Source: an uncultured Acidobacteriota bacterium (GTDB taxonomy: Bacteria > Acidobacteriota > Blastocatellia > RBC074). From it: 64,000 bases of DNA. This document shows positions 1 through 64,000 of the stretch, in pieces; position 1 is the first letter of the stretch, and the number at the start of each line of letters is the position of its first letter. The notes beneath the pieces are model-generated. The model worked only from the letters and a program-made list of their open reading frames with translations. It was not told the origin of the DNA and made no database searches. The DNA is taken from assembly GCA_963796275.1 (NCBI GenBank), contig CAWCKY010000006.1:2870899-2934898 (forward strand), in the 5' to 3' direction. The translations under genes and the position numbers were made by a program.

Positions 1-15
1 CATCTCGATTCCGGA

Positions 16-1746
16 GTGAGGCACAAACTCGGCGAGTGGCGCTCGACGGCGATCTGCGGCAATGACATCACGTCGAGCTGCTTGTATGTAGCCGCGCTCA
101 GCGCGCTTTATGCCGGGCCGTTTGCGCCGCTTGCTCTGGTGGCGGTGGCGTTGCTGCTCTATATGTTTCGCAGCATCTACGCTGAAGTCGGCACGGCGTT
201 GCCGCTCAACGGCGGCGCTTACAACGTGTTGCTCAACACGACTTCGAAGGCCAAGGCCTCTGTGGCTGCCTGCCTGACGCTACTCTCCTATCTCGCCACC
301 GCGGTTATCAGTGCGAAGGAAGCCATGCATTACGCGCATAATCTGTGGAGCGGGATGAACGTCTTCTGGGCGACGATGGTACTGCTCGGCGTCTTTGCGA
401 TGCTCAACTTGATCGGCATCAGGGAGTCGTCGAGCGTGGCGCTGGCGCTGTTCATCATCCACATCGCCACGCTGACGATTCTGTCGCTGACTTCCGGCGT
501 TGCAGTGCTGACCGACCTATCCACCTTCGCCGCGAACTGGCAGGTGCCTGCGCCGGACGGGATGCTGAAGGCCATCTTCTTCGGCTTTTCGGCGGCGATG
601 CTCGGCATCAGCGGGTTTGAAAGCTCGGCCAACTTCATTGAGGAGCAAGAGGAGGGCGTCTTTCCGAAGACGCTTCGGAATATGTGGATCGCCGTAGCGA
701 TCTTCAACCCGCTGACAAGTCTGCTGGCAATGGGGCTGTTGCCGCTGGCGCAGATCGCTTCCAACAAGGAAGACTTGTTGGCCACTATGGGAATGATCTC
801 TGCGGGGCGCTGGTTGCACATAATGGTGAGCGTAGATGCGGCGCTGGTATTGTCAGGCGCAGTGTTAACGAGCTACGTCGGCGTGACGGGGCTGGTGCGG
901 CGGATGACGCTGGACCGCTGCCTACCGCAAATTCTGTTGCGCGAAAATGAATGGCGCGGGACAAACCACTGGATCATTGTGTTCTTCTTTCTGTTGTGCT
1001 GCTCGGTCTTGATGATCACCGCCGGAAGGATCGAGGCGCTAGCCGGCGTCTATACAATTTCATTTCTCGGCGTGATGGCGCTTTTCGCCATCGGCAACAT
1101 GCTGCTGAAGGTGAAGCGCGCGCGATTGCCGCGCGCCGTGCGTGCAAGTTGGCCAACCGTGGTGTTCGGTTTTCTCGCAGTGTGCATAGGCTTGCTCGGC
1201 AATCTGCTGATCAATCCCGCCTCTGTGCGCGTGTTCGGCGTCTATTTCGCTGTCGTCCTGGCAATTGTGGGGGTGATGTTTCTGCGCGTCCAGATTCTCA
1301 AAGTCGCGCTGGCCGTTTTGCGCGCGGCCGTTGAAAGGATGCAGGAAGCTAATCGCCTCATCTGTCGCTGGATCATCGCTGGCATTGAACGGATCAATAG
1401 TCAGCGCGTGATCTTCTTTACGCGCGGCGACAATCTGGCGACGCTCAATCGCGCGGCTCTCTACGTGCTGGAGAACGAGCAGACCAAACGGTTCAGGGTG
1501 GTTCACTGTTACGAACGCGAGGAAGACATACCCGCCGATCTGGCGGAGCAGATTCGCATCATTGATCGCATCTATCCTGAGATACGCATTGATCTGTTGC
1601 TGGTTAAAGGAACCTTCTGCCCGGAATTGATCGAGCGCTTATCACAGCGGCTCGGTGTGCCAAAAAACTATATGTTCATCGGCACACCCGGCGACCGCTT
1701 CCCACACCGGATCGCCGATCTGGGAGGGGTGCGATTGATTATGTGA
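16..1746 (+). CDS. APC family amino acid permease with C-terminal cytoplasmic domain (frame is open to the window edge, so the true start may lie upstream)
   Basis: About 12 hydrophobic segments; APC motifs GNDITSS, ALPLNGGAY, GISGFESSAN; soluble C-terminal domain. Confidence 0.85.
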   Translation: MRHKLGEWRSTAICGNDITSSCLYVAALSALYAGPFAPLALVAVALLLYMFRSIYAEVGTALPLNGGAYNVLLNTTSKAKASVAACLTLLSYLATAVISAKEAMHYAHNLWSGMNVFWATMVLLGVFAMLNLIGIRESSSVALALFIIHIATLTILSLTSGVAVLTDLSTFAANWQVPAPDGMLKAIFFGFSAAMLGISGFESSANFIEEQEEGVFPKTLRNMWIAVAIFNPLTSLLAMGLLPLAQIASNKEDLLATMGMISAGRWLHIMVSVDAALVLSGAVLTSYVGVTGLVRRMTLDRCLPQILLRENEWRGTNHWIIVFFFLLCCSVLMITAGRIEALAGVYTISFLGVMALFAIGNMLLKVKRARLPRAVRASWPTVVFGFLAVCIGLLGNLLINPASVRVFGVYFAVVLAIVGVMFLRVQILKVALAVLRAAVERMQEANRLICRWIIAGIERINSQRVIFFTRGDNLATLNRAALYVLENEQTKRFRVVHCYEREEDIPADLAEQIRIIDRIYPEIRIDLLLVKGTFCPELIERLSQRLGVPKNYMFIGTPGDRFPHRIADLGGVRLIM

Positions 1747-1873
1747 TCTCGCGACGGGAGCGCGGCAAGAATTTCGGGTAGAGTCGTATGGCAAATTGGG
1801 ACCATCTGTTGCCGGATACAGCAATGTCGTCTGTGCAGGAGTACATTTTTTCGCTTCCGAAGGAGTGTTTTGT

Positions 1874-3652
1874 ATGAGTGAAACCGTAGGTTCTATGGTG
1901 CGGCCGCCGCATTGGCTGAGCGGATGGCGTGACAAACTCGCGGCGAGCCTCGGCGTGTCGCCGCAGCGCAAGGAAGAGATTTACCTTGAACTGTCGAAAT
2001 CCACCACGCTGCGTGATCCGAGTTACTGGCTCCAAATCGTCTTTGCTGCTGGCATCGCCACACTGGGGTTGGTTCTCAACAGCCCGGCGGTGATTATCGG
2101 CGCGATGCTCATCTCGCCCTTGATGGGCCCGATTCTAGCGGGCGGCCTGGCTTTTGCTTCCGGCGACCTGATTCTCGGCCTGCGTGCAGGCATCATGCTG
2201 CTGTTGAGCTGTATCGTGGCGATCGCTTTTTCGGTGCTGCTCGTCGGATTCTTACCGTTCAAGGAGATGACCGGCGAGATCGCTGCGCGGACGCAGCCGA
2301 ACACGCTCGATCTGGTAGTTGCACTCTTCTCCGGCGCTATTGGCTCAATGGCGGTTTGCAAGGAGGTCAAGGGCGTCGTGACTTCGGTTCCGGGTGTGGC
2401 GATCGCCGTCGCGTTGATGCCGCCATTGTGTGTTGTCGGTTACGGGATCGGCGTGGCCGTGAGCTTGAACGGCGCAGAGGGGATGCGCGTGGCGCGCGGC
2501 GGCGGATTGCTGTTTTTGACCAACCTCGTGACGATCACCTTCACGGCGATGGTTGTCTTTCTGGTCTTGCACATCGACACGAGGCAGGTGAAAGAGCGTG
2601 TGCGCGAATGGCGCAGCGAGGATAAGGAGAGTGTCCTGGCCCGTTATCTGCTCATGCGCTTTCGCGTTTCGGACAAAGTGCGCAGCATCGGAGGGTTGTC
2701 CAGCCGTCTGGTGATGGTCCTCGCGGCCATCGCGCTGTTGCTGATCCCGCTCACCCAGTCGCTCAGCCAGCTCAAGGGCGAGATCGCGCGGCAGCAGTGG
2801 GAAAATCGCGTGCGGCGCGTCGCCACCCAGTTGTGGCAAAACCATTATGAGAAAATGCCGGGCGGCGAAGCGCGTTCCTTCCTCGATTCTCTCGCGATTT
2901 CGGATGCGGATGGCAAGATCATGCTGGTGCTGCGTGTCTTCGACATTAAACCATACACAGAAGCCGAGAAGGCCGAATATATGCGGCTCGTGGCCGAACG
3001 GCTTGGCAGGCCGGCGGATTCCGTCAGACTGCAACTGATCGAGATTCCTACCGCTGCGGCGCTGCTCGGTGCGAAGGCGAGAGAGGAGAGGCGCGAGGTG
3101 CCGCCGCCAACGGTCGCACAATTGCGCGCCAGCTTTTGGCAGGGAGTCGAAGCAGCGATGCAGGGAGTACGGCTGCCGCCGTCGATGCAGCTGCTCGGTT
3201 ACCGGGTCGTGACCGGCTCCACCGAGCCGACGCGCCTCGTAATTGTGTACCTCGGCGAGCGTGACATCGAAAGCGACGCGCAGGCGTTGATCGCTGAGGA
3301 TGTTCGCGCACGGCTCGCCATACCGAACACGGAGATGAGTTGCGAACGGGTACAGTCGCTCTTCGGCCCGATCGGCTTCAGACGTAACCAGGCGTCGTTG
3401 CCTGCGAGAGTCTCAAATCTGCTTGATCAAATCGGGCAGATGCTCCAGCAGTATCCAGAGTTGCGGGCCGAGGTCGTCGCACATGCGGAAGGGCCGGAAC
3501 GTGTGTGGATCGCCGAAGAGCGCGCACAGGCCGTCAGCAATTACTTGAGCGAGCGCAGCGGGGTTGCATCCGAGCGAATCAAAATCACAACCCGCCCTGA
3601 AGCGGCGCACAACGTCATCGTCAGGCTGGTTAAGAACAGTCAGGGTCAGTGA
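1874..3652 (+). CDS. DUF389 (TIGR00341-like) membrane protein with C-terminal OmpA-like domain
   Basis: Motifs IATLGLVLNSPAVIIGAMLISPLMGPI, EIAARTQPN, PGVAIAVALMPP; C-terminal EERAQAVSNYL resembles an OmpA domain; ATG 1874 follows AGGAG. Confidence 0.8.
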   Translation: MSETVGSMVRPPHWLSGWRDKLAASLGVSPQRKEEIYLELSKSTTLRDPSYWLQIVFAAGIATLGLVLNSPAVIIGAMLISPLMGPILAGGLAFASGDLILGLRAGIMLLLSCIVAIAFSVLLVGFLPFKEMTGEIAARTQPNTLDLVVALFSGAIGSMAVCKEVKGVVTSVPGVAIAVALMPPLCVVGYGIGVAVSLNGAEGMRVARGGGLLFLTNLVTITFTAMVVFLVLHIDTRQVKERVREWRSEDKESVLARYLLMRFRVSDKVRSIGGLSSRLVMVLAAIALLLIPLTQSLSQLKGEIARQQWENRVRRVATQLWQNHYEKMPGGEARSFLDSLAISDADGKIMLVLRVFDIKPYTEAEKAEYMRLVAERLGRPADSVRLQLIEIPTAAALLGAKAREERREVPPPTVAQLRASFWQGVEAAMQGVRLPPSMQLLGYRVVTGSTEPTRLVIVYLGERDIESDAQALIAEDVRARLAIPNTEMSCERVQSLFGPIGFRRNQASLPARVSNLLDQIGQMLQQYPELRAEVVAHAEGPERVWIAEERAQAVSNYLSERSGVASERIKITTRPEAAHNVIVRLVKNSQGQ

Positions 3653-4047
3653 TAGTATTCGCTCTCTATTTGCGGCTCTTAGCTCTCTGACCAGGGAGCA
3701 TAGCATTAAGGACCTGGACATCGAGCCGAGGATCAAATCATCAAAGCTTTTCCCGAAGATACTGCACCGCGCTTCCGCTTCGGTGTGTGCAGCCGATGAA
3801 ATGTTGCTACCAATCCGGTTTGATAAAAGCCACTCATTGCACCTCCTATTCATTTAACGGCTGACCGGGATGAAGGTCAGCGTGACATATCGGGCGGGTA
3901 CTAGTGTCGTCAACGCCGATTTGGCGTGCGGTTTCGCATCATCAGAGATAGTGTCAGTTGTGCTGTGTAGCAATTTGGGACTAAGGGTTGGTCAAACGCT
4001 ACAGTTCTCCCAAACGTCTACAAGTCTATCCTCTGGGCGATCGCACG

Positions 4048-4062
4048 TGGCACTCGAATTGC
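4048..4062 (+). promoter_or_regulatory. sigma54 -24/-12 promoter of the treZ-glgB operon
   Basis: TGGCAC-TCGAA-TTGC, exact consensus, 63 nt before the treZ ATG. Confidence 0.75.
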
Positions 4063-4125
4063 CCTTAATGCAATGAACACTGGTTGAACCAACGCTCTGT
4101 CTTTTCAAGTCACTAAGGAGAGTCT

Positions 4126-5961
4126 ATGGGTATCAAGATCGGCGCTCGCTGTGCAGGTGTCAGCGGATGTGAGTTCATAGTTTGGGCCCCACAAGTGAAT
4201 GAAGTTGCCCTTAAGCTGCTCTCGCCTGAGCTGAGAATGATCCCGATGGAACGGGATGAATGGGGATATTGGCGCACGGCGCTCGATAACGTTGCAGCCG
4301 GCGCGCGGTATCTTTACCGCATCGACAACGATGAGGAGCGACCTGATCCGGCATCACATCTCCAGCCCTTCGGAGTGCATGGTTCATCGGAGGTCGTCAC
4401 GCACGATGATTTTCCGTGGTCGGATCAGGGCTGGGCAGGCATCCAGAAGGAGCAGTTGGTCATTTCCGAACTGCACGTCGGCGCCTTCACACCCGAAGGG
4501 ACATTTGACGCCATTATTCGGCGCTTGTCAGAACTACATGAGCTCGGCATTACAGCTATTGAGCTGATGCCGGTTGCTGAGTTCCCCGGCGAGCGGAACT
4601 GGGGCTACGACGGAGTCTATCCTTTCTCTGTGCATCACGCTTATGGCGGGCCGGTGGGATTGAAGCGATTGGTCAATGCCTGTCACGAGGCTGGGCTGGC
4701 GGTGATCCTTGATGTTGTATACAACCATCTCGGGCCGGAGGGAAATTATCTCGCACGGTTCGCGCCGTATTTCACCGACAAATACCGAACGCCCTGGGGT
4801 AGCGCAATCAATTTCGACGGCGCCTGGAGCGACGGCGTGCGGAACTACTTCATCGAAAACGCTCTGCATTGGTTCGGAAACTATCATATTGACGGCTTGA
4901 GACTGGATGCCATTCACGCAATTTTTGATCAGAGCGCAAGGCCTTTTTTACAGGAGTTGGCCGATGAGGTGACGGAATTCGCTGCGCAGCAGGGCCGGAA
5001 TCCATTCCTGGTTGCGGAATCAAACCTCAACGAGCCACGTGTCATCCGGCCGAAGAAGAGAGGAGGGTTCGGACTGGAGGGGGTATGGTGCGATGACTTT
5101 CATCATTCCTTGCGCACGCTGCTGATGGCTGACCGCAGCGGCTATTACGTGGACTTCGGATCTGTCGCGCATCTCGTCAAAGCAATGCGGGAGGGATTTG
5201 TTTACTCGGGCGAATATTCGGCATTCCGCAAACGAAGACATGGAAGCTCATCTGCCGACAGACCTGGCCATCAGTTTGTCGTCTTTGCACAGAATCATGA
5301 CCAGATCGGCAATCGCATGCTAGGCGAGCGACTAGCAGAGCTGGTTTCATTTGAAGCTCTCAAACTCGCTGCGGGAACGGTATTGCTCTCTCCCTTCATT
5401 CCGCTTTTGTTTATGGGTGAGGAGTACGGCGAGGACGCGCCATTTCTTTATTTCGTCAGCCACGGCGATCCGGATTTGATTTCGGCTGTGAGAGAAGGGC
5501 GGAAGGAAGAATTCAAAACCTTCAAGTGGACGGACGAGCCGCCGGATCCACAGGCTATGGATACGTATCTCCGATCGAAAGTCGATTGGGAGAAACGCAA
5601 TCAGGGCAGGCATCGTCTGTTGCGCGAGTTCTACCGAAAGCTGATCCGGTTGCGCCGCGAGATACCCGCGCTTGCGGCGCTCGATAAGAGCTGCCTGGAG
5701 GCGAGCGGGGACGAAAAGAAGCGAATCGTATTGATGCGTCGCTGGAATGGCGATAGTCGCATCTTCTGCGCCATGAATTTCAATAGTGAGGAAGTGAGCT
5801 TCCGCCATGAATTGCCGGGCGAATGGACCAGGCTGGTTGACTCGGCAGACGAGACCTGGGACGGACCGGGATCGTCGTTGCCTGAGAGAATCACTGCATG
5901 GGATGAGGTTCTCATTAAAGGGTCGAGCATGGCGCTCTATCGGCAGGAGGGTTTCTTATGA
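4126..5961 (+). CDS. treZ: malto-oligosyltrehalose trehalohydrolase (GH13)
   Basis: [57 protein letters not shown]; RBS AAGGAG. Confidence 0.95.
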
Positions 5962-8393
5962 GTCGTTATATCTGCATTCACGGACACTTTTATCAACCCC
6001 CGCGCGAGAACCCCTGGCTCGAAGAGGTAGAATTGCAGGATTCGTCCTACCCTTATCACGATTGGAATGAGCGCATCACAGCCGAGTGTTATGCGCCCAA
6101 TGCGGCAGCGCGCATCCTCGATCGCAACCGCGCTATTCGGGAGATCACCTGCAACTATGCCAGGATCAGTTTCGACTTCGGTCCTACACTCCTGGCCTGG
6201 CTGGAACGGCAAGTGCCGGAGGTCTATGCGGCAATTATCGAAGCCGATCGGGAGAGCCGGAAACGCTTCTCCGGTCATGGCTCGGCGTTGGCGCAGGTCT
6301 ATAACCATCTGATCATGCCGCTGGCCGACAATCGCGATAAGCAGACTCAGATCATATGGGGCATTGCAGATTTCGAGCATCGTTTCGGACGCCCGCCTGA
6401 AGGAATGTGGTTGCCGGAAACCGCCGTCGATCTTGAGACCCTCGAAATCCTCGCCCTGCAAGGCATTCGCTTCACGATTCTCGCGCCTCGGCAGGCACGG
6501 CAGGTACGCCGCCTGGATGAGAGATACTGGCATAACGTCGATAACTCCCGGATCGATCCGAAAAGGGCGTATCTGTGCCGTCTGCGGTCGGGCCGCAGTA
6601 TCAACTTGTTTTTTTACGATGGCCCGATTTCGCAGGACATCGCTTTCTGTGGATCGCTCAATAATGGTGAAACGCTGGTACAACGATGGCTGAGCGGATT
6701 CACGGAAGATCACAGAGAATCGCAACTTGTTCATTTTGCCACTGACGGTGAGACCTATGGACATCATCACCGTCATGGCGAAATGGCGCTGGCCTTTGCC
6801 CTTCATTATCTGGAGGAGCGCCGCCTTGCGAGATTGACTGTCTACGGCGAATTTTTGGAGAAACATCCCCCGCAATATGAGGTCGAGATCATCGAGAATT
6901 CCTCGTGGAGTTGCGTGCACGGCATCCAGAGATGGCGCGCACATTGCGGATGCAACTCGGGACGCGACAGTTGGACGCAGCATTGGCGCGCGCCGCTGCG
7001 CAAGGCGCTCGACTGGCTGCGAGATGAGCTGGCGGCAATCTATCAGAGTGAGATCACGCGTTACCTGCGTGATCCCTGGGCGGCGCGGGACGATTACATT
7101 TACGTCATCCTCGACCGTTCGGAGTCGAACGTCGAATCGTTTTTAGCTCGCCAGGCCTTGCGGGAGTTGCAGCGGCACGAAAAAGTCAGCGTCCTCCGGC
7201 TGCTCGAAATGCAACGGCATGCCATGCTCATGTTCACCAGTTGCGGCTGGTTCTTCGACGAGATTTCCGGGCTGGAGACGACCCAGGTGATGCAGTACGC
7301 CGCACGCGCCATCCAGCTCGCGGCGCGCAGCAGCGGAGTAGACCTTGAACCTGGCTTCCTCGATATTCTCCGGGGCGCCGGTAGCAACCTCCCGGAGCAT
7401 CGGGACGGGGCGGAGGTTTATCTGAAATTGGTCAAACCGTCGAAGGTTGATCTGCTGCGCGTCGGCGCCCATTATGCGGTGTCATCGCTCTTTGAGGACT
7501 ATCCGGAAACGTCCGTGATCTACAGCTACACAGCACAACGGCTCGTTTTCGACCGCCGTGAGGCGGGCCGTCACAAGCTAGCTGTCGGCAAAGCGGCATT
7601 GCGCTCCAACATCACCTGGGCCGAGCGCACAATCAGTTTTGCCGTGCTGCATTTAGGCGATCACTCTCTGGCGGGCGGAGCGCGGGAATTTATGGGCGAG
7701 GCAGCCTTCGCTGCTATGCATCAGGAGATCACCCAAGCATTCTCGCGCAGCGACGTGCCGGAGGTCATCCGCCTGATAGATAGGAACTTCGAGATCCACA
7801 AATACTCGCTCTGGTATCTGTTTCGAGACGAACAACGGAAAATCTTCTCGCACATTCTCGATTCGACTCTTCAGGACATCGAAGCCTCTTTCCATCAAAT
7901 CTACGAACACAACTACCCGATTGTGCAGGCGATGCGGGATCTGAATATCCCGCTGCCGAAAGCGCTCGCAACCCCGGTTGAATACACGCTCAAGGGGAAG
8001 CTGCGTGAGGTGCTACAGGCTCAAGTCCCGGACCTGGTGCACCTCCAAAGCCTCATGGATGAGATCAATAGATGGGAATTCGAAACTGAGAAGTCCTCGC
8101 TCGGATATATCGCCAGCAGCCGGATCGAAACGCTGATGGAGCGTTTCGCCGCTGACCCGCGCGACTTGCAATTGCTCCAAACCATTGAAGGGATGATGCG
8201 GATTCTACAAACCCCGTCTATTAAGCTTGATCTGATGAAGGCACAGAATTTGCACTTCCGTATCGCCAGAACGCTGTATCAAACAATGGCAGCAGAGGCA
8301 ACAAGGGGAGGCGAATCCGCCAAACAGTGGGTAAGCCTCTTTGACAGTCTGGGCACATATTTGCAGATCTGCAGGCGCATGAGCCATCTGTGA
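5958..8393 (+). CDS. GH57 glycoside hydrolase with DUF3536 domain
   Basis: [54 protein letters not shown]; ATGA overlap with treZ. Confidence 0.9.
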
Positions 8394-8448
8394 TGTTGGA
8401 AGAGTCTTAGACATCTACCACCTCGAAAGGAGGCAAGGTCGGGAAGTA

Positions 8449-10434
8449 ATGATAGTTGAGGAAAAAAAAAGGGTGATCATCGAAGGCGTCCACCCCGAAA
8501 TTGATAGCGGCCAATTTCCCATCAAACGGGTCGTCGGCGAACAGGTCATCGTGCAAGCCGACATCTTCGCGGATGGTCATGACGCAATCGCGGCCGTGCT
8601 TCTCTATCGCAAGGCTGCCGAGATGGGCTGGCACGAAACGCCGATGAAACCTTTGGGCAATGATCGCTGGGAGGCTGCCTTTACAGTCGAGGGGATCGGA
8701 TTTTATTACTATACGCTGCAGGCCTGGGTAGATCACTTCCAAACCTGGCGGAAAGACCTGGGCAAGCGGGTCGAAGCTGAACAGGACGTCAAGATCGAGT
8801 TGCTGATCGGGGCCCAATATCTGGAGGCGGCGGCTGAGAGCGCCTCTCCCGCTCTCAGCCAACATCTGCGAACGTGGGCCGGGACGCTCAGTAATGCGCA
8901 GGAGATCGAAAGAGCCATTTCGCTCGCCTTGAGCGATGAACTGGCCAAAGTCATGGCAGCTTCGGCGGACCGGAGCCGGGCGACCGGTTATCCGAAAGAA
9001 CTGTCCGTCTCGGTCGATCGAAAACGGGCGCTTTTCAGTGCATGGTATGAGCTCTTTCCCCGATCTTACGGGCAGGAACCGGGGCAGCATGGCGCCTTCA
9101 AAGATTGCGAGCGGTTGCTTTCCAAGATTGCGAATCTCGGCTTTGACATCGTCTATCTACCGCCGATTCACCCGATCGGGGCGACGAAGCGGAAGGGGAA
9201 GAACAACTCACCGGTTGCCGAAGCCGGCGATGTCGGAAGCCCCTGGGCGATCGGTTCAGAACACGGAGGCCATAAGGCTGTCGCGCCGGAGCTGGGTGAT
9301 CTGAAAGACTTCGAGAGATTCGTCGCCCGTGCGAAACATCATGGCCTGGAGGTGGCCATGGACCTCGCCTTCCAGGCGTCTCGGGATCACCCTGATGTCA
9401 AACAACACCCTGAATGGTTTCGCTGGCGGCCCGACGGTACGGTGCAATACGCTGAAAACCCGCCCAAAAAGTATCAGGATGTGCTGCCTTACTATTTCGA
9501 GACCGAAAATTGGCAGGAGCTCTGGGAAGAGTTGAGAAGCGTCGTTCTCTTCTGGATAGAGCGCGGCGTACGCATCTTTCGCGTGGATAACCCGCACACT
9601 AAACCGATACATTTTTGGGAATGGCTCATTGCCGAGGTGAAGCGGGAATATCCGGATGTGATCTTCCTTTCGGAAGCATTTACGCGTCCTAAAGTTATGT
9701 TCCGCCTGGCTAAGGTGGGCTTCACGCAGTCATATACCTATTTCACCTGGCGCAATACCAAACAGGAGATCATTGAGTACCTGACCGAATTGACCGGGTC
9801 GGAAGCGCGCCAGTATTTCCGTCCAAACTTTTGGCCCAACACGCCTGACATTCTCCCTGAGTTTTTGCAATACGGCGGACGGCCTGCATTCATCATCCGG
9901 CTGATTATGGCGGCGACGCTCTCGTCCAACTATGGCGTCTATGGAGCGGCTTACGAGCTCTGCGTTAACGAAGCGGTCCCCGGAAAAGAGGAGTACCTGA
10001 ATTCGGAGAAATACGAATTGAAGCGCTGGGAGACGAGCCAACCCGGAAATCTGCGGAACCTGATCGCTCGAGTAAATCGCATCCGGCGGGAGAACCCTGC
10101 GCTACAGACGACCTGGAATCTGAAGTTCTACGAAACGGACAACGAACAGATTCTGTTTTATGGCAAGGCGACCGATGATCAATCCAACCTGATGCTGATC
10201 ACGGTCAATCTCGACCCTTTTCATCCGCATTCAGGTTATGTTCGGGTGCCTCTGGCCGAGCTTGGCATCGGACCTAAGCAGGCCTATCTCGTGCATGACT
10301 TGTTGAGCGATGACAAATATATCTGGCAGGGAGAACTCAATTACGTAGAGATGGATCCACGGGCTATGCCTGCGCACATATTCCGCGTTCATCGTCGTAT
10401 GCGCCGGGAAGCGGATTTTGACTACTTCATGTAA
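8449..10434 (+). CDS. glgE: alpha-1,4-glucan:maltose-1-phosphate maltosyltransferase
   Basis: WYELFPRS, YLPPIHPIG, YAENPPKKYQD, FRVDNPHTKP, LSEAFTRP, NFWPNTPDIL, EEYLNSEKYE. Confidence 0.95.
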   Translation: MIVEEKKRVIIEGVHPEIDSGQFPIKRVVGEQVIVQADIFADGHDAIAAVLLYRKAAEMGWHETPMKPLGNDRWEAAFTVEGIGFYYYTLQAWVDHFQTWRKDLGKRVEAEQDVKIELLIGAQYLEAAAESASPALSQHLRTWAGTLSNAQEIERAISLALSDELAKVMAASADRSRATGYPKELSVSVDRKRALFSAWYELFPRSYGQEPGQHGAFKDCERLLSKIANLGFDIVYLPPIHPIGATKRKGKNNSPVAEAGDVGSPWAIGSEHGGHKAVAPELGDLKDFERFVARAKHHGLEVAMDLAFQASRDHPDVKQHPEWFRWRPDGTVQYAENPPKKYQDVLPYYFETENWQELWEELRSVVLFWIERGVRIFRVDNPHTKPIHFWEWLIAEVKREYPDVIFLSEAFTRPKVMFRLAKVGFTQSYTYFTWRNTKQEIIEYLTELTGSEARQYFRPNFWPNTPDILPEFLQYGGRPAFIIRLIMAATLSSNYGVYGAAYELCVNEAVPGKEEYLNSEKYELKRWETSQPGNLRNLIARVNRIRRENPALQTTWNLKFYETDNEQILFYGKATDDQSNLMLITVNLDPFHPHSGYVRVPLAELGIGPKQAYLVHDLLSDDKYIWQGELNYVEMDPRAMPAHIFRVHRRMRREADFDYFM

Positions 10435-10462
10435 ATGATATTCAGCGGAAAGGAGGCCTGTC

Positions 10463-13400
10463 ATGCCTTTGCAAGCCGATCCGCTCTGGTATAGAGACGC
10501 GGTTATTTATGAGCTGCACGTCAAGGCTTTTCACGATAGCAACGGCGATGGCAAAGGCGATCTTCGCGGATTGCTGGAAAAACTCGATTACCTGGAGAGC
10601 CTGAGCGTAACGGCCATCTGGCTGCTGCCTTTTTATCCGTCTCAGCTCAAAGACGACGGATACGACATCGCCGACTATTACCACATCAATCCCGATTACG
10701 GCTCATTGCAGGATTTCCGGGTCTTGTTGCGCGAGGCGCACCGACGCGGCCTTCGTGTGATCACGGAGCTGGTCGTCAATCACACCTCCGATCAACACCC
10801 CTGGTTCAAGCGCGCCCGGCAAGCGAACCCCGGTTCAGCCGCGAGAGATTATTACGTTTGGAGTGAGACACCGGAAAAATACCAGGACGCCCGCATCATC
10901 TTTAAGGACTACGAAACTTCCAATTGGGCATGGGACCCGGCAGCCAGGTCCTACTACTGGCATCGCTTCTATTCGCATCAGCCGGATTTGAACTACGACA
11001 ATCCGGCCGTGCAGAAGGAGATTATGCGCGTGATGGACTTCTGGTTCGGGATGGGAGTGGATGGTCTCCGACTGGACGCCGTTCCCTATCTCTATGAGCG
11101 CGAAGGGACCAATTGCGAGAACCTGCCGGAGACTTACAGTTTCCTCGAACGGCTGCGCGAACACGTGGACAGCAAATACGAGAACCGCATACTGCTGGCG
11201 GAGGCCAACCAGTGGCCGGAAGACGCCGTCGCCTATTTTGGCCAGGGTGACCGATGTCATATGGCGTTCCATTTTCCGGTCATGCCGCGGATGTTTATGG
11301 GGCTGCGCATGGAAGACCGGTTCCCGATCGTGGACATCCTGGAGCAGACCCCGGAGATTGCGGATTCCTGCCAGTGGGCGATGTTTCTGCGTAATCACGA
11401 CGAATTGACCCTGGAGATGGTAACGGACGAGGAGCGCGATTATATGTGCCGCGTCTACGCCAGAGACCCGCGCGCCCAGATCAATCTGGGCATCCGCCGC
11501 CGCCTGGCGCCGCTGCTCGATAACAATCGCCGCAAGATTGAGCTGATGAACGTCCTGCTCTTTTCGCTGCCAGGCACGCCGGTCATTTATTACGGCGATG
11601 AAATCGGCATGGGAGATAATTACTACCTGGGTGATCGGGACGGCGTGCGCACGCCGATGCAGTGGAGCCCGGACCGCAACGCCGGCTTTTCCAGAGCCAA
11701 TCCGCAACAACTCTACCTGCCGGTGATCATCGACCCGGAATATCATTACGAAGCGATCAATGTGGAGACGCAGGATCGAAATCTATCTTCGCTGCTGTGG
11801 TGGATGAAGCGTCTGATCGCGATGCGGAAGCAATATAAGGCTTTCGGGCGCGGGAGTCTGGAATTCCTCTCAACCGACAACACAAAAGTACTGGCGTTCA
11901 TCCGCCAGTATCAGGACGAAACCATCCTGGTGATAATCAGCCTCTCAAGATTTCCGCAGGTAGCCGAGCTGGAGCTAAGCAAATTCATTGGGCAGGTACC
12001 GGTGGAAGTCTACGGTCAGAATAAATTTCCGGCCATCAAAGATTCGCCATACATGTTCACACTGGGGCCTTACGGGTATCACTGGTTGTTGCTGACCCAA
12101 TCGCGGGAGAGCATCAGCGCGGGACAGGCACGGGCTCTGCCGCAGCTCAGCGTCCAGGTACACTGGCAATCCTTGTTGGAACCGGAGGGTCGGGAGAAGT
12201 TGGAAAAAAAGGTACTGCCGCAATATCTGTCAAACTGCCGTTGGTTCGGCGGGAAGGGGCGAATTTTGCAGCAGGTCAAAATCGGGGAGGTCATTCCGCT
12301 CGACGGGGCCGGCGCGCAGTTGGTAACGCTGGAAGTGAACTATACAGAAGGCGCGTCGGAATTATATTTGCTGCCGCTGTCATTCGCCACACAAGAACAG
12401 GCGCTTGAGCTTATTGATGGGTTCCCGCAAAGCGTTATCGCCTGGTTGCTGGTGGGCGATGACGCCGGAATTCTCTATGACGGTATATATGATGAACTAG
12501 TGCGTCAAACCCTGCTTTCAATGATAATCCGGCGCAAGAAAGCGCAGGGCAAACGCGGCGAGCTGACCGGCTACCCGGGTAAAAGACTCCGCGCGCTGGT
12601 AAACAATAAGTTGCCGGCGCTCGATTCGCGCGTGCTGAAAGCGGAACAGAGCAACAGCGCGTTGACGTACGGGAACCAATTCTTCCTTAAGCTCTACCGG
12701 CGACTGGATGAAGGAGTCAATCCCGATCTTGAGATGAGCCGGTTTCTGACGGAAAACACGGACTTCCGCCGGATTCCGCTCTTCGCCGGCGCGCTGGAAT
12801 ACCGGACCAGGAAGAATGAATCTCTGCCTGTGGGCATGTTGCAGAGCTATCTGACCAACGAAGGCGACGGCTGGAGCTTTACGCTCGATGCCGTGGGACG
12901 GTTCCTGGACCGCGTGCTGAGCAAAGGCGCGGAGATGCGCAACGCTCCGCCTCAGTCTCTTTCCATGTTCGAGGTAGATACATCTCAGCTTCCGCCGGAA
13001 TTGAATGAGTTGGTGGCGGGGTTCTACTTTGAGATGGTGCGGCTGCTCGGACAGCGCACCGGAGAGATGCACCTGGCGCTGGCCTCCACGGGAACAGCGC
13101 CGGACTTTGCGCCTGAACCTTTCTCAATGCTCTATCAACGAGCGGTCTACCAGTCTATGCGAAACAATATTCGGCGCGTGCTGCCGTTGCTGGAGAAAAA
13201 CCTGAGCAAACTGGAAGGGGATGTCGCAGCCGAAGCAAAAGCATTGTTTGAAGCGGAGCAGGATTTACTCGATTGCCAGAAACGAATTCTGGAGAAGAAG
13301 ATTTCCGCCACCAAGATTCGCATTCACGGCGATTACCACCTGGGCCAGGTGCTGTTTACCGGCAAGGATTTCGCGATCATAGATTTCGAGGGCGAGCCGA

Positions 13401-13783
13401 CCCGCGCGGCGAGTGAGCGAAGATTGAAGAGGTCCCCTTTCAGAGACGTGGCCGGGATGATTCGTTCATTCCATTACGCAGCTTACAGCGCGCTGCTCGA
13501 ACACGGCAATGTGCGGCAGGAAGACATACCCGCGTTGGAGCAATGGATCGAACCGTGGTACCAGATTGTCAGCGGCAGCTTCCTCGATGAATACCTGAAG
13601 ACGGTTGGACGGGCCGCTTTCATTCCCGCGGAGAGAGAAGAGCGTGAAATCCTGCTGAAGACGTTACTGCTCGATAAGGCGGTTTATGAACTCGGCTACG
13701 AACTGAACAATCGCCCTGCCTGGGCGATGATTCCCATCCGGGGCATCAAGCAGATACTCCAGAACCGGTCCCGGGTGAACTGA
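10463..13783 (+). CDS. treS: trehalose synthase fused to maltokinase (TreS-Pep2/Mak)
   Basis: N-terminal GH13 (ELVVNHTSDQHPWF, RLDAVPYL, FLRNHDELTLEMV, NLGIRRRLAPL); C-terminal kinase (EQSNS, RIHGDYHLGQVL, IIDFEGEP, YELNNRP). Confidence 0.95.
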   Translation: MPLQADPLWYRDAVIYELHVKAFHDSNGDGKGDLRGLLEKLDYLESLSVTAIWLLPFYPSQLKDDGYDIADYYHINPDYGSLQDFRVLLREAHRRGLRVITELVVNHTSDQHPWFKRARQANPGSAARDYYVWSETPEKYQDARIIFKDYETSNWAWDPAARSYYWHRFYSHQPDLNYDNPAVQKEIMRVMDFWFGMGVDGLRLDAVPYLYEREGTNCENLPETYSFLERLREHVDSKYENRILLAEANQWPEDAVAYFGQGDRCHMAFHFPVMPRMFMGLRMEDRFPIVDILEQTPEIADSCQWAMFLRNHDELTLEMVTDEERDYMCRVYARDPRAQINLGIRRRLAPLLDNNRRKIELMNVLLFSLPGTPVIYYGDEIGMGDNYYLGDRDGVRTPMQWSPDRNAGFSRANPQQLYLPVIIDPEYHYEAINVETQDRNLSSLLWWMKRLIAMRKQYKAFGRGSLEFLSTDNTKVLAFIRQYQDETILVIISLSRFPQVAELELSKFIGQVPVEVYGQNKFPAIKDSPYMFTLGPYGYHWLLLTQSRESISAGQARALPQLSVQVHWQSLLEPEGREKLEKKVLPQYLSNCRWFGGKGRILQQVKIGEVIPLDGAGAQLVTLEVNYTEGASELYLLPLSFATQEQALELIDGFPQSVIAWLLVGDDAGILYDGIYDELVRQTLLSMIIRRKKAQGKRGELTGYPGKRLRALVNNKLPALDSRVLKAEQSNSALTYGNQFFLKLYRRLDEGVNPDLEMSRFLTENTDFRRIPLFAGALEYRTRKNESLPVGMLQSYLTNEGDGWSFTLDAVGRFLDRVLSKGAEMRNAPPQSLSMFEVDTSQLPPELNELVAGFYFEMVRLLGQRTGEMHLALASTGTAPDFAPEPFSMLYQRAVYQSMRNNIRRVLPLLEKNLSKLEGDVAAEAKALFEAEQDLLDCQKRILEKKISATKIRIHGDYHLGQVLFTGKDFAIIDFEGEPTRAASERRLKRSPFRDVAGMIRSFHYAAYSALLEHGNVRQEDIPALEQWIEPWYQIVSGSFLDEYLKTVGRAAFIPAEREEREILLKTLLLDKAVYELGYELNNRPAWAMIPIRGIKQILQNRSRVN

Positions 13784-13798
13784 AAGAAGGGAAGACAA

Positions 13799-15793
13799 AT
13801 GCCGGAGAGAGAGCTTGGATCCAAACAACAAAGGGCTGAAACGAGCGACGCCGGCCAAAGCCGTCTGCTGACCGAGCACGACATCTATCTCTTTAAAGAA
13901 GGCAGTCACTTTACCCTTTACGAAAAACTGGGCTCTCATCCGGCGCTATTGTACGGCGAGCCGGGCGTTCGCTTCGGCGTCTGGGCGCCCAATGCGGCCA
14001 GCGTCTCCGTGATGGGAGATTTCAATGAGTGGGATTCGCAAGCCCATCCTTTGCAAGTCAGAGTAGATGGTTCGGGCATCTGGGAAGGCTTCATTCCCGA
14101 TCTTCGTGCGGGAACGGTTTACAAGTACCACATCGCTTCCCGTTATCGCGATTATGAGGTGGACAAGGGCGATCCGTACGCCTATGCGTGGGAGGTCGCG
14201 CCTCGTACAGCTTCGATTGTGGCCGATCTCAGCTACCAGTGGAACGATGCGGAATGGATGGCCAATCGCCGCGAGCGCAATTCGCTGGACTCGCCGCTAT
14301 CAATTTACGAAGCGCATCCCGGATCCTGGCGCCGCGTGCCGGAAGAAAAAAATCGGTTTCTCAACTACCGCGAGCTGGCGCACGAATTGGCCGCCTACGC
14401 CAAACAGATGGGTTTCACGCACGTCGAACTGACGCCGATTATGGAGCATCCGTTTTATGGCTCCTGGGGCTATCAGGTGATCGGCTACTTCGCGCCCAGC
14501 AGCCGTTATGGCTCGCCGCGGGACTTTATGTACCTGGTGGATCACCTGCACCAGCAGGGAATCGGCGTGATCCTCGATTGGGTCCCGTCGCACTTTCCGT
14601 CGGATGAGCACGGTCTGGTCTATTTCGATGGCACGCACCTGTACGAACACGCGGATCCGCGCCTGGGATTTCATCCGGATTGGAACAGCTACATCTTCAA
14701 CTACGGGCGCAAGGAGGTACAGTCTTTTCTGATCAGCAACGCGCTCTATTGGCTGGACAAATATCACATAGATGGGCTGCGAGTGGATGCGGTAGCTTCC
14801 ATGCTCTATCTGGATTACTCACGAAAACCGGGCGAGTGGATTCCCAATGAATACGGCGGGCGGGAGAATTTGGAAGCCGTCGCATTTCTCAGACGCCTCA
14901 ACGAAGTGATCTATCAAACCTATCCGGATGTCCAGACTATTGCGGAAGAATCTACATCCTGGCCCATGGTCTCTCGCCCGATCTACATTGGCGGCCTGGG
15001 CTTCGGTCTGAAATGGAACATGGGTTGGATGCACGACACGCTGGAATATTTCTCGCAGGATCCGATCCATCGAAAATATCATCACAATCAATTGTCCTTC
15101 AGCATCTGGTACGCCTTCGCGGAAAACTTTGTGCTGGCGCTCTCGCACGATGAAGTGGTACACGGCAAAGGCTCTCTGCTCGGTAGACTTCCCGGCGATG
15201 ATTGGCGGAAATTGGCCAACCTGCGCCTGTTGTTCGGCTATATGTATGGCCATCCGGGGAAGAAGCTGCTCTTTATGGGCGGCGAATTCGGGCAATGGCG
15301 CGAATGGAATCACGATGCGAGCCTGGATTGGCACCTGCTCGATCAACCGGCGCATCAGGGAGTGCAACGCTGGGTGCAAGACCTCAATCGGTTTTACAGA
15401 CAGGAGCCGGCTCTCTACGAACAGGATTTTCAGCCCGAGGGGTTCGAGTGGGTGGATTTTCACGATGCGGAAAAAAGCACGCTGAGTTTTCTCCGGCGCG
15501 GCCGCGCGCCCGAGGAACTAATTTTGGTCGTTTGTAACTTCACGCCCGTGCCGCAAACAAATTACCGCGTAGGTGTGCCGGAAGAAGGATTCTGGAAGGA
15601 AATGTTGAACAGCGACGCCAAAGAATACGGCGGCAGCGGATATGGCAACTTCGGCGGGCTGGAAGCGTCGCCCGTCGCCAGCCACGGGAGATACTATTCG
15701 CTCTCGCTGAACGTGCCGCCGCTGGGAGTGATCTTCCTCAAACGTGAGCGGAGCGAGACAGTACGCGGATTCTTCAGTTCCGTGCGCGGCTGA
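13799..15793 (+). CDS. glgB: 1,4-alpha-glucan branching enzyme
   Basis: [52 protein letters not shown]. Confidence 0.95.
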
Positions 15794-16304
15794 TGATAAT
15801 AGTTGTAACATCTCCACTTTTACTCTGGTACATCGAGACCCAGAAGTTCTCTTCAGGGTCGTCCGTTCGTATGATTTTTGACCCGTCGGGTCTTTGCTCA
15901 ACCTCTGTATCACCAACGACATCGGCCCAGGTCGGGACTTTCTTCGACTCGAAGAAGTAAAGCTGAATCGCTTTCACACTGTCATTGTCATAATGAGCCG
16001 TAAGCCTGTCGTCGCCTCCGATCTTGAAACTGTCTTGAACATTATCCGACAGTTCGGGCTTGCCAAGCGTATCCCGCACCTCATCACGTTTCATTCCGAG
16101 TTTGATGCCGCGATATTCCCGCATGACCTTGATCTCCTTGGAGGATGCTGCAACGGTAGCTGTCTGCCCCTCTTGCTGAGTTATCGCATATCCCAATGTT
16201 TGCGGCTCCTTTTGCTGAGCCGCTAGTGGCGTCAAACCATGCATCCAAAACGCAAGACTTCCAATTGCCAACAGAGCGACGAAGATTATTTGCAGCCGTT
16301 TCAT
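15774..16304 (-). CDS. secreted hypothetical protein
   Basis: N-terminal signal peptide [18 protein letters not shown]; [20 protein letters not shown] resembles a SmpA/BamE-like motif; directly follows the PRC-barrel gene. Confidence 0.65.
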
Positions 16305-16308
16305 GTGC

Positions 16309-16914
16309 TTAACCTCCCATTCTATCTTTCTGCCCTATGAGATTTTCCTCTAATGCCACTTCATGGCCTTCTGATCTGATAGCGTCAGTAGGCTGCGATG
16401 CTCGATTGCGTATCAGTTCAACCTCTCGCACGATGAACCGGGTTCCATCACGTGACCACGCATATGGCAGATCTGCTGAAATATAGAACCCTCTCCCGAA
16501 ATACTTTTGCCAGTGAGATTCGAGTATCTGATAAACAACTCGTTGTGGCTCTTCCATGATTAACACATCGCTCACATCGCCCATGTATTTGCCTTTCTCT
16601 GTCACAATCCTGGCTCCGATGGCTTCCCGGCACGCGCTGATACCACCTCCAATCTTTTCCCGGACACCTGTTTGACTAGAGAGCGCACTCTCCAATATCA
16701 CAACAACGTTATTTCTGTTGAAAATGAAGAAATCGTTAGCTGCAACCGCACAGGTCACGCCTTCGATTGATCGCAGGATGAGTCCGAGCACTGTGCCTTC
16801 GGTGGGATGGATGATGACATCACTAATCTGCCCTACTATCTCGCCGGTTTCAGGCAGAACGACAGGCATCTTTTTTAGCTGGCTCACGGTGTTCAGGGAG
16901 CTTACTTGTTTCAT
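16309..16914 (-). CDS. PRC-barrel domain protein (two barrels)
   Basis: Two repeats of the PRC pattern: MPVVLPETGEIVGQISDVII and GARIVTEKGKYMGDVSDVLI. Confidence 0.75.
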   Translation of the reverse strand: MKQVSSLNTVSQLKKMPVVLPETGEIVGQISDVIIHPTEGTVLGLILRSIEGVTCAVAANDFFIFNRNNVVVILESALSSQTGVREKIGGGISACREAIGARIVTEKGKYMGDVSDVLIMEEPQRVVYQILESHWQKYFGRGFYISADLPYAWSRDGTRFIVREVELIRNRASQPTDAIRSEGHEVALEENLIGQKDRMGG

Positions 16915-17000
16915 CTTCTCTACCTTTTCAGAACTTCATATTTCCTACCTCTTGATTACTCTATTTCGGGTTGATTTTTCAGCAGGCATTTACAGTAATT

Positions 17001-17015
17001 ACAAACTCTGTGCCA
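17001..17015 (-). promoter_or_regulatory. sigma54-like promoter for the PRC-barrel operon
   Basis: Minus strand TGGCAC-AGAGT-TTGT (one mismatch at -12). Confidence 0.55.
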
Positions 17016-17399
17016 GATGTAGGATGTGTCTCCTGACCCTATTTTATTGTGGTTTATGTGCTCGGTAAGACTCTCTGGAGTAGATGGCATTCTTGCCGGT
17101 GTGGCTTTTTGGGACTTCACCCTGACTGAATGCAACAATTTCTTGGCGGGGTTTATTCTGCACATTAGCCCAGGAGGCACATTTGAAGTCGTTATCGAGA
17201 GACTCAGTAACCGGTTTAAACCCGATATCAATGAGATTGAGATCATCATTCTCTACGAGTGGGAAAGAGGCTTTCTGCAACACGCAGTGTTTCTGCGCGC
17301 CACAGGCTATGAAACTTTTTCCGCCCTTTCAAACTTGCCATCCTGGGCGATATCACCAGCAAAGCTACTTTCAGACCGTTATGGGGATCAGCCATCGGC

Positions 17400-17414
17400 T
17401 GGCACGCCCATTGC
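17400..17414 (+). promoter_or_regulatory. sigma54 promoter for the USP gene
   Basis: TGGCAC-GCCCA-TTGC, exact consensus. Confidence 0.75.
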
Positions 17415-17490
17415 ACTTTCAATAGGTGTTGGACGAATTGTTTCTATTTCAACACGGCTAAAAATAGGAAATCGAATGATGGATTGTAGA

Positions 17491-18453
17491 ATGAAAATAC
17501 TGATTGAATACGATGGATCGAGGCGCGCCGATGATGCGATCGAGGATCTGCAGAATGCCGGACTGCCGAAAGAGGCGAAGATTAAAATCGTTTCCGTTGT
17601 TGAGCCAATCATACCAACAGGGATGCCGGAAATTCCTTGTAGCGTCACATTCGCGCAAGTTACCGAACGCAAGGTTCAGCTATCGAGGTTAGCGGTCAAA
17701 GAGGCCTGCGAGCGGTTGAGCGAGTTATTCCCTGATTGGGAGCTGGACAACGCAGTCTATCAAGGGAAAACGGAGCTGGCGATTATCGGGCTCGCAGCGA
17801 AGTGGAAACCGGATCTGGTGGTCATTAGCCCGTTGAACCGCAATGTATTAGGACGGCTGATTTTCGGTAGTCTGTCGCGGAGCATCGTCGAGAGATCTTC
17901 CTGCTCAGTGCGTGTAGCTCGCCCCGCGGATATATGGGATGGAAGCGGGCTTCGCTTACTGATCGGTTTTGACGGCTCATCTAGCTCAGAGGCGGCTGTA
18001 TGTGAAGTCGCTTCACGACAATGGCCGAAAGGGGCTCAAGTGCGTTTAGTTACAGGTTTCAAGTCGTCATTCGATTTACGCTCGGAGCTGTACGATGTTG
18101 AGGAACCGCTTCTTCGTATGCGCCTGGATCTGGCGGTTAGATTGCTGCGTGCCGCAGGGTTAGTGGTCTCCCAAGTAATAAGGGGGGAATCGCATAGACA
18201 GGTGATACTCGACGAAGCAGTGAGATTTGGTGCGCACTGCATCTTCCTCAGCGGTGATGATCGCGGCGGGTTCAGGCGCCTGGTTTTCGGCAGCACTGCG
18301 GCGGCTGTGGCTTCAAAGGCTCGATGCACAGTTGAAGTGGTTCGTGAAAAAAAGAGGCGCCTGATAGCAATAGACTCTGGTGCCAGACGGAAGGTGCCAA
18401 GGCGAACGGTATTTGAGGCAGCATCCTGGACGTCAGCGCAAGTGAGTTCGTGA
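17491..18453 (+). CDS. universal stress protein, tandem USP domains
   Basis: MKILIEYDGS...LIFGSLSRSIVERSSCSVRVAR and RLLIGFDGS...LVFGSTAAAVASKARCTVEVVR; the ORF extension to 17026 runs through the promoter and is not credible. Confidence 0.85.
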   Translation: MKILIEYDGSRRADDAIEDLQNAGLPKEAKIKIVSVVEPIIPTGMPEIPCSVTFAQVTERKVQLSRLAVKEACERLSELFPDWELDNAVYQGKTELAIIGLAAKWKPDLVVISPLNRNVLGRLIFGSLSRSIVERSSCSVRVARPADIWDGSGLRLLIGFDGSSSSEAAVCEVASRQWPKGAQVRLVTGFKSSFDLRSELYDVEEPLLRMRLDLAVRLLRAAGLVVSQVIRGESHRQVILDEAVRFGAHCIFLSGDDRGGFRRLVFGSTAAAVASKARCTVEVVREKKRRLIAIDSGARRKVPRRTVFEAASWTSAQVSS

Positions 18454-18519
18454 AGCGGAACTTTCTCAGAAACTCGCCCTCATATTCGGTCATGCTGCCG
18501 AAACGACTTCATTCTCCCG

Positions 18520-21495
18520 TTAGACCAGTTCCAGCATCGCTACTGGTAGCCGTGAAAAGAGCTCGGCCAGCAGTAGCCCGCTTCCGTTGCTCTGTTTATT
18601 TACCGGCAGCACCTCACCGGTAAAAACATTCCGGTAACGACAGAACTTCATGTTCTTCTCCATCGCGATGTATGTTTCGTTCCAGGCGTCTCGACCGATC
18701 GGTAGCCGATCTGGCGTCCCGAGCTGCAAGAAGAAACGCCCCGTCGCCGTGATGACAGATTTGTTTCTCAGGGTGCGTGAGAAGGCGATTACGTGATTCT
18801 TCCTGCTGCCGGCAACTTTCAGAGGCTGATAATCTCCGGTCGCGAATAGTTCATGCTGCGCTCGGCGAAAGTTCAGGGCCTGCTTCATCAGGTACATCTT
18901 GATGCGCCCATCTTCGGGGCGTTGCATCATTCGCTCGATGAAGCCGAGCAAATCGCCTCTCTCTGCTTCATGGATTTCAGCCAGCAATCTCCGTCTTTGC
19001 GTAAAATCCACCGGCCGGCGGTTGTCAGGATCGACCAGACTGAAGTCCCAGATTTCTGTGCCTTGATAAAAATCCGGCACCCCGGGCGAAGTGATCTTAA
19101 GCAAAGTTTGCGATAGAGAATTGAACATTCCGGCGCGGGCGATCGTCTGTTGAAAATCGGTGAATTCATTCAGGAAGCGATTCTCAGGCGCAAGCCCCAG
19201 AATGGCTCGGATGAATCGACGCACGCCGTGTTCGTAAGCTCCATTCGGACTGATCCAGCTTGAATGGAGTTTGGCCTCTCTGATGGCTTTGATTACATAC
19301 TCTTCCATTCGCCAGGAGAACTCATCGAACTCGCCCCCTGGCCCATCTTCTGTCGGGGGTGAGATCGGCCAGGCCCCGACGAGCGTCTGATAGATCAGGT
19401 ATTCATCGTTGGCGTCCGGCGCTTCTATGCCGTTGATCGGGGTTCTGTGATCCTGGTTCAGTTTTTGCCAGCGCAAAATGTTGCGATACCACTGGGCGGG
19501 TATCTCGGAGAGCACATTCAAGCGAGCGCGCACGTCCTCACTGCGCTTGGTGTCGTGTGTTGAGGTGGCGGAAAGCCCGTGCGGACGCTCGTGCATTCGC
19601 TGCTGGTTCTTGTCGTGGAAGACCTCCACCGTGATCCCGAACCGCGCCGGATCGCCGCCCACTTCGTTGAGCGAGGCGAGCGGAAAGTAACGATAAAAGG
19701 CAGTGTCTTCCAGCCCTTTCGCCATCACTGGGCTGGTTATCTGCTGGAAGCGCAATACGAAATTACGCCGCTCGGCGATCTGTTCCTCGCTTAGCCCTTC
19801 TGGATCTTCAAGCAACAGCAGTGATCCGATGAAATCGAAGAGAGAAAGACTGGTCGCCGGATTACGTTTCTTAGCGTCTCGAATTGCGCGGCGAATATGT
19901 CGTTGATCCTCTTCGTTCACTTCTGTCTGGTCGAGCCGCGTATAGGTGCGGTAGATCGGGAAGCTGGCGATCACTTCGCCGAGCGCGTATTGAAGACTGT
20001 TGAATGTGAAGTCGCGTGAAAAACGTTGCTGTTCCGAGATTCGGTCGAGTTTTCGCGCCAGAACGTTCAGCTCACTCGACATCGCCACGCGCAGAATGAG
20101 TTTTTTACTCTCGTATACAAGATCGGGAAAGCTGATAACCAGTTCCGTGAAACGATCGTATAGACTATGAAATGCTTGCTTGCCCGCTGTGTCAACAAAG
20201 ACTCCGTTGAGGAGATTCATAAAACCGTAACCCGTAGTGCCATGGACTATCCAATCCGGGTGCAGTATTTCATCGTGACCGAGAATCTTCTCTACGACAA
20301 TATAGACCGGAAGAGATGGCACGGTTGTCTGTTGAGATTGTGAGGGCATCTGCGACGCAGAAGCGGCGACGCCGAGAGGTTGATTTAACGAGTCGAGGCA
20401 TCCGGCCTGAAGATCATTCAAGTACTGTACCGGATCGAACAAACCGTCGACGTGGTCAATGCGCAACCCAGTCACCTGACCCTGCCTCATTAGTTGAAAG
20501 ATCAACCTGTGAACTGCCACAAAGACCTCCGGCTCCTCCACTCGGATAGCTGCCAGCTCATTGATATCGAAGAAGCGCCGGTAGTTGATCTCATCTGCAG
20601 CCACGCGCCAATTGCTGAGGCGATAAGCTTGATCGGCGAGCAGCCGCTCCAGCCGGTTAAAGGTGCGCGGGGAGCCTCGTTCGCCGTTGAGCGCTGTGAG
20701 AACTTCGTCCAACTCTCGCCGTGCTTCATCACACTCTTCGATGAGCTTGTCGAGCCGCCGCTTGATGACCTCCTTCTCGCGCTGCCGTTCTTTGAGTCTC
20801 GCTTCGTCGGTCTCTGACCGCGGCGGCAGATACCGGAGCGCTGTAATGATACTTTCCAGCTCAGCCAAGTCATGAGGCGATACCTTGTTTCTACCGCGCA
20901 GCTCTTCCAGCAAGGGTTCGAGAATGTGAGTGTAAGTCCGCGGCGCTATCGGCAGGCGGGTCTCATAGTATCTGACAAAAAAGGCTCCGCGCTCGTATTC
21001 GAGCCTGAGTTCCTGATTCTCCAGCACTCGGCCGTATTGCTCGCCCAACATCGGGAGCAAAACTTTTTCGGCCAGGTCTAGCTTGGGCGGCAGCCAATCG
21101 ATGTCAAAGAAGCGCGCATATGGCGAGCTGGGGCCATTTTCCAATACGTCATTCCACCACTGATTGGCGCCGTATGCGATGCACATATGGTTTGGGACGA
21201 CATCCAGAATCAACCCCATCCGGCAATTTTTAAGCGACTGCGCGAATCTAGCAAACTCTGTTTCATCGCCGATTTCGGGGTTGAGCCGGGAATGGTCAGT
21301 AATATCGTATCCGTGCGGACTGCCGACGCGGGCCGCCAATAGCGGGGATGTGTAACAATTAGTGATACCGAGATCGTGCAGGTATTCGACCAGCTCACCT
21401 GCTTGCTTAAAGGTGAACTGGTTGTTGAGTTGCAAACGATAAGACGAGCTCGGGATCCGCGTCCGTATCGTTTCTGTCTCGCCGAATGTTTGCAT
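18520..21495 (-). CDS. treY: malto-oligosyltrehalose synthase
   Basis: [77 protein letters not shown]. Confidence 0.95.
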
Positions 21496-21612
21496 AAACA
21501 CGGTACCTTTTTGTTGAGGAGTCAAACTTGACTTCTCTTACTAAGCCGCCGAATGATCAACAACAGGTTGATACCTGTACCCGTTTCAGTGTTTGAGTCG
21601 CGATTAGAAACT

Positions 21613-21627
21613 TCAAGTTCCGTGCCA
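21613..21627 (-). promoter_or_regulatory. sigma54-like promoter for treY
   Basis: Minus strand TGGCAC-GGAAC-TTGA (one mismatch at -12). Confidence 0.55.
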
Positions 21628-21760
21628 CAGGGTGCACAATGAGTCAGATCAAGCAGTTAGTGAATCTGCCTGCTTTGAGAAAGGATATTCAGTTAACTCC
21701 GGCTGGGGCATTCTGCAACATGGAGTGAATTGAATCTCACAAAGACTAAGGTGATGAGTG

Positions 21761-21775
21761 TGGCAAGAAAATTGC
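21761..21775 (+). promoter_or_regulatory. sigma54 promoter for the two-component operon
   Basis: TGGCAA-GAAAA-TTGC (GG-N10-GC conserved). Confidence 0.65.
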
Positions 21776-21861
21776 AAAATGTATTAAACGCATTAACTGT
21801 CTGGATTGGACGACAAGCAGCAGATGTCGATGAAATTGGTAGTGAAGGATCGGTCCGGGGT

Positions 21862-23364
21862 ATGCGTACAGGCACCAAGCTGATTCTGTTTCTGACGGTG
21901 GCCGTAGGTATTGTGATGACGCTCGGCGGATACTACATACTGCGTCAGCGCGAGGCGATTCTGGAAACTGCAATGCGGAATGAGCTGCGGGCACATGCTG
22001 CTACATTGAAGATCGCGCTCGAGGACGCATATCGCAACGGACGCACTGGCGATGTGCAGCGACTGATCAACCGCTTGAGTGAGGACCCGAAGGTATACAG
22101 CGTGACACTCTTCGATGAGACCGGGCGATCGGTGATGTCATCCAATCCGCTGGCGGCTGATGAAGTTCGCAATCCTCCACAGGCTCAGCAGGTAATAGCA
22201 ACCAGTCAAACTGCAGAGATCGATTCGAATCAGTATCTGGTTTCGTTGATTGTTCCGATCCGCGTCGCCGAATCGCGGCGCGGGGCTTTTGAAATTACCC
22301 AGCCGAGGTCATTCATCAGAGCAGATTTCGCGCGCGCGCGGCGGGACATTGCCTTTGTCACGCTCGCGCTCTTTGCTGCCATTGTTCTGGTCGTGCTGGC
22401 TGTCATGCGCCGGAGTCTGTTGAGGCCGATCAACGAACTGCTGGGCGGCGCAGTCGCGATCGGGCATGGTGATCTTGAGTACCGTGTCATAGTGCCTGAG
22501 AGTGGTGGCGAACTGGCGCAGCTAGCACGAGAGTTCAATCGCATGGCTGACAGCCTGGAAGAGCAGATGCGCGCCGCATCGCGCGAGGCCGAAGGGCGGC
22601 TGGCGCTGGAACGCGAATTGCGACACAAAGAGCGGCTCGCATCGATCGGACGTTTGGCGGCAGGCATCGCGCACGAGATGGGAGCGCCGTTGAATGTCAT
22701 CAAGGGCCGCGTCGAGATATTGCAGCAGCGGCCTGATCTGCCGCAGGAGAGGCGAGATCGCAACCTGGATATCATCAACGCGCAAGCCGACGGAATCGCC
22801 CGGATAGTGCGCCAATTGCTGACTCTCGCGCGGCCATTCAATCTGAGGCGGGAAGTCCTGGACCCGGCGCAATTGATCTCAGAAGTGCGTGAGCTGATCG
22901 AGCCGGAGGCGACCAAAGCCGGCCTTCGAATCGAAGTCGCGGCCGACGAACAGGCACGGATTGATGGTAACCGGGATTTGTTGCATCAAGTATTACTGAA
23001 CATTTGCCTTAATGGACTGCAGGCGATGGAAACAGGCGGGAGGCTGCGAATAGCGTTGCTGAATGAAGAGGTTATCAGGAATGATTGCCGCTTCGTGGCC
23101 TTGGGAATTTCAGACACCGGGCCAGGTATCTCTGCCGACAATCTGAATCACATCTTCGATCCATTCTTTACGACGAAAGATGTCGGGCAGGGATCGGGCC
23201 TCGGATTGGCCGTTTCGCATCGCATTGTTGAGGAACACGGCGGGTGGATTGAAGTCGGCAACCAACCAACGGGTGGTGCGGTCTTCACAATTTATCTGCC
23301 GAAAGTAGGCATCGACCAAGAATCTTCCGAGGAGTCATTCATGTCGTCTCGGACGGCGCCCTGA
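21862..23364 (+). CDS. membrane sensor histidine kinase (HAMP-HisKA-HATPase, NtrB/AtoS-like)
   Basis: Two TM segments, HAMP ([12 protein letters not shown]), H-box [39 protein letters not shown]. Confidence 0.92.
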
Positions 23365-23464
23365 AACAATGAAAATCAGTTGGCAGTTATCAGTTCGTGA
23401 GCATTGTTGTCACAGTTTAAGAAAACTTCCTACTGCTTATTGCTTCGAGGGGGAGGACTGCAAT

Positions 23465-24835
23465 ATGACCGCGCGGTTGTTGATCGCTGAAGACAACGCA
23501 GATATGCGTGAGTTTCTGCAGGAAGTCCTCGAGGACGCGGGCTACGACACGGTGCCGGCCAATGATGGGCGCGAGGCCCTTGCCTTGATCGAGCGAGCCG
23601 GCCAGATGATCGATCTCGTCATCACCGATGTCCAGATGCCTGGTGTGAAGGGGGATGAGCTGCTGGCTATTACGCGGGCGCGCCGCCCCGAAACGCCAGT
23701 CATCGTCATTACCGCGTTCGGTTCGGTCGAGCAGGCGGTGGAGATGGTGAAGAGAGGAGCCTTTCAATATCTGACAAAACCTTTCCCCTCAGGCGATCTT
23801 CTGCGCCTGATTGAAGAAGCGCTCGAACTCAGCGCTCCGCACCGCGAACAGGCGCGGCTACGGCGTGAATCGGCCGTAGCTCCGGCGAAGATCATCGGTG
23901 CGTCGCAGCCGATGCGACAATTGTTCGATCTGATATCGGTAGCGGCGCGGAATACCAGCACGGTCCTGATCACCGGCGAGTCGGGCACAGGCAAGGAGCT
24001 GGTGGGCAGGGCTATTCATGAGATGTCGGAGCGCAAGGGCGCATTCGTGCCGGTCAACTGTGCGGCGATCCCGGCCGATTTGATCGAGTCAGAGCTGTTC
24101 GGGCACACGGGCGGCGCCTTTACCGGAGCGAAGCAGGCGCGGTCTGGGCTCTTTGAGGCGGCTGACGGCGGTACGATCTTTCTTGATGAGATTGGCGAAT
24201 TGCCGATGGCAATGCAGCCGAAGATCCTGCGCGCGTTGCAGGATGGCGCTGTGCGCCGCGTCGGCGAGAACCATGAGCGCAGGATCGATGTACGCGTGAT
24301 CGCCGCGACCAACCGCAATCTGGAGCGAGACGTCAAAGATGGGCGTTTTCGTGAAGACCTTTATTGGCGGCTCAATGTCATTCTGATCAATGTGCCGCCG
24401 CTGCGAGAGCGCGCCTTCGATATCCCGCTGCTCATTGAACATTTCATCGCGAAGGCCTGCCAGAGCGCGGGTAAGCCCGTGCTCGGGGTTTCACCTGAAG
24501 CCCTTGCGTTATTGACGGCTTATCCATGGCCGGGCAATGTGCGTGAATTGGAAAATGCGATCGAACGTGCTGTTGCTTTCGCTCACGGGGCGACGGTGAC
24601 GCCTGAAGATCTGCCCAAACGAGTTCGCGACAGTGGTGGTGTGTCGGCGATTATCGCTCGTTCCAGTGAACAGAACCTCTCGCTGCGCGATCTTGAACGA
24701 GAATATATCTTCGAAATGCTGCGGCGCACGGGCGGAAATAAAAAGCGGGCGGCGGAAATGTTGGGGCTGGATCGCAAGACGCTTTATCGGAAGCTGGAAG
24801 AGTACCGCGCAGATGGCTATTGGCTGGAGTTGTAG
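23465..24835 (+). CDS. sigma54-dependent response regulator (NtrC/AtoC family enhancer-binding protein)
   Basis: Receiver (AEDN, ITDVQMP), Walker [15 protein letters not shown] loop, [15 protein letters not shown], Fis-type HTH; RBS GGGGGAGG. Confidence 0.95.
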
Positions 24836-24977
24836 CTTTCTGCCTCACTATGAGGCGTACGACCACATCCCTAAAACTCCCACCTGGCAATTACTACCCC
24901 CAGCAACTGCGTTACGGCGAATCGCACGTTATTGCCTGAAGAGCTTCTCCTTAGCTTCATTGTGATCACCTAAATTG

Positions 24978-24992
24978 CGGCACGCTCATTGC
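24978..24992 (+). promoter_or_regulatory. sigma54 promoter for the GH15-mscS-htrA-like-antiporter operon
   Basis: CGGCAC-GCTCA-TTGC. Confidence 0.7.
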
Positions 24993-25040
24993 CCTGAGGA
25001 ACTTCGATCTATTGAGGGATCACGAATCTGGAGATGATCT

Positions 25041-25400
25041 GTGGCTTATCTGCCCATTGAAAACTATGGCATTATCGGCGATATGCACTCAGCTGCGCTT
25101 GTGGGCATAAATGCCTCAATCGACTGGTTATGCTTTCCACGATTCGATTCACCCAGCGTATTTGCTGCAATTCTGGACGATGAAAAGGGAGACCGGTTTG
25201 ACGTCTCGCCTGCCATCGAAGGAGTCAAGTCCAAACAGGTTTACTGGCCTGACACGAATGTGCTGGTGACGCGCTTTCTCTCTCCCGCAGGAATCGCTGA
25301 AGTGATTGACTATATGCCTGTAGGTGAACAAGCGTTCACACACTTGTCGTTGATCAGCGCTGCATTCACCCTGGACAGGGCGCTCGGAGCCAGCGATTGA
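25041..25400 (+). pseudogene. GH15 glucoamylase/trehalase-like gene with a large in-frame internal deletion
   Basis: N-terminus [16 protein letters not shown]...[15 protein letters not shown] joined directly to the family C-terminus [20 protein letters not shown]; only 119 aa against roughly 600 aa expected. Confidence 0.85.
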
Positions 25401-25423
25401 AGAACTGCGCAAGGAAATGAGAT

Positions 25424-26341
25424 ATGATTCTTCAACAATTCGAGTTGGAAAGCATAAGATCGATTTTCAATTATCCCATTCTCAGGGCTGGTAATACTCA
25501 GATCACGCTCTGGACGGTCGCCCAGTTTGTGATTCTACTGGTGCTGCTCTTCTTCTTAGCCAAGAAAGTCAGAGATCTTCTGGTCAAACGCATGCTGCCT
25601 AGAAGCAAACTGGATATCGGCGCGCAGCAGGCAGTAGCAGCGGTCACGCGTTATCTGGTGCTTTTTATCGGGCTGTTGGTGATCCTGCAAACAGTGGGCA
25701 TTGACTTAACAACGCTGAACGTGATCGCGGGGGCGGTCGGAATCGGCGTCGGATTCGGTCTACAGAACATCGCAAGCAACTTCATCAGCGGCTTGATTAT
25801 ACTCTTCGAGCGGCCCATCAAGATCGGCGACCGCATTGAAATCGGTGACATCGAAGGCGATGTGATCGAGATCGGCGCTCGAAGCACCACTGTTCTGACC
25901 AACGACAACATAACGATCATCGTCCCTAATTCCAAGTTTATCACCGAGAACGTTGTCAATTGGGAGCACCGTGATTCAAAGATCAGGTTCAAAATTCCAA
26001 TTGGTGTGGCTTATGGCAGCGATGCCAGGCTGGTAGAAAAAATTCTGCTCATGGTTGCTGAAGAAAACCCTGATGTCATGGATATCCCGCCTCCGGTTGT
26101 CCGCTTTCTTGAATTCGGTGAAAGCAGTCTGCTCTTTGAGTTGCGCGCCTGGAGCTCCACTCTTCTGCACCGCAAAGGGGTTCTGATCAACGCGTTAAAC
26201 TTCGCGATCTACGATAAATTTAAGGAACACGGCATTGAAATACCATTCCCACAACGTGATTTGCACATCCGCAGCGGTGCGCTGGAATTGAAGGGAGCAA
26301 TCCGGTCAACAAAAGGAGGGAGCGCAGATGAAGCTGCCTGA
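25424..26341 (+). CDS. mscS: small-conductance mechanosensitive channel
   Basis: GIGVGFGLQNIASNFISGLIILFERPIKIGD, IVPNSKF, GIEIPFPQRDLH. Confidence 0.92.
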   Translation: MILQQFELESIRSIFNYPILRAGNTQITLWTVAQFVILLVLLFFLAKKVRDLLVKRMLPRSKLDIGAQQAVAAVTRYLVLFIGLLVILQTVGIDLTTLNVIAGAVGIGVGFGLQNIASNFISGLIILFERPIKIGDRIEIGDIEGDVIEIGARSTTVLTNDNITIIVPNSKFITENVVNWEHRDSKIRFKIPIGVAYGSDARLVEKILLMVAEENPDVMDIPPPVVRFLEFGESSLLFELRAWSSTLLHRKGVLINALNFAIYDKFKEHGIEIPFPQRDLHIRSGALELKGAIRSTKGGSADEAA

Positions 26342-27794
26342 AAATTTCAAGCGGGTTAATAAGACGAAACCCTATCATATTGTAATCTTCCTTTCTGCGG
26401 CGCTGGTGCTGCTGATCGGCGGATTACTGCGTGGAGTAAGCCAGGATAAAAAGTCGATGCGATTTGAAGTCTCGACTCTTGAATCTTTACGGAAAGAGGT
26501 CGAGGGCGTGCAGACCGTGCTCAAAAAGAGCGAACTGGAGTCGATTGAACAAACAATCGACTCTGTCATCCAAAACGCGCTCCCAGCAGTCGTCGCTATC
26601 AGATCAGTTCAGGGATTACAACCTCCGCGCACAATCGCTGTATACAATGACTATCAGCTGTCACAGCCGGTTAGCAGGTCAACGGCCTTTGCCTCAGTCG
26701 CCTCCGGCCTAATAATCGACGGTGCAGGCCATATTCTGACATCAGATAAAGTCGCAGACGCCGGAGATCGATTCAATATTCTATTTGATGACGGCACACA
26801 ACAGCTTGCTGACCTCGTAGCCTTCGATCAGGCTGAACATCTGGCGGTACTGAAACTGAGTGAATCGAACGTGCCCATAAGATTGGCGGAATTTGAGGAG
26901 AAACCTTTACTGCAATCAGGCACCTGGTTGGTCAGACTTGCGCGCTCACCGACGGGCCAGCGGAGCGTATCGCTGGATATGATTTCGGTCGTCAGACGCG
27001 ATCCGTCGGGGCTCGAGACATTCCTTCTGGATTCCTCGATTGTTGCGGAACAGGATGGCTGCCCGGCGCTCAACCTCGAAGGCAAGATCATAGGAATCAA
27101 TTTCCGGCTACCTCAAGATAACGGCAGTCAAGGATCAGTGATTCCAATAGGCCATGCGTTGAATGTGGCGAACAGACTCTTAACTGAGAAGAAACCGCAG
27201 CCTCAGTCCTGGATCGGTCTAGAACTCCAGGAACTGAGTGAAGACCTGCGTGAATACTTTGCGGTCGAACAGGGCGCCCTCATTTCGCTGGTCAAATCCG
27301 ATAGCCCTGCGTTGCGAGCCGGACTGCGCGAGATGGACATGGTAGTTCGCTTCAACGATCAACCGGTTACGACAGCGAAACAATTGATCGAAATGATCAA
27401 TCAGACCTCGCCCGGCACACGCTTGAAACTGAATGTCCGGCGTAACGCGAAAGAACGCCTGTTTGAAGTTGAAACGCGCCCATACCAGAGTGTAACCGAT
27501 CAATCAACTCAGAAGGCGGATGATAGCGAGCAAATGCTGGTGCTGGAACTGGATCGTGATGTTTTGACAGCGGGTGTAAAGATCAAGGCCGTGCGGCCTG
27601 CCGCATTGGCAGCACGATTGGGATTACAAGCCGATGACGTCATCGTCACAGTCGATCGCCGGCTACTCGACAGCCAGGCAGATTTTCAACGCGTGCAGCA
27701 GAACAGGACGGCAAGCGATATGCAGCTCTGGCAGATCAGGCGAGGGGAGCAGATGTTCTTCCTGGCAGTGCGAGAGAGGGTGGTGGTGCTGTGA
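26328..27794 (+). CDS. HtrA/DegP-like protein with two PDZ domains, catalytic triad absent
   Basis: N-terminal TM; trypsin-like scaffold (SGLIIDGAGHILT, LAVLK, LNLEGKIIGIN); PDZ (WIGLELQEL, SPALRAGL); triad positions replaced. Confidence 0.8.
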   Translation: MKLPENFKRVNKTKPYHIVIFLSAALVLLIGGLLRGVSQDKKSMRFEVSTLESLRKEVEGVQTVLKKSELESIEQTIDSVIQNALPAVVAIRSVQGLQPPRTIAVYNDYQLSQPVSRSTAFASVASGLIIDGAGHILTSDKVADAGDRFNILFDDGTQQLADLVAFDQAEHLAVLKLSESNVPIRLAEFEEKPLLQSGTWLVRLARSPTGQRSVSLDMISVVRRDPSGLETFLLDSSIVAEQDGCPALNLEGKIIGINFRLPQDNGSQGSVIPIGHALNVANRLLTEKKPQPQSWIGLELQELSEDLREYFAVEQGALISLVKSDSPALRAGLREMDMVVRFNDQPVTTAKQLIEMINQTSPGTRLKLNVRRNAKERLFEVETRPYQSVTDQSTQKADDSEQMLVLELDRDVLTAGVKIKAVRPAALAARLGLQADDVIVTVDRRLLDSQADFQRVQQNRTASDMQLWQIRRGEQMFFLAVRERVVVL

Positions 27795-28999
27795 GCAACG
27801 TCCTGTTGGTCGGCCTAATCCTGGTTCTGGCGCTCGCTGGCGGGCATCTGGTCAAGTTCATTCGAGTGCCGGAAGTCGTCGGATATTTCCTTGTCGGTCT
27901 GTTTCTCGGCCCGTCGTTTTCGCAAGTACTGAGCGGCGAAACCGTGACCACTCTCGAATTCTTCAGCGAGATCGCGTTGGGCCTGATCCTGTTCAGCATC
28001 GGAGCAGTCTTCGAGTTTGAAAATCTGCAGAGAGTTGGCAAACGCACACTCCTGCTCATCCTCTACTTGATGGCCGGAACCGTATCGGCTGTCTTCATAA
28101 CCCTGCTTGCTCTCAATGGAAGCTGGCAGGTGGCGCTGCTGCTGGGCGTCATCGCGGTCGAGGTTTCGCCGATTGCGACAGTTCTGGTGATGCGGGAAGC
28201 AAACTCAAGAGGACAGCTGACCGATGCGGTGAACAACGTACTGGCGCTCAATAACGTCGGTTGTATCATCGTCTTCGGCGTGGCGACATTCGTTGTGAAG
28301 TTGTTCGACAGCACTGAAACCACGCCTTTGCTGGCGTCCTTGTTGGGCAGGGAATTCCTATTACTGTTTTGGAACATCATCGGTTCGGTCGCCCTGGGCA
28401 TCGTGCTGGGTTATGTACTGGCGATGTGGGGAAGACACGTAGAAGAGCATAGTGAGATTCTGATCCTGGTTTTGGGAATGATCCTGGTTGCCGTCGGGAC
28501 TTCGCACTGGCTTGGTCTCTCGTCATTGATTGCAACGATGACATTGGGCGCGGTGCTGATCAATCTGGAAAAGGAGAGCCGGCATCTCTTCGACGTGCTG
28601 GGCAAGACCGACCCGCCGCTTTACGCGATCTTCTTCGTACTGGCGGGGGCTCATCTGCAGCTTTCATCGCTGCTGCTGATTGGCGTGAGCGGCGTGGGCT
28701 ACACGCTGTCGCGCATTGCAGGCAAGATGGCCGGAGCCTGGTATGGGGCGAAAAAACTGGGCTATCCGGAAGTCATCAGCAAATATCTGGGTGTCACGCT
28801 CGTAGCGCACGCCGGCGTAGCAATCGGATTGGCGCTGCAGGTGCGCAGCATCTTTCCGAAGTATTCGGAAGTCATCGCTACTGTCATCCTCGGATCGGTT
28901 CTTATCAACGAGGTATTGGGTCCGGTGCTGACGAAGTTTGCTTTGACGAAGGCGGGCGAGACGCGGGTTGAACACATCGGCGCATTCGAAGAGATCTGA
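27791..28999 (+). CDS. cation:proton antiporter (CPA2 family)
   Basis: About 12 TM; PEVVGYFLVG, FFVLAGAHL, AGVAIGL; GTGA overlap with the upstream gene. Confidence 0.85.
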   Translation: MSNVLLVGLILVLALAGGHLVKFIRVPEVVGYFLVGLFLGPSFSQVLSGETVTTLEFFSEIALGLILFSIGAVFEFENLQRVGKRTLLLILYLMAGTVSAVFITLLALNGSWQVALLLGVIAVEVSPIATVLVMREANSRGQLTDAVNNVLALNNVGCIIVFGVATFVVKLFDSTETTPLLASLLGREFLLLFWNIIGSVALGIVLGYVLAMWGRHVEEHSEILILVLGMILVAVGTSHWLGLSSLIATMTLGAVLINLEKESRHLFDVLGKTDPPLYAIFFVLAGAHLQLSSLLLIGVSGVGYTLSRIAGKMAGAWYGAKKLGYPEVISKYLGVTLVAHAGVAIGLALQVRSIFPKYSEVIATVILGSVLINEVLGPVLTKFALTKAGETRVEHIGAFEEI

Positions 29000-29358
29000 A
29001 GCTCATATGAAAAGTCATGCAACCGACGCGCAGCTGGCATTGGATTTGATCCTTGCGATTCTGGCGCTCTGGCTTATCCCACATTTTTGGCCGCTAATCG
29101 TGCGATGATGCTCACAGAACATATTACAAATAGGCCTGCGATGCAGTAAGGGGCACTTGAGCTTGTATCATCATAATTATCGCTGTAGGGACAGGCAAAA
29201 GCGACTAACATCCAGGTGTGGTGATATGGGATGATATGGGACACAATTAGGGTATTCAGCCACACCAACATCCTCGTACTTGAGGGAGAACTTTTACAAG
29301 GGATAAACAATGTTCGTTTAGGTAGTACCAAAATTGAGGTTCGGAGAGCCATACTGAG

Positions 29359-29373
29359 TGGCACATTCATTGC
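29359..29373 (+). promoter_or_regulatory. sigma54 promoter upstream of a structured leader and cpoB
   Basis: TGGCAC-ATTCA-TTGC, exact consensus. Confidence 0.7.
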
Positions 29374-29716
29374 TGTATCTGGTAGTGGAAGGAAAATGCA
29401 GGGAGTCCTTCCTTAGTGAGGGCTTCAGCGGGGGTCGCGAAGTGAGTTTCCCAGGGTCCCCCAACGGCTTCGCTGCCTCCGCTGAACCACAGTCGCCAGC
29501 TGAAAATGTTGAGGATAAAACAGAGAGTGATTGTTGCTTATGGCGACAACCAGTAGAACTGCCTCATTGAAAATCATCATTTAACTCTTTTCATTGCCTC
29601 ATCCTTGGGTGCACGACCGCCGTGACGATTTCACATATATGAGAGGGCGGCGAAAAACCTCAGACGTTGTTTGAGAGAGTGAATGAAAATCATTGGTTTT
29701 TGTTTCTGAGGACTCA

Positions 29717-30562
29717 ATGGGCGCGAGACCACGATTCTTGATCACTTCTGCCGTTCTCTTTCTCACTTTCGTCTCACCGTCACTCCACGCTGGCAGCAGC
29801 GGTGACAAAGAGCAGAGGGAAAAGCTTGATCGCATGACGGTACAGCTAGAAGAGCTGAAGACTGAGATCATGATGCTAGGCGAACAGGTGGAGAGCTTGC
29901 GAGAAGTAATCAGGCGGACGGGCGGTGAACAGAGTACATTGATCATACAAATGCGCGATAACATCTCAGCCATTGGCAGGGCGCAATCCTCCGTATCGAC
30001 TAATAGCAGCGATATCCTGGGGCAACTGCACGCGACGGGTGAACGCATTACGGCCGCAAATGACCAGATAGAAGGGCTTTCAGAGGAGTTCACCAGACTT
30101 CAAAGGCTGATCGAAGAGACTCCCGAACAGCCGGCCTTCATGCAAGTCACGCCGGGTAACCCGGTCCAATTGTTCGCTGCAGCGTACAGTGATTATTCAC
30201 GCGGTAACTACGCGCTCTCATTCTCTGAATTCCAACAGTTCGTCGACACCTATCGTAGTTCGGATCTAGCCGATAACGCGCAATACTGGATCGGCGAGAT
30301 TTTCTTCGGACAGAAGATGTTTCAAGAATCACTCGACGCTTTCGCGCGCGTTGTCCATATTAGCCCGAAAGGAGATAAAGCGACCGCTGCGCTCTATAAG
30401 CGCGCGGTCGTGTTCGAAGAAATGGGACGGCGCGAGGATGCCGTGAAGCAACTTCAGGTGTTAATAAAAGTCTATCCAAATAGCTATGAGGCGAACCTCG
30501 CAAAGCGGCAATTACATCAGTGGAAGCAACCAGGTGATGCTACGAACTCAAATTGGAATTAG
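29717..30562 (+). CDS. cpoB: CpoB/YbgF-like coiled-coil TPR protein
   Basis: Signal peptide, long heptad coiled coil, TPR with LADNAQYWIGE and LIKVYPNSYEA. Confidence 0.75.
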   Translation: MGARPRFLITSAVLFLTFVSPSLHAGSSGDKEQREKLDRMTVQLEELKTEIMMLGEQVESLREVIRRTGGEQSTLIIQMRDNISAIGRAQSSVSTNSSDILGQLHATGERITAANDQIEGLSEEFTRLQRLIEETPEQPAFMQVTPGNPVQLFAAAYSDYSRGNYALSFSEFQQFVDTYRSSDLADNAQYWIGEIFFGQKMFQESLDAFARVVHISPKGDKATAALYKRAVVFEEMGRREDAVKQLQVLIKVYPNSYEANLAKRQLHQWKQPGDATNSNWN

Positions 30563-30751
30563 CCCCCGCTGCTTCCTAAAAGTGGTGGGTACAGCACAGC
30601 TCGCGGTAGCAGGATAAGATGGTGTCTGATTCCCATTGAAAATCCATGGGGATGATTCAAGGGAAAACAACCTGCTACCGCGAGCTGTGCTGTATCCTCC
30701 CTGGATTTCGCATAAAACCGATTGAGGCTGAAGAAACTTGCTCTTACTGAT

Positions 30752-30766
30752 TGGCACCGTCTTTGT
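30752..30766 (+). promoter_or_regulatory. sigma54-like promoter
   Basis: TGGCAC-CGTCT-TTGT ahead of the DUF4118 remnant. Confidence 0.45.
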
Positions 30767-30819
30767 GGATCACGGGCCAGATATGCAGGCCTGAGATACG
30801 GTTCGGAAGGAAATCACAT

Positions 30820-31135
30820 GTGTTGCGATTCGCGGGTTCCACGTTATCGGGCTATGGGATCACAATGCTCGCCGTTGCGCTCGCGCTGCTGATCGTGTTG
30901 CTGGTCAAGCCTCTGATTGGAGCGCACGTCGTTCCGGTATTCTTATTCGCGGTGATGGTGAGCGCCTGGTATGGTGGGGGTGGCGCAGGTTTGCTGGCTA
31001 CACTAAGCTCAGCTCTCCTCATCGGCTTCTTCTTTTACCTCCAGTCTTTTCGTTGATGATCGGGATTGCTAATGCGTTACGCTTAACCTTGTCTGTGGTA
31101 TTGGCATCGCTCATCAACCTGCTCTGCACGACCGT
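30820..31135 (+). pseudogene. DUF4118 membrane sensor-domain remnant (frameshifted and truncated)
   Basis: YGITMLAVALALL...FLFAVMVSAWYGGGGAGLLATLSS is the DUF4118 pattern; the last helix continues in another frame (ALRLTLSVVLASLINLL); no kinase domain follows. Confidence 0.6.
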
Positions 31136-31295
31136 CGCCCGTGATGCGTTGGAATGCTCGCTCTATTTTTACGACACCACAAAGAATCACAGCAGTCGCT
31201 GGCGTAGCATGAGTCTGTGCAGCAACCGTGCCAAAGCGGCGGCGCATAATCGACCGTCATGCCCTGGTTAGCCACGCGATCATAGATAGAATAAT

Positions 31296-31964
31296 ATGAT
31301 GGAACCAAAATTCATTCCGCTTACAACCTATCGGGAATACCCTCAGGAGGAGATGACGCGCCGCGCGACTAATTTTCTTGCCGAGATGCAACAGAGACGC
31401 ACCGTGCGTTATTTTTCCAGCCGACCTGTTCCGCGCGAGATCATCGAGAGTTGTCTGCTGGCTGCCGGCACGGCGCCGAGCGGCGCGAATCTACAGCCGT
31501 GGCATTTTGTCGTGGTGGGCGATCCTGGAATCAAGCGCCATATACGCGAGCCCGCAGAAAAGGAAGAGTATGAGTTTTATCATGGGCGAGCTCCGCAGGA
31601 ATGGCTCGATGCGCTGGCTCCGTTAGGTACGGATGAACAAAAGCCATACTTAGAAACAGCACCCTATTTGATTGTAGTCTTCGCTCAAAGCTACGGGTTG
31701 TTGCCGGATGGTCGGAAGGTGAAGCATTATTACGTCAGCGAGTCGGTAGGCATAGCTACCGGGATGCTGATTACGGCTATTCACCAGGTGGGGTTGGTCT
31801 CGCTGACGCACACTCCCAGCCCCATGGGTTTTTTGAACAAGATACTGGGGCGTCCGAGTCAGGAGAAGCCGTTTTTGATTCTGATAGTGGGCTATCCAGC
31901 GGAAGATGCAGTTGTGCCGGAAATCAGCAAAAAAACGTTGGATGATATCGCAACTTTTCTTTAG
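31296..31964 (+). CDS. nitroreductase-superfamily flavoprotein, iodotyrosine deiodinase (IYD)-like
   Basis: [23 protein letters not shown] lid ExxxY (EYEFY) and [25 protein letters not shown]. Confidence 0.85.
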
Positions 31965-32016
31965 TGTATTTGCAGCATCTGACTCTGCCCGAGGTAGATG
32001 ACTGAGGGGGCGAAAT

Positions 32017-32886
32017 ATGAAACCCTGGCTGATTGTGTTGATTGTAGTTATTGGGTTGCTCGCGGCTGGCGTGATCATTGGTAATCAGAAGCGGATGGCT
32101 GTCTCCTCTCCCACCGTCCCACTCGTCTCCGCGCAAAGCAGTAAGCAACTGATGGGAAGACGGACTCCGGTCATCGTAGAATTGTTCACGTCGGAGGGCT
32201 GTTCGAGTTGCCCGCCGGCGGATGAGGTGCTGGCCCGGCTGGAACGCACACAACCGGTGGAGGGCGCGGAGATCATCGCGCTCGGCGAGCACGTCGATTA
32301 CTGGAACTACATCGGTTGGTCCGATCCGTTCTCCTCTCCCATCTTCAGCGAACGGCAGGGTGCATATGCGGAAGCCTTCGGGCGGGACGGTGTCTATACT
32401 CCGCAGATGGTGGTGGATGGGAGCGCGGAGTTCGTCGGTAGCAATTGGAACAAAGCTGTGACCGCCATCGCTCAAGCGGCGCGCGCTCCGAAGGCCGACG
32501 TGCAAATCATGACGGCTCGGAAAAAAGAAGGCGCTGTCTCATTGCAGGTGCATGTCGGTAATCTTCCAGCGGTGACGGCGGGTGAAACGATTGATCTGTT
32601 TCAGGTGGTCACAGAAAGCGATCTGTCGTCGAATGTCTTGCGCGGTGAGAATGCCGGCCGCAGGCTCAATCACAGGACTGTGGTCAGACAGCTCAGCCTG
32701 ATCTATAGCGCAGAAGCGAAGCCGGGCGCTTCGTTTTCAGCGGAGTCAACCGTGGCATTGACGAAAGGCTGGAATACGGAAAACCTGCGCGCCGTGGCGT
32801 TCGCACAGGAACGCAAGAGCCGCCGGGTAATCGGCGCGGGAACGGTGAAGCTGGCGGACAGGTCGAGGCCCAATACCCACGACTGA
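32017..32886 (+). CDS. DUF1223 thioredoxin-like exported protein
   Basis: VELFTSEGCSSCPPAD, HVDYWNYIGWSDPFS, YTPQMVVDG, GENAGRRL; N-terminal membrane anchor. Confidence 0.9.
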   Translation: MKPWLIVLIVVIGLLAAGVIIGNQKRMAVSSPTVPLVSAQSSKQLMGRRTPVIVELFTSEGCSSCPPADEVLARLERTQPVEGAEIIALGEHVDYWNYIGWSDPFSSPIFSERQGAYAEAFGRDGVYTPQMVVDGSAEFVGSNWNKAVTAIAQAARAPKADVQIMTARKKEGAVSLQVHVGNLPAVTAGETIDLFQVVTESDLSSNVLRGENAGRRLNHRTVVRQLSLIYSAEAKPGASFSAESTVALTKGWNTENLRAVAFAQERKSRRVIGAGTVKLADRSRPNTHD

Positions 32887-32918
32887 GTTGAGGTTCGTGT
32901 GTTACCCAGTTTTTTTCG

Positions 32919-32946
32919 TTGACAATTTTCTACCCACCCTTATACT
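32919..32946 (+). promoter_or_regulatory. sigma70-type promoter upstream of the haloperoxidase
   Basis: TTGACA-N16-TATACT. Confidence 0.6.
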
Positions 32947-33358
32947 GCATTTGCATTTGGTGCATTGATCGGTATCTCACAACCTCAGCCCGAAGCTGAT
33001 CTATGGTTACACGCGAGATGCCGAATACCACGCAGGAATATTCAACAACCAGCGGATCATTGCTCAGTTATTGATCAAGTTGGTGTGAAATCAAAACTAT
33101 CATTTGTGCCCGCCACATAAATGATTCACTCAGATACAGCTACTCACTCTTTTTTCACCCCTTCTCCATGACAGTGTGGTTAATGAGGGATGGTGTGTGG
33201 CATTGACGTTATTGTGGAGTTAGTAGGTTATGGCTCCAGATAGTCGAGGTGCGTCGTGGGTAGCGTCTCGTATTTTGTTATCCGTAAACGCCGGCGAACA
33301 AGAGTTCGCAAAATGGTCAATATATTTTTTAACAAATCCTGAAGGAGAAAGTTACCTA

Positions 33359-34777
33359 ATGACAGACTCTATTCTTTTTTGGAACGAAGTTGCGCTCGAA
33401 GCCAATCGAGTAAGTCACACCAATGGAGCAATGGAACAGACCGGTCCGACGCTGAGTTCACGCGCCTTGGCGATCGTTCATTTAGCAATGTACGATACTT
33501 ATGCGGCCGTGAATCCGTCTGCAGGATTGCCGCCTTATCTGCCGGGACTACCATCTCCTCCCTCTGGTGCGTCGGTGCAAGCAGCAGTTGCGGGGGCGGC
33601 CCACACTACCTTATCGGCGTTGTTTTCGAGCCAAAGAGCTTTTTTTAATGCCAGGCTTTCGGAGGCCGGAGGGATACTTAATCCCGGCTACGAATTCGGA
33701 GTCAGTGTCGCTTTTGCGATTCTTCAAGATAGAGCGGAAGACCCGAACGCGAGTGACGCCGGGTTCTTGCCATCACTTGCGCGTGGCCGCCACCGCATCG
33801 ACCCCGACAATCCCGGCCAGGGGTTTCACGCGCCATTCTATGGAGCCCGATCGAAGGGATTTGCTATCACCGAACGTCACGAGCTTAAGCCGCCGCCGTT
33901 CGACAATCAGGAATACTTGACAGCGTTGAGAGAAGTGCGCGGCAGAGGCATTGCTCCAGAGTTGATGGGAACACTGCCGGACGGTTTCAATCGGCGAACG
34001 ATTGACCAGACATTAATCGGCATCGTCTGGGCATATGATGGGGCGATTGGAATTGGAACTCCGCCGCGTTTGTATAACCAGATCGTGCGTCTTGTCGCAA
34101 TCGCTCAAGGCAATACAGAAGCTGAAAATGCCCGCTTGTTCGCGCTCGTCAACACGGCGATGGGCGATGCCGGCATTTTGGCCTGGGATCAGAAATATCT
34201 TCACGATTTCTGGCGACCAGTTGTCGGCATTCGTGAGCATGACATGTCGCTTGGACTGGCTGGAGAAGCTGATAACGATATTTCAGACGACACGGACACA
34301 GGATGGTTGCCGTTAGGTTCGCCAGCTACCAATTCGACCAACAAGAATTTCACGCCGAATTTCCCAGCCTATCCGTCAGGACATGCGACCTTCGGAGCGG
34401 CTGCCTTTCATATCACGCGGCTATTTTATAAGGTGCCGCTTGAAGATAGAAAACCTGACAATCTGTTCAAGAACCTTGGCTTTGTCTCGGACGAATTCAA
34501 TGGCATCAACCAGGATAATCGAGGCACGATTCGACCGAGGCATCTTCGCAATTTCCCCGGCGGGCTATGGCAGATGATAGAGGAGAACGGGCGTAGCCGC
34601 GTCTATCTCGGCGTTCATTGGGTATTTGACGCTTTTGCCGTCGATAAGAAGGGCGAACCGGACTTTTCAAGAAATATCGGCGGAGTTCCGCTCGGTCTGA
34701 CAATAGCGGAAGACCTTTTCAAAAACGGGTTGAAAAGGTCGAAGGTAGGCCCGCGACCAAGCAATAACAACAAATAA
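33359..34777 (+). CDS. vanadium-dependent haloperoxidase (chloroperoxidase-like)
   Basis: Vanadate site K-x6-RP (QKYLHDFWRP), FPAYPSGH, SRVYLGVHWVFD; N-terminal ILFWNEVALEANR; RBS GAAGGAG. Confidence 0.9.
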   Translation: MTDSILFWNEVALEANRVSHTNGAMEQTGPTLSSRALAIVHLAMYDTYAAVNPSAGLPPYLPGLPSPPSGASVQAAVAGAAHTTLSALFSSQRAFFNARLSEAGGILNPGYEFGVSVAFAILQDRAEDPNASDAGFLPSLARGRHRIDPDNPGQGFHAPFYGARSKGFAITERHELKPPPFDNQEYLTALREVRGRGIAPELMGTLPDGFNRRTIDQTLIGIVWAYDGAIGIGTPPRLYNQIVRLVAIAQGNTEAENARLFALVNTAMGDAGILAWDQKYLHDFWRPVVGIREHDMSLGLAGEADNDISDDTDTGWLPLGSPATNSTNKNFTPNFPAYPSGHATFGAAAFHITRLFYKVPLEDRKPDNLFKNLGFVSDEFNGINQDNRGTIRPRHLRNFPGGLWQMIEENGRSRVYLGVHWVFDAFAVDKKGEPDFSRNIGGVPLGLTIAEDLFKNGLKRSKVGPRPSNNNK

Positions 34778-34836
34778 AACCCAGCCACTACAGCGTTCCA
34801 TATGAATGAACAGGCTGTATGAAACCGGAGGCTGTC

Positions 34837-34876
34837 GCCACCGTAGCGCAAACTGTCTGGTTTGCGCTACGGTGGC
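34837..34876. repeat. 17-bp perfect inverted repeat (GTAG REP-like; possible bidirectional terminator)
   Basis: GCCACCGTAGCGCAAAC-N6-GTTTGCGCTACGGTGGC between convergent genes. Confidence 0.75.
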
Positions 34877-34915
34877 CGATCGACATCGGAAAATCGTCAC
34901 GCGCATCCATCAGGA

Positions 34916-35566
34916 TCATTTCTTGGCATACGCTTTGGCGGCGGCCAGGAGAATCTCCGGATACAGGCGCACTTTGTAATCGGGATTGACGTATTGAAAA
35001 AGAATCATCCCATTCTTCCCGATAATAAAGACGGCCGGCACCGGCAAGAGATGGTGCTTGGCTCCGGAATGTTCTTCCAGATCAAGCTTGAATTTATTCT
35101 TATAGGTGTCGAAAGTTTGATCATCGACACGAAAAGCGATGCCGAATCCCTTAATCCCGGTTGCCTCGCTGTCGGAGACTAACGTATATGTGAGACTTTG
35201 TTTTTCAATGGAGGCTGAGAGCTTCTCCGGTTTGTCAGGGCTGACGGCAACGATCTGATAGCCTAATTCGGTGAGTTGTGATTCGATTTTTCGCAGTTGT
35301 CCCAACTGCGTGTTGCAATAAGGTCACCATCCGCCGCGATAGAAGATGAGAATTACAGGTTTATCCGCTGCCGCCTTTCGCAGATCAAAATTGCTGCCGT
35401 CAGGCTTTTTGAAACTGACATCGGGGGCTTGTGCGCCCACCAACAAAGGATGCACCTTTTCGGCCGAGTCAGGGACCGACTGAGCATAACCCTCCACTGC
35501 GCCTGCAATCAGCAGTAATCCGCAACAGAGCGATATCATCTCTTTCCTTAATAAGCTAATACGCAT
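34916..35566 (-). CDS. AhpC/TSA peroxiredoxin-like selenoprotein (UxxC), exported
   Basis: Two in-frame ORFs join across one TGA (35326-35324) to give FYRGGW-U-PYCN; C-terminal LPVPAVFII...VNPDYKVR; signal peptide. Confidence 0.85.
35292..35310 (-). promoter_or_regulatory. bacterial SECIS-like hairpin
   Basis: mRNA CGCAGUUG-GGA-CAACUGCG, an 8-bp stem starting after a 13-nt spacer from the UGA, with a G-led loop. Confidence 0.7.
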
Positions 35567-35826
35567 CTTATTCGTTCCTCCAGTATCGGATATGTGTAAG
35601 TGTTACGATTGTTTCTTCATTCAATGTATATACGCTACACATGTTTTTATTCCAATTCCCAGGCCGAGCATGAAAAACCACAGCGCGGGCGCTGGAGGTC
35701 TAATGGCTGAATGAGTCGCGCTTCACGAGCGGGCGATACGCGGGTCGATCCGAAGCCAGTCAGCGTGACGGCGCTTTTCCGAAGACATGGGGTTCCGACT
35801 CCATAATCCATCGCCTAACTGCATTC

Positions 35827-35857
35827 TTGACAATAGACCGACCGTCGGTCTATTGTC
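35827..35857 (+). promoter_or_regulatory. TetR operator palindrome overlapping a sigma70 promoter
   Basis: GACAATAGACCGAC-C-GTCGGTCTATTGTC (14-bp perfect arms) overlaps TTGACA (35827) and TATTGT (35851). Confidence 0.8.
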
Positions 35858-35864
35858 TCCTCCT

Positions 35865-36602
35865 ATGGTTAGAATCGTTAAGAAAGCTGACGAGCGCCGA
35901 ACAGAGATTCTGGAGGCGGCACAGCGGTTATTTATGAGCCGCGGCTATGACGCGACCACGGTGAACGATCTGATCAGTGCCGTTGGGATATCAAAGGGCG
36001 CTTTCTATCATCATTTTTCTTCAAAGGATGATGTCCTCCGCGCGCTTGTCTGGAACATGGCCGAACAGGGTCTTGCGGCTCTCTCGCCCATTTTTGAGCG
36101 AGAAGATATCACGCCGCTTGAGAAACTGAAGTCATTCTTCAACAGTGGTCAACAGTACAAAAAAGAGAATGCCCCTGCACTCCGTTCGATTATCGAGGTG
36201 CTCTTTCGTGAGGAGAATCTGCGTCTTCGCCTGCAGGCGGCCGAACAAATGACCGAGATCATCGTGCCTCATCTCGGGAGGGTTCTTGAGGAGGGGGCGA
36301 AGACTGGCCAATTCGATATTGATGATCCAGTCGAGACGGCGCGGCTCGTCCTCAACCTTGGCGCGCTCCTGCACGAGGCATTTGCCGTAGCCTTGAAGCT
36401 CGCAAAGTCAGGCAACCCGGACGCCACCTTGCTCCTCAGGAAACGCACTGACATTTGCGAGCGAGCCATCGAGCGTCTCCTGGGCATTCCTGAGGGGAGC
36501 CTCTCGATCGTCGATCCTGAGTTGATAGAGCTGTTTCTTGTGCCGATATCGGCGCCGGGCGAGAGTGTGAGTCGAGGCGGCATCGGAGAAGGGAAGAAGT
36601 AG
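35865..36602 (+). CDS. TetR/AcrR family transcriptional regulator
   Basis: ERRTEILEAAQRLF...GYDATTVNDL...ISKGAFYHHFSSKDD. Confidence 0.92.
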   Translation: MVRIVKKADERRTEILEAAQRLFMSRGYDATTVNDLISAVGISKGAFYHHFSSKDDVLRALVWNMAEQGLAALSPIFEREDITPLEKLKSFFNSGQQYKKENAPALRSIIEVLFREENLRLRLQAAEQMTEIIVPHLGRVLEEGAKTGQFDIDDPVETARLVLNLGALLHEAFAVALKLAKSGNPDATLLLRKRTDICERAIERLLGIPEGSLSIVDPELIELFLVPISAPGESVSRGGIGEGKK

Positions 36603-36606
36603 TTAT

Positions 36607-37431
36607 ATGGAAAACTCGTATTCAAGCATCCAGGCCAGGCCGCGGGGAGGGGAGAGATCGCAAGCCGTTTCCCCAGTTACCCAGCTTGGGGCGGCGATTC
36701 GCATTGAGGGGCTCACCAAGCGATTCAAGGACGTCACCGCGGTCGACCGCGTTACCTTCAGCGTTAGCGAGGGCGAGATCTTCGGCTTCATGGGACACAA
36801 CGGTGCAGGTAAAACCACCACGATCAAAATGCTCCTGGGCCTCATCACACCGAGCGCCGGATCGGCCTCCGTTCTCGGACACGACATCCAGCGCGAAAGC
36901 ATCGAGGTTCGGCGTCTCTCGGGTTATCTGCCGGGGAGCTACGCGCTGCCGAAGGAGATGACGGCGGCCGCGTTCCTCGCCTACATCGCCTCGATGTTCG
37001 GCATCCCGAGGAAAGCGGCGAAGGCCAGGATCAACGAGCTACTCGATCTGTTCGATCTTTCTGCAGTCGCTCATAAGAAGCTCGGCGGCTATTCGTCGGG
37101 CATGACCCAGAAGATCGGCCTCGCGCAGGCTCTTATCAACGAGCCGAGAGTCTTATTCCTTGACGAGCCGACGGCCGGACTCGATCCACTCGGCCGCCAT
37201 GAGTTTCTGCAGCATATCAAGCATCTAGCCAGAGACAGGGGCGTGACCGTGATGTTCTCGACGCACATCTTGAGTGACATCGAGGCGGTCTGTGAAAGCG
37301 TGGCCATTCTGCACCGTGGGAGGCTCGTGGCCGAGGGCCAGCTTGATGATCTCAAGCGAGCTCATGGAGAGACCAATATGGATGAACTCTACCTGAAACT
37401 CGCGCGACAGATGGAGGGGCATTATGAGTAG
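36607..37431 (+). CDS. ABC-2 type exporter ATP-binding protein
   Basis: GHNGAGKTT, YSSGM, FLDEPTAGLD, STH. Confidence 0.92.
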   Translation: MENSYSSIQARPRGGERSQAVSPVTQLGAAIRIEGLTKRFKDVTAVDRVTFSVSEGEIFGFMGHNGAGKTTTIKMLLGLITPSAGSASVLGHDIQRESIEVRRLSGYLPGSYALPKEMTAAAFLAYIASMFGIPRKAAKARINELLDLFDLSAVAHKKLGGYSSGMTQKIGLAQALINEPRVLFLDEPTAGLDPLGRHEFLQHIKHLARDRGVTVMFSTHILSDIEAVCESVAILHRGRLVAEGQLDDLKRAHGETNMDELYLKLARQMEGHYE

Positions 37432-38251
37432 TGCTGTGAGCAGCATCGCAGCAAAATCAGCCCGAGCTGAACCCGCCGTGGGGTTCTTTCGCGAGGAGTT
37501 CTTCAGAGTCTTGAAGAGCCGTCAGGCCGCGCTCGTCATCGCGGCGGTGATCTACTCGATGGTTGCGCTGCCATTCTTACTCGCCAAGCCCCACGAGGAG
37601 ATTCTGATCGCCCTCAGGAGCTGGTTCGGCGAGTCTCGCCTCGATCTCAGGTTCTTCCTCTTCGTATGGTTCGATCTCGTTATGAACAAGATCTCCGTTC
37701 TGATCGGCGCTGTGCTCGCGGCAGGTATCATCACCGACGAGCGGAGCAAGAATATGCTCGACATCTTTCTGTCGAAGCCTGTCTCGCCGCGGCGATACTT
37801 CCTGGTGAAATTGATGGCCGCAGCCGCAGTAGTCATTGTGATTTATCTGGCAGCGGTGCTCGCCGGCGCCATCCGCTTCTCGTATGCAGTGAAAGGCTTC
37901 GAAGTTGGGATATTTCTTCTCCTCGCGTCGGTCCATATGCTGGTTGCTGTGTACTCAGTCGTCTTTGCCGGGACAATGGCGGTCTTTTTCCGTCACAAGC
38001 TCACCGCAATGCTCACCACGGTCATGATGCTCTCCATCTTCGTGGGCTGCGCTTTCCTGGGCTTCTATGATCCAAGGTTTAGAATACCGAGCCTGCTGAA
38101 CCCCTTCTACCACGCCGTCGCCCTGATCGGCTCGATCGATACCTTCGGGCTGGCCGATGTAATGAAACCCGTGCTCTGGCTCATAGGGTTCAACGTCGTG
38201 ACGGCTATGGTCGGAGCTCGACGCGCCTCCGGCATCAGCCAGAAGGATTGA
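37424..38251 (+). CDS. ABC-2 type exporter permease
   Basis: 6 TM; ITDERSKNMLDIFLSKPVSP motif. Confidence 0.8.
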   Translation: MSSAVSSIAAKSARAEPAVGFFREEFFRVLKSRQAALVIAAVIYSMVALPFLLAKPHEEILIALRSWFGESRLDLRFFLFVWFDLVMNKISVLIGAVLAAGIITDERSKNMLDIFLSKPVSPRRYFLVKLMAAAAVVIVIYLAAVLAGAIRFSYAVKGFEVGIFLLLASVHMLVAVYSVVFAGTMAVFFRHKLTAMLTTVMMLSIFVGCAFLGFYDPRFRIPSLLNPFYHAVALIGSIDTFGLADVMKPVLWLIGFNVVTAMVGARRASGISQKD

Positions 38252-39030
38252 ATATGCTATCGGACTACTCTAAGCACGAAGTTCGCGCTGCGTTTCGCCC
38301 TTACCACCCCGTCGTTTTGGCAAGTTATATGGCCGGTTCGGTGGGGTTGTCATTTCTGTTTCCGAGCATGCCTGAGGCCATCTACAGATTCTTCAAGAAG
38401 GTTTTCGCGATGAATAACTGGACGGAGATCATCCTTATCAATGATTTCACGGGGATATTCTTCATACTTTTCTGGGTCGGAGTCATCGACCTGCTTCGCG
38501 TATATGTGCTGCCCAAAGAGGAGGGCTACCTCGAACTTCTATTCTCCAAACCTCTCAGCAGGGCGCAGTACCTGTTTGCCAATGTATTACCAGTCTTCGG
38601 GATAATTGCCGGGATGGGCATCGTTCTGTCGCTCTTCTTGCCTCTGAAGATCGCCCTCATCAACGGTACCGCGGATCTTCACCTGGCGGGGGCCGTGTGT
38701 GCGGGGATTGTGACGACCGCCCTGGTGCTATCGCTCCTGGCGCTGCTCAACCTGGTGTTTCTCTTTGCTAGAGAGACCTACTACGCTGTACTCCTGGCTT
38801 TCGTGGTGTTCACGCTCATGGTCCTTCCGGGCTCTATCTTCATGTATCGGCCCGACGTATTCCAGGATCATGCGGTGCTGCGCGGTCTCATAATCTTTCC
38901 CGGGAATCTCTTGTGGTTCAGCGAATCATTGCCGATGATCACACCGATCATTCTGATCGTCGCCGTTGCCACCAGCGCTTTGTTGCTTGCTGGAAGCAGT
39001 TGGCGTCTCAAGAGATTGGACATCGTGTGA
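38248..39030 (+). CDS. ABC-2 type exporter permease (second subunit)
   Basis: 6 TM; KEEGYLELLFSKPLSR motif; overlaps the previous stop. Confidence 0.75.
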   Translation: MNMLSDYSKHEVRAAFRPYHPVVLASYMAGSVGLSFLFPSMPEAIYRFFKKVFAMNNWTEIILINDFTGIFFILFWVGVIDLLRVYVLPKEEGYLELLFSKPLSRAQYLFANVLPVFGIIAGMGIVLSLFLPLKIALINGTADLHLAGAVCAGIVTTALVLSLLALLNLVFLFARETYYAVLLAFVVFTLMVLPGSIFMYRPDVFQDHAVLRGLIIFPGNLLWFSESLPMITPIILIVAVATSALLLAGSSWRLKRLDIV

Positions 39031-39139
39031 ACTGTGCCGGTGGGCTGGCTTTGTTCACAGAATTTTCTTGAAATCATTCCGGCCTACTTCGAGAAGGCCT
39101 CGGGAAAAGGCACTCGGTGTTACTTCACCGTCCCACGAT

Positions 39140-40504
39140 ATGAAACGAGTTTTAGTCATTTTTCTCTTCTCCTATAGCGTGATGCTGTTTATGGCACACA
39201 CAATTCAGGCTGAGGCTGGAGCAGAAAGTGGAGATGCAGAGGGCGCCGGGCATGGACTGGATCCCACGGTGCTGGTCGGCATTGCAGTAATCCTGATCGT
39301 CGCCAAGCTTAGCGGGGAACTATTTGAAAGGTTCCGGCAACCCGCCGTGCTGGGCGAACTCCTTGGCGGCATCATCCTCGGCAACCTGGCGCTCTTCGGC
39401 TTCACTGCCGCTGAACCGTTAAAGAATCACGAGGTGATCGGCGCGTTGGCTGAGATCGGGGTGATTATTCTGCTGTTTGAAGTCGGATTGGAGTCGAATC
39501 TCGGCGAGATGATGGAAGTCGGCTGGTCATCGCTGCTGGTCGCCGCAGCAGGTGTGATTGCGCCTTTTTTACTGGGGTGGGGCGTAGCTGCTTATTATCT
39601 GGCCGGTGAGTCTCAACTCGGGCATATTTTTATCGGTGCGACCCTCTGCGCGACGAGCGTCGGCATCACGGCGCGTGTTCTGAAGGATATGGGTCAGTTG
39701 CAGACGCGTGAATCCCGCATCATCCTTGGTGCTGCTGTTATTGATGATGTCATGGGGCTGTTGATTCTAGCCGTGGTGGCGGGCGCAATCAAAGCAGCAG
39801 CCTTAGGAGCAACTCTTTCATTTCTCAGTATTACGATCATTGCGGCCAAGGCCCTGGTCTTTCTAGCTGGCGCTATCGCCGTCGGCCACTACATCGTGCC
39901 ACACGTCTTTCACCACGCCGGCCGTTTGGTGAGTCGTGGCGTATTGCTCGCCCTGGCAATTGCTTTCTGTTTTCTTCTCGCGTGGCTAGCCTCGCTGGTC
40001 GGACTTGCACCGATTGTCGGCGCATTCGCTGCGGGACTGGTGCTGGATGAAGCACATTTTGAATCATTCCGTGATCACGGAGAGCAGCGGCTGGATGAAC
40101 TGCTCAAACCGGTCAGTACGCTGTTGGTTCCCATCTTTTTCGTACTCATGGGTCTCAAGGTTGATCTCCGCGCCTTCGCCAACCCAGAGTTGCTGGGATT
40201 CGCTGCCGTACTGACGTTGGCGGCAGTGATCGGCAAACAGGTCTGTTCGCTCGCAGTGTTGGAGCGCCAGATCAATCGCCTTGCCATCGGATTGGGCATG
40301 ATCCCGCGCGGCGAAGTGGGATTGATCTTCGCCGGCATCGGAGCGACGCTTACGCTGCCGAATGCACAAGGCGTCAGCGAGCCGGTCATTGGTGCGGCGA
40401 CTTTCGGTGCAGTCGTCATCATGGTCATTATTACCACGCTCGTTACGCCTCCTGCGCTCAAGTGGGCGCTTCAGCGCTCAAAATCGGTTACGAGAGTGCC
40501 GTAG
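39140..40504 (+). CDS. Na+/H+ antiporter, NapA-like (CPA2)
   Basis: QPAVLGEL, LLFEVGLE, ATSVGITARVL, AAVIDDVMGL, GMIPRGEVGLIF. Confidence 0.9.
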   Translation: MKRVLVIFLFSYSVMLFMAHTIQAEAGAESGDAEGAGHGLDPTVLVGIAVILIVAKLSGELFERFRQPAVLGELLGGIILGNLALFGFTAAEPLKNHEVIGALAEIGVIILLFEVGLESNLGEMMEVGWSSLLVAAAGVIAPFLLGWGVAAYYLAGESQLGHIFIGATLCATSVGITARVLKDMGQLQTRESRIILGAAVIDDVMGLLILAVVAGAIKAAALGATLSFLSITIIAAKALVFLAGAIAVGHYIVPHVFHHAGRLVSRGVLLALAIAFCFLLAWLASLVGLAPIVGAFAAGLVLDEAHFESFRDHGEQRLDELLKPVSTLLVPIFFVLMGLKVDLRAFANPELLGFAAVLTLAAVIGKQVCSLAVLERQINRLAIGLGMIPRGEVGLIFAGIGATLTLPNAQGVSEPVIGAATFGAVVIMVIITTLVTPPALKWALQRSKSVTRVP

Positions 40505-42059
40505 CTGACTCTCCTTGCAACCTGGCCAGGTCCTCATCCAACTTCACATTCAACTCCTGATAAACCTCTTCTGAGAGCAACCCCTCGCGCAGCAGCGAGG
40601 CAAGGCGCGCTTTTTTCTCATTGATGAGGTGATGCTGTAAGCGGCGTCGTTGTTGTTCTACAACATTGCTGCCGGCATCCAATTCTCCCAACCGCCGGCT
40701 CAGTTCATGCTGCGACTGAGTCAGGTCGGCATGTAACGCCTTGTAAACTTCTTCAGCCACCATCCCTCGACTTCGCAGGTCATCCAGTTCAGTGACGGCG
40801 GCGTTCTCAGCCAGGAGTTGCCCTTGCAATAGTTCATACGTCATGAGGCTGGGATCACGTTTGATGAGCCGGAGGCGTTTCAAAAGTGGTGAAATCGTCA
40901 ATCCCTGCACGAGCAGACTGAAGATCACCGCCCCGAAAACCATGACTACCAATTCGGGGCGCCCGGGCAGAGTAGTCGGCAGGCTCAGCACCAGCGCGAT
41001 CGATAATGATCCGCGCAAACCACCCCAGAACAAGATGTGTTGCCACCGCCAGGATATCCGCTCGCTGAAGCGATTGACGATCGGCATCAGGCCGTACACG
41101 CTGGCCACTCTTCCCAGTAGCATCGCCAGAACTGCCCAGGCAATCGCCTTTGTGTTCTCTACCAACATCGGTAGCTGCACCTCGAGACCGATCAATAGAA
41201 ACACCAGCGAATTGACGACAAATGCCGCATATTCCCAGAACGAATTGACTGCCACCTGAGTGGTCGGTGACATGCCTCGATGGCGACCGTAGTTTCCGAT
41301 GATCAATCCCGCAACCAGCACGGCGATGACCGGGGAGACGTGCAGGCTTTCGGCCAGCAGAAACGAGCCGTAGGCGACAATAGTGGTCAGCGTGATCTCG
41401 AGCAGGTGATCATCGAAGTAAGAGGTCAGCACCGAAGCGATGATCCCGATGGTCGCGCCGATCGCCAATCCGCCGAAGACCATCAGGCAGAATTCACGGA
41501 GTGAATGCAGAGCCAGATTGCCCGCAGAGCCAGCGGTTGTGCCGATGACGATGCCGAGAATGATGCGAAAGACGACGACAGCCGTTCCATCATTGAATAA
41601 GCTTTCGCTTTCCACGATGGTGGTCAATCGTTTCGGCGCGCCGAGTTTTTTGAAGATCGCGAGCACGGAAACCGGATCGGTCGCCGAAATCATTGCCCCA
41701 AACAGCATCGCCGAGGGCCAGGCCAGACCGATTCCGAAGTGGATTACTGTGCCAACCACTCCCACCGACACGGCCACGCCGATGACGGCAAGAGTGATAA
41801 TCGGCAGCCAATTTTGGCGCAGATGGTCCAGCTTCAGATTCCACGCTGCCTCAAAAAGCAGGGCCGGCAGAAAAATCAATTGAATAAGTTCCGGCGAGAC
41901 GTGAACGACCGGCAAAAAGTGCATCGGACTGATGACCAGTCCAACAATGGTCAGCGCCAGGGTATAGGGCACGCGCACCCACTTTGTGGCCATCGCCACA
42001 CCCGAAGCGACGAGCAACAAGGCAATGAAGACAGTGATCGTGAAGAGAGTTTCGCTCAT
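40488..42059 (-). CDS. Na+/H+ antiporter, NhaP/NhaG-like (CPA1)
   Basis: FLPALLFE, SATDPVSV, ESLFNDG, WGGLRG. Confidence 0.9.
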   Translation of the reverse strand: MSETLFTITVFIALLLVASGVAMATKWVRVPYTLALTIVGLVISPMHFLPVVHVSPELIQLIFLPALLFEAAWNLKLDHLRQNWLPIITLAVIGVAVSVGVVGTVIHFGIGLAWPSAMLFGAMISATDPVSVLAIFKKLGAPKRLTTIVESESLFNDGTAVVVFRIILGIVIGTTAGSAGNLALHSLREFCLMVFGGLAIGATIGIIASVLTSYFDDHLLEITLTTIVAYGSFLLAESLHVSPVIAVLVAGLIIGNYGRHRGMSPTTQVAVNSFWEYAAFVVNSLVFLLIGLEVQLPMLVENTKAIAWAVLAMLLGRVASVYGLMPIVNRFSERISWRWQHILFWGGLRGSLSIALVLSLPTTLPGRPELVVMVFGAVIFSLLVQGLTISPLLKRLRLIKRDPSLMTYELLQGQLLAENAAVTELDDLRSRGMVAEEVYKALHADLTQSQHELSRRLGELDAGSNVVEQQRRRLQHHLINEKKARLASLLREGLLSEEVYQELNVKLDEDLARLQGESATALS

Positions 42060-42103
42060 CCTACCTGATTAAACCTCTGTGAAGTGATAGGTAATCCGAT
42101 TTG

Positions 42104-42844
42104 CTACGGGGCGACGGTGCGATTGAAGCGGCGCATCAGCACTGCCAGCAGCAGCAATTGATAGGCCAGACCTGCCGCCAGATAGATCCAGGCAGTTGCC
42201 TCTTCCTGCTGAAACGCCCAGAGCAGCTTTGCCGGCCAGTAAGTCGGAATAATCCCCAAGGCCGGCTGCCACGCTGAGTGAACGAAGTAAGCAATCAGCG
42301 GGGCCATCTGTAAAACGCTCGAAGCCTTGACAAGCGCAAAGCCCTGCACCTTATTTTTAGCAAAAGTTGCCAGCGTCAGCGCCATCAGCGGAGCGAGCGG
42401 TGAGGCCCCAATCGCGGAGACCAACAATCGTAGAATATCCGGCTTCTCCAATCCCGCCAGAGGGAAAGTGACAAGTGTAATCACAATGCTTGTGAGCATC
42501 GGCATCGACAGACGCCAGGCCAGATAAACACCCGGCGGTAGCGGTGTGACGCGCAAGGCCAACAGCGTGCGGTCATCGCGCTCATCGAGCAACAGGAACC
42601 CAACCACCATTCCGCTCATCAACGGAGCTGTGATTAGTAGCGCGTAGCCCGCGATCGCCGGGTAGAATCCTGTGAGACTGATCTGTAACGTCTCTTCCAG
42701 TCGCGCGATGATGACAGGCAGAAAGAAGCGAGCCAGCAGCGCAATCAGGATCGGCAGCACCACTATCCAGCGCAGCAGCGAATCACGGCGCACGTTCATC
42801 GCATCAATCGGGCCGAGCGATTTGACCACTTTCAAAGCGCTCAT
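42104..42844 (-). CDS. ABC exporter permease (fluoroquinolone-export type, Rv2686c-like)
   Basis: GFLLLDERDDRTLLALRVTPL, AKNKVQGFALVK, IPTYWP. Confidence 0.8.
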   Translation of the reverse strand: MSALKVVKSLGPIDAMNVRRDSLLRWIVVLPILIALLARFFLPVIIARLEETLQISLTGFYPAIAGYALLITAPLMSGMVVGFLLLDERDDRTLLALRVTPLPPGVYLAWRLSMPMLTSIVITLVTFPLAGLEKPDILRLLVSAIGASPLAPLMALTLATFAKNKVQGFALVKASSVLQMAPLIAYFVHSAWQPALGIIPTYWPAKLLWAFQQEEATAWIYLAAGLAYQLLLLAVLMRRFNRTVAP

Positions 42845-42845
42845 A

Positions 42846-43550
42846 TCATTTCGCTCCTGCTCCGGCTATGATGAAGCGCCGGAAAGCACGCTGTCCGAAA
42901 TAGACCATTACACCGACCCACAGCATAGGGTAGAGCACACCGTAAATCATTTGCCAGTAGACCATCGGCCGAAAGGCTGCCTGTGTCAACAGCAGCGTGG
43001 CCTGTAGCGGGTGCAGGTAGAGCAGCCATCCATCCCACTGAATCATATACGGCAACAGCGGCGCTGACAGTAGAGATGAATACAAGACTGATGGCATAAG
43101 ATACTTGTTGATCGAATCGTATCTCACGACAGCCACGACTCCTGCCAAGCAGTAGAGTATCGAAGTCAGAACAATGCTCATCGCCATTGGCAGTACTTCG
43201 AATCTAAACCCTGCAAGCAGAATCACAATCACGATGTTCTCAACCAAAGCGAGCAGGGTTAGCGTGCTGATCTTTGAGGCCAGATATTCCCAAGTTCGTA
43301 ACGGCGTGACCACCTGGGCCTCCAGCGTTCCTTCCCCCTTCTCAAGCAGGATGAGGCCGCCGATGAAGTAGAAGGTGTTCATCATCAGATTGCCGAGTAC
43401 GAGCGCAGGCAGCAACCAGCTCAGATTGAGCGTCGGTATCCGGCTGACTACCGCCACGCAAACGACCAGCACGAACACTGAGGCATAGTAAAAGCCCTGC
43501 CGCAACTGAAGTGTGACATCGCAGTGGATTGTGGCAAGCAGCCGTCTCAT
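42846..43550 (-). CDS. ABC exporter permease (Rv2687c-like)
   Basis: LQLRQGFYY, FYFIGGLILLEKGEGTLEAQVVTPL, YLASK. Confidence 0.8.
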   Translation of the reverse strand: MRRLLATIHCDVTLQLRQGFYYASVFVLVVCVAVVSRIPTLNLSWLLPALVLGNLMMNTFYFIGGLILLEKGEGTLEAQVVTPLRTWEYLASKISTLTLLALVENIVIVILLAGFRFEVLPMAMSIVLTSILYCLAGVVAVVRYDSINKYLMPSVLYSSLLSAPLLPYMIQWDGWLLYLHPLQATLLLTQAAFRPMVYWQMIYGVLYPMLWVGVMVYFGQRAFRRFIIAGAGAK

Positions 43551-44401
43551 TCGAGCCCCCGGCCGGTGACTTTGATAAAGATGTCTTCCATCGTTGCTTC
43601 CAGCGTGTGGATGGTCTGCACCTGCCCGTTGAGCAGCAAGTCAATAAAGTTGGGATCACTTCCCAGCGTTTCCAGTGGGAAATCGCGAATCGCCGTCTGT
43701 CCATTGAGCTCGTATTCCACGCGAACCACACGTTGACCGTATCGCAGCTTCAACGCCCGAGGCGCGTCAATCAGCCTGATTTCCCCATCCACGATGAAAC
43801 CCACACGGTCGCACAGTCCGTCGGCAACGGTCATATTATGCGTTGTGAGAAAGATCGTCTTTCCGGATTGCTTCTGCTCCCTAATGAGATCCCCGATGAG
43901 CCTGGCATTCACCGGATCTAGCCCCGTTGTCGGTTCGTCCAAAAAGAGCAGCTCAGGATCATGCAGAAACGCGCGCGCTACTGTGAGCCGGTTCTTCATT
44001 CCCTTGGAGAACTGCGCGACCGGCAGATCGCCGTCTTCGCCCAACCCGACTCGCTCCAACAGGGCATGCGGATCAGGTGATTTCCTGCTATAGAGCGAGC
44101 CAAAGTAAACGAGGTTTTCCAGCGCCGTCAGTTTGAGATAATGGTTTGGCAGCTCAAACGAAACCCCGATCCGTTCGTAGTAATCTGCATTCCAATTCTT
44201 CAGCTCCTTCCCAAAGACAGACACTCTGCCCTGATAATCCTTGAGGAGCCCCGTCAGGACCTTCTGTGTAGTAGATTTTCCTGCCCCGCTCGGGCCGAGA
44301 AAACCGAAGATTTCGCCGCGTTCAATCCCGAAGTTTAGTCCTCTGATCACAGCTTCCTTGCTTCCAGCATAAGTGAAAGACAGATTCTCAACTGCGATCA
44401 T
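43547..44401 (-). CDS. ABC exporter ATP-binding protein (Rv2688c-like)
   Basis: GPSGAGKSTTQK, FSKGMK, FLDEPTTGLDP, EDIFIKVTGR. Confidence 0.9.
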   Translation of the reverse strand: MIAVENLSFTYAGSKEAVIRGLNFGIERGEIFGFLGPSGAGKSTTQKVLTGLLKDYQGRVSVFGKELKNWNADYYERIGVSFELPNHYLKLTALENLVYFGSLYSRKSPDPHALLERVGLGEDGDLPVAQFSKGMKNRLTVARAFLHDPELLFLDEPTTGLDPVNARLIGDLIREQKQSGKTIFLTTHNMTVADGLCDRVGFIVDGEIRLIDAPRALKLRYGQRVVRVEYELNGQTAIRDFPLETLGSDPNFIDLLLNGQVQTIHTLEATMEDIFIKVTGRGLE

Positions 44402-44449
44402 CGCTCACCTCCCAGTGCATCTCACTGCTATACACGATGTCCACGCCAG

Positions 44450-44502
44450 GACAGGCAGGGCCGGCAAAGCCTTCCGCAATCAGATCGCCGGCCCTGCCTG
44501 TC
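44450..44502. terminator. 16-bp inverted repeat downstream of the stomatin gene
   Basis: GACAGGCAGGGCCGGC-N21-GCCGGCCCTGCCTGTC; no U-tract. Confidence 0.55.
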
Positions 44503-44514
44503 ACTTCGGCAGAT

Positions 44515-45342
44515 TTATTTAGTTTCATTCCGCGAAACCGCCACCGGTTCACGTGAGCGGGAGATCGAGGTCTCTGCCTTCTCTTTGTCCTTCAACCCGG
44601 TTATCGCCTCGAATATCTGAATCGGAATGGGAAAGACAACGGTTGTGTTCTGCTCTACGCCGATCTCCGTCAGCGTCTGGAGGTATCGTAACTGAATCGC
44701 CACCGGCTCGGCTGCAATTGCGCTGGCCGCCTTGACCAGCTTTTCAGCGGCCTGGTACTCGCCTTCGGCGTGGATGACCTTGGCGCGCTTCTCGCGCTCA
44801 GCTTCAGCCTGTTTCGACATCGCGCGGCGCATCTCCTGCGGCAGGTCGACCGCTTTGATCTCGACCAGCGACACCTTGATGCCCCAGCGGTCGGTCTGCT
44901 TATCGAGAATATCCTGCAGCCGCGCATTGAGCTTCTCGCGTTCAGAGAGCAGTTCATCCAGCTCAACCTCGCCCAGGACTGAACGAAGCGTGGTTTGCGC
45001 GAGCTGTGAGGTGGCGTACAAGTAGTTCTCGACTTCGACGATGGCGAGTCGCGGATCGATCACTCGGAAGTAGGCTACTGCATTGACCGAGACCGTGACG
45101 TTGTCGCGCGTGATGACATCCTGCGGAGGGACGTCCATCGTCACCGTTCGCAGACTGACGCGCACCATCCGGTCGATCGGAAAAAAGACCAGTGCGAGTC
45201 CGGGCCCTTTGGCCTTAGACAGCAGACGTCCTAGCCGGAAGATCACGCCTCGCTCATACTCTGGAAGAATCTTAATCGAGTTAAGAAGATAGAGAACCAG
45301 CAGCCCGATAACAACAACCGGAAATGTAAGAAATTCCAACAT
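44515..45342 (-). CDS. SPFH/stomatin-like (slipin) protein
   Basis: [46 protein letters not shown]; RBS GGAGGTG. Confidence 0.92.
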
Positions 45343-45408
45343 AGTTATCACCTCCAAACGACATAAAGCAGATTGTTATCTGCAGTGATTTAAACGAAAC
45401 GCGCTTCA

Positions 45409-45750
45409 TTACACATCGTGATGCTCAATAGCGGAGACCGGCCTGGGGATGACAGCCTTACCGGGGCAAGGTTCGATTTCGAGCGTCAACCCGTCAATCC
45501 CGACGACCCGCACGGTCTCGCCTTCCGTAATCTTCGCGCGCGAATACGCCCACCAGTATTCACCCTGCACGCTCACTCGGCCTTCGGGCGCAACTTCGGT
45601 CACCGCCTTACCTTTCAAACCGATCATTCTCGACGTGCTCATCTCAACATTGGCTCGGTGCGAGCGGAAAGCTAAGTTGACCAGAAATGCAAGAATGATC
45701 GCGCCAGCAGTGAAGAATCCCAGAATCAAAGCGAGAGTCAGATTCCACAT
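45409..45750 (-). CDS. nfeD: short NfeD-like protein (one TM plus OB fold)
   Basis: MIGLKGKAVTEVAPEGRVSVQGEYWWA...VRVVGIDGLTLEI, upstream of stomatin. Confidence 0.8.
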   Translation of the reverse strand: MWNLTLALILGFFTAGAIILAFLVNLAFRSHRANVEMSTSRMIGLKGKAVTEVAPEGRVSVQGEYWWAYSRAKITEGETVRVVGIDGLTLEIEPCPGKAVIPRPVSAIEHHDV

Positions 45751-45946
45751 TGCATTCATCCCCTCGATCCAAATTGTTCGATATTGGCACAGCAACGTGC
45801 CATTAGATATTACGATAAATGTTACTGTATGTTCATACATTTATTGTTAAAATACACATCATGATATTTCACCGAAAGAGTGTGAACTATCAGGCTCCTG
45901 GTTTCGTCAAATGGAGCACCAGGAATCAAATGGAGGAGGTGTTGAA

Positions 45947-46954
45947 ATGCCGAGAAGAATAGATGTCGATGAGAGACTGCAGCAGGTTCTGAAGGTGGCC
46001 TACCTGTTCTACGAGAAAGAGATGAGCAAGACCGACATCTCGCACGAGATTCGCGCTTCCGCCACGCAGGTGATCAGGCTGCTTGAAGAAGCGCGCGAAC
46101 AGGGATTCGTGCGGATCGAATTCAGTCCGCCGAAGCTTCACCAGTTGGGAGAAGAGTTAAAGAAGAAATACGACTGGCTGCAGGATGCGATTGTCATCTC
46201 CTATGCCGATGATCTGGCCTTCCTGCGGCGCATGCTCGGCAAGGCTGCGGCGCAATACTTCGAAGCTGCTGTACCGGATGGCGCAAAGGTAGCGCTCGGC
46301 GGCGGAGACACGATGTATGAGATGGTCATGGCGCTGCCGCAGGAGGAGCGGAACGTTTTCCTTGTTCCCACAGCGATCATTGATTCCGGCCCCGTTCTCA
46401 CACACATCGATCCCACTGTGCTCTTGACGATCCTCTGGGTCAGGAGCGGCAGACGGCCTGGCCATGCTCACTTCGCCACCGGGCTGCCGCTGAACAAGCC
46501 TCTCTCACGACAGAAGCTCAAAGAGGAGTACGAAGATTTCTCCCGCAGAAAGGCCGTTCAGGAGGTCCTCGCCGAGATGCAGCGGGCTGATTTTATGTTT
46601 GCGAGCCTCGGCTGCCTGAAGGCTGATCCAGAATACGAGAAGCTATCACCACGCCCTCATAAGTATCTGCTCGATAACCTGAGGCTTTCTGAAGCAACGC
46701 TGGCGAGGGAAGGCGTAGTCGGAGACATCAACTACTCATTCTTTGATGAGAAGGGGGGAACATCTCCCAATTGGAACGTCTTTCCATCACTCGGGGTAGA
46801 TCAGCTCAGAGAGATGGTTAAGGCTAAGAAGAAGATAGTGGTGGCTGTGGGGAGATATAAGCTTTCGGCACTGAAGGCCGCGCTTAAGGGAAGATTGTTC
46901 AACGTACTCATTACGGATGAAATGGCGGCGAAAGAACTTCTCAATTCTGAGTGA
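45947..46954 (+). CDS. SorC/DeoR (LsrR-like) sugar-binding transcriptional regulator
   Basis: VAYLFYEKEMSKTDIS...VIRLLEEAREQGFVRI HTH; GGGDT, VVGDI, LITDEMAA; RBS GGAGGAGG. Confidence 0.85.
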   Translation: MPRRIDVDERLQQVLKVAYLFYEKEMSKTDISHEIRASATQVIRLLEEAREQGFVRIEFSPPKLHQLGEELKKKYDWLQDAIVISYADDLAFLRRMLGKAAAQYFEAAVPDGAKVALGGGDTMYEMVMALPQEERNVFLVPTAIIDSGPVLTHIDPTVLLTILWVRSGRRPGHAHFATGLPLNKPLSRQKLKEEYEDFSRRKAVQEVLAEMQRADFMFASLGCLKADPEYEKLSPRPHKYLLDNLRLSEATLAREGVVGDINYSFFDEKGGTSPNWNVFPSLGVDQLREMVKAKKKIVVAVGRYKLSALKAALKGRLFNVLITDEMAAKELLNSE

Positions 46955-47925
46955 ACTTCTTATCTGGACCAGTGGGCATGTTCAATCAGACGCTGTTTAA
47001 TCTTTACATAGAGCCCCGACAAACACGACTAGTTTGCCAGGCCCCCAGGCTTGTTAACCGGAACGATCCGTAACCTCTTCTATCGAGTTTTCTGTTGAGA
47101 AGAACACCCCATTGTTCTCTCGACCGATCTCCGAGAAGAGGTTCGTTGAAGTCTAATCCGGGTCAGAGATGAAGCGAAAGCTGGGCTGTTCGGCTGTGAA
47201 TGAGACCCTCGCTATATCTTCGATGAATCGGCCCTCGAACCGGTGCGTCTCGTTGCGCAGCTCTTTTACCCTCAACACACCATCCCATTGGCGGTGAGAA
47301 AGTGCCGTGCAGCAGACTGTTCGGGATTGTCTTCCAGTCGAAAGTGGGTAGGTTCCTTAAATGCATCGAAGCCGTGAACTGATTGAGGTCGACCTTGACG
47401 CTCTCTTGCTGGATGGGAATCGTCTAGAACAGGCCGTTCGGTGCGATCCTCGAATCATAAGAGTTGAGTCCTTTGAACCCGAGTTGAATCGTGATGACTG
47501 GAAAAGCGCATGGCGTGAGCTGGTGAGCATACCGGCTATGAAAGCTGCAGGGTAAGCCGACAGTGATATCGCTGTCAGGTAAGATTGGAGATCGCTTGCT
47601 ATATCATCATTCCCATCTCCCTGAGGCTAACGCAATCTGGAAAAATCGCGTCCCAAACTGTTGTCTGTTCAGCGTCAAGGGTTCCTTCCGCTCGGCGACA
47701 ACTAGAATTCCCGTTTGCCTCACGTAAAATCTTACTTTCTAATCTAACCCAATGCCTTCATTAGAAGACTGGCTGGTTTAACAACCTGAATTGGCCCCAC
47801 TTCGATCATTTCATTTGGCCTCACCTCGATTAATCTTCCCCCTCTTGCCTTCGTAGCCTCAGGAACCTTGCACCAATATGCTCCAGCTATCGACATCGTT
47901 GGCGTATATGGCGGATCAGCTTTGG

Positions 47926-50326
47926 GTGCGACACGAAGTCGCAATTTCGACTGTGATCCTTGAATTTATGAGATCACCTTGCGTTCTGCCGCAAGTACCC
48001 TACCGGGACATGCGTCGCCGGCAACGGCGGGGTGTGAAGCTCTCGGAACAATGTAACCCCAATCGTGAGAGATTGGCAGCCGAATCGCGAGAGGAAGCTG
48101 TGACTGCCAGCCGGAAGGCGGTCGGGGGCTAGGGTTCGACGGTATGGTCAACAAATGTGAATCGCCGCAAGCGTCGTGAGATCCGACAAGCCAAACCGGC
48201 TGAGAGGCTTGAACCAAAAGGTAAGTAGCCAGGGTGGAGGCTCCAAAGTCCGCCACCGCAGACGTTGGGCTACCGGCGTATAGGCGAGACCTAACCCGTC
48301 AGGTCGCAATTGCGGAACGTGGTAAACCCGTACTTCTCCCGGATGGGAAAGCGAGCCGTGAGGCGAGCCGATAGGAGTGCGGGCAAAGGAGGATGGAAAA
48401 AGCGAAAGCCGCCTTGTAATGAGACGGATAGGAGTTGCGCCACTCGACAAGATCACTCCACGCGAAAGCGGGCAGACTTCCATCTGGTCTTTCCCGGCGA
48501 GAAAACTGAGCTACCGACACCGGAGACAAAGCAGATGGCAGCAGTGGAGACACAGGCTGGTGCGGTCCCCAACGGGCAGATCGACTGGACGACCATCAGC
48601 TGGCGAACAGTCAATCAGAACGTGCGTCGGCTCCAGTCACGTATCGTCAAGGCAACACAGGAGGGCAGATGGAACAAGGTCAGAGCCCTGCAACGTCTGC
48701 TCACCCACTCGTTCAGCGCCCGATGTCTGGCCGTTAAACGAGTGACTACGAACCAAGGAAAAAAGACTCCCGGTGTAGACGGAGTGATCTGGGACACACC
48801 GGAGAAAAAAGCAACAGCTGTAGACGAATTGAAGGTGAGGGGCTACCACCCCCAACCACTCAAGCGTGTCTACATTCCCAAAAGTGACGGACGACAGCGC
48901 GGCCTGAGTATTCCCGTCATGAACGATCGAGCCCGGCAAGCATTACACTTACTGGCGCTCGATCCGATTGCGGAGACAAAGGCTGACCCGAACTCTTATG
49001 GCTTTCGGATAGGTCGGGCACCGGTGGACGCCACCGACCATGCCTTCCGGATGCTGTGCCGAAAAGGTTCGGCCAAGTGGATACTCAAATGCGATATCCG
49101 ATCCTGCTTCGACAGGATCAGCCATCAGTGGCTCTTGGACCACGTTCCGATGGACAAGCAGACCCTGAAGAAATGGCTGAAAGCAGGATTTATCGAGCAA
49201 GGTGAGTGGCATGAAACCGAAGCCGGGACGCCACAGGGCGGGACGATTTCGCCAGTGCTGATGAACTGGACGCTCGATGGCCTGGAACGGGTGTTGAGCA
49301 AGAACCCAAGGTTCAAGAAGAACACACGCCCAGGCAGACAGGCCAAAGTCAATTTGGTGAGATTCGCCGATGACGTCATCGTGACCGGCAGTTCGGAAGA
49401 ACTACTGGAGAACGAGGTCATGCCGCTGATTGAAGAGTTTCTCGAAATCAGGGGACTGGAACTCTCACCGGAGAAGACAAAGATCGTACATATCTCTGAG
49501 GGGGTTGACTTCCTCGGTCAGCACATCCGGGAATATGGTCAGGGGAAGACACTGATCCATCCGTCTCAACAGAGCATCAACAGCCTGCTGAAGCGAATCC
49601 GCGAAGTGATCAAAGCCAACCGCCACGTCGCGCCGGGGATTTTGATCTGGATGCTCAACCCGATCCTGAGGGGCTGGGCAAACTACCACCGGCACGCATC
49701 GAGTAAACAGACTTTTCAGAAGATAGACTGTGCGACCTTCAAATCGCTGTGGAAGTGGTGTCGCCGCCGTCATCCGCGTAAATCACGCCAATGGATCAAG
49801 GAGAAATATTTCCAGACCATCGGGGATCGCCACTGGGTCTTTAGCGGGGAAATGCGACTGCGCGGAAATACAAGGCAAATCAGGCTCTACAGCCTCGCCT
49901 ACACGCCCATTCGCAGGCACACCAAAATCAAAGGTGAAGCCAATCCCTATGATCCACACTGGGAAAGGTATTTTGAGCAGCGCCTCGATGTTAAGACAGA
50001 GGGGTCGCTCAGAGGGCTCAAAATGCTGCTGTTTCTGTGGAGAGAGCAAGAGGGGAAATGTCCGGTCTGCCAGGAGAGAATCACCAAGCTGACGGGATGG
50101 CAAACGCATCACCTCATTTGGAAATCTCACGGTGGAACAGACGGCGCAAGTAATCTGGTCTTGCTACACCCTGGATGCCATCAAGAAGTCCATAGCCAAA
50201 AGTTAGTGGTGGTGAAACCGCGTCCTGAAAAGGGCGTTGGAAAGGCTTGAGCTGATTGCCGGGATAACCGGCACGATCAGTTCTGAGGGGAGGGCGCGCG
50301 GCGGCAACGTCGCCCCCTTACCCGAC
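47926..50326 (+). mobile_element. group II intron (IIB/chloroplast-like class likely), apparently full length
   Basis: 5' GTGCG at 47926; domain V GAGCTGATTGCCGG-GATAA-CCGGCACGATCAGTTC at 50249-50283; domain VI ending CCCGAC at 50326; encloses the RT ORF. Confidence 0.88.
48535..50250 (+). CDS. ltrA: group II intron reverse transcriptase/maturase with HNH endonuclease
   Basis: TPGVDG, RVYIPK, SYGFR, GTPQGGTISP, RFADD, DFLG, maturase LNPILRGWANY, HNH (CPVC...HH...NLVLLHPGCH). Confidence 0.95.
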   Translation: MAAVETQAGAVPNGQIDWTTISWRTVNQNVRRLQSRIVKATQEGRWNKVRALQRLLTHSFSARCLAVKRVTTNQGKKTPGVDGVIWDTPEKKATAVDELKVRGYHPQPLKRVYIPKSDGRQRGLSIPVMNDRARQALHLLALDPIAETKADPNSYGFRIGRAPVDATDHAFRMLCRKGSAKWILKCDIRSCFDRISHQWLLDHVPMDKQTLKKWLKAGFIEQGEWHETEAGTPQGGTISPVLMNWTLDGLERVLSKNPRFKKNTRPGRQAKVNLVRFADDVIVTGSSEELLENEVMPLIEEFLEIRGLELSPEKTKIVHISEGVDFLGQHIREYGQGKTLIHPSQQSINSLLKRIREVIKANRHVAPGILIWMLNPILRGWANYHRHASSKQTFQKIDCATFKSLWKWCRRRHPRKSRQWIKEKYFQTIGDRHWVFSGEMRLRGNTRQIRLYSLAYTPIRRHTKIKGEANPYDPHWERYFEQRLDVKTEGSLRGLKMLLFLWREQEGKCPVCQERITKLTGWQTHHLIWKSHGGTDGASNLVLLHPGCHQEVHSQKLVVVKPRPEKGVGKA

Positions 50327-50504
50327 AACCCGTCTCCGATATCTAATATGGTCAATGAAACAAGAAGTTAAGCAGGCTTGACTAACTCCAGCCTGTGATA
50401 AAGTTTTAGATGCTAGGCAGTTACATAGATACAGAGCAAACCACTCGCGGTCGCGCTCAGAAGTCGGGTGGATTGCCGTCGTTGCCTAGCTAGTGGCCCT
50501 CTGT

Positions 50505-51329
50505 TTATTGCCTGCGGAGGTATCCCATATCAATTAGAATCTGTTTGGTCAGGTTGATGCGCCGGTCGCGAATGGCGGCGGAGCTCTCTCCTTCAAGGTT
50601 GGTTGCAAAGAAGTAGACATTATCTTTGGTCTCCAGATATCCCACGAACCAGCCGAGGTATCGGCCCTCGGCCAGCGGCCCGGCGCCGGTCTTGGCGCTC
50701 AGCTTATAGTCGGCGGTCTTTTCCAGTGTGAGTATATCTTTCACGATTTCGACAGTTCGTTTTGACACAGGTAGTTGTTCACGATAAAACCTCTTCAGGA
50801 ATTCGATCTGTTCGTCGGCGGAGATGCTCAGGCTGCCCCGCAGCCAGAAGGCCTCGAACAAGCGGGGGCTTTGCCAGCCACTAGAGATGTCCTGATTTCC
50901 ATAACCGAATCCCGTGACAAGCCGGCGCATGCGCGGCTCGTCAATGCGCCGCGCCAATTCGCGATAATACCAGAGGACGGAATATTTGATCGCCGAGCGG
51001 AGCGTATGGTCGCGATTCCATTCGGGCAGGGAGTTGTCTTGCGCCGGATACTTCTTGCTATCCCATGGAATCACGAACTCCGCATCCTTGATGACGCCGG
51101 TCTCTAGACCAATCAGCGAGGTGGGAATCTTGAAGGTCGAAAAAGGTGTAAATCGCTCCCGGCAGCGCTGCTCGTTATAACGCAGATAGCGGTCGTTCTT
51201 CAGGTCATACAGAACAAACGCGCCTTCAGTGTTCTGGAAATATTTGCTCAGGTCCTGCGCCCTGATCCCGACGGAAACGGAAATGCACAACAGTGGCGCC
51301 AAGAGACGGAGTAATCTTGTCTTTCGCAT
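50505..51329 (-). CDS. blaOXA: class D (OXA-type) beta-lactamase
   Basis: Signal peptide; STFK, S-V-L at the SxV position, YGN, FWL, KTG, GWFVG. Confidence 0.88.
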   Translation of the reverse strand: MRKTRLLRLLAPLLCISVSVGIRAQDLSKYFQNTEGAFVLYDLKNDRYLRYNEQRCRERFTPFSTFKIPTSLIGLETGVIKDAEFVIPWDSKKYPAQDNSLPEWNRDHTLRSAIKYSVLWYYRELARRIDEPRMRRLVTGFGYGNQDISSGWQSPRLFEAFWLRGSLSISADEQIEFLKRFYREQLPVSKRTVEIVKDILTLEKTADYKLSAKTGAGPLAEGRYLGWFVGYLETKDNVYFFATNLEGESSAAIRDRRINLTKQILIDMGYLRRQ

Positions 51330-51913
51330 TATGCTCCTAACTAAAATGAACCATTAATCTGCTGGATGTCAGCGCATCAGACCAAGCGCGCGGACTTCGT
51401 CATGGATAATAATTCGTAGATCGGCATAAGGAAACTTGCCTGCGGAGATTGCCGGCCATAGCGAACGACACACATTGCAGATACTCGAAGTCAAAGCGGA
51501 TGCGAACTTCCCGAAAAAGTGATGATGATCAAATGAAAAGACTGTTGCTGGTCTGATTGTGCCGGGGCCACAGTACGTGTCAGTGCTGTAGCATCGCGCA
51601 TCACGCCGTATTCACTGTGTTTGCGTGGTGGGTGGCTTGAATCTTGCTCAGTTGGTAGGAAGGAGTCGGCGGCCCCGCTAGCGGCGTGACGGGGCTTTCT
51701 TCACTAAGCGCTCGGCGACGTTCCAGATACTCTGGATGGAACAATGCCAATCGTTCGACCTGTGAAGAGGGTCACGGCTCTGAGTCGCAAGCAGCCCAAC
51801 CGCAAGCCGCCAAACTCCTCCGGATTAGCGCCGTTACAACCGACGCAGATTGAGGGAAATGATCAAGCCGCCGGTTGTCATCCACCATGAGGCGGCTTGG
51901 CCGTTGCCGTTCT

Positions 51914-52140
51914 TTAGCGCACGGCGATGCCGTTAGCGCTGAGAGGCAAGCCAGTGGCGCCACCGGGCACGGGAATCAAGCGGCCGTCGAATTTGATCTT
52001 ATAACCGCCGATGCTGCTCCCCGCTCCATTGAGAACATGGAGGAAACGCCCGTCGCCGGTGATCGTCACATCGATTGGCCCCGAATCCGTGGTTGCGGCG
52101 CGAGCATCGAGCAATCTGAGCGCGCCATTGAACGCGATAG
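51914..52140 (-). pseudogene. C-terminal remnant of a lactonase-family beta-propeller
   Basis: GPIDVTITGDGRFLHVLN...GLPLSANGIAVR-stop looks like the last blades of such proteins; no credible 5' part. Confidence 0.55.
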
Positions 52141-52180
52141 TACCAGCTCGGCGGGATTGGTGACGAGAGCGCACAAATAA

Positions 52181-52210
52181 TTGACTTTCTCCAAAGCAAG
52201 TTGCTACGAT
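52181..52210 (+). promoter_or_regulatory. sigma70-type promoter of RAPP leader gene 1
   Basis: TTGACT-N18-TACGAT with an extended -10 TG; ATG 12 nt downstream, so nearly leaderless. Confidence 0.5.
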
Positions 52211-52222
52211 GACCGCCGTCGA

Positions 52223-52660
52223 ATGATCGTCAAGCTAAAAATCTGGCTCAGGTTACGCGCGGCGGTTGCGGTGCTGGCGCTGGCACTAGGATGGATCTCT
52301 ACCCCGCTTTCGCTGGCCGCGATAGAGCCGGATGTTTGCGAAATGGAATGCTGCATTGCGGAGGGCCATTGTTGCTGTGCGGTGCGGCTCCCTTATGTCA
52401 AAGGCAATGAGCCGAAGCCGGGAGATGTCTCACTCACTATTGAAACGGCGTTGACCGACCCATGTCCGGCCGGTTGTGCCGCTTCCGGAGTTTCCGTAAA
52501 AAACAAGCTACTTCGAGCGGCGCATGCGCAAGCGCCGCTCGTAACGCTCGCATCCATCCCACCGGAGCTCTACCAGAGCCCATTTCTGCTTGATCATCAA
52601 TTTACCGCGCAACCATCCTCTCCTCGCGCTCCTCCCGCCTGTGACGGGCATATCGCCTGA
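52223..52660 (+). CDS. secreted Cys-rich small protein with C-terminal RAPP motif (CruR/CutF/DUF2946-like leader), copy 1
   Basis: Signal peptide; CEMECCIAEGHCCC; CPAGC; PRAPP near the C-terminus; paralog at 53092. Confidence 0.78.
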   Translation: MIVKLKIWLRLRAAVAVLALALGWISTPLSLAAIEPDVCEMECCIAEGHCCCAVRLPYVKGNEPKPGDVSLTIETALTDPCPAGCAASGVSVKNKLLRAAHAQAPLVTLASIPPELYQSPFLLDHQFTAQPSSPRAPPACDGHIA

Positions 52661-52839
52661 AATAATCATTACCATTCAACCTCATATTGATTGACGTCGA
52701 GATGAGCCTGCCGACTTGTCGGAGACCGCGCTATTCGACGTTGGTCGCTCGATCGCTATTTCATTCGACGTCGGTCGAATGCTGGCGCCCGTTCTTTCGG
52801 CGTTCGCCGTGTCTAAAGCGATGGGAGGTTGAATTCGAT

Positions 52840-53077
52840 TGCGTGGGGCGGAACACGCTGATCTGGACCTTGCATTAACAAAACGTTCCGGCTGCGTGAG
52901 CGTCTCAACCTGCAATTCCGCACCGGGGTGTTCAATTCGCTCAATCATCCGAACCTCTCGATTCCCAGCCAGCGCACGGTCTTTTCGCGCTCAGGCGAGG
53001 TCGGGAGCACGGGGTTGATCACCACGACGAGAACATCGTCGAGGCAACTCCAGTTCGGACTGAAATTGACCTTCTGA
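52840..53077 (+). pseudogene. C-terminal remnant of an Oar-like TonB-dependent receptor
   Basis: Frameshifted GRNTLI...DLALTKR...RLRERLNLQFRTGVFNSLNHPN...TSSRQLQFGLKLTF-stop, the typical acidobacterial TBDR tail. Confidence 0.7.
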
Positions 53078-53091
53078 TATTCGGATAAAGA

Positions 53092-53535
53092 ATGATCCCG
53101 CATCGATCACAAACAGGGTTTCGGCTGCGAGCTGCATTGGTAATGCTCCTGCTGCTGTTCGGCGCGACCGCGCCTTCGGCTAGGATATGGCTGCCGGAGC
53201 CTGTTACCTGCGGGATGGTTTGCTGTGAAGAGAGCGGCGTCTGCCATTGCCGGCATCATCATGCTGGCGAATATGAGGTGACCGGCGAGGCTGCGCGCAC
53301 CGGAACTCATGCCGTCAAACTGAGTGAGGTCAGCATCGGCCGTTTCTGCCCGGCGCAATGCGCGCAGCTTCCGGCCGGTTATCAAAAGCATTCGATCACC
53401 AGGACGCAGCCACTTCGTTACGCCTTCGCCGCCGGCCCTGCTCGCCGGTCATTCAATCACACTCCGTTTTTAGCGCGCGATACCTTGATGGTCGAAGCGC
53501 ATGCTCCGCGCGCCCCTCCGTCCATTCTCCTCTGA
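53092..53535 (+). CDS. secreted Cys/His-rich small protein with C-terminal RAPP motif, copy 2
   Basis: Signal peptide; CGMVCCEESGVCHCRHHH; CPAQC; PRAPP. Confidence 0.78.
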   Translation: MIPHRSQTGFRLRAALVMLLLLFGATAPSARIWLPEPVTCGMVCCEESGVCHCRHHHAGEYEVTGEAARTGTHAVKLSEVSIGRFCPAQCAQLPAGYQKHSITRTQPLRYAFAAGPARRSFNHTPFLARDTLMVEAHAPRAPPSILL

Positions 53536-53857
53536 TCAATTCATCCGGTTCCCGTAATGCTGAGCCAGTGATAACGCCGGTCTCGTGTGCGGTGACGCGG
53601 GCAATTGTACTTAAGGGTCTGCAAGTCGCGTCGTGTTTGCTCACGTCGCCAGTCCGTTTTGCCGCCATGCAATCACCGCTTCACTTACCGGTTCTGCATT
53701 GCTCGGCATGAGGGTAGTTCATACCTGGAACCTTCTTCGTTTGACATCAGCTTCGAGTGCCCGCGCTGAAAGTTCAAGCTTGTGGTTCAAGACAAATTAC
53801 GGAGGAGTCATCAAATGAAAAACAGCGATACAGAGGCCTGCATGCACATGCCGGCTG

Positions 53858-54135
53858 AGAGCCAACGCATTGATTGCCAGGCTCTTCGGATTCGGAACCT
53901 CCTTCATCAAAAGGACGCTCAGGATGGATCGGGGCGAAGAGAACGCTGACCCGAGAGACGATGCCACGCTCTCTCTTGATGAGGAGCAACTGGAATCGCT
54001 TCAAGCGGCGGTCGAGGTTTGCCCCGACGCGACGCTCGACGAATTGCAGAGACTCGTCGCCGACCAGTGCAAAGCCACAGTCAGCTAGATAAGCATCTAT
54101 CGCGCCTTGAAGCAGCTGAACCTGCCTCTCGCGAA
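53858..54135 (+). mobile_element. IS630-family transposase N-terminal remnant
   Basis: IARLFGFGTSFIKR HTH and PDATLDEL...TVS*ISIYRALKQL with an internal stop; no DDE domain. Confidence 0.6.
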
Positions 54136-54272
54136 GAGTGGAGAGAACATCGATCAATTCCATTCACTCGGATAAGAGGCATATCCAGCTCGAGGCGAAG
54201 ATTGTTTTTGAACATGAGAGCCTGAATCGAGAACTGCGGACAGGCTCTACAAATTAGGAAAAAGGAGTTGCA

Positions 54273-55490
54273 ATGAATCTTCTGATTATCTCTCTATCTC
54301 TGATCTTCATTTCGAATTTTGCGCACATCGCAACTGCCCAGAACGGGAAGACGTCAGGATTGACGCTGGCGATGAAAGTGGTGAGCAATCCAGCCGCCTC
54401 AGGCAGCTCGCAGTCGCGTCTGACCGTCACCCCAGATGGGCGCGCGCTGCTCTCGTGGCTCGAACCAGCTGGTGCGAAGGGCAGGGTGTTGAAGTTCGCC
54501 GTCCAGCAGAAGAGCGGCTGGTCGGCGCCGCGAACTATCGCCAGCGGCCGGCCCTTCGTAACCCACGATTCGGTGCAGCCGGCGGTGACGCTGCTCGGGG
54601 AAGGCTCGCTCATCGCCTACTGGATCGAGAGCCGCCAGTTGCGGGTCAGCAATCAGGCGAAGAAGACCTGGGACCCCGAGGATATCTACTTTAGCAGCTC
54701 GCGCGACGGCGGCAGAAAGTGGACCCCGCCAGCCGTGTTGCACCGCGACATGAGCGATTGCGAGCACAGCTTCCTGTCGATCGCTCCTCTCGCGGACGAT
54801 CAGGTCGCCGCCATCTGGCTTGATGGGCGCGATAAGACCTACGCCGTGCGCCATACCATCACGAAAACCGCCGGCGGACCAGGCGAAGAGACCGTGCTCG
54901 ACACCGACGTCTGCACCTGCTGCCCGACGGCGATGGCCCGGACGGGCGAGGGGTTGATCGTCGCTTACCGTGATCACACGGGCGAGACGCGCGACATCTC
55001 GTATGTGCGATTCGCGCAAGGGCGATGGCATGAACCTCAGCCGCTCCACCCCGACGGCTGGAAGATCGATGGCTGCCCGGTGAACGGCGTCGACCTGGAC
55101 GCTGACGGGCAAAGCGTCGTCGCCGCCTGGTTTACCGCTGCCAACGATCAAACCCAGGTCAAAGTCTCTTTCTCGAACGACGCCGGTGAGAGTTTCAGCA
55201 CGCCCGTTCGTGTAGATGAAGGACGCCCCGCGGGGCGCGCCGCTGTCGCTTCAGCCCCGGATGGTGGCGCGTTTATCGCCTGGATTGAAAAAGGCGAGAA
55301 GCATTCGCTATTGCTCGCCCGGTATGCCGGTGCTGACGGCAGACTCGGGCCTCCGATCCTGATCACGCAAAGCACAAAATCTTTCCCGCGCCTCGCGCGA
55401 TTGGGCGATCAGGCGATGCTTACGTGGACGGCTGCAGGCTCGACGCGCACGGCGTTTCTCTCGGTTCAAGCTCATTCGGCGGCAAAGTGA
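54273..55490 (+). CDS. BNR/Asp-box (sialidase-like) exported beta-propeller with Cys motifs
   Basis: Signal peptide; Asp boxes SRDGGRKW and SNDAGESF; VCTCCPT, YRD, WKIDGCPVNG; RBS AAAGGAG. Confidence 0.8.
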   Translation: MNLLIISLSLIFISNFAHIATAQNGKTSGLTLAMKVVSNPAASGSSQSRLTVTPDGRALLSWLEPAGAKGRVLKFAVQQKSGWSAPRTIASGRPFVTHDSVQPAVTLLGEGSLIAYWIESRQLRVSNQAKKTWDPEDIYFSSSRDGGRKWTPPAVLHRDMSDCEHSFLSIAPLADDQVAAIWLDGRDKTYAVRHTITKTAGGPGEETVLDTDVCTCCPTAMARTGEGLIVAYRDHTGETRDISYVRFAQGRWHEPQPLHPDGWKIDGCPVNGVDLDADGQSVVAAWFTAANDQTQVKVSFSNDAGESFSTPVRVDEGRPAGRAAVASAPDGGAFIAWIEKGEKHSLLLARYAGADGRLGPPILITQSTKSFPRLARLGDQAMLTWTAAGSTRTAFLSVQAHSAAK

Positions 55491-55548
55491 ACCGGCTAGG
55501 CTGTTATCTGACAGATTCGCGGTAATTGATCGCAAGGAAAGGAAAACT

Positions 55549-57816
55549 ATGAAGAGGTACACCCCCATATCGGTTTTGCTCATTCTTATACTCAACCTGG
55601 CATCTGTTTCGGCGCAGGAAAGCGTAAATATCTCCGGCGTAGTCACCGACCCGAATGGCGCGGTCGTCGCGGGCGCGCAGGTCACCGCCGTCAACACGCT
55701 CATCAGAGAGCAGAGGCGCGCCACGACGGACGCGCAAGGTCATTACGCCATAGACAACTTAGCGCCGGGCGCGTACACCGTCACGGTGTCGGCTAAGGGG
55801 TTCGCCACCGCGACGAGGGAGGTGCGCCTCGGCGCCGCGAACGGCGCGGTTGATTTCCGACTTTCGATTAGCGCCGTCGGCGAGACCGTCACGGTGGAGG
55901 CTGAGACGGCGCGCGTTGAGCTGGAGCGCACGCCGGGCGGGGTCGCCGTCGTCGCCGGGCGCGACCTCTCTCAGACTCGCGCGTACAACCTGCGCGATGT
56001 GTTCGAGTATACGCCGGGTGTGCTGGCGCAATCGCGCTTCGGTTCCGACGAGGTGCAGATCTCAATCCGCGGCTCCGGACTCAGGAACAACTATCACGGG
56101 CGCGGCGTCAACATCCTGATTAACGGCATCCCGCATATGGATGCAGACGGTTTTAGCGATTTCGAGGTTTTGGACTTTCTCGCCGCGCAGCGCGTCGAAG
56201 TCTGGAAGGGGGCGAACGCCCTGCGCTACGGCGGCAACACTTCGGGCGGCGCAATCAACCTCGTGACGGAGACGGGCAAGACCGCCCCGCCCTTTGAGCT
56301 CCGCGTGCAGGGCGGCTCGTTCGGTTCGTTTGAAGGGCACGTGGCGACGGGCGGCGAGCGCGGTCGTTTCAACTACTTCCTGAGCTTCACGGACGTAGAA
56401 CTGGATGGCTACCGCGAGCATAGCCAGCAGGGGCGGCAACGCCTCTACGGCAATTTCAACTTCGCCCTCGACGACAGGACGGACTTCAACCTCGACATCG
56501 TGTACGCCAACATCGGGGAGAGATATCCAGGCCCGCTGACGCGCGAGGAATTCTTCCGCGACCCGCGCGCCGCTGTCCCCATCTACGTGCAGCAGGATCA
56601 GGGTCGCTTCGTTGATTATACGCGCCTTGGATTGGGGATGCGCCGCCGCTTCTACAGCGGGCACGAGTTCTCTTTCAACGTCTTCGGGCAGTACCGCAAC
56701 CTCGAGCACCCGATCTTCAACGTGCTCGATCAGGACACGCGCACCTTCGGCGGCGAGTTCCGTTACGGCTACACGGGCGAGCGCAACCGTTTGTTCATCG
56801 GCTTCTCGCCGCAGGTGACTCCGAACGGCGGGCGCCGCTTTGAAAATATCAACGGACAGAGCGGGGCGCAGACCGCCCACTTCGACTCGCTCGCCACGAA
56901 CTACGGCATCTACATTGAAAATCAGTTCGACATCCACCCGTCGTTCACGCTCGTCACGGGGGCGCGCGCTGATTGGGCAGTGCGACGCTTCACCGACTTC
57001 TTCCTCGCCAACGGCGACCAGTCCGACCGTCGGACGTTCAAAGCCTTCTCGCCCAAACTGGGATTCGTCTGGCGAGCGCGCGACCAGATGCAGGTCTTCG
57101 CCAACGTGAGCCGCTCTTACGAGCCGCCGGTCTTGAACATTGAATTGATCAGCTTCGGCGCGCCCGGCTTTCTGCCGCTGGGTGCTCAGGACAGCTGGCA
57201 GACTGAGGTCGGCACGCGCGGGCGCGCAGGGCAAAGGCTCAACTACGAGCTGACGTTCTTCAATCTCGAAATCAACGACGAAATCATCAACACCAACGTC
57301 CTCCCGTTTCCCGGCGCGCCCTTCACCATTCCGAGCTTCCGCAGCGCGCCCAACACGCGCCACACTGGGGTTGAACTCGCGCTCGACGCCACACTCCGGA
57401 AAGGGCTTTTCACCGGCAGCGACGCGCTCTCAGCGCGTACGGCTTACACCTTCTCGCGCTTCCGCTACGTTGATGACCCGACGTACTTCAATAACTACCT
57501 GCCGGGCGCGCCGCGCCATCTCGTCCGCTCCGAACTTCGTTACGACCACCCGCGCGGTTTCTGGATAGCGCCGAACGTTGACTGGTCGCCCGCGACTTAT
57601 TTCATGGACAGCGCGAACACGGCGCGCAACGACAAGTACGCGGTGCTGAACTGTAGGGCGGGCTTCGACCGGCAACGGTGGGGCATCTTCTTCGCGGCGA
57701 ATAATCTGACCGACCGGCTCTACTCGGCGTCGGTTCAAGTTGACAGCGCCGCGGGTACCTTCTTCGAGCCGGCGAATGGGCGCTCGATATTCGGCGGGAT
57801 AAGCGTGCGGTTTTGA
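55549..57816 (+). CDS. TonB-dependent receptor with N-terminal carboxypeptidase-regulatory-like domain
   Basis: Signal peptide; GVVTDPNGAVVAGA; plug SIRGSG...RVEVWKGANALRYG...GGAIN; NNLTDRLY; C-terminal Phe. Confidence 0.92.
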   Translation: MKRYTPISVLLILILNLASVSAQESVNISGVVTDPNGAVVAGAQVTAVNTLIREQRRATTDAQGHYAIDNLAPGAYTVTVSAKGFATATREVRLGAANGAVDFRLSISAVGETVTVEAETARVELERTPGGVAVVAGRDLSQTRAYNLRDVFEYTPGVLAQSRFGSDEVQISIRGSGLRNNYHGRGVNILINGIPHMDADGFSDFEVLDFLAAQRVEVWKGANALRYGGNTSGGAINLVTETGKTAPPFELRVQGGSFGSFEGHVATGGERGRFNYFLSFTDVELDGYREHSQQGRQRLYGNFNFALDDRTDFNLDIVYANIGERYPGPLTREEFFRDPRAAVPIYVQQDQGRFVDYTRLGLGMRRRFYSGHEFSFNVFGQYRNLEHPIFNVLDQDTRTFGGEFRYGYTGERNRLFIGFSPQVTPNGGRRFENINGQSGAQTAHFDSLATNYGIYIENQFDIHPSFTLVTGARADWAVRRFTDFFLANGDQSDRRTFKAFSPKLGFVWRARDQMQVFANVSRSYEPPVLNIELISFGAPGFLPLGAQDSWQTEVGTRGRAGQRLNYELTFFNLEINDEIINTNVLPFPGAPFTIPSFRSAPNTRHTGVELALDATLRKGLFTGSDALSARTAYTFSRFRYVDDPTYFNNYLPGAPRHLVRSELRYDHPRGFWIAPNVDWSPATYFMDSANTARNDKYAVLNCRAGFDRQRWGIFFAANNLTDRLYSASVQVDSAAGTFFEPANGRSIFGGISVRF

Positions 57817-57841
57817 TTCTACCCTTTGGAGGAAAATATCT

Positions 57842-58486
57842 GTGAATCGCAAAAGCGAAATAACGAGGGAAAGGAAGCGACGCAAAATGGCCGGCGCCGC
57901 GATCGCTCTTCTTCTTGTGACCGGATTCGCGCTGGCGGCCTCGGTGCGGATGAACGCTGCGCCGATCCGGCTGCTACAGAAGGAGAAGCGTTACGAACTG
58001 AGAGGCGTCGTCAAGTCCGTGGACAAGCCGAACCGCCGGGCCACGATCAAACACGAAAAGGTCGGCGATTACATGGATGCGATGACGATGCCGTTTCTGA
58101 TCAAGGACGAGAAGGCTTTGAATACGATGCGACCGGGCGATCAGATCAAGGCGACGCTGGTTGTGACCAACGATGGCGGGCTATGGCTGGAAAACGTTTC
58201 CATCACATCGAAAGGAAATTCCAGCCTGGAAGAAAAGAACGCGCAATCTGAAGCTGCCATCCCACTCTTGGGACTTGATCCGGTCGCGCTCATCGAGGGC
58301 AGGGAAGTTAGGGGCAAGGAGGAATTCAGCCCCAGGTCGAAGAACTCGTTAATGGCGCACATCGTTCTTCGACCGCCAGCATCGCTCGTGAAGAACCTGA
58401 TGGAGCAGGCGGTGCTGATCGCAGATGAAGACAGCGGCGAAGCCTGGTTGGAAGGCTTTCGTCCGCGGCGAAAACGGAAGCGATGA
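57842..58486 (+). CDS. CusF-like copper-binding protein with a truncated YHS-like extension
   Basis: RYELRGVVKSVD...ATIKHEKVGDYMDAMTMPF (H/M/M Cu(I) site); then LGLDPVALIEGREVRG and an unrelated tail. Confidence 0.7.
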   Translation: MNRKSEITRERKRRKMAGAAIALLLVTGFALAASVRMNAAPIRLLQKEKRYELRGVVKSVDKPNRRATIKHEKVGDYMDAMTMPFLIKDEKALNTMRPGDQIKATLVVTNDGGLWLENVSITSKGNSSLEEKNAQSEAAIPLLGLDPVALIEGREVRGKEEFSPRSKNSLMAHIVLRPPASLVKNLMEQAVLIADEDSGEAWLEGFRPRRKRKR

Positions 58487-58740
58487 CATAAAAAGATTGG
58501 CTGAGGCTTCACGACCGGGATTGAGAGTCTATTTTTCTCTTTACATCCTTTCGCTCTCAATGGTGAAGCGCAATGCAGCCAGCCGGGGCGCGCGGAGTTA
58601 ATTGCCGAACGCCCCGGCCTTGTTTACCGGTCGGTCTTTCGGATAACCCATCAATATCAATTGCGATGCGGATATTGGCACTGGCGATACGGCTACACGC
58701 TCGCCGGCGCCGGTCAAAGGTGATCTTATCAGGAGGTAAT

Positions 58741-59020
58741 ATGCGACTCTGTTTTGGTTTGCTCGTAATCGTCGGTTTGCTTATCGGTATATGCTTAAAC
58801 GCACATGCCCAGACAAGCATCAACGGTAGCCTACGCGGGCGCATCATCGATATTAATGGCGCGGCCGTGGCAAGCGCCACAGTCACTCTCACCAATGCCG
58901 GCACCAACATTCGCAGGCTACCATCACGGGCGAAGACGGTTCGTATACTTTTGCACGAATCGTTCCTGGCCGATACTCGATTGTGGCTGAAAAGTCGGGC
59001 TTCAAGCAGGTGCGGCGCGG
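58741..59020 (+). pseudogene. N-terminal remnant of a TonB-dependent receptor (frameshifted and truncated)
   Basis: RBS AGGAGG; signal peptide; GSLRGRIIDINGAAVASATVTLTN, then in another frame TITGEDGSYTFARIVPGRYSIVAEKSGFK. Confidence 0.7.
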
Positions 59021-59150
59021 CAATAAACTGTCGGCGACGGTCCGCGTGCAGCCCGAAGGCAGCTATGTGGTTGGGATTGTCGCGCATACCCCTGCTCAGC
59101 AGCCTCGCTGCTTCGTCAAGCTCAGAGCGGCGCAATTCGCGAATCTCCAA
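59020..59150 (-). pseudogene. N-terminal remnant of a GNAT-like acetyltransferase
   Basis: RBS GGAGG plus TTG; EIRELRRSELDEAARLLSRGMRDNP...AFG; similarity ends where it meets the TBDR remnant. Confidence 0.5.
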
Positions 59151-59162
59151 GCTTCCCTCCGA

Positions 59163-60509
59163 TCAGCGCCCTGTCGCTTCCACACTCAGGTTGCTCTCCG
59201 TATTTTCCACCACGTGACCGCCGTGCGTATAGCGGACGCATAGGATGCGGTGGCCTTCCATGCTTTCAACGGTAAAAATCGCGCCTTTATACTCGACCAC
59301 TTCGCCCTGTCCTACGAGACGCCCTGCCTGAGCATGTAGAAAACCGGCGATTGTCATGTATTTCTCGCTCTCAGGCAGGCCAAGACCTAGTCGGCGGTTG
59401 GCGTCACGCACTGCAAGCATGCCGTCGAGCAGGTATCCTCCCTTAATCTCCTGAATCTGCGACGCGACTTCCTCGTCGTACTCGTCGCTGATCTCGCCGA
59501 CGATCTCTTCGAGGAGGTCTTCGAGCGTGACGATGCCTTCCAACCCGCCGTGCTCATCTATCACAAAGGCAAGATGGCTGCGCGCCGCCTGCATCTGTTT
59601 GAGCGCCGTTCCGAGCTTGGACGTGATCAGAATGAAGAAAGGCGGATGAGCCAGTTCTTCCAACTTGAAATCAGCTTCGGGTCTACCTTCCAGGTAAGGC
59701 TCCAGGTCTCGTCTGACGAGCACGCCGACGATCTTGTCCAGATTTTCGCGGTATACCGGCAGGCGCGAGTAGCCATGTGTACGGAAAGCCCGTTTCGCTT
59801 CTTCCAGAGTGGCGGTGACGGGCAAGGCGGCCACGTCGAAACGCGGGATCATTGCTTCGCGCACCTCGGCATCGGAGAAGTCAAAGACACGATTGATAAG
59901 CGTCTGCTCCTCTTCCCCAAGAGTGCCGCTTTTCCTCGACACTTCGATCAGGTGCCTCAACTCCTCCTCCGTGTAAACGGAGGCATGCTCACTCGAAGGG
60001 CGCAGCCCGAACAGACGCACGGCGCGGGTACCCGCCCAATCGAGTAGGCGGATCGGCCAGTAGAAGACCTTATAGAACAACTGCATCGGCAGCGCGATAG
60101 CGAGCGCGACCTTTTCAGCGCGCTCAAGCGCGAGCGTTTTGGGAGCCAGTTCGCCGAGCACGATGTGCAGAAAAGTAATCACGATGAAAGCGATGGTGAG
60201 GGCGATAGTGTGCCGGACGGCATCCGAAACGCGCCCTTCGAGCGGCGCTTCCAGCAGATGCGCGAAGACCGGCTCGCCGATCCAGCCCAAGGCGAGCGAG
60301 GCCATCGTGATGCCGAGTTGTGTGGCGGAAATGTAGGCGTTGAGGTTGTCTATCAATTCGAGCAGTATCCTCGCCCGGCGGTTCCCACTATTGGCCAGCA
60401 TCATTATGCGCGAGCGACGGACGCTGACGAGCGCGAACTCCGAAGCCACGAAGAACCCGTTCGCTAGAACTAGCAGGAAGACAAGGAGAATATAAAGAGT
60501 GGTAAGCAT
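59163..60509 (-). CDS. CNNM/CorC/TlyC hemolysin-family protein (DUF21-CBS-CorC)
   Basis: NGFFVASEFALV, QLGIT, GELAPK, MIPR, YSRLPV, DEHGGLEGIVTLEDLLEEIVGEI. Confidence 0.92.
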   Translation of the reverse strand: MLTTLYILLVFLLVLANGFFVASEFALVSVRRSRIMMLANSGNRRARILLELIDNLNAYISATQLGITMASLALGWIGEPVFAHLLEAPLEGRVSDAVRHTIALTIAFIVITFLHIVLGELAPKTLALERAEKVALAIALPMQLFYKVFYWPIRLLDWAGTRAVRLFGLRPSSEHASVYTEEELRHLIEVSRKSGTLGEEEQTLINRVFDFSDAEVREAMIPRFDVAALPVTATLEEAKRAFRTHGYSRLPVYRENLDKIVGVLVRRDLEPYLEGRPEADFKLEELAHPPFFILITSKLGTALKQMQAARSHLAFVIDEHGGLEGIVTLEDLLEEIVGEISDEYDEEVASQIQEIKGGYLLDGMLAVRDANRRLGLGLPESEKYMTIAGFLHAQAGRLVGQGEVVEYKGAIFTVESMEGHRILCVRYTHGGHVVENTESNLSVEATGR

Positions 60510-60647
60510 TCGGTTCCACGAATGAATGCTTTGCGCGCCGCGCGGTAACTCTAGACCGCTTCGGGCAAAGACATCGTTTCCGGTTTCAAAGGGAAGTTTG
60601 CGCGATAACAGAATATCAATCAACCTCTTTACGTCGCTGACCAGCGC

Positions 60648-61964
60648 TTAGACTGAAGATGGATTGTGAGGGAACTGAGTTACCATAACCTTGTCCACAC
60701 GCCTGCGATCCATATCCATGATTTCAAAGCGCCAGCCGCCGACATCCACGCGGTCGGCGACCGCCGGGACACGACCGAGTCGCATCATCAGAAACCCGCC
60801 CAGCGTTTGAAAATCGCCTTCCTCCTCACCCGGCAGTTGTTTGAGTTGTAAGGTCTGTTTGAGTTGGTTGATGGACAGCGCCCCATCCAGCAGGAAAGAG
60901 CCGTCCTCACGCCGGACGACGGATGGTTCCTCCTGTTCATCCATCGAAGGAATATCGCCGACCAGGGCGTCGAGAATATCATTGACAGTCACTAGCCCTT
61001 CGACGCCGCCATGCTCGTCAATCACAATCGCCATATGACGCCGGGATGATTTGAACATCTCGATGGCTTTGAAGGCGGGCAGCGTGTCTGGGAAATAGAG
61101 CGCAGGGATCATCGCGGCTTTCAGATCAAATGGTTGATTGGTGAACTCACGGGCGAGTAAATCTTTCGCCCGCACGACGCCGACGACGTTGTCCGCCGCG
61201 CCCTGAATGACCGGGTAGCGCGAGAGGCGATTGCTGCTAATAACCTCTTTGATGACTTCCGGCGGATCGTCGAGATCGAGAAAGACGACGTCGGGGCGTG
61301 GCACCATCAATTCGTTGACTGTGCGGTCGCCCAGATGGAAGGTGCGCTCGATCAGGTCGCGCTCCGCTTCCTGAAAGACTCCCGCTCTAATGCCCTGTTC
61401 GATCAGGATTTTGATTTCATCTTCAGTCACCGGCGGGTCGCTCGATTCGCGCAGACCAAAAAGTCGCAGCAATCCGTTGGTCGAGCCTTCCAGCAGCCTC
61501 ACCAGCGGCGCTGCGAGCGCTGATAGTCTCTTCATCGGCGCGGCCACCGCCGCAGCGATCTTTTCGGGACTGTGCAGCGCCAGCCGCTTCGGAATTAACT
61601 CGCCGATGACCAGAGAGAAGTAGGTGATGACCAGTACGACCAGTCCGAAGCTGATGTTATCAGCATAAGGCTCGATGGCGGGAAATCTTTTGAGCGGCGG
61701 CGCTAGCTTCTCGGCAATGGTTGCGCCGCCGAAAGCTCCCGCCAGAATGCCGACCAGCGTAATGCCGATTTGAACCGTAGAGAGAAAGGAGCCGGGGTTG
61801 GCAGCGAGTTCAAGGGCGGCTCGCGCCCCTTTATCGCCGTCAGCGGCCCGCTTATGCAGGCGCGCCTGGCGCGCGGAAACGACCGCCATTTCAGACATTG
61901 AAAAAAGGCCGTTAGCGATCAGCAAGACGATAATGAAGATGATTTCAAACGTAATGTCGCCCAT
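60648..61964 (-). CDS. CNNM/CorC/TlyC hemolysin-family protein
   Basis: NGLFSMSEMAVVS, STVQIGIT, GELIPKR, MVPR, SRYPV, DEHGGVEG, FQTLGG. Confidence 0.92.
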   Translation of the reverse strand: MGDITFEIIFIIVLLIANGLFSMSEMAVVSARQARLHKRAADGDKGARAALELAANPGSFLSTVQIGITLVGILAGAFGGATIAEKLAPPLKRFPAIEPYADNISFGLVVLVITYFSLVIGELIPKRLALHSPEKIAAAVAAPMKRLSALAAPLVRLLEGSTNGLLRLFGLRESSDPPVTEDEIKILIEQGIRAGVFQEAERDLIERTFHLGDRTVNELMVPRPDVVFLDLDDPPEVIKEVISSNRLSRYPVIQGAADNVVGVVRAKDLLAREFTNQPFDLKAAMIPALYFPDTLPAFKAIEMFKSSRRHMAIVIDEHGGVEGLVTVNDILDALVGDIPSMDEQEEPSVVRREDGSFLLDGALSINQLKQTLQLKQLPGEEEGDFQTLGGFLMMRLGRVPAVADRVDVGGWRFEIMDMDRRRVDKVMVTQFPHNPSSV

Positions 61965-62332
61965 GTCTCAATTATGAAACCTCAGTTACGGAAGTTTGTG
62001 GAAACTTTGCGCGCCGCAAACATTTACTGTAGCCCGCTCAAAATACTATGCTGCCGGCCTTCAGGCGAAAAGCAAAAAAATGATATTGCGCAGGTATATC
62101 AATTCATATTCCTGATTCGCCGCATATTGCCTTATGTACGACCCGCCAAGACATCGTAGGCATTTAACCGCCAAGATATCGTGGACAAAATAATCCTCGT
62201 GCCCGCCTCGTAAAGACTTGATTGGCGGTACGCTAAATAGCAGAGCCTTTGATAAGATAGATTTGTAAATCGGATGCGCAGGAGACTACTGGGAGGGTCA
62301 TCTCGCGTGACATTTAAGGGAAGCCGAGCAAG

Positions 62333-62774
62333 ATGGGAACAAGACTGATTCATTTAGCTGCCGCGTTGCTGCTCGCCTGGCCGTTGAGCGCCTGTCAGGC
62401 GACCAGTCCTGTCGTGCTCAGTGAAGATCAGATCAAAAAGATTAAAGTGTTATGGGCGAGGCTTCCCACTCACACAAGTTTTCCGTGGAGTCAAGCCTCC
62501 CTCCCTTGCCCCAGATGGCAGTCCTCAATTTAACGCAGGATACACGGCCACCGCTTCAGATGACGAAGTGCGACGTTTCTACATCGAAGAGTTTGCAAGA
62601 AGCGGCTGGCAATCCATTCGAGAAAGGGAGCTCAAAGACAGGGGCCGGACTAAAGGGGAGCGCTTAATTGAGTTCCAAAAGAACGAGTATGAGCTTGATA
62701 TTAAATATGCGGGCGAGAGGGAGATGGAACTGGGTTGGGCGTATCAGATTGAATTGAGCTGGCTTGCCGAATGA
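62333..62774 (+). pseudogene. lipoprotein split by a frameshift
   Basis: Lipobox LSA-C in the ORF at 62333; a protein-like C-terminal half (DDEVRRFYIEEFARSGW...YQIELSW) is in the +1 frame. Confidence 0.55.
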
Positions 62775-62819
62775 GGTCCATTCAACAAGCTCTGCATCTG
62801 CAAGGAGAGTCAAGAGGGT

Positions 62820-63860
62820 ATGTTAATTCGACCGAAACCGTCTCGGATCTTGTTTTTGCTCGTCGTGTTTGCACTGCCGGCTTTCGCCGTCGTACCGCAG
62901 GATGGCGAGGAAACCATTGCTGCCGAACGCCATTTCAAGCGCGGGCAGAAGCTCTACCGGTCCGGCCAGACCGAGCAAGCGATTGAAGAACTCTACAGCG
63001 CACTCAGCGTGCGGGAAATCTACTATGAAGCTCAGCTCCTTCTCGGACGCTCTCTGATAGAGGCTAAGCGCTACCGTGAAGCGGCGGCGACTCTGAGGGA
63101 GATAGAACCCCCTGAGCGAAGCGCCGCGGAAGTCCGCAAGCTGTTGGGGAGAGCTTACTACGAGATGAACAGGTTGCGGGAAGCAGCTCGAAACCTCCAA
63201 CACGCAATCGGCTCTTCAAAGCGCCCCGACTATGAACTCCACTACATGCTGGGTCTGGTAAAGCTCCGCCAAGGTGATGCCGAAGGCGCAATCGATGAAG
63301 CGACAAGAGCAGCGGCGCTGAAACCCCGCTTCGTGCCGGCTCGAAAACTTCTGAGCGATGCCTACCTGATGAAAAAAGATTACGGGCGGTCTGAAGAAGC
63401 GCTTAAGCGTTATCTCGCTGGTGTGCGAGACCGAACGGAGGCGGCAGAAATCAAAGAACGTATCGAGGCTTTGAGGAGCCTCGGCCGGGCGAAACCCGAA
63501 AAGTCGGTCCAAAAGCCCATTACACTCCCTCGGATTTATAAGATTCCTCGTCCTGGTTATACCCTGGAGGCTCTCCGCTACAAAGTAGATGGGGCCGTAC
63601 GGCTAGAGGTCCTATTCGGAAGTAACGGCGCTATCAAATACGCCATAGTAGCCCGCGGACTCGGGTTCGGTCTGGATGAAGAGGCGGTGAAGGCGGCGCG
63701 GAGGATAAAGTTCAAGCCAGGAGAAGTTGACGGACAACCAGTGTCACTATGGATGGGAGTAGAACTCGGATTTGCGACAATAGAGATCGAGAGAAAACAA
63801 GGGGTGGATACAAAAATTGCGCTGAGTACCGCAGGCTCGATTCCCGACAGGGGACAATAA
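62820..63860 (+). CDS. TPR-repeat protein with C-terminal TonB domain
   Basis: Signal peptide; several TPR helices; PGYTLEALRYKVDGAVRLEV...GLDEEAVKAARRIKFKPG...GQPV. Confidence 0.85.
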   Translation: MLIRPKPSRILFLLVVFALPAFAVVPQDGEETIAAERHFKRGQKLYRSGQTEQAIEELYSALSVREIYYEAQLLLGRSLIEAKRYREAAATLREIEPPERSAAEVRKLLGRAYYEMNRLREAARNLQHAIGSSKRPDYELHYMLGLVKLRQGDAEGAIDEATRAAALKPRFVPARKLLSDAYLMKKDYGRSEEALKRYLAGVRDRTEAAEIKERIEALRSLGRAKPEKSVQKPITLPRIYKIPRPGYTLEALRYKVDGAVRLEVLFGSNGAIKYAIVARGLGFGLDEEAVKAARRIKFKPGEVDGQPVSLWMGVELGFATIEIERKQGVDTKIALSTAGSIPDRGQ

Positions 63861-64000
63861 CAATGAGCCGTTTATGCCTGCGCAACAACTACCTCTCCTC
63901 GCATTCTTGACTCTGTCAGGCCGTGGCCACTCTTGCATTCGCCTTATTCGTAAAAGGTAAATTCACATAATGCATTGATCCATATCAGTTTTACTCAACT

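Follow-up and report, generated by a model that had tools for sequence, protein, structure and literature searches.

The window, by which we mean the whole stretch of 64,000 nucleotides analysed here, derives from an uncultured Acidobacteriota bacterium of the class Blastocatellia and contains two short open reading frames, leader 1 and leader 2 (table 1), which translate as the initial annotation had described them, each with a cysteine cluster, a CPAxC motif and a C-terminal RAPP. Leader 1 (145 aa) is built of a basic and hydrophobic export-type segment, a cluster of six cysteines, CPAGC, a spacer and SSPRAPP, and leader 2 (147 aa) of an export-type segment, a cluster of five cysteines with HHH, CPAQC, a spacer and APRAPP. 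In both proteins the last CPAxC cysteine lies exactly 49 residues from the Arg of RAPP, and a PFL motif is found 15 residues ahead of that Arg, so the shared PFL register noticed earlier holds for the two copies in the window. The N-terminal part starts with basic residues and continues into a hydrophobic core (hydropathy up to 2.6, predicted helix at residues 2-32); at the other end, PP is 7 residues from the C-terminus in leader 1 and 4 in leader 2. The two sequences are 27% identical (E 2e-10). The AlphaFold model is unstructured outside the cluster (pTM 0.40), and the best hit of a wide fold search (Z 2.9) covers the signal helix only, so that neither is informative.

In the source genome, 30 reading frames of at least 100 aa end in R[AGS]PP, and exactly four of them carry CxxxC at 53/49 residues (+/-1). 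These are both window leaders and two further paralogs, one (C6:290633-291070) 67% identical to leader 1 and the other (C4:543009-543440) about 27% identical to leader 1 or leader 2, and in both the spacer is again 49 residues. The CxxxC/RAPP arrangement of the window leaders is not a product of chance. Among nine close relatives of leader 1, dN/dS is 0.29 overall, 0.39 in the export-type segment, 0.04 in the cluster, 0.53 in the spacer and 0.00 in SSPRAPP, and because of this pattern the leaders are regarded as real genes under protein-level selection.

The remnant of a TonB-dependent receptor (TBDR) that had been recognized after leader 1 is confirmed as a stub; over 68 aa its identity with an intact relative is 84%. 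Alignment of the region following leader 1 with intact relatives extends to about position 52840, beyond which the sequence continues as the final 70 codons of the receptor; therefore, a deletion has taken out a BNR gene here, together with the greater part of the receptor. An identical contig from one public run spans the deletion junction, as does a contig of about 90% identity from another run. In a third contig leader 1 runs straight into the beginning of leader 2, the stub being missing, and a fourth has lost the stub in a different way, all four being single short contigs found at an 80% threshold. The same junction is spanned by protein P0083, whose leader part is 75.5% identical to leader 2. 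From these contigs and P0083, the leader tandem is considered to be inherited; two scans of the metagenome collection gave no match, and it is through the short contigs and P0083 that the tandem was traced. Both leaders have remained intact during the erosion of the stub.

The start codon of leader 2 lies 14 nt past the stop of the stub, and the next genes begin 431 nt after leader 1 and 737 nt after leader 2. The BNR-repeat, TBDR and CusF-like genes described earlier as following leader 2 are indeed present at the latter distance (BNR_2, TBDR, CusF_Ec), but a decayed helix-turn-helix-like ORF intervenes. This ORF is 57% identical to an open ORF that follows a leader in another locus (L089), is skipped in one relative's contig, and presumably resembles the N-termini of IS630 transposases.

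Table 1. Features of the leader locus, in window positions
Feature	Position	Strand	Remarks
Sigma-70-type promoter-like site	52181-52210	+	TTGACT-18-TACGAT, 12 nt ahead of leader 1 start; consensus match only
Leader 1	52223-52660	+	Head-of-cluster subfamily
Leader 1 N-terminal cluster codons	52337-52378	+	C39-E-M-E-C43-C44-x5-C50-C51-C52
Leader 1 CPAGC codons	52463-52477	+	C81 and C85, 56 and 52 residues from presumed P-site proline
C>G stretch, candidate Rho loading site	52531-52686	+	End of leader 1; GC skew -0.36 to -0.46 in 78-nt windows
Leader 1 RAPP codons	52625-52636	+	Presumed stall site, by analogy with CruR, ApdA, ApdP
Predicted long hairpin, candidate RNA polymerase pause	52688-52747	+	After unstructured post-stop segment; consensus fold of 7 close relatives
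TBDR stub	52862-53077	+	Last ~70 codons of Oar-type TBDR; PF25183, E 2.6e-11
Leader 2	53092-53535	+	Internal-position subfamily
Second C>G stretch	about 53350-53583		Contains leader 2 RAPP codons
Leader 2 RAPP codons	53509-53520	+	
Decayed helix-turn-helix-like ORF	53870-54172	+	In-frame TAG at 54086-54088; between leader 2 and BNR gene
BNR-repeat protein, exported	54273-55490	+	PF13088, E 1e-7
TonB-dependent receptor	55549-57816	+	Nearest solved structures PqqU/YncD, far below PqqU family cut-off
CusF-like protein	57842-58486	+	PF11604, E 4e-14; C-terminal part unrelated or degenerate

Extent and conservation of the leader family

A profile made from four sequences gathered 200 clusters at 50% identity, of which 150 representatives were listed. 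An RxPP motif is located near the end of 130 of these (RAPP in 104, RGPP in 19, RSPP in 5, RPPP in 2), and the 20 without it are mostly fragments, with a few degenerate sequences. The family consensus consists of a signal segment, C-x-M-x-CC-x5-C-x-C, CxxxC, 49 residues and RAPP. Conservation across 102 aligned members is 90-100% at each of the eight cysteines, at the Met, at the Arg and at the two prolines, the same range applying to the cluster columns of leader 1 and the value for the cluster Met being 96%, and the sequence of the spacer is free (mean top-residue frequency 0.25). CxxxC occurs in most members; there is also a CxC subgroup (52/50), and a few homologs are without the second CxxxC cysteine. 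PF[LIV] in the last 40 aa was present in only 9 of the 150 representatives, and PFL was therefore dropped as a family motif.

Considering that the first profile included the spacer, a second search was performed with its N-terminal 48 positions only. This profile matched 96 of the 251 genomes of the class Blastocatellia, unevenly by family within the class (42/78, 44/53, 1/78 and 0/14 genomes). A held-out set of 74 regions outside the profile yielded 77 matches, and the removal of two training sequences left 75 loci, 69 of which end in RxPP (RAPP 54, RGPP 9, RSPP 6); of the remaining six, two lie at contig ends, three are broken copies and one is fused to a BNR gene. The search of relatives that had been suggested thus recovers a family in which the ending is kept. 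The cluster holds six cysteines in 62 of 68 held-out loci, which together with the two of CxxxC agrees with the earlier claim of a cluster much larger than that of CruR.

The initial annotation had also described a fixed spacer. This stands, since the spacer measures 48-50 residues in 67 of the 69 held-out RxPP loci and in 115 of 120 representatives (45-47 in another 4); the linker between cluster and CxxxC is itself mostly fixed, at 40 residues in 75 of 120, so that conserved length is not a property of the spacer alone. Departures in length of at least two residues are found in 5/120 spacers and 29/120 linkers, counted over relatives that are not independent of each other. Insertions are tolerated far more often in the linker than in the spacer.

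Named homologs are assigned to Blastocatellia or Acidobacteria, apart from one record titled Heliobacteriaceae. Outside the class, five sampled genomes of the phylum matched weakly, and in four of these the proteins form a sister type, LPxCCRxxGxHxC ... CP ... KRGPP, which aligns end to end with the leader family (probability 95%) and is likewise located upstream of receptor-like ORFs. Pfam and NCBIfam scans of the 102 members assigned no family. Matches in the ESM Atlas are solely unnamed Acidobacteriota clusters besides one DUF6769 row (0.92, 105 shared features), which was treated as chance. The leader family is real, well conserved and unannotated.

Genes downstream of the leaders

The position upstream of TBDRs, first claimed for the window, extends to the family. 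With neighbours labelled by similarity to Pfam-checked neighbours of other leader loci, the first gene with a label after the leader encodes a TBDR in 58 of 68 held-out loci (Oar-type PF25183 in 42, classical in 16), and a TBDR lies within 6.5 kb downstream of the leader in 65 of 68. The initial annotation had named loss of RAPP or of its spacing in homologs, and homologs lacking transporters downstream, as evidence against its proposal; what the searches found is that RAPP, spacing and transporters are all retained in most loci.

Other recurrent neighbours are the BNR-repeat protein, CusF-like proteins, PepSY_TM, MbnP, MbnH and cytochrome oxidase subunits, and furthermore DUF2911, DUF4198 and DJ-1/PfpI; MbnP and MbnH neighbours exceed the NCBIfam cut-offs in the loci tested. 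Genes for CusF, MbnP, MbnH, COX or HMBD are found downstream of 21 of 82 leaders, or 27 of 82 when PepSY_TM is added, and the same copper-type markers lie by 5 of 222 TBDR-like segments of the own genome, two of these being headed by leaders; as the markers were chosen from the surroundings of leaders, the choice itself favours an enrichment. In 55 of the 82 loci there is no copper or PepSY_TM marker within 6.5 kb. The copper-type neighbours overlap those reported for cruR. Only one of the receptors tested has a copper receptor model as its best match, and with 219 vs 472 bits it stays below the cut-off. No cargo is known for the Oar-type PF25183 receptor, which is the commonest target, and the receptor in the window is closest to a PQQ importer.

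Serial placement and two subfamilies

All fetched loci together contain 118 distinct intact leaders, which were classified by position: an internal leader follows a cluster gene within 260 nt, and a tandem leader follows another leader. Cluster heads account for 95, internal leaders for 13 and tandem leaders for 3, and 7 are without upstream sequence. On one 11-kb contig (L082/L089) the order is leader-TBDR-leader-TBDR-BNR-leader, and in another locus (L087) it is leader-TBDR-BNR-leader with a 3-nt gap. Such serial, mid-cluster leaders were absent from the initial annotation, as was the +4/+5 shift in register discussed below. In a FastTree tree, leader 2 belongs to a clade of 28 (support 0.975) that holds 11 of the 14 leaders scored internal, and leader 1 to a clade of 81 that holds the other three.

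A promoter signature is present ahead of 29/95 head leaders, 0/13 internal leaders and 1/3 tandem second copies, against a background of 61/3728 long ORFs. The promoter-like site by leader 1 leaves only a few nucleotides for a 5' UTR; two such sites were found, with 0.8 expected in shuffles. Internal leaders with 135-200 nt of upstream sequence could have promoters missed by the pattern. The two subfamilies would divide the positions between them, one heading the cluster with its own promoter and the other mostly re-inserted between downstream genes; if the genes are co-transcribed, one transcript would pass two or three gates. In the window, the deletion would have put gate 1 and gate 2 directly in series ahead of BNR-TBDR-CusF.

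RNA features around the leader ends

The 30 non-coding nucleotides after the stop codon have a C-G skew of +0.225 in 50 leaders and +0.195 in 118, and the background value is -0.09 (3,728 long ORFs of one genome). The C richness near RAPP is partly forced by Ser, Pro, Arg and Ala codons, and the leaders are also related to each other. Relative to the Arg codon, predicted pairing is low at -15 nt and between +15 and +45 nt, and it goes up between +75 and +120 nt. The hairpin predicted beyond leader 1 shows almost no covariation, with two-sided change in 1 of 30 pairs, which makes it a weak candidate. The intergenic region after a leader has a median length of 147 nt, close to the 162 nt of CruR; of 78 such regions, 10 are shorter than 100 nt and none is below 60, starts being estimated from alignments. 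Genes for both rho and efp are present in the source genome.

A metal riboswitch was ruled out, since Rfam gave no riboswitch at the leaders: none lies within window positions 44000-64000, and the two cobalamin riboswitches detected in 14 loci are both ahead of later genes. Intrinsic terminators are not in excess between 52000 and 54400 (1 found, 2.4 expected).

Proposed mechanism and alternatives

We consider it moderately likely that each ORF is a cis-acting leader peptide working like CruR. The ribosome would stall once the first Pro of RAPP occupies the P site, as the CruR toeprints suggest, and during the stall C81 and C85 would lie 52-56 residues, and the cluster 85-98 residues, from the peptidyl-transferase centre, so that by this geometry all of them would be outside the tunnel. 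Under shortage of the metal, most likely Cu(I), the ribosome halted at RAPP would cover the C-rich, G-poor stretch and keep Rho off, and the receptor, BNR and copper-delivery genes would be transcribed. Ample metal would bind the thiols and fold CxxxC onto the cluster by the tunnel exit or the translocon; the pull of folding would free the stall, the ribosome would depart, and Rho would terminate transcription in the long intergenic region. Eight thiols and the conserved Met would permit cooperative binding of several ions. The C>G stretch, the long intergenic regions, the importer targets and the copper-related neighbours are the reasons why the analogy favours a switch in which the stall means on and the metal means off. 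The identity of the metal, the compartment of sensing and the role of the cluster are what we infer.

A more far-reaching version, which we put forward tentatively, is that metal-uptake clusters of Blastocatellia run through a chain of stalling gates on one transcript and so form a multi-input, stepwise attenuator. A head leader with a promoter and one or two internal leaders from the other subfamily would each carry a metallothionein-like eight-Cys sensor with its own threshold or its own metal. Receptor 1 could then be on at mild shortage, and receptor 2, the chaperones and MbnPH only while all gates stay stalled. The register, 4-5 residues beyond that of CruR, would be a ruler adjusted either to how large the folding domain is or to sensing past the translocon.

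It is also conceivable, although unlikely, that the leaders monitor thiol redox state or secretion, the eight cysteines forming disulfides while crossing SecY, so that oxidative folding rather than metal pulls the stall free. An even number of cysteines in most members (six in the cluster in 62/68, plus two) and purifying selection on the export-type segment (dN/dS 0.39) agree with this, as do the DJ-1/PfpI genes downstream of some leaders, but adjacent CC and CCC are poor disulfide formers, the Met is 96% conserved and copper-related neighbours are enriched. Among 83 scanned neighbours there is no gene for DsbA, thioredoxin, Sec or YidC. Reasoning from the accessible discussion of CutF, the 49-residue spacer would set CxxxC about where the chain exits SecY, and in other bacteria RAPP leaders are described ahead of DsbA and thioredoxin genes (PMC12992588, in its accessible text).

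How long the intergenic regions are bears on a second alternative, which we judge quite unlikely, namely a polarity of the CutF type: periplasmic copper would strengthen the stall, the ribosome would open a stem-loop over the next ribosome-binding site, and the metal would mean on. The motif closest to the stall is CxxxC, as in the accessible account of CutF, the rules of length, CxxxC and C-terminal PP for CutF-like proteins are satisfied, and a hairpin is predicted after the leader stop. However, this hairpin, about 30-90 nt post-stop, stops short of the next start in regions with a median of 147 nt and none under 60 nt, the targets are importers and not detoxifying enzymes, and the C>G stretch fits control by Rho.

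That the product itself is functional, as a secreted metallothionein-like store or chaperone or as the precursor of a modified peptide, with RAPP being incidental, appears improbable. After SSPRAPP the cysteine cluster is the most constrained region (dN/dS 0.04), leader 1 is intact although its own receptor was deleted, and MbnH-type enzymes neighbour some leaders. On the other hand, RAPP is described as strongly avoided in proteomes including those of Acidobacteriota (bias 0.12; PMC12992588, accessible part), yet here dN = 0; only a role on the ribosome gives meaning to a spacer fixed in length and free in sequence; in the model, the part beyond the cluster lacks structure (pTM 0.40); and the genome's one PF05114 modifying enzyme is more than 140 kb from the nearest leader. 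A classical attenuator in which the CC and CCC codons report the supply of Cys-tRNA would account for runs of Cys codons inside the leader ORF and is nonetheless very improbable, as the cluster is about 250 nt ahead of RAPP and also ahead of the C>G stretch, the 83 scanned neighbours include neither a cysteine nor a sulfur gene, and the spacer and RAPP would be left unexplained.

Comparison with CruR, CutF and other RAPP arrest peptides

The CruR-like reading can be compared with three known systems, as they are described in the accessible parts of the papers cited here. CruR (Bp2923) of Bordetella pertussis, a DUF2946 (PF11162) protein, stalls with residues 3 and 4 of RAPP in the P and A sites (PMC12992588). 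The leaders of our family are like CruR in having about 145 aa, a putative export-type N-terminus and a Cys motif at fixed distance from a C-terminal RAPP, and also in the long intergenic region, the C>G stretch and the location upstream of TBDR, PepSY_TM and MbnPH-type genes. The Rho site of CruR is a C>G bubble that reaches from the 3' part of the gene into a 162-nt intergenic region, and its fixed CxxC-to-RAPP spacer was shown and mutationally tested (PMC9426467). Together with the report that RAPP leaders ahead of TBDRs are universal in Gram-negative bacteria (PMC12992588), this qualifies the newness that had been claimed: the acidobacterial family is unannotated, and both the fixed spacer and the RAPP-before-TBDR order were already known.

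The differences from CruR concern the sensor, the ruler and the position. CxxxC is located at 53/49 in the family and CxxC at 48/45 in CruR, whose spacer is 45 +/- 2 residues against 48-50 here, and the lengthening of the CruR spacer by five residues strongly cut copper control (PMC9426467). Where the family has six extra conserved cysteines, CruR has one dispensable Cys. Internal or tandem positions are frequent among the leaders, whereas cruR homologs reportedly take the first place in their operon systematically (PMC9426467, as far as its accessible text goes).

A match to DUF2946, one of the checks proposed at the outset, was found for neither protein: the PF11162 HMM did not match leaders 1 and 2 and gave nothing above cut-off in the source genome, and five control DUF2946 leaders exceed that cut-off; spacers measured in DUF2946 controls are 45 or 43-44 residues. 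Only 4 of 102 members give faint DUF2946 scores (E 0.19 or worse). Comparison by hhalign with small DUF2946 alignments reached probabilities of 29% and 13% and aligned only the signal segment or RAPP; these are weak tests, made with 4 and 9 sequences (the homolog search gave 5 proteins), and the Pfam HMM test is the stronger one. On these sequence comparisons, the leader family is not DUF2946, and from the four faint scores a remote kinship may exist. Of 201 genomes of the phylum, 3-4 contain true DUF2946 leaders (CxxC, spacer 43-44), and one of these genomes (G041) has both types. The leader family coexists with them in the same class.

CutF of Rhodobacter capsulatus shares with the leaders, in which it is putative, a Sec-type N-terminus, and furthermore CxxxC, PP near the C-terminus, a length below 150 aa and a same-strand neighbour within 1000 nt. 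The CutF-like set, which is defined by rules and for which 29 clusters are published, comprises 5,334 proteins (PMC9973294, 10.1101/2025.02.05.636593), and leaders 1 and 2 satisfy these rules with 145/147 aa, CxxxC, PP in the last 15 residues and neighbours at 431/737 nt; a short intergenic stem-loop covering the next ribosome-binding site, as expected of the CutF-like set, is absent from the leader family. In CutF itself the distance is 45 residues and the end is rich in proline; it acts on an oxidase by way of a stem-loop over the ribosome-binding site, and copper switches it on (PMC9973294). Most CutF-like intergenic regions are under 100 nt (PMC9973294, 10.1101/2025.02.05.636593), compared with the family's median of 147 nt. 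CutF needs its signal peptide (PMC9973294 = 10.1101/2022.11.11.516240) and CruR works without such a need (PMC9426467); on sensing during secretion, as the initial annotation proposed it, the two precedents therefore disagree.

ApdA, ApdP and the 'TonB-related' uORFs (PMC12992588) resemble the leaders as small, in the leaders putatively, secretory proteins with a C-terminal RAPP or RGPP, the uORFs also preceding a TBDR, and judged from sequence the leaders probably fall inside this 'TonB-related' class. Substitutions in the RxPP of the family are limited to RGPP, RSPP and rare RPPP, and RAPP, RGPP and RSPP are reported as supporting arrest or as partly permissive (PMC12992588). ApdA and ApdP monitor protein localisation genes (PMC12992588), of which the leaders have none among 83 neighbours; related papers on these arrest peptides are PMC10951233 and PMC10987492. 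The accessible text of PMC12992588 does not resolve families, Cys clusters, spacers or serial arrangement of RAPP leaders, and its readable files name 'Acidobacteri' only in contexts of motif frequency. The same string occurs 0 times in the main texts on CruR, CutF, CrtA and CrpH and in three CruR supplement files. In the literature, subscription journals aside, neither the leader family nor serial RAPP leaders were found, and the same holds for the six-cysteine cluster, the shifted register and serial gates in print; supplementary lists may name members.

What do these leaders add to the known systems? The hosts are abundant and little-studied soil bacteria, and the family marks which of the 200-odd receptor genes per genome likely serve metal uptake. 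Serial gates in one cluster, if co-transcribed, would be a layout of arrest peptides that we did not find described. The manner in which a metal alters a RAPP stall differs between the systems, CruR being released by copper and CutF being stalled by copper with export needed (as their accessible descriptions state), and in the leader family nature offers a third design, whose sensor is larger and whose register is extended by 4-5 residues, a change that disrupts CruR. By analogy, the family is probably a lineage-specific variant of the known copper switch; what sets it apart from the known kind is a sensor of eight cysteines, together with a ruler that is shifted and a serial placement.

Start region and neighbourhood of the leaders

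A -10 box lies 7-15 nt upstream of the start codon in 32 of 118 leaders, mostly ones that head gene clusters (positions 52181-52225 of the window and many relatives), which implies that the mRNA of these leaders would be nearly leaderless and would offer no space for a Shine-Dalgarno sequence. The leader cluster of the window is decaying at both ends. Downstream of copy 1's nearest paralog, the receptor is divided into two ORFs, which represents either a genuine frameshift or an assembly error. Small helix-turn-helix ORFs recur within leader-headed clusters and belong to two unrelated types; they are possibly domesticated transposase fragments serving as regulators. Among the other genes of the window listed in the table, the exported transpeptidase-domain protein presumably resembles, by its motifs, a class D beta-lactamase or a BlaR sensor domain.

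Features of the window and of related leader loci (L-numbers; unprefixed coordinates refer to the window)
Feature	Location	Strand	Remark
Group II intron	47977-50250	+	Rfam D1-D4-7 match, 47977-48129; RT-maturase-HNH ORF, 48310-50250
Penicillin-binding/transpeptidase-domain protein, exported, 274 aa	50505-51329	-	PF00905
Small helix-turn-helix ORF, broken	53870-54172		single copy in genome
5' stub of further Oar-type TBDR, frameshifted	58741-59024	+	3' of CusF-like gene
Two tandem CNNM-CBS-CorC genes	59163-61964	-	
Receptor in two ORFs	L001:8623-11699 (source genome G000, contig C6, near 292.6-295.7 kb)		3' of copy 1's closest paralog
Small helix-turn-helix ORF	L089:5515-5883		
Small helix-turn-helix ORF	L051:8684-9178		
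Small helix-turn-helix ORF	L046:11656-12273		

Unusual leader loci and other leader types

In one subgroup of the BNR-repeat proteins (L041, L044, L045, L049, L061 and L087) either QTHQHG or QHHGHG forms a His-rich tip at the start of the mature chain, and at L193 the N-terminal half of a leader is fused directly to a BNR gene of this kind. At L038/L084:2058-3211, a leader that has been deprived of both the second cysteine of CxxxC and its receptor is followed on its 3' side by a cobalamin riboswitch and then a ribonucleotide reductase gene. Leaders of the RSPP type head clusters composed of DUF4394, TBDR and cytochrome oxidase subunits II and I, in that order (L065, L188, L191 and L192).

A sister leader type with the pattern LPxCCRxxGxHxC ... 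CP ... KRGPP is present in another acidobacterial class (L071-L074), arranged in tandem at L073; no Pfam or NCBIfam family matched the three members scanned. Canonical His-rich leaders of DUF2946, the family of CruR, are also found in Acidobacteriota (L076-L079), where 43-44 residues separate CxxC from RAPP/RGPP and each leader is located upstream of a receptor-like ORF.
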